Made by a program: the position numbers and the translations under genes
Part shown: positions 1 to 64,000 of the stretch, in pieces
Position numbering within the stretch: position 1 is the stretch's first letter
Layout: each line of letters opens with the position of its first letter
Assembly: GCF_003704095.1 (NCBI RefSeq)
Contig: NW_020846166.1
Span: 1-64,000 of the forward strand
Length of the DNA stretch: 64,000 nucleotides
From: Pocillopora damicornis
Taxonomy: Eukaryota
Reading direction: 5' to 3'
The notes under the pieces: generated by a model
What the model was told of the DNA's origin: nothing
Databases searched by the model: none
What the model saw: the letters and a program-made list of their open reading frames with translations, nothing else

Positions 1-1425
1 TATATTTTCCTCAACAATAAATAACCTGGCCCAGGCTGATTTTAAATGTGATGTTTGAATTCTTCACACTTTATCATTCCCCTCTGTAAAGTCCAGGTAT
101 ACCATTGCTTTTAGGCTTTATAGTTATGTATCAAGTGTAAACTATCTTTAGAAAGTTGAATTTAACTGAAACAGCATAACATTTAAGGCAGCTGAAAATG
201 TCACTTTGTTATATTGTGAACTCTGAGAGGCCAAAAATTGATTATTTGTACTCTTTAGATAGGAAACAAGCACCCTAATGTAACTTTATATGTGTTCCAG
301 TCCTTTTGTGGGCTCAATAACTCAAGGCTTTGAGTTGTTTTGAATTCTTTAACCTCTGACATCTCTCAGATTTATGTTGAGTGTGTTGTGAAAATATTCA
401 AAGGAACAGCCTTTAATTTGTGTTAGTGGAGAAGTTTATAACCTAATTTAATTTACTTATCTTTATAGCTTAGCAGATAACTCAGTTTGTTGTGAGCCCT
501 TTATGGGATAGTAAAGTAAACATGAACAGAGGTTTATGAAACAGGCTGAATAGTTTAGTTTTTCTCAATTGTCATTTGTCTTTGCTTTGCTCTGTGAAAT
601 AATGATTGTTGTGCTCTTATTCTGTAAACATTTTAATTAAACCTTTACACCTTTATATCAGTATGCAGATTCTTCATACTGTTCTCAATTACACATTTCC
701 TTTGGTACTGACAAGGAGAATCTGTGTTTCAATCACAGCTTTTTAGTTTGGCAATCATCTCCTTTATTTCCATGGTCTTTATGATAAATATTTCAGAAGT
801 ACTACTTTAAGGAGAAATTAAATACTTGTCACTTCTAGAATTTAAAGAGTTAAAAATAAAACTTGCCACAAAGCACCTGTGTGACAACTCTGACTGCACT
901 AGAACACTGGTACTTGTAAGTTTTGGAAAAATTATAACCAACAACTTTGGTACTTCTTTGAAGTAGAGTCTCCCTCCTTCAAGCTTTGCCACAGCTTTCA
1001 ATTTTTTTGTTGTTGTTTCCAGCCAATTTGGTTTGAAAGAATTCATAGGGGGTTCCCCTCTAAATTATGCAAGTATCCAAAGCATGTTTTTGTGTAGAAT
1101 ATGGTCACATATAGCCCTAATGGCACCCCTCACGCAGAGAAGATTTTGTTTGGAATCACCTTCCCCCAGTCCCTCAGAAGAAATGTCACTCCTCTATAAA
1201 TACCCGTAAGCTTTTAGAATCCTCACCCCATCCCATTCCAAAAGGCCCTCCAAGGATGGGTGAGGAAATTTCCTGGAGCCACAAACAATGGACAGATTTT
1301 CAATCCAACTTCATTCTGTGGCAATTCAACTCCCCTCATGCAGATCCTAGGTTTACTTAAGGCCTGTGATGTTCCCCTGTGCAGGCTCAAAAGGGAAGGA
1401 ATAACGGAGTGAATTTATAAATAAG
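1..1425. repeat. Inverted copy of the STING 3'-flank duplication block
   Basis: Reverse complement of ~3090-4290 and ~11780-12270 (shared blocks such as AAAACTAAACTATTCAGCCTGTT and the GAATGAAGTTG...TTTGTGGCTC block). Confidence 0.85.
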
Positions 1426-1699
1426 NNNNNNNNNNNNNNNNNNNNNNNNNNNNNNNNNNNNNNNNNNNNNNNNNNNNNNNNNNNNNNNNNNNNNNNNNNN
1501 NNNNNNNNNNNNNNNNNNNNNNNNNTCATCACCCGCTAATTCGTTACCAGTCCACGGGACACTTTGAAGACAAAATAGGAGCACTTTAGGGCCAGTAGAA
1601 GCCGAGTTTTAATTTTTTTAAAGTTTTTCTTCTATTGGAATTGGTTTGTTCATATGATAAGCTAAATATTTAGGCAAAAAAGGAAAAAAAGTTCGTGTC

Positions 1700-1950
1700 C
1701 CAGGCACTTTGAGGGTGTCCACCAGGGAAAAGGCCCAAAACAGGGCGTGATGGAATTATTTGTTCAGAGATTGAAAGTGCTCTCTCAGCAACTTTCAGTT
1801 TCGAAAAACCTTTCCCAGAAGTAGGAAAAACCGAAAGGAAACGCGTTCGTTTCCCACACTGTGTGGAGCCCCCACAGGTTGAAACCACCCCGCGCACGAA
1901 GTGGTTCTCACATAGTGTGTGATGACCGTGATTAAATTTAAAGAAAAATT
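1700..1950 (-). promoter_or_regulatory. Orphan copy of the A-type STING upstream module with ISRE
   Basis: Aligns by eye to ~6435-6670. ACTTTCAGTTTC at 1791-1802. No STING ORF adjacent. Confidence 0.55.
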
Positions 1951-2099
1951 ACTGCACCATCAGGCTTAACAATGCTATTCTCAGCTCGCTTGAATTCCAA
2001 TACCACCACTAATATGGAGAACAGTTAACATTAGCTTGCTGGAGATAGCTCTGCCATATTCAGGCTTTATTCAGGTTTGGTTCACCGAGGAGCATCGAA

Positions 2100-4440
2100 T
2101 TGCCACAGAATGAAGTTGAACTGAAAACCTGTTCACTGTCTATGGCTCTTGGAAATTTCCTCACCCACCCTTGGAGGGCCACTTGGAATGGGATAAGGTG
2201 AGCATTCTAAAAGCTCAATTGTACTTGTAGAGGAATTATACCTTCTCTGAGGGATGGGGAAGTGAATTCTTAACATAATCTTCTCTGTGTGAGAGGTGCA
2301 AATAAGGGTATTTGAACATATTCTACACACACACACACACACAAATGGGTATTTGCAAGATGAAGAGGGAATCTCCCTAAGAATTCTTTCAAACTAGTTT
2401 TACAATTAAGGAGCACTAAGGCCTTCCCTGAGTGTTTTTTTTTTCTCTTAGCAGTGATTGATTTGTAACTAAGACTTGTCCATAGTAAAATCTTGGCAGC
2501 TTATTCTACAAATAAGAGAACTTCTGGCTTGAAACAAAAAACACTTAAACCTGTAGGAAAGCTTGAAGGAGGGAGGGAACCTCCTTCAACCAAAACAAAG
2601 TTGTTGGTTATAATTTTTCCCAAACTTACAAGTAATGGTGTTCTAGTACAGTCAGAGCTGACGCACAGGTGCTTTGTGGTAAGTTTTATTTTTAACCCTT
2701 TCAATCTTAAGAGTGACAAGAATCTAATTTCTCCTTAAAGCAGTACTACTGAAATATTTATTATAAAAACCATGAAAGGAAATGATTGCCAACCTAAAAA
2801 GCTGTGATGTTGTAATCAAATTATTGATAATTAAACCCTAAGGTTAAGTGAAAAACATCAGGCTTATTGAAACCAAGGGTATTCAATTAATAACACAGAG
2901 GAAGTAGATGCCATAACAATGCTTGCAAAGTAGGCAATTGGTTTGTTTGCCTGGTCAACCTTCTTTCCAGGAGAAGGGAGCACCTTCATAGAGAGATACT
3001 GAAGCATACAGAGGCATGCAAAGACTGAAAGCGCACAGTGAAATTTATCACTCTTAGTGGGCAGGGATCTTGACATTCTTGGTGTGCAGCTTGTTTCTAA
3101 ATTTGCTCCAGTATTCCTTCCCTGTTGAGCCTACACAGTGGAACATCACTGGCCTTAAGTAGACCTGGGATCTGCATGAGGAGAGTTGAATTAGCACAGA
3201 ATGAAGTTGAACTGAAAACCTGTCCACTGTTTGTGGCTCTAGGACATTTCCTCACCCATCCTTGGAGGACCACTTGGGATGGGATAGGGTCACTGAGCAT
3301 TCTTAAAGCTTAAGCTTATATATAGAGGAATTATATCTCTTCTGGGGGACTGGGGAAGGGCGATTCCAAACAAAATCTTTTCTGTGTGAGGGGTGAAAAT
3401 AAGGATGATTGAACATATTCTACACAAAAAAGTACTTTGGGTAATTGCAAGATTTAGAGGGGATCTCCTTCTGAAGTCTTTCAAACCAGTTTTACAATTA
3501 AGGCTACTTGATAACTGAGGACTTCACTGAGTATTTTTTTTACTTAGCAGTTACTGATTTATAACTAAGATTTTTCTGTAGTAAAATCTTATTGGTAGCT
3601 TATTCTACAATTGAGGGAGCTTTTGGCTTGAAACAAACAAAAAAAAACTCTTAAACCTGTAGCAAAGCTTGAAAGGGGAGACTCTCCTTCAAAGAAGCAC
3701 CAAAGGTGTTGGTTATAATTTCTCTCAAACTTATAAGTACTGGTATTCTAGCACAGTCAGATTTAACACACAGCTGCTTTGTGTCATGTTTTATTTTTAA
3801 CCCTTTTAATCCTTAGAGTGACAAGTATCAAATTTCTCCTTAAAGTAATATTGCTGAAATATTTATTATAAAGACTGTGGAAATAAAGAAAATAAATGCC
3901 AAACTAAAAAGCTGTGATTGAAACACAAATTCTCCTTGTAAGGAAATTTGCAACTGAGAATAGTAGGAAGAATATGCATACTGATATAGAGGTGTAAAGG
4001 GATAATTAATATGTTTACAGAATAAGAGCACAACAATCATCAATTTAAGTATTTCACTGAGCAAAGCAAAGAAAAATGAAAACTGAGAAAAACTAAACTA
4101 TTCAGCCTGTTTTATAAATCTCTGTTCATGTTTACGTTACTATCCCACTGAGGGCTCACTACAAATTATGTAATCTGCTTGGCTATAAGGAAGGGCAAAA
4201 TAAATTAGGCTATAGCCTTCTCCACTTACACAAATTAAAGGCTGTGCCTTTGAATGTTTTCAGAACACAATCAACATAAATCTGCAAGATGAGGACTGTC
4301 CCTTTACTAACCTCTCTAAAAAACAATGTTAGTCTCCTTAACCAACATCAAGTGGTATCTATTATGGGTGAAATAAAAGTATAAGCCACAAGATTTAGAT
4401 AAAGATTTGTAATCAACATCTTTGCCCCTTCAAAGGCTCC
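2100..4440. repeat. STING 3'-flank segmental repeat, internally duplicated (units ~2100-2810 and ~2810-4440)
   Basis: The block GAATGAAGTTGAACTGAAAACCTGT occurs at ~2108 and ~3199 with colinear downstream sequence; further copies at ~7020 and ~7684. Confidence 0.85.
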
Positions 4441-4568
4441 TCATTCCTACATGCATCAGAAAAGAAATATTTCATTTACTATATTGCAGGTCCTGTAAAA
4501 TATCAGGAACTTATGTGTACAACATTACAGACTGAGTTTCTTGCTACACCGAGTTAGCATTATTTTGT

Positions 4569-6283
4569 TTAGAGCTGTTCTTGTTCTGGTCTGTGCACTC
4601 CATTAGCTTCTGGATTGTGCATCTCAATGTTGGCAGCGTTATGCATCCCAATCAGGACATTTGAGATCTCATTTGGATCATTTCCTGAAATTGGCACTAA
4701 TTCATAAGTCCCTCTGCACTCTTCGGAGTTCTCCAGAATTTCCCTCAATTTTTGGATGAATAACACCACCTATAAGTAAAAATGAAGAGAAGTTCCAGTT
4801 AGATGTGCATCCCACCTCAAACAAATCATATTTATGAGGACCAGTCCTAAGGGGGGGAGGGGGGTACTTCCTAATAAAAGGCTAATGGGGATGTGCTACT
4901 GGATGGCTTGCATTTCCACTGCTAGATTTACTATTTAATAATGGGTTTGCAATTTCAATGCAGTTCCAACAATGGGGTTGCACTCTTCCAGATTTTGGGG
5001 TGAGACAATGTATGCCCAATTGGGAAGATTCATGGTTAAATGAGTCAATTCATTTTAAGATGAGCTACTTAAAAGGCTTTCTAAGGCAGATACATAAAAC
5101 AGAAAGTGACTAAGTTGGGATAGTGAAAGAAACATTCACTTAAAAGCACCTTAGATGGGATCTACAAATGACCACAGAATAGATTATAATGGGTTGAGGG
5201 AGGGTGGGTTCTAAGAGGCCAGTGGCATATACACAGCAGAAATTGACCCAATTACCCAGGGATCAGCCACAATATTGCTTGTGGTAATTAGATCAGGATT
5301 CTCTTCCACTTTGAAAATCAAAGAGAAAATACTAGAAACTTGCCTACCTGATGATCCCGCTCCTCACGATTAAAGGAGGCGTCTGCATGCTCAGACATAT
5401 CATAAAGGGACATCAGAGGTGTGGCATACTCCAAGATAAAGTGGTACCTTTCTACTGTTCCATCAGGGCGGGGCATTTCTATCTTATGTACCGAATGCTT
5501 GTAAATTCTTTCCTTAATTCCACCCCTACTAATTTTAAGCTCTGGGAGATTACCGACCCATTTTACCCTTGGGTCTGCGTCTTTGATGTCAGCACAAGTG
5601 AAGCACGTTTTGGGCAGTAAAATGAATAGCTTTTTCCTTGTTATTTCATAACGAAAAAGCTCCGATCTGCCAATCTGATCTTTCAGTTTTGGCAGTACCA
5701 GCTTCAGATAACCAAAGTAGTAGCTCCAAGCCAGCCCATCAGCCACATTCTTGTTTTCTTTTTCGTTTAAATCCGATGTTTCCACAGGAGAGAGCTGTCG
5801 GAGACCCACAAGGTACAACAACTGCGGAGCCACGAAACAGTTCAGAAAAAAGAAAATGGCGAATTCTGGGCGAGAGAAAACTTCGTATTGTTCATACAAC
5901 TGATAACATAATATGAGAGCGGAAGCAATAGCAGCGACTAAAATACACTTGCCATAATCGAAGGTGAAAGTGGTCTTAAAAATACCCTTCAACTTTCCTT
6001 GATATCTCGTGCGTTTGTGTTTGAACTCCTCAGACAACAGGGGCAACCTTCGAAATAATTCACCGAAAACAAAACTGAGGGTAAGCAGGGCAGCTGTAAA
6101 CACCAGGAAATGAAACTCCTTCTCTTTATCTTTCACCGCGAAGAATAGCGTCGCGCCACTTATCACAACCATAATAGCTGAAGTGACAGTAGCAGTTTTC
6201 CCACGACGCTTGAAAAGTGGTCCAAAGCCGTTATTTTCTTGCTGAGCTAAGTCATCTCCTCGAGGAAGACGATTTTCAGCCAT
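4569..6283 (-). CDS. STING1: STING paralog A (stimulator of interferon genes), 2 exons: 6283-5348 and 4769-4569, ~378 aa
   Basis: N-terminal hydrophobic TM segments followed by STING hallmarks [41 protein letters not shown] and EYATPL. Phase-0 GT..AG intron (CAG|gtaggc ... ttatag|GTG) joins to exon 2 [12 protein letters not shown]... Confidence 0.95.
4851..5258. mobile_element. Putative non-autonomous element with GGGGGTACT...CCCAATTACCC ends in the STING A intron
   Basis: G-run plus TACT at the left end and a degenerate complementary end at the right. Absent from the introns of B, C and D. Confidence 0.45.
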
Positions 6284-6394
6284 GGTGTATATAATATTTC
6301 CTCCTAAACGCAGAATTTACGTACTCGTAAAGATGGTCACAAAGAAATGCGTTAAACTGGGGAAGGCAGATCGATTTGACTCCCGACATGATTT

Positions 6395-6560
6395 ATTTTG
6401 GGAATCCCCTAGATAAAAACTCTGACCTTGATTGGCCAGGAGTCTTGAGGGTGTCTTTGGGCTTCCCCCCGCGAGGGGAAATTCGGAGATTGAAAGTGCT
6501 CTCTCAGCAAGTTTCAGTTTCGAAAACCTTTTTCCGGAGGAATGTTAAACCGAAAGGAGA
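6395..6560 (-). promoter_or_regulatory. STING A promoter cassette (kB / CCAAT / kB-like / ISRE)
   Basis: GGGAATCCCC 6400-6409; ATTGG (CCAAT on -) 6431-6435; GGGCTTCCCC 6459-6468; AGTTTCAGTTTC 6510-6521 (ISRE consensus); AAACCGAAAG 6547-6556. Confidence 0.7.
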
Positions 6561-6814
6561 ATGCGTTGGTTTCCTAAACCGCGTGGAGCCTCCTTAGGTT
6601 GAAACTACCTCGAGCACGAGGTGGTTCTCACATCATGTGTAAAGACCGTGATTCAATTTAAAGAAAAATTATTTCAGCTTTCTCTCTCTGTCTAGGTTAT
6701 TGTCCAGCTAAAGAGAGAAGAACTATCTCGATCCTTGACTGTTGTTATTATTAATGACATTCAAATTCATATGCTTTTTCTAATAATTAATAATTTGAAC
6801 TTTACATAGGGGCT

Positions 6815-8299
6815 TTGATGTTGTAATCAAATTATTGATAACTAAACCCCATGGTCAAGTGGAAAACATTGGGCTCGTTGAGACCAAAGGTATTCAATAA
6901 ATCACAAGGAGGATTATTCTTGGTGTGCCGCTTATTTATAAATTTGCCTCATTATTTCTCAGGAACATCACTGGCCATAAGTAAACCTGGGATCTGTATC
7001 AGGGGAGTTAAATTGTTACAGACTGAAGTTGAATCGAAAACCTGTCCTCTGTTTGTGGCTCCAAGAAATTTCCAACCCACTCTTGGAGGGCCTTTTGGAT
7101 TTGGATAGGGTGAGGATTCTAAAAACCTTATGGGTATTTATAGAGGAATGACATCTCTTGTGATTGATGGATGGGGGAAGGTGATTCTGAACAAAATCCT
7201 CTCTGTGTGAGGGGTGCAATTAGGGATATTTTTAAACATATTCTACACAAAAGAATACTTTGGATACTTGCATGATTTAGAGGGGATCTCCCTATGAATT
7301 CTTTCAAACCAGTTTTACAGTTTAGGCAACTTGATCACTAAGGCCTTCCCTGAGTGTTTTTTTTNNNNNNNNNNNNNNNNNNNNNNNNNNNNNNNNNNNN
7401 NNNNNNNNNNNNNNNNNNNNNNNNNNNNNNNNNNNNNNNNNNNNNNNNNNNNNNNNNNNNNNNNTGTAATCAAATTATTGATAATTAAACCCCATGGTCA
7501 AGTGGAAAACATTGGGCTTGTTGAGACCAAGGGTATTCAGTTAATCACAAGGAGGATTATTCTTGGTGTCCAGCTTATTTCTAAATTCACTCCATTATTC
7601 CTTCCCTGTTGAGCCTACACAGTGGAACATGACTGGCCTTAAGTAAACCTGGGATCTGCATCAGGGGAGTTTAATCACCACAGAATGAAGTTGAATTGAA
7701 AACCTGTCCACTGTTTGTGGCTCCAAAAAACTTCCTCACCCATCCTTGGAGGGCCTTTTGGAATAGGATAGGGTGAGGATTCTAAAAGCTTATGGGTATT
7801 TATAGAGGAATGATATTTCTTCTGAGCAATGGATGGGGAAAGGTGATTCCAAACAAAATCCTCTGTGTGAGGGGTGCAATTAGGGATATTTTTTAACATA
7901 TTCTACTTTGGATACTTGCATGATTTAGAGGGGATCTCACTATGAATTCTTTCAAACCAGTTTTACAGTTTAGGCTACTCGATAACTAAAGCCTTGCCTG
8001 AGTGTTTTTTTTCTTAGCAGTTTTGTAACTAAGAATTTTCCGTAGTGAAATCTTTGTAGTTTATTCTACAATTGAGAGAACTTCTGGCTTGAAACAACAA
8101 AAAAATTGAAAGCTGTGGCAAAACTTGAAGGGGGGAGACTCTCCTTCAAAGAAGCACCAAAGTTGTTGGTTATAATTTTTCCCAAACTTATAGGTACTGG
8201 TGTTCTAGTACAGTCAAAGTTAACACACAAGTGCTTTGTGGCAAGTTTTATTTTTTTAACCTGTTAGATCCTAGAGTGACAAGTATCTAATTTCTCCTT
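6815..8299. repeat. Two further tandem copies of the flank repeat between STING A and B
   Basis: TGTAATCAAATTATTGATAA...CCCATGGTCAAGTGGAAAACATTGGGC at ~6822 and ~7464, colinear with 2810-3840. Confidence 0.85.
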
Positions 8300-8973
8300 N
8301 NNNNNNNNNNNNNNNNNNNNNNNNNNNNNNNNNNNNNNNNNNNNNNNNNNNNNNNNNNNNNNNNNNNNNNNNNNNNNNNNNNNNNNNNNNNNNNNNNNNN
8401 NNNNNNNNNNNNNNNNNNNNNNNNNNNNNNNNNNNNNNNNNNNNNNNNNNNNNNNNNNNNNNNNNNNNNNNNNNNNNNNNNNNNNNNNNNNNNNNNNNNN
8501 NNNNNNNNNNNNNNNNNNNNNNNNNNNNNNNNNNNNNNNNNNNNNNNNNNNNNNNNNNNNNNNNNNNNNNNNNNNNNNNNNNNNNNNNNNNNNNNNNNNN
8601 NNNNNNNNNNNNNNNNNNNNNNNNNNNNNNNNNNNNNNNNNNNNNNNNNNNNNNNNNNNNNNNNNNNNNNNNNNNNNNNNNNNNNNNNNNNNNNNNNNNN
8701 NNNNNNNNNNNNNNNNNNNNNNNNNNNNNNNNNNNNNNNNNNNNNNNNNNNNNNNNNNNNNNNNNNNNNNNNNNNNNNNNNNNNNGGATGCTTGCTTTCT
8801 AGCTTAAGAGTACAAATAATCAATTTTTGGCCTCTCAGGGTCTGACACTGTGTTTCTTAACACTCAGAAACACAGCTCTATACATGTGCAATGTATAACA
8901 AGAGTTCCTTTGTTGTCCATACTGTTGCTGTGGAGCAGCAGCCACATATCTGCTCTATTGCCTAGTTTGCTCA

Positions 8974-9887
8974 TCAGTCTCCTCTTCTTAATCTCTTTTT
9001 GGTTGCACTGTGCATTCCCACAAGGACATCCGCAATCTTGTTTGTGTCATTTCCTGAAATTGGAACCAATTCATACTTTCCTCTGCATTCCTCAGAGTCA
9101 TCCAAAATTTCCCTCAGCTTATGGATGAATAACACCACCTAGGTTACAACGAAAATGGTTTCAGTTGGTGTAAGCATTAGCTTAACCCTTCAGCTCTCAG
9201 TAGTGATTGACCTGTAACTTCTCCACATAATATCCATACATCATCCAGCAAACAGTTGATGAGAATACTCAAACTTATCAGATAGAAGTTGTTATCTTGA
9301 TTTAATGCCAAATTCTAGTGTATAAGCTAGAAAAGTGAATAAACAATCAGATCTTGGGAGTTAAAGGGTTAAAAAAAAAAAGGGTATTAAAAAAAAACTA
9401 CCTCAAAAAGAAATTCTAAGAACAAATATTTGTTATCATATATCTAAAATCACACAACAGATCACACTTGTTCACCTGATGATCCCGCTCTGGACCAGTC
9501 AAAGGGGCCTTTGCATGACCAGACATTTCGCACAGGGACATAAGAGGCGTAGCGTACTCCAAGACAAAGTGGTACTCTTCCACTGTTCCATCTGGGCGGG
9601 GCATCTCTATGCGGTGTACCGCATGCTGGTAACTTCTCTCCAAAATTCCAGCCCTGTTAATTTTACTCGCGGGAAGTTTGCCGGCCCATTTTACCCTGTC
9701 ATCTGCTTTGGATATTTCTTCAAATGCATAGCACGTTTTTGGAAGTAAAATGAAAAGCTTTTCGTCTGTAATCTTATGACGAAATGTGTCCGATTCGGAA
9801 ATACGATATCCCAGTCTTGGCAGCACCAGCTTGAGATAACCAAAGTAGTAGCTCCAAGCCAGCCCATCAGCCACATTCTTGTTTTCT
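8974..9887 (-). CDS. STING1: STING paralog B, 3' part (exon 1 partial 9887-9476, exon 2 9138-8974); 5' end lost in the gap at 9888
   Basis: [17 protein letters not shown]...[11 protein letters not shown]...EYATPLMSL. Same intron position as the other copies. Exon 2 has a +1 indel relative to copy C and ends ...[12 protein letters not shown]. Confidence 0.88.
9182..9372. mobile_element. piggyBac-type MITE (TTAA-CCC...GGG-TTAA) in the STING B intron
   Basis: TTAACCCTT...GGGAGTTAAAGGGTTAA termini with TTAA on both sides. Confidence 0.75.
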
Positions 9888-10344
9888 NNNNNNNNNNNNN
9901 NNNNNNNNNNNNNNNNNNNNNNNNNNNNNNNNNNNNNNNNNNNNNNNNNNNNNNNNNNNNNNNNNNNNNNNNNNNNNNNNNNNNNNNGTTTCAACTCGCT
10001 GTCTGATTGGTTAATTAGGACAATACGTTAAGGTGAGGTGTCTCTGTGGGGATGGGGTAAGTATTGTACATTAATCGACCTAAAACAGATAAACAACTAA
10101 AACAGATAAACAACGGACAAAATTCGAGTGGCGTGTGTTACCCGCAAGTTATGTAGAAGAATGTGTGGGTGCATTTCCCAAAGGAACGAAGGAAATATGA
10201 TCCCATTTGGCACTTGAATTAAACGCCTCTTGATGCCCCTCGATGCTCTTCGGTGAACCAAGCCTGAATATGGAGCAAGCAAGCTACTTTTAACTGTCCT
10301 CCATGTTAATGATGGTATTCGAATTCATGTGAGTTGAGATTTAG

Positions 10345-10508
10345 CAATGGTTCATATGTCAGCGTGCGTTCATCGAGATATGAAGCACGCGGGATGTTTG
10401 GAGAGCACGAAAGGTGCGTAAGAGTTGCTCCAGGCTTCTTGAGCGCTCTCCAAACTTCCCAAGGGCTTCATATCTCGATGGACGCACAGCTGACGTAAGA
10501 ACCAATTG
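10345..10508. mobile_element. Palindromic (hairpin) MITE-like repeat
   Basis: ~60-bp imperfect inverted arms: GTCAGCGTGCGTTCATCGAGATATGAAGC...GTTTGGAGAGC versus GCTCTCCAAAC...GCTTCATATCTCGATGGACGCACAGCTGAC. Confidence 0.7.
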
Positions 10509-10699
10509 TTTTATAACATTTTCAACCCAAAGGAAAATTCTTTTCTCGAGGGATTTGTTTGCTGATGTCATGAGCGTGCACAATAGGAATATGAAGCACG
10601 CTCGTGTAATTGAATTTGATTAGACAAATTTACTAGCTCTGTTAAAAATACCATTGTTAAACCTGTTGGTGACGTAATTTGTCTTTAATTTAATTAAGG

Positions 10700-10975
10700 T
10701 CAAACCTCGTGCTCGAGGTGATTTCAACCTGCGCGGGCTCCACGCGGTGTAGGAAACCAACGGGTTTTCCTTTCGGTTTTTCAGTCCTCTGAGATAGGTT
10801 TTCGAAACTGAAACTTACTGAGAGAGCACTTTCAATCTCCTAACAAATTATTTCATCACGCCCTATTTGAGGATACTACCCAAGCGGGGGACAGCCCAAA
10901 GACAAACACAAGACTCTTGGCCAGTCAAGGCCAGAGTTTTTATTTAGAGGATTTCCCAGGTAAATCATATCGGTT
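10700..10975 (+). promoter_or_regulatory. Second orphan A-type upstream module, upstream of the B promoter
   Basis: Reverse complement of ~6385-6620. GAAACTGAAACT 10804-10815 intact; CCAAT mutated to CCAGT and the proximal kB site altered. Confidence 0.55.
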
Positions 10976-11299
10976 TATGCAGAAGTTTTATGTCATTTGG
11001 CAATAGCATTAATAACCTCTTGATCTTCCTTGTTCTCTTCTATGATCCTAGCCAAGATTAAGGCAGAGCTAATTTTAACTGGCCCTCGCATAAATATGGA
11101 TAATCCAATATTGAAGCAATAGCTATCATTATAAACCCTGATTTAAAATTTTAATTTTTTTCTAGTTTCTATGAGGACATGCAACCTTCCTGTGAAAACC
11201 ACAATTTTTAAACTTGATAGACTTTCAAGGAGTAGAGGGGCTCCAAAAGGTATAGGTTAGGGAAAAGTTTTTATTTTAGTTTTTCATTCGTGAGGGAAA

Positions 11300-11460
11300 G
11301 ATCTCTAGAAACCGAAAGTTGCTGAAAAAGCACTATGAAACTTTGATTAGCCCACCCCTTCAGGGGGGTTTTCCCCCAGGGGTACACCTTATAAACACCC
11401 TGACGTGCTCCTGGCCAATCAGGTCCAGAGAATTGATGTGGGGGATTACCCAAGTAAATG
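11300..11460 (+). promoter_or_regulatory. STING B promoter cassette
   Basis: GAAACCGAAAGT 11308-11319; GGGGTTTTCCCC 11365-11376; CCAAT 11415-11419; GGGGATTACCC 11441-11451. Confidence 0.7.
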
Positions 11461-11569
11461 GCGTTCTATTTGAATAAGTGATCAGCTCTCAACAATTTGA
11501 CGCATTTAGTGGTGGTCAACTTCACGAGTACTACGAGACCATCGAGAGAAAGAAATAGTTTTATCCACC

Positions 11570-11678
11570 ATGGCAGATAATCTTCTTCCCCAAGGAGATG
11601 ACGTAGCTCAGCAATCACATAATAGCTTTGGACCACTTTCCGAGCTTCGTGGAAATATTGCTACGATCACATCAGCTA
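11570..11678 (+). CDS. STING1: STING N-terminal fragment, probably the missing 5' end of paralog B on an inverted contig
   Basis: [36 protein letters not shown] is nearly identical to the N-terminus of copy C. It runs into an N gap and is preceded by a C-type promoter on the + strand. Confidence 0.8.
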
Positions 11679-12615
11679 NNNNNNNNNNNNNNNNNNNNNN
11701 NNNNNNNNNNNNNNNNNNNNNNNNNNNNNNNNNNNNNNNNNNNNNNNNNNNNNNNNNNNNNNNNNNNNNNNNNNNNNNGAAAAACTAAATGATTCAGCAT
11801 GTTTTATAAATCTCTGTTCATGTTTACTTTACTATCCCATAAAGGGCTCATTACAAACTGTGTTATCTGCTAGGCTATAGGGAAGAGTGAATTAAATTAG
11901 ACTATAAACTTCTCCACATACACAAATGAAAGGCTGTGCCTTTGAATGTTCTCACCACACAATCAACATAAATGTGTGAGATGTCAGAGGTTAAAGAATT
12001 CAAAACAACTCAAAGCCTTGAACTATCAAGCCCAGGAAAGGATTGGAGCACATATTGTTACATTTGGCCTCTCAGAGTGTACACCATAACAAAAAGTGAT
12101 ATTTTCAGCTGCCTTAATTTGGTATCTTTTGGGATTGCATGAGATAAAGTGTTGGGCTGTTTCAGTTTAATTAAACTTTGTAAAGAGAGTTTACAGTTGA
12201 TGCATAATTATAAAACCCAAAATTAATGTTATGCCTGAATTTTACAGAAAGGAATGATGAAGTGAGATTTGAAGTTTTCCTTTATAAATTTGTGAAGTGT
12301 GAAATATTCCTGCATGAAACCCAATGAGGACTGTCCCTTTGCTAAAAAACAATATTTGCATAATCAACCAACATCAATTGGTATCTTTTATGAGTGAAAT
12401 AAAAGGTTGAGCCACAAGACTTGGATCAAAATTTCTAATGAACATCTGTGCCCTTTTAAGAAAAGATCTTTTACCCCCCCTTTAAGATCAGGATCAAACA
12501 TCTCTGACACTGTATTTTTTTACACCCAGAAACACAGCTCTATACATTTGTAATGTGTAACAGAGTTCCTTCATCATCCATACTGCTGCTGAGGAGCAGC
12601 AGTCACTTATCTGCT

Positions 12616-14108
12616 CTATTGCCTTGTTTGCTCATCAGTCTCGTCTTCTAAATCTATGTTGCTCGCACTGTGCATTCCCACAAGGACATCCGCAATCTTG
12701 TTTGTGTCATTTCCTGAAATTGGAACCAATTCATACTTTCCTCTGCATTCCTCCGAGTCATCCAGAATTTCCCTCAGCTTGCGGATGAATAACACCACCT
12801 AGGTTACAACGAAAATGGTTTCAGTTGGTGTAAGCATTAGCTTAACCTTTCAGCTCTCAGTAGTGATAAACCTGTAACTTCTCCATAATATTCATAAATT
12901 ATCCAGCAAACAGTTAATGAGAATACTAAAACTTATCAGGTAGAAGCTGTTATCTTGATTTAATGCTAAATTCTTGTTACTAATTTACAAGGAAATGTGT
13001 TTAAGCTAGAAGGGGGAATATACAATCAGATCTTGGGAGTTAAAGGGTTAAGCTACAACAATCAATTACAAAATTTGTATTAAAAACACTACCTCAAAAA
13101 GAAATTCTAAGAACAAATATTTATTATCATATATCTAAAATTATACAACAGATCACACTTGTTCACCTGATGATCCCGCTCTGGACCAGTCAAGGGGGCT
13201 TTTGCATGACTTGACATTTCGTACAGGGACATAAGAGGCGTAGCGTACTCCAGGACAAAGTGGTACTCATCCACTGTTCCATCTGGGCGGGGCATCTCTA
13301 TGCGGTGTACCGCATGCTGGTAACTTCTCTCCAAAATTCCAGCCCTGGTGATTTTACTTTCGGGGAGTTTGCCGGCCCATTTTACCCTGTCATCTGCTTT
13401 GGAGATTTCTCCAAATGTAAAGCACGTTTTTGGAAGTAAAATGAAAAGCTTTTCGTCTGTAATCTTATGACGAAATGTGTCCGATTCGGAAATACGATAT
13501 CCCAGTCTTGGCAGCACCAGTTTCAGATACCCAAAGTAGTAGCTCCAAGCCAGCCCATCGGCCACATTCTTGTTTTCTTTTTCGTTAAAATCCGATGTCT
13601 CTACAGGAGAAAGCTGTCGAAGACCCACAAGGAATGACAATTGCGGAACCACGAGACAATTCAGGAAAAACAAGATGGAGAAACCTGGACTCGAGAAAAC
13701 TTCGTATTGTTCATGCAGCACAAAACACAGTGTCAGAGCGGAGGCGATGGCGACAACCAAAATACTACCGGAATTATTGAAAGTGAAAGTCGTCTTGAGA
13801 ATATCCTTCCAGTTTCCTCGATATCTCGCGTGTTTGTGTTTAATCTCTTCAGACACTAGGCACAATCTTCGTACCATTTCTCCGAGAACGACACTCAAGA
13901 TAAGTAGGGCTGTTGTAAACACCAGGAAGTGAATCCCTTCTCTCTTTTCGTTATCCTTTACTGCGAACAAAAGCATCGCGCTACTAATCACAACCACGAT
14001 AGCTGATGTGATCGTAGCAATATTTCCACGAAGCTCGGAAAGTGGTCCAAAGCCATTATGTGCTTGCTGAGCTACGTCATCTCCTCGGGGAAGAAGATTA
14101 TCAGTCAT
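12616..14108 (-). CDS. STING1: STING paralog C, 2 exons: 14108-13167 and 12798-12616, ~374 aa
   Basis: Full STING motif set ([25 protein letters not shown]). Intron CAG|gtgaac ... cctag|GTG. Acidic tail [14 protein letters not shown]. Confidence 0.95.
12842..13051. mobile_element. piggyBac-type MITE in the STING C intron (same site as in B)
   Basis: TTAACCTTT...TCTTGGGAGTTAAAGGGTTAA. Confidence 0.75.
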
Positions 14109-14219
14109 GGTGGAGAAAACTATTCCTTTCTCACGATGGTCTTACGTTACTCGTGAAGTTGGCCTCAACCAAATGCGTCAAACTGTTGGGAGCAGATCAC
14201 TTATTCAAATAGAACGCCA

Positions 14220-14410
14220 TTCACTCGGGTAATCCCCCAGATGAATTCTCTGGACCTGATTGGCCAGGAGCGCGTCAGGATGTTCAGAAGGTGTACCCCT
14301 GGGGGAAAGCCCTCCCTGACGGGGTGGGTTAATCAAAGTTTCATAGTGCTCTTTCAGCAACTTTCGGTTTCTAGAGATCTTTCCCTCACAAATGAAAAAC
14401 TGAAATAAAA
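14220..14410 (-). promoter_or_regulatory. STING C promoter cassette
   Basis: GGGTAATCCCC 14227-14237; TGATTGGCC 14257-14265; GGGGAAAGCCC 14302-14312; ACTTTCGGTTTC 14360-14371. Confidence 0.7.
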
Positions 14411-15476
14411 ACTTTTTCCTAACCTATACCTTTTGGAGCCCCCCCACTCCTTGAATGTCCGTTGGGTTTAAAAATTGTGGTTTTCACAGGAAGGTTGCAT
14501 GTCCTCATAGAAACTAGAAACAAATTGACTTTAAATCAGGGTGTATAATGGTAACTATTGCTTCAATATTGGATTATCCATATTTATGTGAGGGCCAGTT
14601 AAATTAGCTCTGCCTTCATCTTGGCTAGGCTCATAGAAGAGAACAAGGAAGATCAAGGGGTTATTAATGCTATTGCCAAATGACATAAAACTTCTTCATA
14701 AACTGATACCACCTGTTTAAGGCGTTCCTAGTTCCAACAGTTTACAAGCTCTCTCTGGATCAATTAATATTGTTAATTTCTTCTGGTCAAGCAAAAAGGG
14801 TTCATAAAAATATTCTGTCCATGACTGAAGCACATTGAACCGTAATTAAGACTGAGAAGAAATCCTGCCTAAACCATGGCATCTGAAACACATTTCTGAT
14901 GATTTTAGTATTGAGAATTTGGTGTTATGTAAAACACTTGAGGTATAATGATATTGTTTTCTTCTTTCTCATCACCTGAGATGCATCAAATTGAAAACAT
15001 AATTTTTTGGGGGTTTTCACGGGAATGAAAGGGTGAAGTGATATATTACTAATCAAACCCATGTATGACCTTTATAGCTGGCCATCAAGGCAAGTTTACA
15101 TGCTACAACAGGGGGCAGAGGGGTGGGGTGTATGGATGGAGCCAGGACACTACTTGTCTTGTATGAAAGTGACAATAACTTTCACATTTTTCTGCCTCCC
15201 TCAGACAGTTAAGGACATCAGTATATTTATTAGCTATCAACAAAGTATCTTTAGGATTCCTTGGTATAAAATGCTGTGAAATTACAGTTTCAGTGAACAA
15301 CTGTATCAGAAAAGTGTAAAAAGAAAAAATTTGGTATTTTCACAATAGTACTTGTGTCAGTTGTCTTTATAGACTATACTACTTTCTAAAAATGTTCTCA
15401 GTTTTTTATAGACTGATGTATTTATGTCTCAGATCCCTCCTATAATGAATAAGCAATATCATTTTGTTCACAGCGG

Positions 15477-17685
15477 TCACTGTTCTGGTATTTTCACTTC
15501 ATCAGCTTCCTCATCCATCTCCACATTGGCAGCTTTATGCATTTCAACCAGGATATCTGCAATCTTGTTTTTCTCCTCATCTCCTGAAAATGGAACCAAT
15601 TCATACCTTCCTCTACATTCTGTACTCTTATCCAAAATTTCCTTCAGTTTTCGAATGAACAACACTACCTAAAGGATATGAAAGAGAGAGAAAAAGAAAA
15701 GGATTAAACAAAGTTTAATTATATATAATATAATTATATGTGTAAATAAATCTTGATTATGATCTATCCTTGTGGTGTAGTGCTCGATGTGTTCGCAGAG
15801 TATGATATGTCTAAAAGTTGGACAAATCAATAAGACCTAACTTTTCTGTGAAACCTGCGTTTCACACTTACGCGATCATCAGCCATGAAAATTGGTCTAA
15901 TGACTGCATAGCATGAAACTCAGAGTTACAGAAAAGTTATGTCTTATTGATTTGTCCAACTTTCATATATATATATATAGGTATATGTACATATATTCAT
16001 ACATACATACATATAGGAAATTCATGTTTAACATACAGATGAAATCTTATTTTGCAATTCAAGACTTAATTATCATTTGCTTTGAACATTACAATTAAAA
16101 TGCACATTTTTTGTTCTTTTTGCTCAAAATGACATACAGTTTTTAAACTGTTTGTGAGTTTGTTTTATCAATACAGCACAAGAAGGCAAAGGAGCTGTTT
16201 TAACCACCGAAAAATGGGCTGGGGTAGAAAAATACAGCCTATGGGAACTTTGAAGGAAGTTTTAAACTTTCCTCATTTTACTTTTCTGGTCAATGTATGA
16301 AACAACCAATTTGAATTGCTTTTGGTGTACACATATTTTATCATCAATCTTCAAATTAAAAATAAAAAAAAAAGAACAGAATGTGGTAAGAGCAATTCAC
16401 CTGATATTCTTTTGCTTATTTGTTTTTTTTCTTCCTGTTGTTATCTTAGCCTAAAATCATCTGCAATCCTCCAAAACCTAACAAATACATGAATGCTATT
16501 CCCTGGGTGCTTCAACATCTGGTGTCTGACCTGACACATACTGGTGTCCAGGCTCTATGGCTAATGCATAATGTAAGCTTTCACATTGAGGCATGGAGAA
16601 CTACTTGACAAGCACATAAAAACTCTGAATGGAAGAGATAACATTTTTCACATGCTTCTCAATTGCTTTTCTCAGGCCTGTGGTAGGAGGCAGTAAAAAA
16701 ATTAAATTACATAACAATCCAAGTGTATCAAAAATGGTCACCGCACTACCTGGTGATCCCGCTCTGGAGCCGTTAATTGGGCGTCTTGGAAGTTAGACAT
16801 ATCATGAAGGGTCATCAGAGGCGTGGCATACTCCACAATAAAGTGGTACTTTTCGTTTGTCCCATCTGGCATCACTATTTCATGTACCGCATGCTTGTAA
16901 CTTCTCTCCTTAATTCCTCCCCTGTTAATTTTACTCTCCGGGAGATTGCCGACCCATTTTACCCTGGAATCCGCTTCCTCAATGTCATCACATGTGAAGC
17001 ACGTTTTTGGAAGTAGAATGAAAAGCTTCTTGTCTATTATCTTATGACGAAATGGGTCCGATTCTGATATCCGTTGTTCCAGTCTTGGCAGCACCAGCCT
17101 CAGATAACCAAAGTAATAGCCCCAAGCCAGCCCATCAGCCACATTCTTGTTTTCTTTTTCGTTCAAATCCGATGTCTCTACAGGAGAGAGCTGTCGAAGA
17201 CCCACAAGGAACGACAACTGCGGAACCACGAGACAGTTCAGGAAAAACAAGATGGAGAAACCTGGACTAGAGAATACTTCGTATTGTTCATACAGCCCAA
17301 GACACAATATTAGAGCGGAAGCGATGGCGACGACTAAAATACTACCGGAATTATCGAAAGTGAAAGTCGTCTTGAGAACAGCCTTCCAGTTTCCTCGATA
17401 TCTCGCGTCCTTGTGTGTAATCTCTTCAAACACTAGGCACAATCTTCGTACTATTTCTCCGAGAACGACACTCAAGGTAAGCAAGGCTGTTTTAAACACC
17501 AGAAAATGAATCCCTTCCCTCTTTTCGTTCTCCTTCACTACGAACAAAAGCACCGCGCTACTAAATACAACCACGATCGTTGATGCGATCGTAGCAATAT
17601 TTCCACGAAGCTCGGAAAGTGGTCCAAAGCCATTATGTGCTTGCTGAGCCACGTCATCTGCTCGGGGAGGATGATTATCAGCCAT
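15477..17685 (-). CDS. STING1: STING paralog D, 2 exons: 17685-16750 and 15668-15477, ~375 aa
   Basis: STING motifs ([36 protein letters not shown]). Intron CAG|gtagtg ... tttag|GTA. Confidence 0.95.
15814..15963. mobile_element. Palindromic MITE in the STING D intron, followed by a (TA)n/(TACA)n tract
   Basis: AAAGTTGGACAAATCAATAAGAC.TAACTTTTCTGT is mirrored by ACAGAAAAGTTA.GTCTTATTGATTTGTCCAACTTT. Confidence 0.75.
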
Positions 17686-17799
17686 GGAGGATAAAACTAT
17701 TCCTTTCTCACGAAGGACTTTTCTTACTCGTGAAGTTAGCCACAGCTTAATGCGCCAAATTGAAGAGAGCTAACCTATTACTCAACTTGAACGCCATTC

Positions 17800-17960
17800 A
17801 CTTATTTGGGGAATCCCCTAGATGAATACTCTGGATCTGATTGGCCAGGAGCCTCATCGTGGATATCGACAGGGTGTACCCCCCTGGGGGAAAGCCCTGA
17901 ATTAGGGCGGGTGACTCGAAGTTATAAAGTGCTCTCTCAGCAACTTTCACTTTCGAGATA
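17800..17960 (-). promoter_or_regulatory. STING D promoter cassette, within the divergent interval shared with the SIMC1-like gene
   Basis: GGGGAATCCCC 17808-17818 (reverse complement GGGGATTCCCC, classical kB site); TGATTGGCC 17838-17846; GGGGAAAGCCC 17887-17897; ACTTTCACTTTC 17943-17954 (GAAAGTGAAAGT, IRF-E). Confidence 0.72.
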
Positions 17961-18339
17961 TCTTTCCCAGTGGAATAAAAACCAAAAGAAAATCGTTATT
18001 CTTAAATGGCCCGTCTGGTGTCCACACAGGCTAGAGAATTTGTAAACCCCCCTAGGCCCCTTGTGGAAAAATTTTGGTACTCGCGTGAGAGCCTTACAAA
18101 CGGTTATTCAGCGTTAATATTCAAATACTTGCTATTACGTGAAAGCCAATGAAAATATAAAACTTACAATAGTTTGTTCCTCATTGAATTATTTTTTGTG
18201 CTTGGCGTAGAGAGGAGCATCGAGGAACATCAAGGAGCATCAGGGGACGTTTAAAGCCAGTGCCAATTGACATAACACTTCTACGTCCTTAAAGAAAATA
18301 CATCTACAGAAAGCGAGCATGGTTGTGTGAAAGATGTAA

Positions 18340-21198
18340 ATGGCGCAAAACGACGTGATTGTCATCAGCGACGATGAAGGAGACTTTGTCAACAAAAAGA
18401 TATCGGAGAAAACACAAATTATTGTTATCGATGAGGACGATGACATTGTCGAATTGACGGAAACGACGAGCAATGTCATTGAAACAATCGCAAGTAGTCA
18501 AGTTAAATCTGAGTCTTGTCGTCCGTTGAAAAATTTGAAATTCAGCGAAAATGGCGTTAAGAGGCTCCAAGCCCAGGTAAAGCTCATCGACATTGGAAAA
18601 TCGAAGAAGCCACTGAAACTTAAAGCTGTGAAACCAGAGAATGACGAGGTAGTTGCAACCAGTTCAACCGAATTAAAAGAAACCAATTCATCGGTGCAGC
18701 AGGTGAGAATTGAGATGGAAAGATTCCCGTTCTTCCGATACTTATTCTAAAACAAAGTCTTAGTGTTAATGTATTGTTTGGCCATTGGTTTCTTTTATCC
18801 AAGTACTGTAAGCATATCGAAGTATAGGGTTATACGGAAATCTTGCTGAGTTTTCTTCAGAGCTTTTCTTCTAAGCTCTGAAGAAAATTGAATTTCTTGG
18901 AACAAGAAAAATTACAACCCAATCTCTTTCATTCAGTGTGGTGTCTGGCCAGATCTTCATGAGCATCCCTAATCCAGATAAACTAGTAACCAAGCACAGT
19001 GTTTGGATGTACTTTCTAAACCACAAGGAGGCTTATTAATATCAAGGTTCCTTCATATCATCGTAAAGCTGTTCAAAGTTGGTAATGTTGTTACTTAGGT
19101 TAGTCTTGCTTACTCAGTGGACAACAACTGCCATACTGGGGCTTATACTGGTATTGGCTGCATTGAGTTACCAGGACAACATGTGTTACTTTTCCTGGAC
19201 AGGATGGTGGTTCACTGCAGGGTATCCATTATGCTCACTTACTCTCATGCTTAAAGTTGTGATTGTCACCAACCGGATTCTCTTGACCGAAAAAAAAAAA
19301 AAATAGAAACACTTGAACATTTACAGCCCTGACTGGTACATTTTGTAAATGTTTCATAGTTAGATTAAGAGCTTGAATCAATCTAAGTAGAGGGATATTT
19401 TTCTAATAATCTTGCTTTCCATGAAACCCTACGATATTGAAAGGGGACACAAGAAGAAAGGTTGTGTAAAAACTCTTTGAGGCTTTGTCAAAAGGTTTTA
19501 TAGTTTCCTTGAATTTCTATGGTTTTTTTGGGTTATGATTGGGTCCTCTACAAAAAATACCAAATTGACTTTGACTTTGACTTTTAAAAAAGTTGATGGA
19601 TGCATTACAAGTCTTTTTGCAGTCATCAAGTGTCACTGAAAGTTTGTTGTCTGAGGTGAAGAGAGGCAGTGTTTTGGTTAAGTGTGCTAACTACAAAACT
19701 CTCATCTTTCCTGTTGACTGATTCCTAATTCTCTATATGTTTCCAGGTTAAGACTGAAGAAGTGGATGCACACAATGGGGAGTTAAGAATGAACCTCTTT
19801 GAGAAATTCTGGTCTGGTAAACAAGAAATCATCAGCAACAAACCTGCAAAAGTCATTGAAAGTTTTGATGACTCATACAAACACAAAAAGGCTAAAAGCT
19901 CTTGTCAGTCTCCATCTTCATTAAAGCAGAGGAGACTCAACGCTGAGAGTTTCTCTCCTAAGAAGAGGCCTCCTTTACATGGGATTGTGAGAGATGGAGA
20001 ACTTTTACATTACACAACACCTTTACACTGCACAGTTCCACTGAAAAAATTAGAACTTGCAAGCAAACAAGAAGAAAGCTTGAGCAAAACCTTCACTGAA
20101 AACCAGCTGAATTCACTGCAAGCTCTTAAAGAAGAGAATTTTCACAAAACCTACCTGGAAACTGTCACCAGCTTTATGAGTCCACGTCGTAAGCCACCTC
20201 CATCCCTTCTGTTTTACCTGTTCAATAATATCTTGCTCTCCAAGCAAAGTGGCTGTGGTACAGAATGTTTTAGAATTCTCTTACGGATTCAAGAATTGCA
20301 TCCTGCTGAGGTGGCACAGATGTTACAACAGAAAATTACATGGGAGTTTGTTTCCATGATAGTGAAGCTAGCAGGATGCACACAGTCTCACACAGTGGAA
20401 AGCTTTAAAATGAATGCCTCCATGGCTTTGTCTTTTCTTGTAAGTGTCATGGAAAAGGAAGTTGAGAAAAAGAAAGTCTGCCTTGTCAAGACAAGTGCGC
20501 ACCGATTTTTCTCAGTAGATAGACTTTCGGGTAATTTTCATGATGTTGTAGAGTGGGTTAAAAAGGCCACAGAAGAACATCTCGAGGAACAATTGGACCA
20601 ACATTGTGGGCATAACTTCTGTCCACTATATTTATTACAAAGAATGCTTCAGTTGTCAGTGTTAGTCGGTCAAAGACCAGAGGACACTGCTGTAAGACTA
20701 GCCAATGATTTAGTTTTGGCTTATGTAGAGTTACCATCTATCAAGTATAAAACATTGTTGCTTCAGTCAATACAGTCACATTTATTGAAGACAAAGCTGA
20801 TTGAAATTGTGGTGAAAAACTGTTGTTCTATTGATGAAGAGTTAGAGGAGGAAAGAATGACTAGCTCTGGATTGAAAAATGTGGTCTTAAACTTCAAAAG
20901 ATCTCCACCTCTCTCTGATGGCATTGTTAGCACTACAAACTGTGAAGAATTTGTCATGCTTCTTGCATATTGGCTGCAAAGCTTTATTTTCTGTCACAAG
21001 AGGTCTTTAATGGCAAAAGGAAAAGAATCACAGCGAGTTTTGTCCCTAAATGATGTGGAGGTACTGAGGAGAATTGAACAGGAAGTGTCTATTTTGACAG
21101 CTCGTTTAGAGTTATTATGTGGCTCTACACTCTCCCCAAGAAGCTACCAATTACTGCAATTAATCTTGTCACTAAAGAGTTTTGCACAAATTCCATAG
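18340..21198 (+). CDS. SIMC1: SIMC1-like protein (SUMO-interacting motifs plus Nse5-like helical domain), 2 exons: 18340-18702 and 19747-21198, ~604 aa
   Basis: N-terminal SIMs with acidic flanks (VIVISDDE, IIVIDEDDD, IVELT). The C-terminal segment FMSPRRKPP...ILL...LLRIQELHPA...W resembles the human SIMC1 FVSPQHYPP...ILL...LMKIQQLHPA...W region as recalled. In-frame phase-0 GT/AG intron. Confidence 0.75.
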
Positions 21199-21695
21199 GT
21201 GATGTTGCTGCAAATTGTATGATGTCCTGTAACAAGGGTGATTGAGATTGTTTTGTTGTACTTAAGTAGCTTGATGCATGATTACAATCAAGAGAAAATC
21301 TCACCAAAACCATGATTTCCTGTGCTTCTGTTGGAAACTAAAAGAATCAAGGTGAAGAATGAGTCAGGTTGGTTTGGAAAAGTTTAGGACAAAGAACATG
21401 TGATGTGAATTAAATAGTTTATATTATAAATAAATACCATTCATATTCAGAGTACATTTTGTGGCAAGTCTTTTTTTATAACCATTTATTTGAATGATGT
21501 GGGGATTTAGGAATGTTGTTTTAAATCCAGATTCACTGAAATCCAGGATATTATAATTTTCTAACCACCTGAAAAAAAATTCCAAATCAATACAGAACAG
21601 TACTGACAATAACTTATTAATTATTACTGTTCACTACAGCGATTTTATTTTACAGCAGTTATCATTAGCATGCATTACCCCTTCTTCCAGGTCAC

Positions 21696-21907
21696 TTAAT
21701 CCTTTGACTCTCAGGATTGACCAAGAAAGAATTTCTCCTTACAGTGTCAATACAATATCAAGCAGAAAAGTGATGAGAATAAAGAGAAATATGCATATGG
21801 GAATTATTAGTTGATCCAATTTGGAATTCATAGAACTAACATCATAAGAACTGTATGGTAGACAGTAAGGAGAATTACTATTGAGATCTTGGGAGTGAAA
21901 GGGTTAA
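21696..21907. mobile_element. piggyBac-type MITE
   Basis: TTAATCCTTTGACTC...TTGGGAGTGAAAGGGTTAA. Confidence 0.7.
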
Positions 21908-24227
21908 CCCTCTTGGGCTGGGCACTATTCACTTGTGCAACATATACAATGAAAAAGTTATTCCTTTAACAAATGGGTGAATACATTTTATTGTCAAGTA
22001 ATCCCCTTGCCTTCATCGAAGGTAAATCCGATTATTTTTTAACAATATGCACATGGTTAAATTTTTATTTGCTAAGGAGAAGGTTTTAGGTCAATTCTTG
22101 AACCCACTGATGTCAAAGTGGAAACACAAGGGAATAAGAGTTGAACTTCTCACAGTTGATCGTTTTTAATTGCTTATCTTTCAGGCCATTTCTAATTTTC
22201 ACTAGGAACTATGCTTAGCTGATAACATATTTATGCTATAGAAATTTGCGGCACTCTGTTTTCCTGAGAAGTGGTATTTTGTTGGTTATGTAAGAGAATT
22301 AAGACAATTAATATTTAATTTTGATAGGACTGTATGTGAAAGTTAGAAATTATTTATTTTCAAGGTTTTGTATATGATACATTGGTGAGAATAGTGTTTC
22401 TCCAAATGGAAATAAAAAGGATAGAATTGTAGCCACCTTTTGCTTATGCATTTTTAAGAATTCTTTTAGAGAAAAGCTAAAGTTGTTCCTTATCCCAACC
22501 AGATCAGTAGTTAAGAATTCCAACAGGTGATGACAAGAGGCCAACTTACTAGAGCAGGTGGGTACCTTGCTACTTGTAACTATTTTCATAGAGGACCTTG
22601 TGCCTGTTAAGAGTGGTTTGTACTCATGCCCTAATAATTTCCCTAGAGAACTAGCAGTATGCCATGGAAAAGGCGTAACCCTCTTCTTGAGACAAATCAT
22701 ATTCTTTAATATTGGTGCACTTTTTGCTCGAGTGTTGCTACACCAAAACCAAAGTACTGGTAATCGCAATGGTTATTCAGGACAAAGGGAAATATCACAA
22801 CTGAAGCAGCTGAGCATTTTGCAATACAAAGAAATGTGTAGAAATTAGAGGGGAGAATTAACAATCAGATCATGGGAGTTAAAGGGTTAGCTCATAATTG
22901 TTTATTATCCAACTGACCATTTGTTATTTAGAGTTAGACGGGAGGGTGGGGAAGGGGTTGGGAGGAAAGTTGAGGAGATATTCAATGCCCCACCCCTTCC
23001 CCTCTCCTTTTTTGATGTCACTCACCCCCTCTGTATAAATTTATTTCTCTTCCCAGCCTTCAGCTACCATCAAAACTCACCAACAGATTACTGTGAAATT
23101 GCTTGCCAAAATATTGCCTGATCTATAGTCTAAGTGTGTGGTAGAGGGGGAGGAATATACCATTACTAAAATTTTCCATGAAAGATAACTTTTTGTGACC
23201 ACTTCTTAACTCATGCTAGGGCTGTTTGAATGTTATTTCCCCAAGCACAATCCTCATGAAACAATGTGAATAGATTACAATACTAAATATTTTACTAGGC
23301 TAAATTTATGATAAGCAAGAAATGTTGTCAGCACTGAAAGGTAGGGGGGTGGGGTGGGGAAAATTGCCTGCCAAATGGTTTTAATTTTTAACCTAATTGA
23401 TTGAGAAAGTTATGGACCAATCACAGAGTGAGAAAGGGCAAAACTAAAGCACTCAACCAAACATTTCTCCATGTAGGAGAACATGTACAGTCAACTCTCC
23501 ACTAATGGACACTTGTGAGCAGACAGTTCTTCATATGAAAACTCTTTCAGATTCTCTTTTTTTGCCTCCCAGTCAAACTCTGTATTTACACATTTCCATA
23601 AGAGGACACTTTCCTAATTGTGCACAGACATTTTTGAAATAGAAAAAATTTGAGTTTTCTTACTCTGGCAATAAAATCTGTCTTGAATTTGCAAATCATC
23701 AAATATAAGACCTTTGATAGAGCAATGGAACAGTAGAATACAATGGAATGCAATAATAAAGAAGAAGACGTTCCCAAAGAAGTTTGGTGCAGTACATTGT
23801 ATTGATCAGTGGATTTTGTGCGGTCCAGCTAGCAGTGGACAAGCGCCACTATAGTGTTGGATGACACAGAAATCGCTATTTTGTGGCAATGTAGTCAACA
23901 TGCTCATTGAAGCTTTTGATCACCTTACTTTTGCCATGGTTTTTATTGACTTGCATCACGTGTTACCCAAACAAACAAATCACGTAACATAAATAATCAT
24001 GGGAATTTCATTTTACTTTTACGCTCCATTTTTAGGAGTCATTAAGCCCTTTTAAACAGAGAATAAATACTTTTTCATGTCTCTGAGGTCATGACTCCCA
24101 CATCTCGCCTTTAAAATTTCTCATATCCCACATTCTGCCTCAGTTTAAAGCCTCATTCCACATCCTGCCAAACCTATGTTGGACCCTCAAAATTGAGATG
24201 TCTGTTAATTTTTAAAAATTTTTTTAA

Positions 24228-25862
24228 TTAGATCTTCTTATTCAAATATGAATCAACGGCTTTCCACAGAGCAGTTATGTTGCCTGCTCCAAATCCTGTA
24301 GCCCCACATCGCTGGATAACCTCCAGGAAAAAGGTTTCTTTGTTAAAAAGTGGTCTAGTAAAAACCTGCATCAAATATCTGTAAAATAACAACAAAAGAA
24401 AGGTAGTTAATTCACCATAAATACCTCCCACTAACAAAATGTTAGATTCCTCTTTGGAATCTCATCTTAACTCACTTGTTGTCAGCATCTTGGTTTACAT
24501 TCATATTTTCCAAAGATGAGGCAGTGCTTTTGCTAGAGGTGAAGCTCTCTGCATCCAACAGAATACCATGTTTCTGGAGAGACTCCACACTCTCTCCTAC
24601 ATCTCTTATTTCCTGCACTTTATCTTCCTGTGAAGTGAGATTGATCTCGTCAGATGTGTCCTCTTAGAAGATTTACCAGTTGCCTATAGGCTCTTGCAGA
24701 AAAAGTTGGGATTGCCTAGCTCCTAAAAACTTTTGTGAAAGTAAAGTCACACCCAAATAAAAGTTCCTCCAAAGACCAAAGTTAGCTGACTTTAGCACCA
24801 TGATTCTGTTGAGAGTGAAACCCTGATACACTGGCTAAGCCACAACTACACTTAAAGATGAACTAATGTGCATGTATGGCAAAAAGGAAGCCAATTGTGA
24901 TGACCTTTCCAAAGATTGTTATCTTGATCAAACACCAAATTCTTCCAANNNNNNNNNNNNNNNNNNNNNNNNNNNNNNNNNNNNNNNNNNNNNNNNNNNN
25001 NNNNNNNNNNNNNNNNNNNNNNNNNNNNNNNNNNNNNNNNNNNNNNNNAGGGTTTATTACACAACCCTGAATGATTTTGTCAATTGAAACAAATGTTCTA
25101 ACCTTGTCCAGGGAGAGGTTCTGCGAAAACGAACTTTACGCCTCCTCCTGGTTCATCGGTGTCTATTCTCAGCTCTGATTCCGAGCAAAACCAATACTGC
25201 ATGGCTGCCAACTTCATCCCGATGCTCGCTCCTTGTATTGAGCTCTGCACAATGAAGCCGTCCGATTTCTCGTCAGAGCTGATATTAAACCTACTAAACC
25301 CAAAACATCGCTCATACCATTTCATTATCGCCTGAGAAGTCCCTAACGAGCATGCAAACGTAATGTGATCAAAGTGTGTTAAAATACGATCGCCAATCAC
25401 TGTATTCTTGTTTGACGTGATCGATGGGGTTACATAATCAAATCCTTCGCGTAACGCTCTCTTGTCACTTCGATGAAAACCCGGCAAAAACACACCGTTG
25501 TAACCAGAAGCATTTAACAATGTGTGAACAACGTTCCCTACAGGAGTTTGTATAACGGCAGATTCCACCACTCCATTGCTATCAGCCAATGTTTCTGGTC
25601 TTTTGATAATTTTCCCGTCATTTCTTTCTACATTATCCACCACATTTTTCACATCTTTGACTTCAAGGGCAACATTGTAAACGGTGTCTCGCTCACCGGC
25701 GCCTTCGCTCAGAACAAAGTTTATAGAGTCCCGGTTCAGAGTGACCCGATTAGGAAAGGAAGACGAAGCAAGCACTCTAAACCCAAAGTGTCCGCATAAT
25801 TGCCTCAAACTTTGCTGAAGATTTTGACAACGTATTTCGACATGATGCAAACGAACCACCAT
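24228..25862 (-). CDS. HPDL: 4-hydroxyphenylpyruvate dioxygenase-like protein; exons 25862-25103, (an exon probably lost in gap 24949-25048), 24627-24476, 24378-24228
   Basis: Glyoxalase/VOC-fold N-terminus, [14 protein letters not shown], and C-terminal [11 protein letters not shown]...[23 protein letters not shown] typical of HPDL. Confidence 0.88.
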
Positions 25863-27827
25863 GTTTCTTTAATTCAGAACTAGTACCAGTCTCTACTCAT
25901 ACGAACCAAGTCCATTTCAGCCCAGAACTTTAACGGGAGGGGTAGTAAAGATAAAATGCAACCCAGTGCGGTGAGATTGCTCATTCTAGGATCGTTACCG
26001 GCGGTATTGCCCTCAGTAGCGTAGTATTTCACAGACTGTAGCTTGCGGTGTATTATCATCGGAGATGGCCAGAGAGGCACGTGTGGCACGGCTTATGCGC
26101 GCAGGTTGAGCTTAAGCGCGCGTGAAAGGTGTGGTTACCCCGCTATAGCTGGATACCTTACTTAATCCCTTACCGAAGCACTGCAGGCTACGGTAACTCT
26201 GGATCCTTTACTTCTTGAATTCCTCAGCTCGAACTTGTGGCTTTGCAACTCAAAGTTTTGTCCCTTTCGTATCACTCAAGTGGTTCCTTTTCCTTCTTTG
26301 CCGCAATCAGTGAACTGATCGATTCAAACAAATCATGCAAAAAGTTTTTTTCAAACCTGTATAAATGTATTTCACGTAATTTGCACCTAATAAGGTCAAC
26401 GACTATGCGTGTGACAGTAGCACAGGGAGGTGATTTTTTTAGGGATATGTGAAGAATCAAGGCCTAAGAAATTCGCAAATTGTATTCGCATTGGGGCACC
26501 AAAACGACCCACACCCACCCAAGAAATACGCGCCAAGGTGCAGATTTGCTTCGGAGTTTTCACAGCTTACATGGGCGGTTCAATGTGTTTTCAAATGCTT
26601 GTCAACATTGTCGAGAAACATTTATGATCCTGATTGCGAAAAAAAATTGTCATTGAAGATGGGGGAGCTCGCGAAAAAAGTAAATGGACTTTAGTCTCAA
26701 ATCTTTCTTTTCTCTCCGAATCACTTTTCACGTTCACCCACTCAGATAGCAAAGGCTAAGAGTGCTTATCGTGGAAAGACTATAGTAAACCTTTTGAGTT
26801 ATTTATCCATTTTGAATTTTCTAAGCAAATCTCCCATGTGAAACAAACTTCGCTCTCAGGGAAAGACCCTGGGTCGACCATGGGAGCGAGGCTCCTTACC
26901 CGCCCACTGTAACGCCCCCTTTCGGCTTCAGATGAATGCCGGGAATCTACAGCGGGAAAGAAACAAGAGCAGAAAGACTTCTCTTGTGTTGGGAAATTCC
27001 GAGGCACAGTTCCACGTGTAATATTCTGGTAAGGAAAACTAATTTACGAACTTAAGTGATTTGATTATTGCTTTCTCTATTTCGTGGGTTTCACTCCACG
27101 GTGCGTAGATCGATTCTTTGAAACTACTTCGTGATACAGAAAACTCGATTTGATAGACGTGAATTTGAAATATAATTAGTTAGCGCACCTCGTACATTTT
27201 TGTAAATTCTCGATTGATAGCTGTTGCTCCATTTTAGGATATATCTTATTTTAGGCAAACAGTAAAATCTTTTTGTTTCAAACGGTTAACGTGAATGTAT
27301 TACTACGGCGAACAGGTACCAGAGCCCCGTGAGTCAAATTGAATCTCAAGTACGTTTACAAATAAACGTATCGCCTACCGGTACTTTTGATGAGAATGCT
27401 AACGCGTAAATTAAACGTAATACTACATGTTACATTTCATTTTCTTATTTTTGAGAAATTAATCGATGAAGTACAATTTAACCCAGATTGCACCCAGCTT
27501 AGCTGATTACAAAATGTAGTGATCATTTGCTTGATTACTTTGTGAATAGGTTTTGTTTATTCATTGTGATGAATGTCCTAGTAATAAAGATATGTCCTTT
27601 GTCAAGTAATACTTATCTTCTTCATATGATAAGGTCAGTCAAAATGTTTATGCACTTGAACTCCCTCTGCATTAAGAAAAAAATTCCATAAAGAGAATCC
27701 TGTAGGATTCCCCCAATGTAAAAATCTTGTTAGTATTTTACGTAGGTTTGCTTCGTTTAGAATGTTACTGGAGACATTATAAATAAATGATGCAACAAAA
27801 TACACTTTTTTTCCTTTATTAAGAAAC

Positions 27828-30800
27828 ATGGAAACGCCAAGATTGGAAGGTGGAAGAATTAATTTGGATGCCCCTCGTTATGACCAATCAACATTTCTTG
27901 GACGTGCTAAACACTTTTTCACAGTTACCGACCCAAAGAATATTTTGCGTTCAGCGAAAGAACTTGATGATGCAAAAGAACTTCTTCTAAAGTACAGGTA
28001 AGAAACCAATTGTCCTGGGAAGTACCAAGTTCAATTTAGCTAATTGATTTTGCCTTACAGTTACATTAACCCTTTAACTCCCAGAAGTGATTAACATAAA
28101 ACTTCTCCCTACAATATCCATACATTCTTCAGCAAACAGGTAATAAGAATATTCAAATTTATCGGGTAGAAGCTGCTATTGTGATCTGGCACCAAGTTCC
28201 CATAACTAATTTACAAGGAAATGTGTAGCAGCTACAGGGGAGAATTAACAATCAGATCTTTGGATTTAAAGGGTTAAAAAAAGATATGATACTTAAAAAA
28301 CATGAATGAGACAAGGTTGCCAGTAAGCCTTTATACAGGCCCAAGTGGCCAGTGCTTAACTCCAGTTTTAAGGTGGCCAGTGGAAGCCAATAAATCTCTT
28401 ATAATGGACTCTCCTGTAATAATTCTTTACTAGTATTACAATTTTAAATACCAATTTTGTGATTGTAATGCTATCTATTATATATACTTTTCGACTTTGT
28501 TGAAGGGCTTGAAGGGAAAATATCTGGCTCAGGCTTTTAACAAAGAGACCTGGTGTAAAATATTGTCTTGTTCAACTCAGCCTGACTCATTTATTAAGCA
28601 TTTTATAGAAGGATGGAGTTTCTTTCTCCTTCTTCCTTTCTTCTTTCACAAAGCTGTAGGACTTTTTCTAGCTCTGCTTGCTTCATTGTGTATGCCCACC
28701 ATGCAGGGATTTTAAGAAGTATTTTTCAATAGAAATGCACATGGGCTGTATGGAATATATGATAAATATTATCCTTACCCATATAAGGTTGTGATCTTAA
28801 GCTTAGGTTAAAAAAGTGAAAAAGACATAGAAAGAGAACAAGAAGGGAAGACAGACGAACACTCAGACACACTTCAAAGAATAAGGATTGTATTTGTGTA
28901 ATTGCTTTTTTGTTTCAGAGCTTATTTGCAAATATTTTAATTAATATGTTTCTTGTTTCCTACTGCTGTGAGTTCTTTTTGTTCAGCCAACATGATTCAA
29001 TAGCATTACAGTGTTAGATTTAGGTTATCAAATAAGAAAGGCTCTAAATTTTACACTTATTACTAGTTACTCATCAATTTTTGCAGGCAGAAAAAAGAAC
29101 CTGCTGGAACCACTGATGCTCAAATATGGACTGCTAAGAAAGTCTATGAGTCAGCTTTCCATCCTGATACAGGAGATAAAATGTTCATTATTGGACGAAT
29201 GTCAGCACAAGTACCAATGAACATGTCAATATGTGGTTGTATGTTGACATTTTACAAGTTAGTATCTCATGTTTTATTTCATGTTGTAGTGTAACCAGTA
29301 TTGAGAGGGCATACAATGTATCCCTTGCTTGTATACCCTTTAACCCTAGCTCTAACTCCCAAGATCTCATTAGTAATTCTCCTTACTTTCTCCTATACAG
29401 TTTTTGTGATGTTAGTTTGGAGAATTTGGTATTGGATCATTGTATAATCCCCTAACTGATATTTTTCTTTATTCTCAAAATTTGTCTACTTGATTTTGTT
29501 TCAATATTGTAAGGAGAAATTCTGTCTTGGTCACTCATGGGAATCTAAGGGGATAAACTCTTGGCAGAAATGGGTGAAAAATCAGCAACATTTTGAATCT
29601 GGTAGTTTCAGTTTAAATCTATTATAATAATGTTATGAAACTTTGGTGAAGCTCTAAATTTTCAGAATGCCTGAAATCATTATTAATGAATTTTTTTTCA
29701 GGAGCACGTCAGCTGTTCTCTTCTGGCAGTGGATCAATCAGTCATTTAATGCAGTAGTGAACTACACAAACCGGAGTGGTGACTCTCTGATAACAAATGA
29801 GTAAGATGATATCTTGTTCTTTGACAATTTATTTCATGCCATATTTCTTGTGTTTGTAGAATATCTATATTTTAGTATAATTGTTCAGGTGATTTTGGAG
29901 ATGTGCATGCTCTGATTGGCTGAGGATTGCATCATATCTTGCTATTTTCATTTCTTGTCATATTCCAATTTCAAGGTGGCTGCATTGCATTTTGTCAATG
30001 TGTCTGAGGAAATGATAAACAAAATTTAGTTGAGAAGAGCACAAAAGATGCTACTGAGACTGATAGAACACTTTTCAAAAGAAAGTTATTAAGTTTTTAC
30101 TGATTTAATTGAATAAACCTGGTAAACTTCTTGCTCATCTTGATACAAGTCATCACTGCAATTATACAAACTATGCACAGAGCTTTCCTTATTTACAGAA
30201 TTTATAACAGAATTTGAAAGTGCCTGAACAATTATACCAAAACAGTTATTCGCCTCAGTGGTGTCTCATAATCTGTTTTAAATGTTAAGTATTTATAGTG
30301 TATACTAAAACAGTGGATAGCATTGAAGGCATGCTCTGATTGGCTAATCATACTCCGAATATCTTTTGCTATTCACCTCCTAGGAATGCAATGGGATTTA
30401 TACCCAAACATATTGTAATTGTGGAATGAATAAATAAGTTAAAATCATCTTTTTGTGCTATCTCTGTCTCACTGTCTTAGTATTAACAATAAAATAACTC
30501 TTCAGAACTACTAACCACCGATTACCATCAATGAATATTATGTTACTTTGAATGATATTAATAACTATTAATTCCTTTGACACAGACAGTTGGGAATGGG
30601 ATATGCATTTGCCACAACAGGAGCTGTTGCTGTTGCCTTGGGATTAAACCACTTAACTAAGGTGAAGTGCAGTCCCCTTTTGCATATTCAATAGGCCAGC
30701 AGTAAACATGTTTAAACTCAGTTATTAGACAGGCCAGGCAATGGTCAACCATGGACTTGTAGAAGTTTTTGGTCTAACTGTAGATCTAGAAGTTTGTCAG

Positions 30801-33800
30801 GTGCCCAGTGGACAGAAAACCTAAATAAAATATTTTATTTCATGAGTCTGCTGCTGTGTTTTGGTTAAGCAACTGACGAAAAGTTATCTGTTATCTGCAC
30901 TTTGTAACACCATCAACAACCAACATGATTTTTGTGAGAAGGGCACTGATTTGTTCCCATAATCCAATAACTCCAAAGGATTATAAAGTTCAAACTTTAC
31001 TGCCTATTATAAGTCTATTTGGGATAACCATTAATTTTGATTGTTTAATTTTACAGTCAGCTCCACCTTTGATTGGTAGATTTGTTCCATTTGCCGCTGT
31101 TGCTGCGGCAAACTGTGTGAACATTCCTCTTATGCGACAAACGTATGTGAACTCTCCTTGCTGACTATAAGTATAAAAATTAGGTAATAACGTGATTTCA
31201 AGTGATATTTGGTGTTAATAGGCAAGAGTAAATTTTTCTAAGACGACAAAATTGCATGACCTAGTAGGGCAAGTGCAATTTGCAGTCTGAAAAATTAACA
31301 AGTGCTTATTACACCAAATTGCAAGAGAAATCATGTTATTATTTGTTGATAAGGCACATGAAAAAACATCACAGAAAGTTAAGAAGGATGTGCATGCTAA
31401 ATGTACTTGTAGTTTGCATTTATGTTACAACTTTGCACTCTGTTACATGCACTCATTTTCAGTCAATCAGAAGGGTGTAATTTCTTCATGTTTATTATTA
31501 AGTTTTAAATAATTGTTTTCAGTGCATATCTCTTACATGACAGTAAAATAGGTTTGATTTTTTTTACATGGTACAAATACAATTGCTTCAAAGGAGCACT
31601 AACTTGTCCTTTTTTAGTATGATTATTGCATCAACAGAATGAAAATCTTGATTTATCCTAGATTTGATTGATCTTCCTTTATTTGCATGGGACTTGAAAT
31701 CCTGGATCTCACATTTTTCTCTTCATCAGTTAGCTGTTTTACTTTGAAGTAGAAAAGAGTTTGATTAATTTTATACTTGTCTTTCTTTAATTAAGTAAGT
31801 AATTTGTTTCTGATTGCAGGGAGTTATTGAGGGGAATTCCTGTAACTGATGAAGATGGAAACAGAATTGGAGAATCAAAGGTGAGCATTTTCTTCAATTG
31901 CAGTTTTTTTTTCAGATTATACTAACTTAATATAGAAGTCATTATTTTTCCTTTTGTCCATCCTCGACCCCCCTCCCCCTTCAAAAAAAAATTGCTCAGT
32001 TTCCCACAAATTTTTTATTCTACTTGAGTGCATTTTTAAATAATAATTTTTTTTTATTTCACCAGTCAGCTCAGAATTTACCTCCTTTCTTACTCTCTAT
32101 AATGTAAAAAGATGTTTCACTCTGTACCACACCTTGCCTATGCTTTAGTTAAATCTTGCTGGCCCAGAAACTGCTTGAGTTGATGGGAAATAGCCAAGAT
32201 TTGCTGACAGACAACCAGTAGTCTGCTATGGAGAACTGTTCTTCACTTTTACTCAGACAGTTTGACCTCCCATCATTTATTTTCAGTTCAACATATTGCA
32301 CCAAATTTGTATAAAGTCTGCCAGCTCAGCCAATACATTTTTATCTGCTCTTTTCACATTTCAGGCTGCAGCACGGAAAGCCATAGGAAGTGTTGTGTTT
32401 TCCAGAATAGTTATGGCATCTCCTGGAATGTGTAAGCTTACCATAATGAGTTTTTTCCATGGTTCATAATGTCATTTAATGTTAGACATTGTCATAATAA
32501 ATTATTATTAATACTACTTAAGTAAGCCAACAGTCCTTTAACATGTAAATTATCAAGAATTAATTGCATCGCTCATATTTTCTTCATTAGTCAACAGCAT
32601 ATTACAATATTGTATCGGAGTTTTTTTGGATGCTTTAGTGACTGGCAATATTGTTGAATCTATGAGATTTTTATTAACTTATAATTATTAGGTTGATCAC
32701 CACAAAAGTGGAGAAGATGTTTTAGCTTGCTATGGTGTTGGTTTCATGTGCAATGTAATTTGAGATGTCCAGCAGTATAGAGCCATTAAAACAAGCTACT
32801 TGAAAGGCACACAAAACTACTAGATAAAGGCAAGCCAAGATACTCTGAGTGCTTGTTAGTTTTCTTCATTGGGCTACTCCCATTTGGCTATGATTAGGGT
32901 CCTCTGGGCAGGCTTGTAGTGGATGTGTTTGTAAACTTGCAGTAAACCACTTAACAGTATTTTAACATTTTGCACCTTTTACTTTCAGCTATCCCACCAA
33001 TTATAATGAACTATCTAGATACAAAGCCATTTATGAAGGTAAGCTTTGGTTAAACAAGTTTGTCTTTTGTCTCCATTTCTTTTTCTCTAACCCAGCTTTG
33101 CTAAATTTTAAATTTTTGTCATTTTTATGGACTGAAATAGGTTCAAATGTACTGGCAAATGTTAAGTGACTGAATAGTTTAATAAAGAAATGATTGTATA
33201 GTTTAGTAAACTTATGAATGAACAAATGTGAACAAATGTGAACAAATGTGTAAGGTAATGAATTTATTTGTTTATTTGATTATAATTGTTGATGAAATAT
33301 GGGTATTATACACCAATGGCTTCTTGACATCACCTCTTCAGAGGGTGGTGTTTGTTTTTCATTAGATAATGTTTGAATATGATATATAAAAATTCTGTCT
33401 TTGTTATAATCTTAGCGGTGGCCAATTTTAGCTTCTCCAATTCAAGTTGGATTAGTGGGATTGTGGTGAGTATGATACATTTAGACAACCATACCTTGAG
33501 ACTGATACCATATTTATTCAAAAGTTTTGATATTATATTAACTTGGAAAGGATTCTAAGAAAAAGACAGTGGTATATAACTTTTTAGTAATGATTGGTGA
33601 ATAAGAGCAATACCAGCCTCTTGAAATTTAAGAATTTGCTTAAAATGAAAAAAAAGAACCAGTACTCCAAGAAGAATAAGGGATTCAAAGCATCACACTG
33701 GCTTTCGAGGTTATGGTGCAAGGTAGTTTTTGGAATTCTTCTATGGTTTATTTCCTGTGGTTGTCAACTTGAGGAGATCACTTCACCTTTTTTTGGGACT

Positions 33801-34664
33801 TATAGTGCTTTTTCTTTTATTCTTTTAAGCTTGGTGTTTGCAACTCCCCTGTGTTGTGCAATCTTTCCACAAAAGAGGTTAGTACACTGTATTATAGGCT
33901 GGAATACTTTCCAGTTTAATTTCCTGAAGTTGAAAACGCCAAAACATTGTAGTTGAAATTGTGCAGGACTCCTGTTAAAACCATTTATTCAGCTTTTACC
34001 CTAATCAGCAAGTGTGAAGTGGGTGATTAATGATGAACATATTATGCAAACTTTGACCAAAAATATGCAAATAGAAAATCAGTAAACAGCTTCTAGACTG
34101 TTTTTTCCAATTGTCAGCATTCATTAATGCTGTGATTTGTCAAATGTCCCTATGAAAACTGGCAACAATGAAAGTTGTCAGATCCCTCATTTTATCTTTG
34201 TAGGAATTTACTACTTTAGAGTTAGTGGTGAAATCATAAATACCAAGGCTATCGTGGTTTACACCAAGTGTTTGGTTCACAGATTACATGAAGAATGCCT
34301 CATCAAAATCACATTTTTCAAAAGATGAAATCCACAAATTATGCACCACAAAATACTACTGTGCAACCCCTTTCCTCTTAATGGGAAGCAAGAGGTTATG
34401 GGAGATAAATTTAGGATGGAAAGAGATACATGTAGGAGTGACTACAGTGTATTGCCTTGAACTGTAGGAGAAGAACAGTAAAAAAAACACAATAACAATT
34501 ATTGAGCAATTGTGATTATTTTCCAGCTATAAAACGAGTTGTTTTTTGCCTTTCCACCTTGCAGCTCTATAGCAGTCTCAAAACTTGAACCTGAACTTCA
34601 AGAAATCATCAAACAAAGAGGAGGAACTCCACTGAAATATGTGTACTTCAACAAGGGACTTTGA
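27828..34664 (+). CDS. SFXN1: Sideroflexin (SFXN1/3-like mitochondrial carrier); exons 27828-27997, 29087-29257, 29702-29800, 30586-30661, 31057-31142, 31820-31880, 32365-32431, 32989-33038, 33416-33465, 33830-33877, 34565-34664
   Basis: Spliced translation gives [29 protein letters not shown]...[51 protein letters not shown] and terminal YFNKGL*. All introns are GT-AG with consistent phases. Confidence 0.93.
28066..28277. mobile_element. piggyBac-type MITE, intact with TTAA target-site duplication
   Basis: TTAA|CCCTTTAACTCCC...TTTAAAGGG|TTAA. Confidence 0.8.
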
Positions 34665-35369
34665 ATCATGATATTACTATTAATTTATTAAGAGGAATTG
34701 ATCAGAATTTATGTGCAATTGTTGTGTGCATCTTATAGCATGCTAACATTTTTTAATCACCCAGTGTATCAAGTGAATTTTGGTATACTTTCTGTAAGGT
34801 TCAATTGCAATAAAATTTTAAATCAACTACATTAGAGGTATGTGGAAGTAACCATATAATTTTTACCTCCACCTAAATTGCAAGTTTCCGAAGAGTTGCC
34901 TGGTAACCTTTTGAAAATTGTGTCTGACTGTCTTAAAATTTGGGCTGTTGGTAGCCCCATTTGACGTCTTGTCCAGCAAAGAATTGTCATCCACACAATG
35001 TGGTTTCCATCATTCAGGTTGAATTCCTCAGTGCCATGTCATTGTGGCCAGGTTACCAAAGTTTTTTTTCTCCAAAGTGATATATTCCATAATTAAATTT
35101 TTTGCTCATTTGAAGACAACTAACAACAGGTTTTGCAACTCTTTGGAATCTCAAACAAGGAATAATAGTAAATTTTATGAAATGTATTAGATGGTAGAAA
35201 TAGAAAACATATTTTTCTGCAGCATACATATGCAATAATTCATGAATTCATCCTATTTAAGTTACAAAGATAAGTTATTAGAAGAAATAAGATATTTTTC
35301 ATGGTCTTGGTCTCAAGCATTGGGAATTTATGCAATGTTACATAGGATTTTCTAAATTTTTGAAGGAAT

Positions 35370-35581
35370 TTAACCCTGTAACTCCCAAGATCTACTTGTT
35401 AATTCTCCTCTCCAGCTGCTACACATTTCCTTGTTGATTAGTTACGAGAATTTGGTGTTAGATCAAGACAACAACTTCTAACTGATAAGTTTAAGTATTC
35501 TTATTACCTGTTTGCTGAACAGTGTGTGGATATTATTGGGAGAAGTTACATGTTAATCGCTTTTGGTGGCTTAATGGTTAA
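35370..35581. mobile_element. piggyBac-type MITE (opposite orientation to the 28066 copy)
   Basis: TTAACCCTGTAACTCCCAAGATCT...TTAATGGTTAA; internal sequence is the reverse complement of the 28066 copy. Confidence 0.7.
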
Positions 35582-36900
35582 GCATATGTGAATGTGTGTT
35601 CAAGTTAATCAAAATATGGGAGTTAAAATTTTATATACCATAAATTAATTTAGTGGTGAGTGACAGTTTTTTATATTATCGATGGTAGTTCAGTTTCATT
35701 CGTGGAATTTGGTTTTTGCAATTATTAACATTATTAAGAACCAGGAATTTAAATTAATTGTGTCAAAAAAAAATATGCACGGGTATCCTTTGTGTAACAA
35801 ACATGATAACATTTTAGAGGAGGTAAATTTCTGAATAAACCGTGGTGCTGTGCCAGTGGAAGGGTATAACAGGGTAATTTGGTATTATCAACATTATCAA
35901 CTGAGTCAATAAAAAAAATCGGCCTTTGTAAAGAGTTTCTTTATGGTGAAGAGGGTTTTGAAACTCTTTACAGTGGCCAATTTATGTTAACTCAGTTGAT
36001 AATAGCAATTTAACTGTTAATCATGTTCATAATTATGGAATTTTCCAGAACTGCAAATAAATCACATAGTGTTTGCTTTATGATCATGGTCTTTACTTTG
36101 TTGTTGTTGTTTTTTTATGGGGGGGGGGGGTGGGGAGGGTAAGGGACCTAGCTCTAGAGGCAGGATCATAATGGATAAGTACAAAGCATTGGTTTGAAAG
36201 TAATCTATCCCTCTCTAGCATAGATAATTCTACCTAGCCTAATTATATTAAAGGTGAGGGTTCTAGAAAAACTCATAGCCCTATGTCTCCCAAGTGGGAT
36301 TAGCATCCAATAGTCCACAAAGGGTGGAGTCAGGACAGGGACTTAGATTGGTCCACGAAAGAGGTGGGAGAGGTAATTTATAATAGAACCCACAAATGGA
36401 CCCTAAACCAAGACAGGGGATAAGGGATTCATACTTTCAGTGTGCTGCAAGCTTGAAATGCTGTTTTTTTTTGTTTTAGCTGTTTTCATAGTGCTGTATA
36501 GCATGGGAGATTGATAACAAAATGATCATCAATCACTAATGGGATCACAAATTACCATTTTCCTTTCTTCACAAGATGTATTGATATTTTCTGCTTTTTG
36601 CTTGTTTGTGCTTTTTCTGTGCTTTCTCAATGGGGTTAAACAATGAAGAGTGCAACCTTGACGGCGAGGGATTGGGCCGTCATATCCAAATATGGTATTT
36701 CTCCAATGAGAATATAAACAAGTCCTCACCACTAGTGGTTCTCTCTCTCACGGTCGTTGTGGTTGGAGTGGAATAGGAATTTCATGACGGTGTAACCGTT
36801 GTTACGTTAAAAAATTGGGTTATAATTTGAAAGACGAAACTGTATTTTTTGTGATTCGCCCTTTTTTTTTCGTTTTAATTTGTACTTTAAACCGCTAAAA

Positions 36901-51500: not shown

Positions 51501-54500
51501 TCGTCCGCTCCCGTTTCGTGTGAAAAGAGAATGACCAGTTATTATACTTTACTTACGAGTTCAATTCGGTTTAGTGTTGGGTCACTTTAAACGGGGAAAA
51601 AGATTTTCATAAAGATTCTTCCATCCTCCCCCCTCCCCTTTCTGTCAAATGATGCGAATTATTACAGCGACTTGTCGCTTCCTGTATTGGTAGCGAAGAT
51701 AGTTGCAATGACGGCGAAGATTCCTTACCTGATATCTCTCAACAAAAGAGCCTTTTCTGGCTTGTCCAGTATTGCTAGCAGTTTATTAACAAGAGATTCT
51801 ACATCTGAATCTTCTTGGTACTACAACGGCAAAATATAAAGGTTTTATAACAATTACTCATAAATCAAAAGGATAAAAATGATTCAAAAACAAAAGCAGT
51901 ACATCCAGCAATTCTCGAAAAAAGTTACAAACCCGAAGTTTGCAAGAATAGAAAAAGGAATGAAAACCTCCTCCTTCACCCCTTCATCCACATTTGTACG
52001 CAAAATTGATATTTTTTTGTGAATATTGGTAAGGTGGAGTACAAAATTTTCAGTATTTTGCTTTAGATTCTCATGAAACTTTGCAGATTTCCCTAATTCA
52101 GAACAATCTATTGCGAAGTAAGGATAAATTTATTGTTAGAATGAAAAATCTCGAAAGTCTCACTTTGTCAAAGTGGTGAATTTCTGTGATATCTTAAACC
52201 CTATGTTCGACAAAAATATTTTCCTCATTGGTTTCCAAATGTTTTTCTGTGACATCAGTTACGATAATTTGTCTACGATCAGGGAAATCTCTAAGTGACT
52301 AAATCCTTCATTTTCATCTCTTTAATTTAAGATTCTCTTCTCATTTTATGAGGAGAAGTTTAAGGATGGTCATTCTTGAAACAGTAAGAATAAAGCCAAC
52401 AGATATAGCGCGGACAACATACCTGTTTGATGTGCCTGATAACAGCATTGTATTCGTCCACTACCAGAATCTTTTTGGCCTTCTCTTCAATGTACAGTAA
52501 CATCTGTTGTCTTGTGGAGCCACCTAACATTAATTGAGTACCAAAACCCTTCTCAAAAATGGGGGTTGCATGCACAGGGAGTTGCATCTCACAACAAACT
52601 AAACATGAAAAAGCAACAAGAAACATAAAACAAAAGCAGACACAAGCACGACATTACAAAGAAAAATCCTAGGTCATCAAGTTAGAGTTGTTAACAAGTT
52701 TGTGTCTACAACTGTTACTTTTTGCAGTATCTAGACAGAGGATTATTGGAGAGAGATCAGCTGTTATTTGTTCGTTAAACATTGTTGCTAATTAGAAGAA
52801 GCTCTTTCAATATTATTTTATTTAGCAAAGGTAGTAAAACATCAAACAATAGTTGCTGAGTATGCAAAAGATTAACAGAAATTGCAAAAATGATTTGAAA
52901 CTCACAAAAACCTTTTTGCCTTGAAGCTAAATTTTATATGTTAATGAGAGTATTTCCTGTTTCGATTCTTAATTTAATTCCTCTTTTGAAATATCTGTTT
53001 TTCTTAATGAAGCATACTTATTCATTCATGCGTTATCAAATAATTACTTTCAACATAACATTTAAGTATTATTATAGACTCCTCTTGCATTTATTTTAAA
53101 ACACACATTCATTGGTAAGGGTTAAGTTACTGTAATTCAGTCTATTTAGGATATTACAACATATAATTCGAAAAATAAAATTTTTAACTGCAGAGCGTAT
53201 CAGCTCATATTGACTTATAATTTTGTTCTTTTGATGAGTGTGACACAATTGTTATAGCTGCAACAGGTTAACTTATTTACATTAAGCTGATCTTAATTGT
53301 ATGTTAGCTTAATTTAAAAGAATGACTCATTTGAATGTACTACTGGTGACAATATGTTTTCTATTAAGAGCAAAATTATGTTACACACAAAAATTAGTTA
53401 TGAGATATAACTTTCAACTTACTCTTTTATTTCAAATTAGAAAAAAAGTGTCATGTCTTACTTTCTCTTTACCTCGATGTGCTGCCCAACAACCACAACA
53501 ACAATAACAACAATAACAAAAAAAAAGGGGAAAATAGTCAAGAGAAGAAACGATCTCCACAAACACATTGTGAAAGTTAACAAAACACAAGTTGAGATGC
53601 AACAAACTGTACGTAGCACCCCATGACACCTTAGTGTGGACGGTTCTTCGTAGATTTAACAATGCCTACTGAAAATTCTGAATGCTCCTGGACGCAGCTT
53701 AGAAACTTCCTCCTTTGGCTGTATGTTTGGTCAAGAGCACATCAAATGAACTCCTTGGTCACATGTTAAGGGAAACCACACTTAAAAAGTAAGATCCAGC
53801 CCTTTTTTCTTATTAGTTCTATTGCACTAAGAAGATGGAAAAGAAAATTAACACTGGTCACTAATTTTCTGCCTTACCTCTTTCTTCAACTTTTGGTTTT
53901 CCTTTCTTCCTGAAGCTCAACTTTGATTTGATTTTGTCCCCATGTTTCTGAAGAAAAGACTTGGATTTCTTCACTTTCCTTTTGTCATTCAGTTCACCAT
54001 CACTGCCGCTCAAAATGGCTTCCTCCTTGCTCATGCTAGAAACTGAATACCTCTTAGCCATTTCCTCTCTACTGCTGCTGACACTCTCATAAGAATGCGC
54101 TGATCGAATTGAGTTCTGCTTTTCACTGTCATCACCACTATTAATTGATGATGTTGCCAGACTTTTAGAGCTCTGTGTTCTTTGTAAATCTGCAAAATCC
54201 TGTTTCACATGAACAACTACAACTTCCTCTCTTGTTTCTGGCACAGGTTCTGGAGGAGGTTCCGGAGAAGGTTGAGGAGTCTGGACACTAGCTTCTCGCA
54301 TCTGTGGTCTGGGACTGGGTGTGTCCCTTGTTGGCATTTCTCCTAATTCAGGAAACTGGGCACTAGAATGACTTAGCTCTAGAGAGGAGACTGGAGAGGC
54401 TGGAGCTGAGATAGATCTGGTAAAAGTTTCTTTTCCTTCTAAAAAAATTAAAAATTGAAATTGAGGGAAAAAAACAATGAGTGAATATCATGATTTATAA

Positions 54501-56119
54501 TTGAAAGCAAGAGGTTATTAATACAAGTTCTATACAAAAAAATACTGGAATCTTGGAACTCTATTTGCAAACACCTGCCTTTCTTAGTCATGATTTTATT
54601 TTCTCAAGTGTGCCAAGATTTTTGTAGATGACCTACCGATAATCATATTTCTAGACACCAAAAGATTTCTGTAGGTATCCCAAAGACTTCCAAATGAGAT
54701 TCTTCACATGAAATTTTCCTCTTGTATGTAGTGGTTCTCACTGATTTCACTAAATACATCTGTTAAAATTTGGTCAGCGAAGGCTGTAAATTATGCTAAA
54801 AAATTTTCTGCCAGGGGTGAGAGTCATTTATAAAGCAAATAGTCAAAACCAGGTCAGTTAAATTTTTTGCTTCAAGATCAGTTGCAGTAAATTACTTACC
54901 AACCACAACACTTCCATCAGGATAAACCCAGCTGATTTGTGAGTGGTAATGTTTTGCCTCAGGAAGTCTTCCCACTGCCTGAAAAATGATGCAAAATATG
55001 GGAAAGTTTATTGTAAAATCAGGTTATGGTCATCTGTTCTGATGGTCTTGTCATACTAAACATTGTATTAGCAGAGGGAGAGTCCAGTAAACAAGTGAAA
55101 AACTACTGTTAAGTTTATATGAATGGATCAATGACAGTATCTGAGCTACTACGCACCTACCCCTCCCCTACTAACCCCAACAGTAACCCTAACTTGTTAT
55201 CAATTGACTGTTGTTGGATTAAGGGAGGGGTAGGTACACAGTTTCTCAGATACCAACATTGATCCATGTGATCCACAACAAATAAAAACTTTAAACCCTT
55301 TACACCCTAACATCAGCATTGATATTCTCCATATTGATATCTAAACATTTCCTAAGGAGCTGATTAGGAGAATTTATTTAACAATCAAGAGCTTCTTTAG
55401 TTGGTGATCATTTCCTTTACTCTCATGATCTTAAATGAATGATTCAGTAGTGTTATTGTAAGGAGAAACTAAATGCTGGTCACTCTTGGGGTTTAAAAGG
55501 TTAACCACTTCACTCTCAAATTATGCCAGGCATGCTGCAAAAGTTATTGATAACAAATCAGGTAAAAAGGCGTAGAGCTAATGTGGATGATGAAGTATAT
55601 GAACATATAAAATCCTACCATTCAATGAAAAGCCTTAATTACAATCATGATCAGAGAATCTCTATCACTTATAAGTGGACTGACAGCTTAAAAGTTAAGG
55701 AAATGGAAATAAATATTACCTTTAGTGTAACCATTATGTGTTTTTGTGATTTAATAAAATCAACTGCCTCTTTGTGCTTGAGGTTTTCAAAGCTCTTTCC
55801 ATTCACTTCCATGATCTGATCACCAACTTTGAAGCCAGCTTGCTCTGCCAGTGAACCACGATCAATGCTAAACAAAGAATAAATGATCTGTTAACCTTTG
55901 AAATGCTAGAAGTGATTAGCATGTAACTTCTTGCTATGACATCCATACATCATCCAGCAAACAGGTGATGAGAATACTCAAACTTATCAGGCATAAGTTG
56001 TTATCTTGATTTAACACCAAATTCTCACAAATATTATACAAGGGAATATGTAGCAGCTAGAGGAGAGAGTTAACAATCAAATCTTGGGAGTTAAAGGGTT
56101 ATTAGGTCACATGAATAAA

Positions 56120-56164
<45 letters not shown>

Positions 56165-59100
56165 TATAGCAGGTAATTTAGTGTTAACAACTGGGTTGAA
56201 AATGTAAATTAGCCACCGTAAAGAGTAAAAAAGCTGGCATTTCAAGCGTTAGCCCTTCGTCAGAGCGATTAGAGGAATTGTGGGTTGTGTGTGGATTTAT
56301 ATGTAGAAAGTGGAACTACGCCATTGGTGGGAATATGGTGACGAGAAAACAGGAATAAATTAGTTGAATGAAAAGCGCTCGTTGATAGGTCACAGTTTGT
56401 TCTAAGCATGGCATCTCAAGATTTCTAAACCCCACAAAAGAAGGTGACAGGATTAAAAGGAAAAAGATGTCTGATGGAGAAATGGAACGCTGTTTGACTA
56501 TGTGTTGTTAAAGAAAAACCAAATTTAATTCATAGTAACCAATCAGAACAAAATGCAACTCAATCATTTTGTCACAAATGCAGTCAAAAGGCTAAAAAAT
56601 CCACTCCACTTGAATGTTTGGGTACTCACTAACCAGATAAAAACTTTGATACAAAACTTTATCATTATCACTCCATGGATAAGTGCTTGAAAGATTGTGT
56701 CTAAATTTCACTGAAAGCCATAAGACATGGGATTATATAACAATCAGAGCAATTTTGTTCCTCAATCAGCCTGGCCAAGAGGCAAAATCCAAAAAAATCA
56801 CAGATGAAACAATGAAACATTTTTAGAATGTACAAAGACAAACCTCTACCAAATTTTTACTACATGACTCAATTTTGGACCAGAAATTACAAAACTTTGG
56901 CTGAACAGAAAATGCCAGTCCAACAAACTAAGAAAATGTCTGTTAAAAAAAAACATTCATGTATATTGTTCTTACCCAGATACAAAGAGACCCAAGCCAT
57001 ATTCACTTCCACCACGAATGTTAAATCCTATAAAACCATTGGTTGTTGACTCTACTTGAAGGTTAACTTTCCTCTCATCAGCTTTGTCCAGCAAATGGGA
57101 ATTATGTTGAAGAGCTATGCTACTACTGCCACTTCCACTGCTAGCCTGATCACAAAATACAAGGTTAACCCTTCACTAACCCATACCTGACCAAGACAGA
57201 ATTTCTCCTTACAATATCAATACAATATCAAAAGGAAAAGTGATGAGAAAAAGGTAAAAAAATCAATTTTTTTACGGGATTATCAGTTGATCCAATACCA
57301 AATTATCCAAAGCAACATCATGAGAATTGTATGGCCGACAGTAAGGAGAATTACTAATGAGATACTGGGGTGTATAAATGTTGTATCAAACCTTATTGCA
57401 ATAAAAAAAAAAAAACATTTAATTTGGCTAGATAATCATTAAATCAGACAACTACTTGAAAATTGTTTGGGAGGTTAATATTTTGAATTGGTAAGGAACG
57501 CTTATACTCTCAGGATCAAAATATCAATTCTATATATTGTTTGCCATACATGTCTTTTAATTTCTGCTCTCAAATTTTAGTGTTGCATCAATTAATATCC
57601 CATAACTGATATTTTTCTGTGTTCTCATCACCTTGCTGCTTGGAAATGGATTTATGCAGTGAGGAGAAATTCTTTTTTGATCACCCCCTGAGGTGAAAAG
57701 ATTAAGATGGCTACAATTTGTGCTGGGAAGTACCCTGTAATTTTTCTCTCTCACATGGATCTGAGCAAGCAGTAGAACATTACAAGGAAAGAAACAAAGA
57801 CCACTGATACTTTAAAATTTTCTAGCTTGTAAAAGCTGCCAAATATTCATGCCAAATATATCTATTTAGCAATTAAAGAGAACAAACTCCTTTTAGACAA
57901 CAAAGAAATATTAAGTGTCAGACACAAAATGAATTCAGAATTTGCAAAGTACAAATACAAAACAGGATAACTCTAATTCCAATAATATATAAATATGGAC
58001 TTGAAAAATTAAGTTTTTAATTCAACTAATCCAAAATTTCTCTCAGAAGAAATAATTGTCCACTCAAACAGAAGGCTAGGATATTTAATCTTAATCCAAT
58101 GACTACCACATGAACAGGGGAGAATTTGATCACAGAGGTACCATAAATATATAATTGCAATGGAGGAAAAAAGAGAAGTAACTCTGTATCTTTCAAAAGA
58201 CAAAAATATACCTTTGATTGCTGCAACAAGTGGTTGCAAATATGACAGGTTTTTAAAAGACATTTACCTGCAAACTATCACTCTCATCTATTCCATTGTG
58301 AATAACTTTACCATTCCTGTGACCCCTAAAATGAAAACATCAAAATACAACAAATCAGTTTAAGTGTTAATCATCAAAGTTTAATGTTCTCTTAGAGTGG
58401 AAAAAGTCTTCTATCTTAACCTCTTTAAATAACCTTTCCACTTCAATAAATAACCTGAATCAAGGTCACAAAAGTATTCAAAAGATAAAATGCTTTGCTT
58501 TTTGTAATTCTAAATTCTTCCCACATAGTTTAACATATTGTGGGAGCACAAAAGAAAACAACAAAACAAAATCATCACCCATAGCCCTTTTGGGATATGA
58601 ATGTGTAAGTTTTGTAAAACATGGTGTGATTCTAAAATTGAGTCACATTGTTGATGTACAAGTTTTGTTAACATCATCTAATTTAGATATATCATAAATT
58701 TGGTGATGTTCCAGTTTTTCAGAAAGTTAACCCTGTACTAAAATATTTTAGATCTCATATTATATTGAGATATGACTGGATATACATAAATGTAACAATA
58801 ATTGGTCACCCTACAGATTAACAGTTAATACATCAACAACTTAATCAAAATTACATTTTATGTACTCGGTCTCCCAGGAGACAAAGATTTTCCTTTTCTT
58901 GAAAGTTTCTCCCAGTTTTAAACTCAAAGTTAATTTGCAATATCTAATTTTAAAGATACAGGTGAAAGCTTCAGAGACATCCCAATGATTTTATTACTTT
59001 AAGTAGCTATAATAGGAACTTGTTGAGGCATGATACAGACTCTCACAAATGGCTGTTTCGGAACAAAAGTTATTGATGATCGAGGAGTCAAAACATACAA

Positions 59101-60914
59101 TTATATTCATACTATCCAATGTCAACACTTACAAAGTGATCACTCGACAAATTTAATCAATCTCATTTATTGTAATAGTTTCCGCCGCCGTTTTAAGCCG
59201 TCACCCTTAAAATTCATGCAAGTGGAACGGTAAAGGGCAAATCCAACAATAATATGCTACATTGTTCAGCGGATCTTTCCTCGAGTTAGCTTTCCTACAC
59301 ACGGTAACGGTAAATCAACGTGATAGACATTGATATTGGCTACAGTGGGCTAAAGCGGATACACTAAGCACTTGAAAAGCATCGATGATTTTACTAAACG
59401 TTTAATCCAAAAAGCAATGAAGTGCAAAAATGGCACGCAACATGCTGACGTGCTGTTCAACAGTGCCGCGACAATGACGGCAATGTTTATTAGAAATAAA
59501 CTAATCTCTAAGTTAACTTTGGTGGCAGATTAAAATCTTAACAGAATTCCAATAAAGCAAGTTAAATTATTCAGTGTTACATGTGTTTATTCTGAAGGTC
59601 AAAAATGTGGCGTCAGGTCAAAACGTGAGTATTTAGCTGAACTTTCACGAAAAGCAATCATTTCAACTGGAAGACGGCCATCTCTGAAAATATTACTGTC
59701 TGAGCAAGGTATTCTTTAGTAAGGGGTATACCACCAACAGATACTAAAATGCAACTGTAATTTTAATGCGATTTCCATTAATTGGAATGACCATGAATCA
59801 AAGCATTGGAAAAAAGGTACATGATTCCAGCTTCGAAGTTTGACATAACAGCTACAATATTCAAAAGTAAACAGTACCTAAAATTTGTCGCAATATTGGC
59901 GATAATCATGCTGCATAGCAATATCGAAAGCACCGCAAACCACGACTACATTTGCGGTTTGCAAAATAGAAAAAATCTATGCATTTTTTGGCACAAAAAA
60001 ATATACCTGCAGTAACGTGTATTAGCGAAATCTAAGTGGACGTCACGAATGGATAAACAAAAAAGTCATACGCGTGTAACTTGTTATTTCTGCCGTAGTA
60101 ACAATTGTTTTAGCGCATATGTACTTCTGCAAGGCGTAGTACAAGTCTTTGAGTGGGGTAAACATAAAACTTAAGAACTGAGATAACATAAATGACTCAA
60201 TTACATTATCTAGTTTTGATAGTTGGATACCTACCAGGAATCAGATAAATCAAGTCCTGCTGCAAGACCAACCGACTTGACGACCAATTTCATTTTATTC
60301 ATCGTACTGAGAAGGTTCTCAGCGGAACTTTTGGTTATCTTCTCAAAATCTATTCCGTTGACCTCAATTAACTGATCTCCTTTTTTGAGACCCTGTTTAG
60401 CAGCAGAGGAATCATCGTCTACCTCAAAGATATAGAGCACACTGTCAGAATCCCGGCCTCCTTTTATTTTGAAACCCAATGAATCTTCGGGAGAAGTTCT
60501 TGTCAAGGTTATCACTTTAAAAGAACCGCTATTATTCGGCGAGGAACTCCTTCCAAGAGCTCGCAACTCGCTGTTTTTGTAACTGTGGGGCAAACTCTGC
60601 GTCTTCCGATGCTGAGCTGCGTGATTAGGTGGTTCGAAAGGATGCGCCATTTCGCTGTACGGAGCTAAACTATCAAACTTGCTCAAATGTGCGGGTGGAA
60701 TGAGGTTTCGAATATCCACAAGTAGGTCCTTCTTGCGAGGATTATCCAAGCATGATTTGAGTGCAAGCACCAACTTTTCCACCGACTTGTAAGTCTGGTA
60801 TTCTTTGAGCGTATAATGTAAATAATGACGATCATCATCGGATAGTAAACGATGTGCATTTCGCTGAAATTCCTTCACTTGCTCTTTCCGCTGAGAATCT
60901 CCAATTTGAGTCAT
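48522..60914 (-). CDS. WHRN: Whirlin/PDZD7-family scaffold (HHD-PDZ1-PDZ2-HHD-PDZ3); exons 60914-60235, 58325-58268, 57145-56976, 55867-55720, 54978-54900, 54438-53878, 52598(or 52523)-52423, 51820-51729, 51128-51034, 50931-50866, 49797-49300, 49139-49039, 48659-48522
   Basis: N-terminal harmonin-homology domain (LLSDDDR...[18 protein letters not shown]), PDZ1 [11 protein letters not shown]2 [17 protein letters not shown], second HHD ([18 protein letters not shown]), PDZ3 [15 protein letters not shown]. Intron phases are consistent. Confidence 0.85.
55124..55266. mobile_element. Palindromic MITE
   Basis: TGGATCAATG...GTATCTGAG...ACCTACCCCTCCC mirrored by GGGAGGGGTAGGT...CTCAGATAC...CATTGATCCA. 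Confidence 0.75.
55292..55504. mobile_element. Second piggyBac-type MITE family (related copies at ~640-850 and ~3797-4005)
   Basis: AAACCCTTTACACCCTAACATCAG...TCACTCTTGGGGTTTAAAAGGTTAA. Confidence 0.65.
55891..56102. mobile_element. piggyBac-type MITE next to a whirlin splice acceptor
   Basis: TTAACCTTTG...TCTTGGGAGTTAAAGGGTTA. Confidence 0.7.
56120..56390 (-). mobile_element. Penelope/retrozyme-like repeat with a degenerate hammerhead motif
   Basis: Minus strand GCT-CTGACGA-AGGGCTAACGCTT-GAAA-TGCC-AGC at 56266-56233. Flanks are homologous to 35818-36010 and 62110-62205. Confidence 0.5.
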
Positions 60915-62796
60915 CTTAAACTAGAACTTAAGTTCTTCAATCAAATATCACATCTAGTGTTATCTTGTTATCATAGATCGAGTATTTGCCGGGAAACAAA
61001 ACATCCTGTAAAACAAAGAATCGACATGGCTACCCAGGGTTCGAACGACGCTCACTTCACTGTCCTCGTAATTTATGCATCTCTACGCATCTGTATGCAT
61101 AATTTGGACACCTCTGTCGTCAGTGTAAACAAGAGGTATTGTTCTACTGAAAGGCAGATTTTCACTGTACCTGCTTAACGCTGCTGATGTAATCGCATAG
61201 CTATTCAAATTGTCGAATAAGAAAAACGATAAGAAAGGAAAAGTTACTAAAACGAGAATTCAATCGCATATCCCTGAAAGATCATACATGAGGAAATGAG
61301 ATGAAATATTGGTGGAAGAGGAAAAGGTTTACCATATGTTCACCATGCGACTTTACTTTAAAGCCACCATCTGGCAATTCAAACCTATGGTAAAATAAAA
61401 GGTTAAAAACAAATTCGAAAAACAAAGAAACAAACAAATACAGCTAGACGTGTTTTTTGAAGCTGAATTCTGGGTCACAGAATCTTATACATGCACAACA
61501 ACCACGATCAAGCTTTGACTGCAAATCGGTATGTTGTAAAATATCCTAACATCTTGATTTAATAAGTAAGCGATCATTTCATCTCGAACCCAAGAAAAGG
61601 ACTCCAAAATTGAATTATTAAAAAAATTTTGTGTACTCACCCAGTTCGTCATTTGACAGAGATTATAAATCTCTTGTCATTTGCTATCGTCTCTGTTTTC
61701 CAATCGTTTCTTCCTAAAATGGTTAAAGCTGCCTCCTGTACAAATACTGAGTCACGTAAATAGCAAAACTCTTTTTTCTCTACACTTTGAACTACCAGAC
61801 GCTCACATGGGCCATGTAAACGACTCCAGGTCGGTCTTTAACCAAATAACCATGAAGAAAGCGACATCTCCTCTACGAGTCCCAGAAACTATGGCTGTAT
61901 TAGAAACTGATTCAAAGGACTCTTAACATAAGTCACGTTTCGGTAAGGGCTCTCTTGTCATTACTTAGAAAATATCTTAGGAAGTAATTCGAAAAGGAGT
62001 CTTGAACTTCAATATCGAATCCTCGTAGTTTAGAGATCCACTGCCGCAGATTAACCATGCCGTTACTTTTATGAGAGACACGGAACTTTAAGGTACCCGG
62101 GTGACTCTTGCTGTGACAAAGGGCTACTGCTCGAAACGTCAGCTTTGAAACTCTCAACGGTGGCCAATTTACGTTATCAACTCATTTGATAATACCAAAG
62201 TACCTTGACTCTCAAGTTAGCTAGTATATAGATAGCATTCGAACAAGAGATCATGGCAATTTTCATCGGAGAGCTAGCTTCCAGTTACACTGATCATTAG
62301 ACAACACTTGACTCTTAATGAAGTCTTCTCGTGTGCTCTCAACTTAATAGTAGGACTCAGATACACTGAGCATGATCATGAGTAGTCGTCAATTATACAA
62401 ACTTCGAGGCACTTTAAGACAGCTCCACAGCGACTCCTGTATAGATTTTAGCTCCAGAGTTGCAGATTTAACTGATCATTTAGTGGAGGAAGCGATACTC
62501 AGCTAACATTGAAATTGATACTGAAATCGGGGGATGAGAGTCTTCCTGTGCAACACATTCTCGTAAACAGGTTTGGCAGAGATCATCTTTCGTCTGAAAA
62601 AAAAAGGGCCTCAGCTGCAGTATCGGAAGATTCGACAAGAGATTCTAAATCATGTCTCTCTATGGCTTTTTAAGTCAACATACGTAAACCTCAGTCGCTG
62701 GAATCTGAGTACCCAGACAGAACGCTATCACAGCGGCGTCGCCTAGAACCCAGACCTCTTCATACATCTATCGTTATTCAGCCGAAGTGAGGCAAG

Positions 62797-63355
62797 ATGG
62801 CGGAAAGTTCGGGCGATGAAGACGGACTGGAGGAAAATTTCGTGTTTTATCACGATCGTGAAGAATGGAAAGATATCACTCCTGTTGAACAGGATGATGG
62901 ACCTTATCCAGTTGTGAGAATTGCGTATTCTGATAAGTGTATGTACTGGTTGAATAGTTCACACGCTCTCGAGACCTAGTTAAATTTGTTTTGTGGAATT
63001 GGAATCTAAAGCTCGTATCTTATCTTAACTTCTCTAAATGTCTTTATCCCTCTTGAAGTAAAAATTATTAAAGAAGCGGTAGCAATTATTAAGAAAATAG
63101 TGACATAAGCAGTGTTAATTAATCATGGCGTGCATAAAGTTATTCCAATTTGTCACGTTGTAGCAATTTAGTTTAAACGATAAGTTTTTGTACAACTTAC
63201 ACATGTATACATATTGATGCGAGTATTTGCATTTTTGCAGTCAAGGATGTCTTTGACTACTTCAGGGCAGTTCTGTTGGCTGACGAGAGAAGTGAACGTG
63301 CTCTTGAGCTCACGGAAGACGCTATCAGCCTTAATCCAGCGAATTACACAGTCTG
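62797..63355 (+). CDS. FNTA: Protein farnesyltransferase/geranylgeranyltransferase-I alpha subunit, first two exons (62797-62938, 63241-63355); continues beyond the window
   Basis: [30 protein letters not shown]|[39 protein letters not shown] matches the FNTA N-terminus. Confidence 0.93.
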
Positions 63356-64000
63356 GTTAGTAAATAAATATGCCCGCTCACTTTTTTCTTTTTGTCGATC
63401 CTCACAATTTAACAACCTCATCAAGACATTGGCCCAGTTTTTCAAAAGGAAGCTAACACTACCCATTTAATAAATTGCTATTCAATGAATTAGTGTTACA
63501 AAACATGCGACACAATGATTTATTCATTGTAAAGCATTTGTTGCCCTTCAAACAACAAGGTCATTATCTTTACAAGTTAAAACTACTGTTATCCTCTATC
63601 CACATCAAGAATTGTTAGACATGCTTTACCCTTTTACTCCAAGGTCAAGCACACATTTCATGAGAATAAAGTAAAATATCAGCTGGGGTAATAATTTGAT
63701 CTAACACCAAATTCCTATAACTGACATTAGAGGAAACATATAGCAAACAGTCGGGATAATTGCTTTTGAGATTTAGGGGTTGAAAGTGCTAAGCAGTCAA
63801 CAATCGTTGAGGAGCACCCAGAATGCATTTTCAAGATAAATTTTGAGAAAGTTCTAAAGAAAATACATGATTGCATTAAAATTATTAATAGAATGTAACT
63901 GTGGTATCAAAGAGATATTTGGTGCTCCAGTTGAAAATGGATCGGCCTTTTTTCTCAATTCCTAACCTGGGTAGAAAACTGCACATCTAAATGTTTCCAA

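Follow-up and report, generated by a model that had tools for sequence, protein, structure and literature searches.

STING gene copies and their promoters

The window analyzed here, the first 64,000 nt of contig NW_020846166.1 from the stony coral Pocillopora damicornis, contains a cluster of STING gene copies. Gene calls, made by searching exon-1 reading frames individually rather than as spliced models, place exon 1 of STING A at 5345–6283 (minus strand; ATG at 6283; STING_TM and STING_LBD domains), exon 1 of STING C at 13164–14108 (minus strand; ATG at 14108), and exon 1 of STING D at 16744–17685 (minus strand; ATG at 17685). STING D continues through an intron (15663–16743), backed by spliced RNA contigs from four runs, into the coding part of exon 2 (15478–15662). 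Of copy X (8786–9887, minus strand; 90% identical to C), exon 2 and the 3′ portion of exon 1 remain; the gap at 9888–9987 cuts exon 1 and removes its 5′ part, so that no promoter is visible. Promoter B precedes the first 36 codons (109 bp) of a STING exon 1 (11570–11678, plus strand; ATG at 11570), which is cut by another gap at 11679–11778. The sequence is discontinuous across both of these gaps, with STING exon 1 on one side and non-STING sequence on the other. The 1.7-kb block between them (9988–11678), which carries promoter B, is a 92% inverted copy of 14000–14708 at C, and promoter B probably belongs to the promoter-less copy X. The gaps at 7365–7464 and 8300–8785 are in intergenic DNA rich in repeats, clear of every motif.

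Promoters A, B, C, and D share one cassette, arranged in the order IRF-E/ISRE, second kB-like site, CCAAT box, kB site. Hence, the common order claimed in the original prediction is borne out by the coordinates, and each motif it quoted is found in place. Relative to the ATG, the kB site lies at −126 to −133, the CCAAT box at −152 to −159, the second kB-like site at −185 to −212, and the ISRE at −238 to −269. Promoter A, on the minus strand, has its proximal kB site, GGGGATTCCC, at 6400–6409 (−126), a CCAAT box, GGCCAATC, at 6430–6437 (−152), the second kB-like site, GGGGGAAGCCC, at 6459–6469, and the IRF-E/ISRE, GAAACTGAAACT, at 6510–6521 (−238); a conserved block, TTGCTGAGAGAGCAC, adjoins this ISRE and reaches down to 6496. 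On the plus strand, promoter B has an ISRE, GAAACCGAAAGT, at 11308–11319 (−262), a second kB-like site, GGGGGTTTTCCC, at 11364–11375, a CCAAT box, GGCCAATC, at 11413–11420, and a kB variant, GGGGATTACCC, at 11441–11451. The same kB variant, GGGGATTACCC, is found in promoter C at 14227–14237 (minus strand; −129), along with a CCAAT box, GGCCAATC, at 14258–14265 (minus strand; −155), an ISRE, GAAACCGAAAGT, at 14360–14371 (minus strand; −263), and a second kB-like site, GGGGAAAGCCC, at 14302–14312 on the plus strand, antisense to the gene. Promoter D has a kB site, GGGGATTCCCC, at 17808–17818 (minus strand; −133), a CCAAT box, GGCCAATC, at 17839–17846 (minus strand; −159), a second kB-like site, GGGGAAAGCCC, at 17887–17897 (plus strand), and an ISRE, GAAAGTGAAAGT, at 17943–17954 (minus strand; −269).

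How well do these sites fit known binding motifs? The IRF-E/ISRE definition (GAAANNGAAA, with the spacer and 3′ flank of G(A)AAA(G/C)(T/C)GAAA(G/C)(T/C)) is fitted by GAAACTGAAACT, GAAACCGAAAGT, and GAAAGTGAAAGT, and likewise by the sites in Stylophora, Orbicella, Oculina, and two ENA corals. Both GAAA cores are invariant and the spacer varies, as had been predicted, with spacer changes limited to S-Y in keeping with the IRF-E consensus. The kB sites had also been said to vary within consensus. Measured against the strict consensus GGGRNWYYCC or the 11-bp p50 type GGGGATTCCCC, this holds for A and D but not for B and C, where GGGGATTACCC breaks GGGRNWYYCC at one base. The Stylophora orthologue retains GGGGATTCCCC at the position where B and C have GGGGATTACCC; the B/C change is a weakening.

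Six modules had originally been counted; four are promoters, and the other two are gene-less remnants. An orphan A-type promoter copy with no gene (10704–10973, plus strand) keeps its ISRE block intact (10804–10829), but two of its three sites have decayed, with CCAAT changed to CCAGT and the kB site to GAGGATTTCC. A truncated orphan copy (1763–1951, minus strand) retains the ISRE block alone (1777–1802).

The cassette motifs of D lie upstream of the RNA 5′ ends, as judged from contig bins: RNA contig depth is present in the bin 17600–17783 and approximately zero in 17784–17967, the bin that holds the motifs. The transcription start of D likely lies at a conserved Inr-like block, TTTGGCGCATT (17745–17757, minus strand; ~−66 from the ATG), a position that is bounded by the RNA contigs and the motif and is approximate. 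Measured from this putative start, the CCAAT box is ~90 bp upstream; an NF-Y box is defined as RRCCAATSR in sense orientation, ~60–100 bp upstream of the start. Spliced contigs of STING D and exon-1 contigs of C occur in four RNA runs, which come from three studies that state no challenge and cover field and laboratory material. Because the STING genes are expressed in these unchallenged runs, the cassette sites may serve basal expression.

Conservation of the cassette

The motifs are more conserved than the DNA around them. In the alignment of A, C, and D, 22 of 26 motif columns are invariant versus 129 of 305 flank columns (Fisher P = 2.5e-5); among 11-column windows, conservation peaks at the CCAAT box, the kB site, and the ISRE block. 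All eight bases of the ISRE core are invariant across A, C, and D, as is the CCAAT sequence CTGGCCAATCA. For Stylophora orthologous pairs, identical bases make up 67 of 70 motif positions versus 566 of 854 (0.66) flank positions (P = 7e-9). Identity at four-fold sites is 0.72 for these pairs and ~0.40 (saturated) against the unlinked paralogue E. The motifs persist where flank divergence reaches or exceeds neutral, both between species and in paralogues that predate the Stylophora split, and they persist also in unlinked paralogues with promoters no longer alignable by BLAST. The motif-versus-flank comparison proposed with the original prediction favors constraint within the window, between orthologues, and across at least six coral genomes. 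Because the NF-kB, CCAAT, and IRF sites of the clustered STING promoters are fixed across several coral species while the surrounding DNA has drifted, they are very likely functional.

The cross-species set comprised 17 non-redundant promoters from the P. damicornis genome, Stylophora, Orbicella, Oculina, and four further assemblies; three of the 17 belong to genes grouping with Acropora and Montipora (complex clade). A kB site at −110 to −155 is present in 16 of these promoters, a sense CCAAT at −145 to −180 in 14 (RCCAATSR in 14/17), and a sense GAAANNGAAA at −200 to −290 in 11, against a chance probability of 0.02 for the last, where the positional windows for the binomial tests were picked after inspection of the data and the promoters are related by ancestry. 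GGGGATTYCCC occurs in 13/17 promoters. In an unbiased count of 7-mers, GGGGATT (15/17) and CCAATCA (13/17) come out on top, and the maximum in 200 simulations was 9.

The same cassette layout is found in Orbicella, Oculina, and further coral assemblies. The kB site is common to robust and complex stony corals, and the ISRE is mainly a feature of the robust clade; it is missing from two of the three complex-clade promoters and was lost in the lineage of E and Sp-STING3. Indeed, the unlinked paralogue E, the Sp-STING3 orthologue, has a kB site without an ISRE, and the unlinked paralogue F has an ISRE without a kB site. The claim that every STING copy carries the cassette is thus right for A–D but too broad for X, E, and F. 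Neither an ISRE nor a kB site was found in the 800 bp 5′ of the ATG of Nematostella and Actinostola STING, where there are only weak look-alikes, such as AAAGTGAAATTGC at −97 in Nematostella. This absence is weak negative evidence because the true promoters could lie beyond a 5′ UTR intron. The module had been described as ancient, which is supported by its sharing among stony corals but overstated beyond them, because the two sea anemones show no cassette near the ATG.

Across the 234-Mb genome, the pattern GAAANNGAAA-N45-105-CCAAT-N14-26-GGGRNTTNCC has four matches, all of them promoters A–D, and a reversed-pattern control has none. The genome-wide scan for this strict three-part cassette on other genes found none outside the STING cluster. 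Looser two-part patterns match at a few further places, including a repeated 1.2-kb element on contig C4107; ORFs near these places have no Pfam matches, and no downstream gene was named.

Candidate factors and mechanism

In the P. damicornis genome there are four IRF DNA-binding domains and one gene for a Rel-homology (RHD) protein, so a host IRF and the host Rel/NF-kB are candidates for occupying the ISRE and the kB site, respectively. In Nematostella, EMSA shows binding of Nv-NF-kB to GGGAATTCCC and GGGAAAGCCCC, and the protein activates a promoter via such sites (PMC10329013). The second site of C and D, GGGGAAAGCCC, is nearly identical to the TRAF3 site GGGAAAGCCCC (PMC10329013). Nematostella STING is induced by P. 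aeruginosa (PMC8713801), and STING1 is induced in poly(I:C)-activated immune cells (PMC13319465). Treatment with 2′3′-cGAMP moves NF-kB to the nucleus and induces IRFs, with STING dependence not established (PMC8713801). Factor binding, inducibility, and a feed-forward loop in corals would be consistent with this published STING induction. A literature search on coral STING promoters, including binding, reporter, and induction data, found nothing relevant, and the Li et al. 2023 preprint holds no expression data for the coral cGAMP response.

How might the cassette work? We lean towards the view that the ~300 bp upstream of the clustered STING genes are a compact, TATA-less promoter that is under purifying selection and responds to NF-kB and IRF without interferon. 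The distal part would be the IRF-E/ISRE consensus TYCGAAASYGAAARTTGCT joined to a TGCTG-N5-AGCA block. Next inward would come the variable second kB-like site and then an NF-Y-type CCAAT box (CTGGCCAATCA), with the p50-type 11-bp kB site (GGGGATTCCCC) ~26 bp further on and, ~55–65 bp downstream of that, an Inr-like GCGCATT as the most likely transcription start. NF-Y would provide basal promoter activity, and the single coral NF-kB and one or more of the four IRFs would bind the kB and ISRE sites, such that STING transcription would rise on activation of these factors, as for an interferon-stimulated gene but with no interferon needed. In a sea anemone, 2′3′-cGAMP activates NF-kB and also induces IRFs, so this wiring could close a positive loop on the STING pathway. 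To our knowledge, cnidarian STING has no established route to IRF activation. We see the self-amplifying loop as a tentative possibility that falls short of being probable.

The same sites could instead give only basal or cell-type-specific transcription, with steady expression in immune cells, no induction by stimuli, and no self-amplification. This would fit the STING D and C contigs in unchallenged RNA, the baseline expression of IRFs, NF-kB1, and pattern-recognition receptors in immune-cell populations of Stylophora and Nematostella (PMC13319465), and the unchanged cGAMP response of Nematostella after knock-down of IRFs or of STING (PMC8713801). However, Nematostella STING rises with infection and poly(I:C), kB and ISRE sites are mostly signal-responsive in every studied system, and basal use and induction are compatible; a purely basal promoter is therefore rather unlikely, though not negligible. 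That the likeness reflects recent duplication or gene-conversion homogenization, with no function at all, is scarcely credible. B and C share 92% identity across 700 bp and the copies in the window are all paralogues of one cluster, but the motifs outlast flanks at or beyond neutral divergence in old paralogues, species, and unlinked paralogues, and the gene-less copy has lost two of three sites.

It is also improbable that other factors bind the blocks in place of IRF and NF-kB, be it a PRDM1/Blimp-1-type repressor on GAAAGTGAAAGT, a Maf-type protein on TGCTG-N5-AGCA, or a protein recognizing the G/C palindrome. A TGC-N7-GCA geometry resembles the Maf recognition element. In almost every robust-clade promoter, conservation extends past the ISRE cores into RTTGCTG-N5-AGCA, the TGCTG-N5-AGCA block is Maf-like in geometry, and Maf genes mark immune cells in Nematostella (PMC13319465). 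Yet the ISRE obeys the IRF-E rule (fixed GAAA cores and a spacer varying only as S-Y), GGGGATTCCCC is a p50-type site of the textbook kind, and cnidarian NF-kB binds closely similar sites (PMC10329013). Moreover, any additional factors may work alongside IRF and NF-kB, not in their place.

Comparison with known promoters and implications

An NF-kB- and IRF-responsive STING promoter would be a new instance of a promoter type that is already known, combining IRF, kB, and CCAAT sites. The MHC class I and beta-2-microglobulin promoters combine an enhancer A kB site (GGGGATTCCCC), an ISRE, and an NF-Y CCAAT/Y box within ~200 bp. The coral promoter has the same three element types in a similarly compact form and an identical 11-bp kB sequence, but its ISRE is distal and its kB site proximal, whereas MHC class I has a distal kB site and a proximal CCAAT box; it also has no SXY module, the genes are unrelated, and the DNA is not homologous. 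In the IFN-beta enhanceosome (PRDI-IV), the sites are contiguous over ~55 bp. There, too, an antiviral gene has IRF and NF-kB sites near each other upstream of its start, an arrangement implying combinatorial control, but the coral sites are spread over ~150 bp with CCAAT between them, and co-operative assembly would be hypothetical. The Nematostella TRAF3 promoter likewise belongs to an immune gene of a cnidarian and has a cluster of kB sites, one of which, GGGAAAGCCCC, is close to the second site of C and D; Nv-NF-kB binds the TRAF3 sites, which are required for reporter activation, and no ISRE/CCAAT arrangement is reported there (PMC10329013), whereas the argument for coral STING is one of conservation. 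Mammalian STING1 is interferon-stimulated and subject to positive feedback (Ma et al. 2015, EMBO Rep, as cited in PMC12166436). As in the candidate coral loop, the receptor's own pathway increases transcription of its gene; the mammalian loop runs through secreted interferon and a STAT1 site, whereas the candidate coral inputs are direct kB and IRF sites with no interferon.

What are the implications for coral immunity? The coral STING paralogues could be separately wired channels of an interferon-free, self-amplifying network, in which the clustered genes, with the usual pocket residues, answer to NF-kB and IRF, the Sp-STING3 orthologue to NF-kB only, and F to IRF only. We consider this unlikely as a whole, but if it were true, ligand specificity and transcriptional input would have co-evolved. 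Sp-STING3 reportedly prefers 3′3′-linked dinucleotides (AWNYY and EYASNL residues), and the STING family of Stylophora is biochemically characterized already. The discrete kB, CCAAT, and IRF sites, in a short promoter of this family footprinted by evolution, are a substrate for EMSA and reporters, and natural variants add to its use: one paralogue has only the kB site, another only the ISRE, one kB variant is weakened, and the orphan copy has decayed. Cnidarians have an interferon-like gene program without interferon, and the transcription factors that drive it have resisted knock-down tests. With the coral STING promoter, one could ask directly whether antiviral receptors are under IRF and NF-kB control in an animal without interferon.

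The STING cluster and its promoters

The window comes from a stony coral. Its STING genes have two exons and lie on the minus strand, and their closest named relatives are those of Stylophora (68%), Oculina and Orbicella. Exon 1 is complete in copies A (ATG 6283, minus), C (ATG 14108, minus) and D (ATG 17685, minus), all of which have STING_TM and STING_LBD domains (Pfam); the D intron (15663-16743) is confirmed by spliced RNA contigs from four runs. Copy X (8786-9887, minus) is missing its 5' part at the gap 9888-9987, and copy B (ATG 11570, plus) comprises a promoter and 36 codons, interrupted by the gap 11679-11778. Both gaps are sequence breaks, with STING exon 1 on one side and unrelated sequence on the other. 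Because X shares 90% identity with C in the same orientation, and the block 9988-11678 is an inverted copy of the C promoter and first codons (92% identity), B and X are most simply read as two halves of one C-like gene; this 1.7-kb block between two 100-N gaps would be inverted either by the scaffolding or in the genome itself. Two further gaps, 7365-7464 and 8300-8785, sit amid copies of a dispersed repeat and affect no motif. The repeat (~0.5-0.8 kb; copies 79-89% identical at 1029-1425, 2103-2736, 3075-3841, 6822-7364 and 7465-8299) accounts for a large part of the intergenic sequence surrounding the STINGs and borders the first of these gaps.

What is the arrangement of sites upstream of these genes? 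All motifs quoted in the original prediction are found where it placed them, and in the same order in promoters A-D: an ISRE at -238 to -269 from the ATG, a second kB-like site at -185 to -212, a CCAAT box at -152 to -159 and a kB site at -126 to -133. The kB sites had also been said to vary within consensus, which fails for B and C, whose GGGGATTACCC is one base off the strict kB consensus. A genome-wide scan with a three-part cassette pattern gave four matches in 234 Mb, all in this STING cluster; the reversed control gave none in the same genome. The 26-nt ISRE block is restricted to the six modules of the window, i.e., promoters A-D and two gene-less orphan copies (1763-1951, minus; 10704-10973, plus). 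The bare GAAAGTGAAA motif is no evidence alone, because it also occurs within exon 1 of C (13779-13788) and D (17356-17365), antisense to conserved TFTF codons. Contig C4107 carries a repeated element of ~1.2 kb (619361, 635688, 647693 and ~643900; loci L038-L040, L045 and L046) with, in order, antisense GAAAGTGAAA, CCAATCA and GGGGATTCCCC at STING-like spacing. A search for a gene downstream of this element identified none; the element could be the promoter of a gene family, or mobile DNA.

Conservation of the cassette

In an alignment of promoters A, C and D, 22/26 motif columns are invariant versus 129/305 others (P=2.5e-5), and conservation over 11-column windows peaks at the CCAAT box, the kB site and the ISRE block. 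There are three more conserved blocks beyond those originally described: TTGCTGAGAGAGCACT directly after the ISRE, TTTGRCGCATT near -70 and CTTCACGAGTA in the leader. The divergence of A-type and C-type paralogues predates the split from Stylophora. Across three promoter pairs formed with Stylophora orthologues (A/Spis2, C/Spis1 and E/Spis5, E being an unlinked paralogue), 67/70 motif bases are identical versus 566/854 flank bases (0.66; P=7e-9), bearing out the predicted excess of motif over flank conservation. Flank identity is close to the four-fold-site level, which is 0.72 against the Stylophora orthologues. The orphan copy at 10704-10973 retains the ISRE block, and its other two sites read CCAGT and GAGGATTTCC; these changes, a single case only, are the decay expected without a gene. 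Upstream of this orphan promoter, a ~165 bp inverted repeat (10345-10508; 78% complementary) probably represents a small mobile element. The ISRE is immediately followed by a TGCTG-N5-AGCA inverted repeat (6496-6509, 14346-14359 and 17929-17942), which almost every robust-clade promoter retains and whose geometry resembles that of a Maf recognition element.

How widely is the cassette shared? STING loci were compared in Stylophora (five genes), Orbicella (two), Oculina (two) and four ENA assemblies, with a survey set of 17 non-redundant promoters. A kB site at -110 to -155 is present in 16/17, a sense CCAAT at -145 to -180 in 14/17 and a sense GAAANNGAAA at -200 to -290 in 11/17; the binomial P values for their presence (1e-15 to 1e-35) are overstated, because the windows were picked after seeing the data and the promoters share ancestry. 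In an unbiased 7-mer count, GGGGATT (15/17) and CCAATCA (13/17) come first; the highest count in 200 simulations was 9, and the top 7-mers of a distal control region are A/T-rich and reach at most 5/17. Most genes have the CCAAT box and the kB site 25-26 bp apart. Three of the 17 promoters belong to genes grouping with Acropora and Montipora; the kB site is retained in all three, CCAAT in one, and GAAAAGGAAACT (at -255) in one. In Nematostella and Actinostola, no cassette was seen within 800 bp upstream of the STING ATG. Together, the 17 promoters and the two anemones suggest that the kB site is common to stony corals and that the ISRE is mainly a robust-clade feature. The module had been called ancient, which the data support for the kB site as far as stony corals; an anthozoan-wide origin would go beyond them. 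STING is followed within a few kb by a FAA_hydrolase (fumarylacetoacetase-family) gene in Orbicella and two complex-clade contigs (L024, L032 and L033), which suggests old synteny.

Unlinked paralogues

Two further STING genes are present in the genome, E (contig C2287) and F (contig C3358). In the E promoter (C2287:1236-1392, L020), GGGGATTCCCC lies at -140 and CCAAT occurs twice, with no ISRE in the 1391 bp of upstream sequence that the contig provides; the Stylophora orthologue (L022:19500-19684) has the identical layout of kB and CCAAT without ISRE. The Stylophora protein has 100% identity with PDB chain 8EFN, i.e., Sp-STING3, a paralogue preferring 3'3'-linked dinucleotides (PMC9980059). 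Both E and its orthologue have AWNYY and EYASNL, pocket residues tied to this preference, where other STINGs have AWSYY and EYATPL. The F promoter (C3358:94552-94830, L021) carries TCGAAACTGAAAGTT and CCAAT, at -258 and -156 respectively, with no kB-like site within 1500 bp. A cassette on every STING copy is thus true of A-D but not of E, which lacks the ISRE, or F, which lacks kB. Because the elements of E and F and the pocket residues of E differ from those of other STINGs, promoter elements and ligand pocket appear to vary together among paralogues.

Transcription and function

RNA contigs bound the transcription start without mapping its exact position. For D, contig depth is present in bin 17600-17783 and about zero in 17784-17967, which contains the kB, CCAAT and ISRE sites; for C, there is nothing over 14104-14655 in three of four runs. 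The conserved GCGCATT near -66 would fit an initiator, putting the predicted start ~66-85 bp before the ATG, and given that start, kB, CCAAT and ISRE lie ~60, ~90 and ~200 bp upstream. In one of the four runs, a single contig (14010-15662) extends from the D exons via the D 3' UTR and the whole C promoter into C exon 1, which may be read-through between tandem genes; the D transcript ends near 14700-14815 in the other three. Contigs of the divergent neighbour of D (18119-18500) start at 18119-18344, so no more than ~170 bp separates the D ISRE from either presumed start, within the ~340 bp that the two genes share. A weak joint from 17474 to 18209, with 28 letters on one of its sides, may point to an exon further upstream.

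Promoters combining kB, ISRE and CCAAT are classic in vertebrate immune genes. As anticipated, the host has both IRF and NF-kB, its genome encoding four IRF DNA-binding domains and one Rel-homology protein. The best reading of the sequence is an NF-Y-based STING promoter that would have been made responsive to NF-kB and IRF, both candidate inputs; the main rival is that the sites serve a purely basal, immune-cell role. We know of no established route from cnidarian STING to IRF. The putative positive loop of STING on its own promoter, as originally predicted, is no more than plausible. In Nematostella, GGGAATTCCC and GGGAAAGCCCC are bound by NF-kB, which activates the TRAF3 promoter via such sites (PMC10329013). 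In the same anemone, cGAMP leads to nuclear NF-kB and induction of IRFs and ISG homologues (PMC8713801), and STING transcripts increase during P. aeruginosa infection (PMC8713801) and in immune cells activated by poly(I:C) (PMC13319465); knock-down of STING or of IRFs was without effect (PMC8713801). In mammals, STING is described as inducible and subject to positive feedback (Ma et al. 2015, as cited in PMC12166436). A literature search for coral STING promoters found no paper. The value of the finding lies in a strong evolutionary footprint together with natural paralogue variants.

What the first reader, a model, noticed from the sequence alone, without database searches (positions are those of the whole stretch)
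13200..17140. Paralog-specific substitutions in the cyclic-dinucleotide pocket and lid
Seen (numbering by eye against human STING): D has GLAWGYY, with Gly at the S162-equivalent pocket position, while A/B/C keep Ser. The lid reads [11 protein letters not shown] (A), [11 protein letters not shown] (B), [11 protein letters not shown] (C) and [11 protein letters not shown] (D). The T267 equivalent is T in D and S in the others. R232, R238, Y240, E260, T263, Y163 and Y167 equivalents are kept in all. Inference: all copies still bind cyclic dinucleotides but may differ in linkage or base preference.
Basis: partly seen in the sequence, partly recalled or inferred. Interest (0 to 1): 0.7.

Follow-up and report, generated by a model that had tools for sequence, protein, structure and literature searches.

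The report
Coral STING copy with glycine pocket
Four side-by-side coral immune receptor genes (STING) match receptors already studied in a related coral, and the one new feature is a glycine in copy D's messenger-binding pocket, which likely loosens rather than switches its preference for 2'3'-linked messengers.

Summary
The four tandem genes correspond to Stylophora Sp-STING1 (D, PDB 8EFM), Sp-STING2 and its twin (C, B) and Sp-STING7 (A); Li et al. 2023 showed paralog-specific cyclic-dinucleotide preference in that family. Their linkage determinants are positions 162 and 263, not 267. All four copies keep T263 and R232, the 2'3' state. The K/L236 lid contrast already separates Sp-STING1 from Sp-STING2, both reported as 2'3'-preferring. 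The 3'3' specialist (N162/S263) lies elsewhere in this genome. C's T231 is a rare allele. Pocket positions differ no more than the rest of the domain, and dN/dS is 0.31-0.44. What is new is S162G in the Pocillopora STING1 ortholog: real, spliced, and present in 12 of 13 D-type sequences. Gly162 recurs about 24 times among 258 STING domains and I found no assay of it. C and D also share homogenised membrane halves. The scan noted the Stylophora orthologs and half-swapping before (e1-9513225).

The parts
16750..17685 (-). STING copy D, exon 1 (312 codons: membrane domain and most of the ligand domain); ortholog of Sp-STING1
   Evidence: Pfam PF23417 + PF15009; 89.5% ligand-domain identity to P0149/8EFM; tree sister to P0002, SH-aLRT 96-98
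15477..15668 (-). Copy D, exon 2 (63 codons + stop); protein 375 aa; intron 16749-15669, GT-AG
   Evidence: 1081-base joint in RNA runs X8, X17, X19, X20 and X15; splice sites
17119..17121 (-). D codon GGC, Gly at the human S162 equivalent (residue 189)
   Evidence: 12 of 13 D-type sequences with the position readable have Gly
16894..16926 (-). D lid, identical to the Sp-STING1 lid (R232, G233, K236, R238, Y240)
16810..16833 (-). D E260 to T267 segment: T263 at 16824-16822, T267 at 16812-16810
   Evidence: Thr267 in 14 of 14 D-type sequences, Ser in Sp-STING1
13167..14108 (-). STING copy C, exon 1 (314 codons); ortholog group of Sp-STING2; S162 at 13544-13542, T263, S267
   Evidence: Pfam; about 90% ligand-domain identity to P0328, named STING protein 2 of Stylophora
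13317..13349 (-). C lid (T231, A233, L236, Q241); A233/L236/Q241 shared with Sp-STING2, T231 a rare allele
12616..12798 (-). Copy C, exon 2 (60 codons + stop); protein 374 aa
   Evidence: spliced B/C-type RNA contig ends at 12800 and 13164
8974..9886 (-). STING copy B, ligand domain (9886-9476) and exon 2 (9138-8974); 5' part lost in an assembly gap; tail ends early after the domain
   Evidence: 94% amino-acid identity to C over the exon-1 ligand domain, 0 of 16 pocket differences
11570..11678 (+). First 36 codons of a B/C-type STING on a contig that lies inverted between two gaps (9988-11678); likely B's start
   Evidence: 91.9% identity to C's start and upstream region over 714 bases
4569..6283 (-). 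STING copy A, exons 6283-5348 and 4769-4569 (378 aa); ortholog group of Sp-STING7; S162, T263, S267
   Evidence: 83.7% ligand-domain identity to P0011, named STING protein 7 of Stylophora
16997..17685 (-). Tract of D homogenised with C (membrane half, linker and first pocket helix, which holds codon 162)
   Evidence: 63 of 689 mismatches before the break, 57 of 246 after; permutation p<=0.001; no such break for D-A or C-A

Best explanation
The four genes are coral STING receptors matching Stylophora Sp-STING1 (D), Sp-STING2 and its twin (C, B) and Sp-STING7 (A), and all four likely remain receptors for 2'3'-linked cyclic dinucleotides, with D's Ser162-to-Gly change predicted to loosen or weaken that preference rather than switch it. 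Shown: gene structures, orthology, residues, splicing of D. Established for the orthologs: a dimer binds the messenger between Y167 and R238, the lid closes, R232 reads the 2'-5' linkage, S162 holds the free 3'-OH of the guanosine, and T263 contacts the base. Inferred: A, B and C keep this whole set and behave like Sp-STING1/2; their lid differences tune affinity or base choice only. D has lost the S162 hydroxyl but keeps R232 and T263 and gains neither residue of the 3'3' switch (N162, S263), so it would bind 2'3'-cGAMP less tightly and discriminate linkages less strictly. The 3'3' role is likely filled by an unlinked gene (L006, N162/S263).
For: Sp-STING1 S189 contacts the guanosine 3'-OH; N178 and S275 give Sp-STING3 its 3'3' preference. 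P0149 numbering matches the paper's S189, Y194, R261, Y263, and S275 maps to the T263 equivalent (alignment). Sp-STING1, 2 and 5 prefer 2'3' with distinct patterns. Drosophila N159 at the same position switches to 3'2'-cGAMP and N159S weakens binding; R232 reads the 2'-5' bond. A preprint states that human S162T or S162A destabilises the cGAMP complex. L006 has N162/S263 like 8EFN. The three Stylophora proteins P0149, P0328/P0329 and P0011 lie on a contig of the same length, 919006 bases, which fits one conserved cluster. Gly162 is in 12 of 13 D-type sequences although it lies inside a tract homogenised with a Ser-coding neighbour.
Against: No binding data exist for any of these proteins; the effect of Gly162 is inferred from contacts in other structures, and I had no coordinates to dock. 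Sp-STING7 was not among the four assayed, so A's preference rests on residues alone. The Sp-STING2 and Sp-STING7 identities rest on database names; the preprint's supplements did not give the accessions and its supplementary figure file could not be read. Position 162 is not unusually variable or conserved (13 changes against a median of 9), and AGC to GGC is one transition, so Gly may be neutral. One D-type sequence (P0327) has Ser.
Confidence: 0.55

Rival explanations
1. The substitutions are neutral or nearly so: position 162 tolerates any small residue, water replaces the Ser hydroxyl, and D binds like Sp-STING1.
For: No enrichment of differences in the pocket. dN/dS 0.31-0.44 between old paralogs in the exon-1 ligand domain. 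Ser(AGY) reaches Gly and Asn by one transition. Gly162 changes at least 24 times on a tree of 258 domains. A simulation places S162 and T267 in the second sphere.
Against: S162 is a direct ligand contact in Sp-STING1 and human STING; substitutions there change binding in fly and human STING. Gly is held in 12 of 13 D-type sequences inside a converted tract.
Confidence: 0.27
2. Gly162 with a larger residue at 267 (Thr in D, Asn in many others) rebuilds the pocket floor for a different messenger, such as a 3'2' or 3'3' linkage or a pyrimidine-containing signal.
For: S162, T263 and T267 form the pocket floor. Among the 120 listed homologs all 22 with N267 have G162, and 31 of 34 G162 proteins with 267 readable are not Ser there, against 7 of 80 S162 proteins. 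G162/N267 also appears in a Hydra vulgaris STING (P0262). Both of D's pocket changes arose on the same branch.
Against: After correcting for descent the coupling is not significant: 5 same, 0 opposite, 3 unchanged of 8 pairs, p=0.0625; column 267 ranks joint 9th of 122 for co-change; median p 0.5-0.6 on the wider set. S162/N267 exists (P0139, P0181). D has Thr, the human and Nematostella state. Recombination between paralogs can move codon 162, so origins may not be independent.
Confidence: 0.13
3. D is decaying or is a low-affinity modulator that dampens signalling through mixed dimers with B/C.
For: Loss of a ligand-contacting side chain; membrane halves of C and D are homogenised, which would permit mixed dimers.
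Against: Open frame, spliced in 5 RNA runs of 4 studies, all other contact residues kept, about 90% identity to Sp-STING1, dN/dS about 0.3.
Confidence: 0.05

Closest known systems
Sp-STING1 of Stylophora pistillata (PDB 8EFM, 8GJZ; P0149; Li et al., bioRxiv 10.1101/2023.02.22.529553)
   Same: Ortholog of D: 89.5% identity in the exon-1 ligand domain, identical lid, T263, R232, R238, Y167, Y240.
   Different: D has Gly for S189 (162) and Thr for S294 (267), a two-residue deletion after the lid, and a membrane half closer to C (86.7%) than to Sp-STING1 (76.1%).
Sp-STING2 (P0328, named by UniRef) and its twin P0329
   Same: Ortholog group of B and C: about 90% ligand-domain identity, same A233/L236/Q241 lid, S162, T263, S267; 0 of 16 pocket differences between C and the cluster representative P0004.
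   Different: Only C's rare T231 allele; membrane halves 77% identical.
Sp-STING7 (P0011, named by UniRef)
   Same: Ortholog group of A: 83.7% ligand-domain identity, S-R-G-G-I-K lid, S162, T263.
   Different: Sp-STING7 has S264 and T267 where A has P and S; not among the assayed proteins.
Sp-STING3 (PDB 8EFN), the 3'3'-preferring receptor
   Same: Same fold and family; shows that position 162 sets linkage preference.
   Different: Has N162 and S263, found in none of the four window copies; its counterpart in this genome is L006.
Drosophila STING (N159; Slavik et al., PMC8410604)
   Same: A change at the 162 position alters which free hydroxyl is read.
   Different: Gains a longer side chain (Asn) and repositions R229; D loses the side chain and keeps R232.

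Membership tests
Metazoan STING (TMEM173) | N-terminal STING membrane domain (PF23417) followed by ligand domain (PF15009) | tested here: met
   Both above cut-off for A, C, D; PF15009 only for B, whose 5' part is in a gap
Metazoan STING (TMEM173) | Universal ligand residues Y167, R238, Y240, E260 | tested here: met
   Present in all four
Metazoan STING (TMEM173) | V-shaped dimer that closes on a cyclic dinucleotide | not testable with these tools
   Inferred from about 90% identity to 8EFM; no ligand scoring or coordinates available
2'3'-preferring STING (Sp-STING1/human type) | Ser at 162 | tested here: met
   Met for A, B, C
2'3'-preferring STING (Sp-STING1/human type) | Ser at 162, copy D | tested here: not met
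   Gly (GGC, 17121-17119)
2'3'-preferring STING (Sp-STING1/human type) | Thr at 263 and Arg at 232 | tested here: met
   All four
2'3'-preferring STING (Sp-STING1/human type) | Measured preference for 2'3'-linked ligands | not testable with these tools
   Reported for Sp-STING1, 2, 5; not measured for these proteins
3'3'-preferring STING (Sp-STING3 type) | Asn at 162 and Ser at 263 | tested here: not met
   None of A-D; met by L006 elsewhere in the genome
3'2'-preferring STING (Diptera type) | Asn at 162 and a one-residue lid deletion | tested here: not met
   No Asn162 and lid length equal to human in A-D

The most novel reading that the evidence does not exclude
Gly162 marks a third, unassayed class of animal STING pocket (beside Ser for 2'3' and Asn for 3'3' or 3'2'), evolved many times in cnidarians, often with Asn or Thr at 267 filling the freed space, and tuned to a messenger not yet matched to a receptor; Pocillopora converted its STING1 ortholog to this class while swapping membrane halves with its neighbour.
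Probability: 0.15. Interest if true: 0.65.

Novelty: new variant of a known kind. Interest (0 to 1): 0.32.

Why it matters
The rules linking STING pocket residues to messenger preference come from few structures and cover Ser and Asn at position 162. Gly is the second commonest residue there among coral STINGs (35 of 120 listed homologs) and I found no test of it. D differs from a crystallised, assayed ortholog at only two pocket positions, so it is an unusually clean natural pair for testing what Gly162 does, and it bears on how corals divide signals from their many cGAS-like enzymes.

Tried and rejected
Positive selection or concentration of change in the pocket: not seen. General co-evolution of 162 and 267: not significant after tree correction. 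T267 as the published Ser/Thr linkage switch: rejected, that switch is the T263 equivalent. N/T231 as a B-versus-C marker: rejected. Gly162 as a sequencing error: rejected. B and C as two alleles of one gene: less likely, since they differ by about 10% over 1082 bases and flanks of both appear in runs X1, X2 and X9, in X9 at depths like D's (71-90 against 80), but contig depth is no copy number and this is not settled. Expression of C apart from B: not resolved; RNA contigs over C's 3' half carry B's letter at 19 of 24 listed places checked. No structure or complex prediction was run: a ligand cannot be scored and a dimer would pass by likeness to 8EFM. The 2015 Nematostella STING paper and the journal version of Li et al. 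were not held, so the role of F276/K236 rests on a review passage, the F/K difference between chains 5CFO and 5CFP and recall. A paper on the evolution of STING had no passage on these residues.
Full report
Locus. The window opens with four tandem STING genes on the minus strand, each of two exons split at the same place: D (17685-16750, 15668-15477), C (14108-13167, 12798-12616), B (9886-9476, 9138-8974; start lost in a gap, with a likely 5' piece inverted at 11570-11678) and A (6283-5348, 4769-4569). A, C and D pass Pfam cut-offs for the STING membrane and ligand domains; B for the ligand domain. Named close homologs are from Pocillopora and Stylophora, so the organism is most likely a Pocillopora. 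The genome holds six matches in all, these four plus L005 and L006 (lower bound).

Observation. D's Gly162 and Thr267 each differ from the Ser codons by one base. D's exon-1 frame is in the protein collection exactly, on 11 contigs. Contigs from 5 runs cover 16744-17151 without a difference; 2 more runs have 2 unlisted differences each; one run's listed piece does not reach codon 162. The 1081-base intron of D is spliced in 5 of 5 RNA runs laid, from 4 studies. Among D-type sequences listed (a subset of larger clusters, 15 listed per cluster and call), Gly162 is in 12 of 13 with the position readable, the window's own included, and Thr267 in 14 of 14. C's T231 is seen only in C itself; 9 of 9 other listed C-type members of its cluster have Asn.

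Orthology. D's exon-1 ligand domain is 89.5% identical to P0149, whose numbering matches Sp-STING1 in the paper (S189, Y194, R261, Y263) and which clusters with 8EFM and 8GJZ. B and C group with P0004/P0328/P0329, P0328 being named STING protein 2; A is closest to P0011, named STING protein 7. These Stylophora proteins are recorded on a contig of the same length, which fits one conserved cluster. The lids of D and Sp-STING1 are identical, as are those of B and Sp-STING2, so the lid contrast predates the split of the two genera.

What is published. Li et al. (10.1101/2023.02.22.529553; I read the abstract, sections 8 and 9, search passages and searched the six readable supplements; one figure file was unreadable) report seven Stylophora STINGs, four assayed, each with its own affinity pattern; three prefer 2'3' linkages and Sp-STING3 prefers 3'3'. 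The determinants are S189 versus N178 (position 162) and Thr versus S275, which maps to T263, not T267. Slavik et al. (PMC8410604, passages) show N159 at the same position reading the 3'-OH of 3'2'-cGAMP and R232 reading the 2'-5' bond. Passages of PMC10095708 place S162, T263 and T267 on the pocket floor; passages of 10.1101/2021.07.12.452045 put S162 and T267 in the second sphere and cite destabilisation by S162T/A; passages of review PMC7288161 list Nematostella F276, the 236 equivalent, as a 3'3'-cGAMP contact. Passages of 10.1101/2023.05.08.539652, PMC13499098, PMC8204762, PMC4117786 and PMC10855445 added nothing on Gly162. A search for STING with S162G found 0 papers; searches on coral STING paralogs and on gene conversion listed nothing on this point by title and abstract start. 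Most subscription papers are not in the library.

Applying the rules. A, B and C have S162, R232 and T263, the full 2'3' set. D has R232 and T263 but no side chain at 162. None has N162 or S263; L006 has both and resembles 8EFN, and L005 has N162 with T263. So a linkage switch among the four is not predicted. The likeliest effect of Gly162 is loss of the hydrogen bond to the free 3'-OH, giving weaker or less selective 2'3' binding. This step is inference.

Is the pattern more than chance? With 16 pocket and lid positions chosen by me from the papers above, differences are no denser in the pocket than elsewhere: C-D 4 of 16 against 31 of 117, A-C 3 of 16 against 36 of 119, D-P0002 2 of 16 against 12 of 117, B-C 0 of 16 against 8 of 119. 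dN/dS in the exon-1 ligand domain is 0.31-0.44 between old paralogs and 0.18 for B-C. Position 162 changes 13 times on a tree of 124 rows, against a median of 9 per column.

Gly162 elsewhere. Among the best 120 of 230 homologs, 162 is Ser 80, Gly 35, Asn 3, Ala 2. All 22 with Asn267 have Gly162. Among 113 distant domains from 50% representatives, 10 have Gly162 and 3 of the 4 with Asn267 have Gly162; one is a Hydra vulgaris STING. On a tree of 258 domains Gly162 changes at least 24 times (few columns, many open forks). With trait columns left out, the coupling with 267 gives 5 same, 0 opposite, 3 unchanged of 8 independent pairs (p=0.0625; B and truncated P0117 dropped), ranks joint 9th of 122 columns and is not significant on the wider set. 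It is a lead, not a result, and the Asn267 version of it was formed after seeing the data.

Recombination. C and D are 91.7% identical at the DNA level in the membrane half (dS 0.19) but 79.8% in the ligand domain (dS 0.54); the break near 16997 is significant (63 of 689 against 57 of 246, p<=0.001) and absent in D-A and C-A. D's membrane half is nearer C (86.7%) than Sp-STING1 (76.1%), the reverse of its ligand domain. Other proteins pair an A-type or C-type ligand domain with a distant membrane half (P0032, P0057). Codon 162 lies inside the homogenised tract, so Gly either arose after the last conversion or was kept against it, and counts of independent origins may be inflated.

Earlier notes. 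After forming this reading I found e1-9513225, on another genome, naming Sp-STING1 and 2 and the swapping of halves; nothing was noted near this place.

Verdict. A real observation in a known family whose paralog-specific preferences are already published. The new element is a natural Gly at a known specificity position in the ortholog of a crystallised receptor, untested and easy to test.

Noticed in passing
window 16997-17685 and 13420-14108: Membrane halves of C and D are homogenised while their ligand domains are as distant as old paralogs; similar half-swaps appear in P0032 and P0057.
   Followed up: yes
window 9988-11678: Contig between two 100-N gaps lies inverted relative to the array and carries the likely start of B; probably a scaffolding error.
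   Followed up: partly
window 8974-9010: B's tail departs from C's after the ligand domain and stops early; allele, paralog change or assembly error not resolved.
   Followed up: no
L006 997-1962 (G000:C2287): Unlinked STING with N162/S263, close to Sp-STING3 (8EFN), the likely 3'3' receptor.
   Followed up: partly
L005 1477-2601 (G000:C3358): Unlinked STING with N162, T263, A264; its cluster varies at 162 (Asn in 12 of 15 listed, Ser in P0054 and P0398, Thr in P0409), a natural S/N polymorphism at the linkage switch.
   Followed up: partly
proteins P0046-P0049, P0348-P0389: A-like pocilloporid STINGs absent from this assembly with G162, N or D267, often Arg at 263 and sometimes Lys at 238: a heavily remodelled or non-binding pocket.
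   Followed up: partly
proteins P0020, P0376, P0262; loci L007-L020: G162/N267 pocket in Orbicella, Pocillopora meandrina and Hydra vulgaris; a possible distinct pocket class, coupling not significant after tree correction.
   Followed up: yes
proteins P0173, P0179, P0180, P0187, P0191: Proteins with two to four STING ligand domains in one chain among the 50% representatives, with degenerate pockets.
   Followed up: no
window 60-8299: Several 78-89% identical copies of a few-hundred-base unit, plus a piece at 1738-1979 like the upstream regions of A and B, suggesting remnants of further duplications.
   Followed up: partly
window 12930-13055, 9245-9375, about 10348-10640: Short elements with very high contig depth in all runs, likely high-copy repeats in the B/C intron and upstream of B.
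   Followed up: no
window tails of A, C, D (exon 2): Tails after the ligand domain are short and show no vertebrate TBK1/IRF3 docking motif (motifs recalled, not tested by a call).
   Followed up: no
window 18340-21198 (+), 25098-25868 (-), 36826-37557 (+), 60231-60920 (-): Neighbouring genes: two frames without Pfam match, a glyoxalase-fold frame, an ornithine-aminotransferase-like frame (by eye) and a harmonin-N/PDZ frame.
   Followed up: partly

Follow-up and report, generated by a model that had tools for sequence, protein, structure and literature searches.

Two genes in the 64,000-nucleotide stretch of Pocillopora damicornis DNA that we analysed (the window; contig NW_020846166.1) are transcribed away from each other: a STING gene on the minus strand (STING D, ATG at 17685) and a SIMC1-like gene on the plus strand (ATG at 18340). 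The ATGs lie 655 bp apart, with 654 bases between them. The initial annotation had described this divergent arrangement, with an IRF-E at 17943 inside it, and had proposed that one bidirectional promoter may co-induce both genes as a defence-island-like unit; the arrangement itself was borne out by the open reading frames and motif positions. Are the two genes controlled together, and to which of them do the elements in the interval belong?

Identity of the divergent genes

STING copies A, C and D match the Pfam families PF23417 and PF15009 (E 1e-38 to 1e-41): a four-helix transmembrane domain is followed by a cyclic-dinucleotide ligand-binding domain, the layout by which STING is recognized. 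Judged by these domains, the array genes are STING. The relevant features are as follows.

16738-17685, minus strand: STING D open reading frame (Pfam STING_TM and STING_LBD, E 1.9e-40)
16744..17752, minus strand: STING D exon 1 (Pfam; RNA contigs break at 16744 in 4 runs)
15639..15662, minus strand: start of STING D exon 2, which begins at 15662 (RNA contig loose ends at 16744 map uniquely here)
5318-6283, minus strand: STING paralogue A, same upstream cassette
9416-9994, minus strand: STING paralogue B, broken by N gaps, same upstream cassette
13107-14108, minus strand: STING paralogue C, same upstream cassette

The coding part of STING D exon 1 runs from the ATG at 17685 down to the splice donor at 16744, and its 5′ UTR reaches to at least 17752. 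Exon 1 covers positions 1-132 of the ligand-binding domain profile; exon 2 was placed via RNA. Unlinked STING loci are present elsewhere in the genome, on contigs C2287 and C3358. In Nematostella, nvSTING is reported to be inducible by infection (PMC8713801).

The plus-strand gene has two exons, is single-copy in the genome, and its 3′ UTR extends past 21600:

17962..18702, plus strand: exon 1 (long 5′ UTR form from about 17962; coding part 18340-18702)
18703..19746, plus strand: intron (GT..AG joint in 4/4 RNA runs)
19747..21198, plus strand: exon 2 (disordered linker, then Nse5-like helical domain; stop codon 21196-21198)

Exon 1 shares 65% identity with residues 1-121 of P0002, a protein derived from transcripts, and codes for two or three putative SIMs (VIVISDDE, IIVIDEDDD and IVELTE); such tandem N-terminal pairs, typical of SIMC1, are conserved in the first exon of five related coral loci (L001-L005) and of Actinia. 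The exon translations were searched separately, not as a joined protein. The C-terminal part bears the second mark of SIMC1, an Nse5-like alpha-solenoid: chain 7t5p_A of human SIMC1 was matched by phmmer (E 9.7e-15) and by profile (E 2.5e-20), being the only PDB relative found either way. An AF2 model of exon 2 (most of the helical domain, residues 114-483, is modelled with good confidence; residues 1-113 are disordered), compared by Foldseek, placed 7t5p_A first (E 5e-11, TMt 0.71, 386 aligned columns, ∼20% identity), with yeast Nse5 chains 7yqh_E and 7sde_A further down the list (TM 0.42-0.45). Sequence, profile and fold thus agree with the SIMC1-like identity and the Nse5-like domain at 19747-21198 that had been annotated.

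Within the SMC5/6 complex, human SIMC1 (C5orf25) pairs with SLF2 as its Nse5-like partner (PDB 7T5P; PMC9708086), and the SIM-plus-Nse5-like layout fits the definition of SIMC1 given in that work. In both the human and the coral protein, a disordered N-terminal region bears tandem SIMs and the C-terminal part is an unsplit alpha-solenoid; the two differ in length (604 aa in the two-exon coral model versus 872 aa). In human the SIMC1-SLF2 heterodimer, which resembles Nse5/6, recruits SMC5/6 to viral replication centres rich in SUMO; a putative coral counterpart would have its partner in an SLF2-type CANIN (PF14816) gene of the same genome (contig C770). Family members in Montipora, Ptychodera, Amphiura and Branchiostoma are labelled SIMC1 or SIMC1-like by NCBI. 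With a 14-sequence alignment as query, a word-based protein search yielded the same set of 33 proteins from corals; wider relatives came from an exhaustive profile search.

SLF1, the SIMC1 paralogue marked by BRCT and ankyrin domains, was considered and rejected as the identity of this gene: the coral solenoid is unsplit, and Pfam found no domain, hence no BRCT or ankyrin, in the 136-aa exon 1 or 478-aa exon 2 open reading frames and no BRCT or ankyrin domain in the long family members scanned. A helical-repeat protein of other descent, its N-terminal stretches acidic and hydrophobic, would agree with the missing Pfam match, the low identity to human SIMC1 and the disorder of the first 113 residues of the exon 2 model, but it is very improbable given that SIMC1 is the only significant PDB match by sequence, profile and fold, that NCBI names relatives accordingly and that the architecture is that of PMC9708086. 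We identify the plus-strand gene as SIMC1-like, by sequence and structural model a predicted SUMO-binding, Nse5-type SMC5/6 cofactor; by analogy with human SIMC1 it may have an antiviral role.

Elements and transcripts in the interval

The interval holds the following elements.

17808-17818, no strand assigned: palindromic kB site GGGGAATCCCC, 123-133 bp upstream of the STING D ATG
17840-17844, minus strand: CCAAT box in STING sense, inside CTCCTGGCCAATCA, which is invariant in 4/4 STING promoters of the window
17923..17929, plus strand (SIMC1-like strand): TATAAAG, read in the sequence, 33 bp before the distal SIMC1-like transcript ends
17943-17954, minus strand: ISRE/IRF-E GAAAGTGAAAGT, from the motif search
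18250..18305, plus strand: SIMC1-like proximal block with a CCAAT/ATTGG element (alignments A3 and A4), kept in L001-L005

The kB and ISRE sites match the consensus sequences GGGRNWYYCC and GAAANNGAAA at positions conserved from corals to Actinia, and are regarded as predicted sites. Both motifs are far commoner in the window than in shuffled sequence (ISRE, 7 versus 0.54 expected; kB, 5 versus 0.42), the surplus copies lying mainly at equivalent positions upstream of the other STING copies (kB-like sites at 6399, 11441 and 14227). In L001-L005, Actinia and the unlinked STING of C2287 the identical kB 11-mer was found between -114 and -140 relative to the STING ATG; the CCAAT box stands at -138 to -164 in all coral loci; and window copies A and C, L001-L003 and the unlinked STING of C3358 keep GAAAnnGAAA between -208 and -269, with an Actinia counterpart, AAGTGAAA, at -260. 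The Nematostella interval is without strict kB or ISRE matches. In blastn, the STING D interval gave no match to the two unlinked STING loci, where conservation is at the motif level only.

We assign the cassette of kB, CCAAT and ISRE to STING, as its predicted proximal promoter and not a feature of the pair, because it keeps a fixed distance from STING ATGs, unlinked paralogues included, and because it remains beside STING in L004 and L005, where transposon insertions have widened the interval to 2.1-2.5 kb and moved SIMC1-like away. The initial annotation had treated it as an element of the STING/SIMC1-like pair, which its presence at every STING copy contradicts.

Two further elements concern the other gene. 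TATAAAG is confined to copy D: STING copies A, B and C lack it where they align with D, and L002 and L003 have TAAAAT in its place. The proximal SIMC1-like block, in relatives also carrying YY1-like elements, persists even in loci with STING more than 2 kb off; it is likely a core promoter or 5′ UTR element.

Both genes are expressed, with RNA contigs in four runs from four studies (contig depths cannot rank genes and were left out of any expression comparison). Contigs of STING D extend to 17720 and 17752; in two independent studies, spliced contigs of SIMC1-like span 17962-18699 and 17972-18704. The outermost ends, 17752 and 17962, leave an apparent gap of ∼210 bp, a value to be read with the restriction that ends of Logan contigs only approximate start sites and cannot give strand or expression level. 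By the ATGs as well as by these approximate ends, the pair falls within the 1 kb between starts that characterizes bidirectional promoters. As STING contigs stop at 17720/17752 and SIMC1-like contigs reach 17962/17972, the kB site, CCAAT box and ISRE all lie between the outermost transcript ends; the SIMC1-like end at 17962 is 8 bp from the ISRE. A 30-letter loose end beyond 17752 in one run was absent from the window and did not lie at a splice site; it was treated as a chimeric or allelic contig.

Conservation of the pair

The adjacency is not peculiar to this assembly. We observed the same head-to-head pair in four other coral assemblies (L001, L002/L003, L004 and L005) and in two sea anemones, Nematostella (L009, 586 bp) and Actinia (L016, 418 bp); the orientation was thus the same in 7/7 hexacorallian genomes sampled. 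The interval is compact (about 417 to 655 bp) in the window, L001-L003 and both anemones. A jellyfish, a hemichordate and a sea star did not have the two genes within 10 kb of each other; contigs L011 and L012, too short to judge, were left out. By this distribution the pair is ancient, having been kept head-to-head since before the split of stony corals and sea anemones. The human genes SIMC1 and STING1 are, we assume, both on chromosome 5, tens of megabases apart and not adjacent.

The pair does not travel alone. A third member of the conserved block stands downstream of SIMC1-like:

25098..25862, minus strand: glyoxalase/dioxygenase-superfamily gene, first large exon (Pfam Glyoxalase)

This glyoxalase-family neighbour is also present in L001, L004, L005, Nematostella and Actinia, and an FAA-hydrolase neighbour is conserved in L005 and Actinia; therefore the block may persist for non-immune reasons. 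A larger defence island was rejected: the rest of the window holds glyoxalase-family, class III aminotransferase, PDZ/harmonin-like and sideroflexin-like genes. Since these other neighbours are metabolic or housekeeping genes, to call the pair a defence-island-like unit was too strong.

One regulatory module or two

The best explanation, which we hold with moderate confidence, is an ancient divergent pair whose interval consists of two promoter modules standing back to back. The STING-side module, with the 11-bp palindromic kB site at about -125, CCAAT at about -155 and ISRE at about -260, would be STING's own inducible promoter, copied in every STING duplication and travelling with the gene. 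The module of SIMC1-like would be its proximal block (CCAAT, and YY1-like elements in relatives), which would suit a genome-maintenance factor expressed constitutively. The two modules appear to abut in this coral: some SIMC1-like mRNAs would have a start ∼378 nt ahead of the ATG, which lies 8 bp from the ISRE and 33 bp past the TATAAAG specific to copy D; this start is the distal one. Activation of the STING promoter by NF-kB and IRF, whose binding and inducing effect are predicted from the motifs, would probably also raise SIMC1-like transcription via the distal start. It is the geometry that makes coupling of the two genes plausible; a measurable co-induction, atop a basal independent SIMC1-like promoter, is a tentative expectation that may well fail. 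Of the annotated promoter reading there remains the location of the motifs between the genes; their attribution to both genes does not, as the cassette belongs to STING and SIMC1-like has a proximal block of its own.

One could take the stronger position that a single bidirectional immune promoter enforces obligatory co-induction of both genes. They would form an antiviral unit of two, in which STING senses cyclic dinucleotides in the cytosol and SIMC1-like loads SMC5/6 in the nucleus to silence viral episomes. The compact interval in most of the loci, the cassette between closely spaced transcript ends and conservation of the pair across Hexacorallia all agree with this, as does the finding that SMC5/6 reaches viral replication centres and plasmids under the guidance of human SIMC1-SLF2 (PMC9708086, PMC12656486). 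However, the cassette goes with STING and not with the pair, a separate proximal module is conserved at SIMC1-like, and a literature search found no antiviral SMC5/6 function in cnidarians; moreover, L004 and L005 tolerate 2.1-2.5 kb of inserted DNA between the genes, and therefore tight sharing is not obligatory. We consider this full form unlikely.

Passive synteny, also a doubtful account, would have an unbroken block (FAA hydrolase, STING, SIMC1-like, glyoxalase-family) with separate promoters, SIMC1-like being constitutive and free of immune regulation. The conserved non-immune neighbours, the tolerated transposon insertions and the housekeeping-type CCAAT and YY1-like motifs of the proximal block are what it would predict. 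It also gains from the failure of Pfam to find an SLF1-type (BRCT/ankyrin) domain in any family member scanned: were SIMC1-like the sole protein of Nse5 type here, its role would be in SMC5/6 functions generally, though SLF1 may be too diverged for the profile. Against passive synteny, two independent studies have spliced SIMC1-like transcripts that start beside the ISRE, of the STING copies only the one facing SIMC1-like has TATAAAG on the SIMC1-like strand, and the head-to-head orientation is kept in every hexacorallian genome sampled.

With respect to known systems, the two-module arrangement resembles animal bidirectional promoters in that head-to-head genes lie <1 kb apart, CCAAT boxes occupy the interval and the orientation has long been conserved; NF-Y sites are typical of such promoters. 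It differs in that the coral interval appears to comprise an inducible, STING-tied module and a SIMC1-like-tied one that evolve differently, and in that spacing is unconstrained in some lineages. Vertebrate ISG-type promoters share the same 11-bp palindrome (as in the MHC class I enhancer kB site, GGGGATTCCCC) together with GAAAnnGAAA. Homodimers of the p50 type prefer this palindrome, and the NF-kB of cnidarians resembles p50. To our knowledge cnidarians have no interferon, and in this they depart from the vertebrate case, the coral kB and ISRE sites being predicted ones. The anthozoan CARDIB-RLRb linkage (bioRxiv 10.1101/2025.11.22.689925) is likewise a conserved microsynteny of an innate-immune sensor with a second gene; it involves other genes and was tested functionally, whereas the STING/SIMC1-like pair is known from sequence and RNA contigs. 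That work names STING once, in a general remark, and SMC5 is absent from it.

We know of SMC5/6 restriction of viral and plasmid DNA via SIMC1-SLF2 only from human cells, and the pair offers, from sea anemones to stony corals, a concrete and cheap test of a link between innate immunity and SMC5/6; Nematostella is a tractable model with the pair, albeit with an interval without strict motif matches. One could speculate that hexacorallians have kept a two-gene antiviral module with an NF-kB/IRF-responsive bidirectional promoter for about half a billion years, which we think improbable; if true, the detection of foreign nucleic acid in the cytosol would feed straight into the silencing of extrachromosomal viral DNA in the nucleus, and SMC5/6-based restriction would be an ancestral, inducible arm of animal innate immunity. 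Even without coupling, the cassette is a well-defined, deeply conserved candidate signature of STING promoters, useful for the study of feed-forward STING control without interferon, and a confidently identified SIMC1 is extended to cnidarians.

The nearer SIMC1-like transcript ends count against coupling. In two of the four runs the contigs of this gene begin no earlier than 18207 and 18301, which would suit a proximal promoter acting independently of the cassette.

STING D and its divergent SIMC1-like neighbour

The window (GC ∼38%; closest protein relatives from Oculina and Montipora) carries four STING copies; copy D faces a SIMC1-like gene across an interval with a palindromic kB site, a CCAAT box and an ISRE (the cassette).

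Features of the STING array, the interval and the SIMC1-like gene
5318-6283, minus strand: STING A (Pfam STING_TM and STING_LBD)
9416-9994, minus strand: STING B (N gaps within)
13107-14108, minus strand: STING C (Pfam STING_TM and STING_LBD)
16738-17685, minus strand: STING D (Pfam STING_TM and STING_LBD)
17808-17818: kB site GGGGAATCCCC, between STING D and the SIMC1-like gene
17840-17844: CCAAT box, in STING sense
17943-17954, minus strand: ISRE GAAAGTGAAAGT
18250-18305: SIMC1-like conserved block with ATTGG/CCAAT (alignments)
18340-18702 and 19747-21198, plus strand: SIMC1-like CDS (RNA-supported joint; 604 aa by model)

The Pfam matches of STING A, C and D have E values of 1e-38 to 1e-41. 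Since the plus-strand ORF starts at 18340, the two ATGs (STING D at 17685) lie 655 bp apart, as the initial annotation had it, with the ISRE it placed at 17943 indeed between them. The joint 18702|19747 (GT..AG) was present in RNA contigs of all four runs, from four different studies; therefore, the SIMC1-like gene has two exons.

The proposed kinship with SIMC1 was supported, the exons being searched one by one. Exon 1 encodes the SIMs VIVISDDE, IIVIDEDDD and IVELTE, and is 65% identical to residues 1–121 of a related coral's 603-aa transcript-derived protein. A Pfam scan of exon 2 gave no match; against PDB, both exon 2 (E 9.7e-15) and a 14-sequence coral profile (E 2.5e-20) matched human SIMC1 (7T5P chain A), with no other entry below E 0.1. 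In the AlphaFold2 model of exon 2 (mean pLDDT 66) residues 1–113 are disordered and a helical domain, 114–483, has pLDDT mostly of 70–93; Foldseek ranked 7t5p_A first (E 5e-11, TMt 0.71, 386 columns), with yeast Nse5 chains at TM 0.42–0.45. Judged by sequence and model, the coral gene fits SIMC1 as defined in the literature, with tandem SIMs in a disordered N-terminal region and an SLF2-binding Nse5-like domain (PMC9708086); binding of SUMO and SLF2 by the coral protein is predicted. The genome (234 350 878 bases, 4393 contigs) has one copy of the gene, and its contig C770 carries a gene with an SLF2-type CANIN domain.

An exhaustive profile search for the family yielded 175 representatives, among them Ptychodera, Amphiura and Branchiostoma proteins named SIMC1 or SIMC1-like and uncharacterised proteins of Nematostella, Rhopilema, Patiria and Acanthaster; long family members showed neither BRCT nor ankyrin domains. 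Two tiny uORFs, ATG GTT GTG TGA (18319-18330) and ATG TAA (18334-18339), precede the start codon in every SIMC1-like transcript form seen. In the 3′ UTR, all four RNA runs had a 27-base insertion behind 21420 relative to the assembly, which reflects a deletion in the assembly or an allelic difference.

Distribution of the pair

The genomic context of orthologues showed the head-to-head arrangement in every hexacorallian sampled.

STING/SIMC1-like pairs (identity to exon 2 of the window's SIMC1-like gene; distance ATG to ATG where both starts were called)
L001, coral: 71%; about 420–450 bp
L002 and L003, corals: 61%; 418 and 433 bp
L004, coral: 50%; ∼2.1 kb, including an inserted retroelement-like ORF
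L005, coral: 43%; about 2.5 kb
L009, Nematostella vectensis, LOC116615998 beside nvSTING: 32%; 586 bp
L016, Actinia tenebrosa: 33%; 418 bp

After the SIMC1-like gene comes, on the other strand, a glyoxalase-superfamily gene; this holds for the window, L001, L004, L005, Nematostella and Actinia. On the far side of STING there is an FAA-hydrolase gene in Actinia (L016 12085-13018) and in a coral (L005 969-1526), so that the conserved block becomes one of four genes: FAA hydrolase, STING, SIMC1-like and glyoxalase-family. The adjacency extends beyond this assembly to all hexacorallians sampled. In three other animals, the jellyfish Rhopilema, the hemichordate Ptychodera and the sea star Patiria, the 10 kb around the SIMC1-like gene contained no STING, so that the pair is, as far as sampled, confined to hexacorallians. 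In one non-scleractinian, the SIMC1-like protein P0042 and the STINGs P0246 and P0292 are each encoded on a 431 760-base contig, probably one and the same, which would add a case of linkage.

Enlargement of the interval in some corals is due to transposons; the retroelement-like ORF of L004 lies at 5120-5500, and a hAT transposase fragment was seen beyond STING in L001 (3945-4418).

Among sampled loci, the four-copy array was seen in the window's lineage only; D is the copy holding the ancestral position. The stretch 9988-11678, between two N gaps, is seemingly inverted in the scaffold; it holds, on the plus strand, the missing N-terminus of STING B (11570-11674) and its upstream region with cassette (10920-11569), while the C-terminal part is at 9473-9886 on the minus strand. 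Near the contig start, a kB-like GGGGGTTCCCC (1048-1058) and an ISRE GAAACTGAAAGT (1791-1802, minus strand) may be the remnant of a fifth STING-type promoter beside the N gap 1426-1525. Two further paralogues lie outside the array, on contigs C2287 (1392-2330; L014) and C3358 (93605-94553; L015) of the same genome G000, with 54% and 60% identity to copy D; no SIMC1-like match was found near them within the stretches fetched.

Two probable promoter modules in one interval

Alignment of the regions upstream of the four STING copies (that of B taken from the plus strand) showed ∼300 bp of conservation with invariant CCAAT, kB and ISRE blocks. Counted from the STING ATG, the 11-bp kB palindrome occurs at −114 to −140 in L001–L005 and Actinia, and the CCAAT box ∼25 bp farther out in corals and at −181 in Actinia; GAAAnnGAAA is present between −208 and −269 in the copies of the window and in L001–L003, and AAGTGAAA at −260 in Actinia. 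The unlinked STINGs have kB at −140 and CCAAT at −156 (C2287) and ISRE at −258 and CCAAT at −156 (C3358). In the Nematostella interval no strict kB or ISRE match was found; on its SIMC1-like side the motif GGGTTGCCTGTG occurs twice (L009 9759-9775 and 9930-9946). The STING promoter cassette is deeply conserved. Its distances to STING are fixed while that to the SIMC1-like gene varies between about 420 bp and 2.5 kb; therefore, the motifs that the initial annotation assigned to a possible shared promoter do lie between the genes, but are a signature of the STING promoter, found in part at unlinked STINGs too, rather than a property of the pair.

The SIMC1-like gene owns a separate conserved proximal block, which adjoins it even in L004 and L005 and in L001–L004 additionally contains CGCCATnTT-type motifs. 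Compared with L001–L003, the window has about 250 extra bases (roughly 17990-18245) separating the two modules.

Both genes are expressed. RNA contigs of STING D extend to 17720 and 17752. Those of the SIMC1-like gene, spliced or reaching up to the exon 1 donor, have their outer ends at 17962 and 17972 in two of the studies, and at 18207 and 18301 in the other two. The distal end has the ISRE 8 bp away and TATAAAG (17923-17929) 33 bp upstream; of the window's four STING promoters, that of copy D alone contains TATAAAG. These ends suggest that a long-5′-UTR SIMC1-like isoform starts beside the ISRE. The divergent ends leave an apparent gap of ∼210 bp containing all three motifs, suggestive rather than proof because Logan contigs do not fix transcript starts, strand or level.

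Possible regulatory coupling

Infection-induced expression of nvSTING has been reported in Nematostella (PMC8713801), and we infer that the STING module responds to NF-κB/IRF. This input would probably spill over to the SIMC1-like gene via the distal start, adding to constitutive transcription from the proximal module. Measurable co-induction, as envisaged initially, is possible, at somewhat below even chances. Purely passive synteny, against which the distal SIMC1-like end next to the ISRE speaks, we consider rather unlikely. About as doubtful, or slightly more so, is the stronger reading in which the two genes form an obligate antiviral unit; for it is the pair's retention in all sampled hexacorallians, against it the cassette's tie to STING, also outside the pair. 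The remaining genes of the window encode metabolic and scaffold proteins; therefore, the term 'defence island' is unwarranted. Spill-over from the STING module remains our preferred reading.

Conserved divergent gene pairs with a bidirectional promoter region between them are known as a kind of feature. Our literature search found no paper linking STING and SIMC1 loci and none describing SIMC1 in corals; the pair and the conserved STING cassette themselves appear undescribed so far. The pair is comparable to CARDIB-RLRb, a recently reported linkage of an anthozoan sensor to a neighbour gene (bioRxiv 10.1101/2025.11.22.689925).
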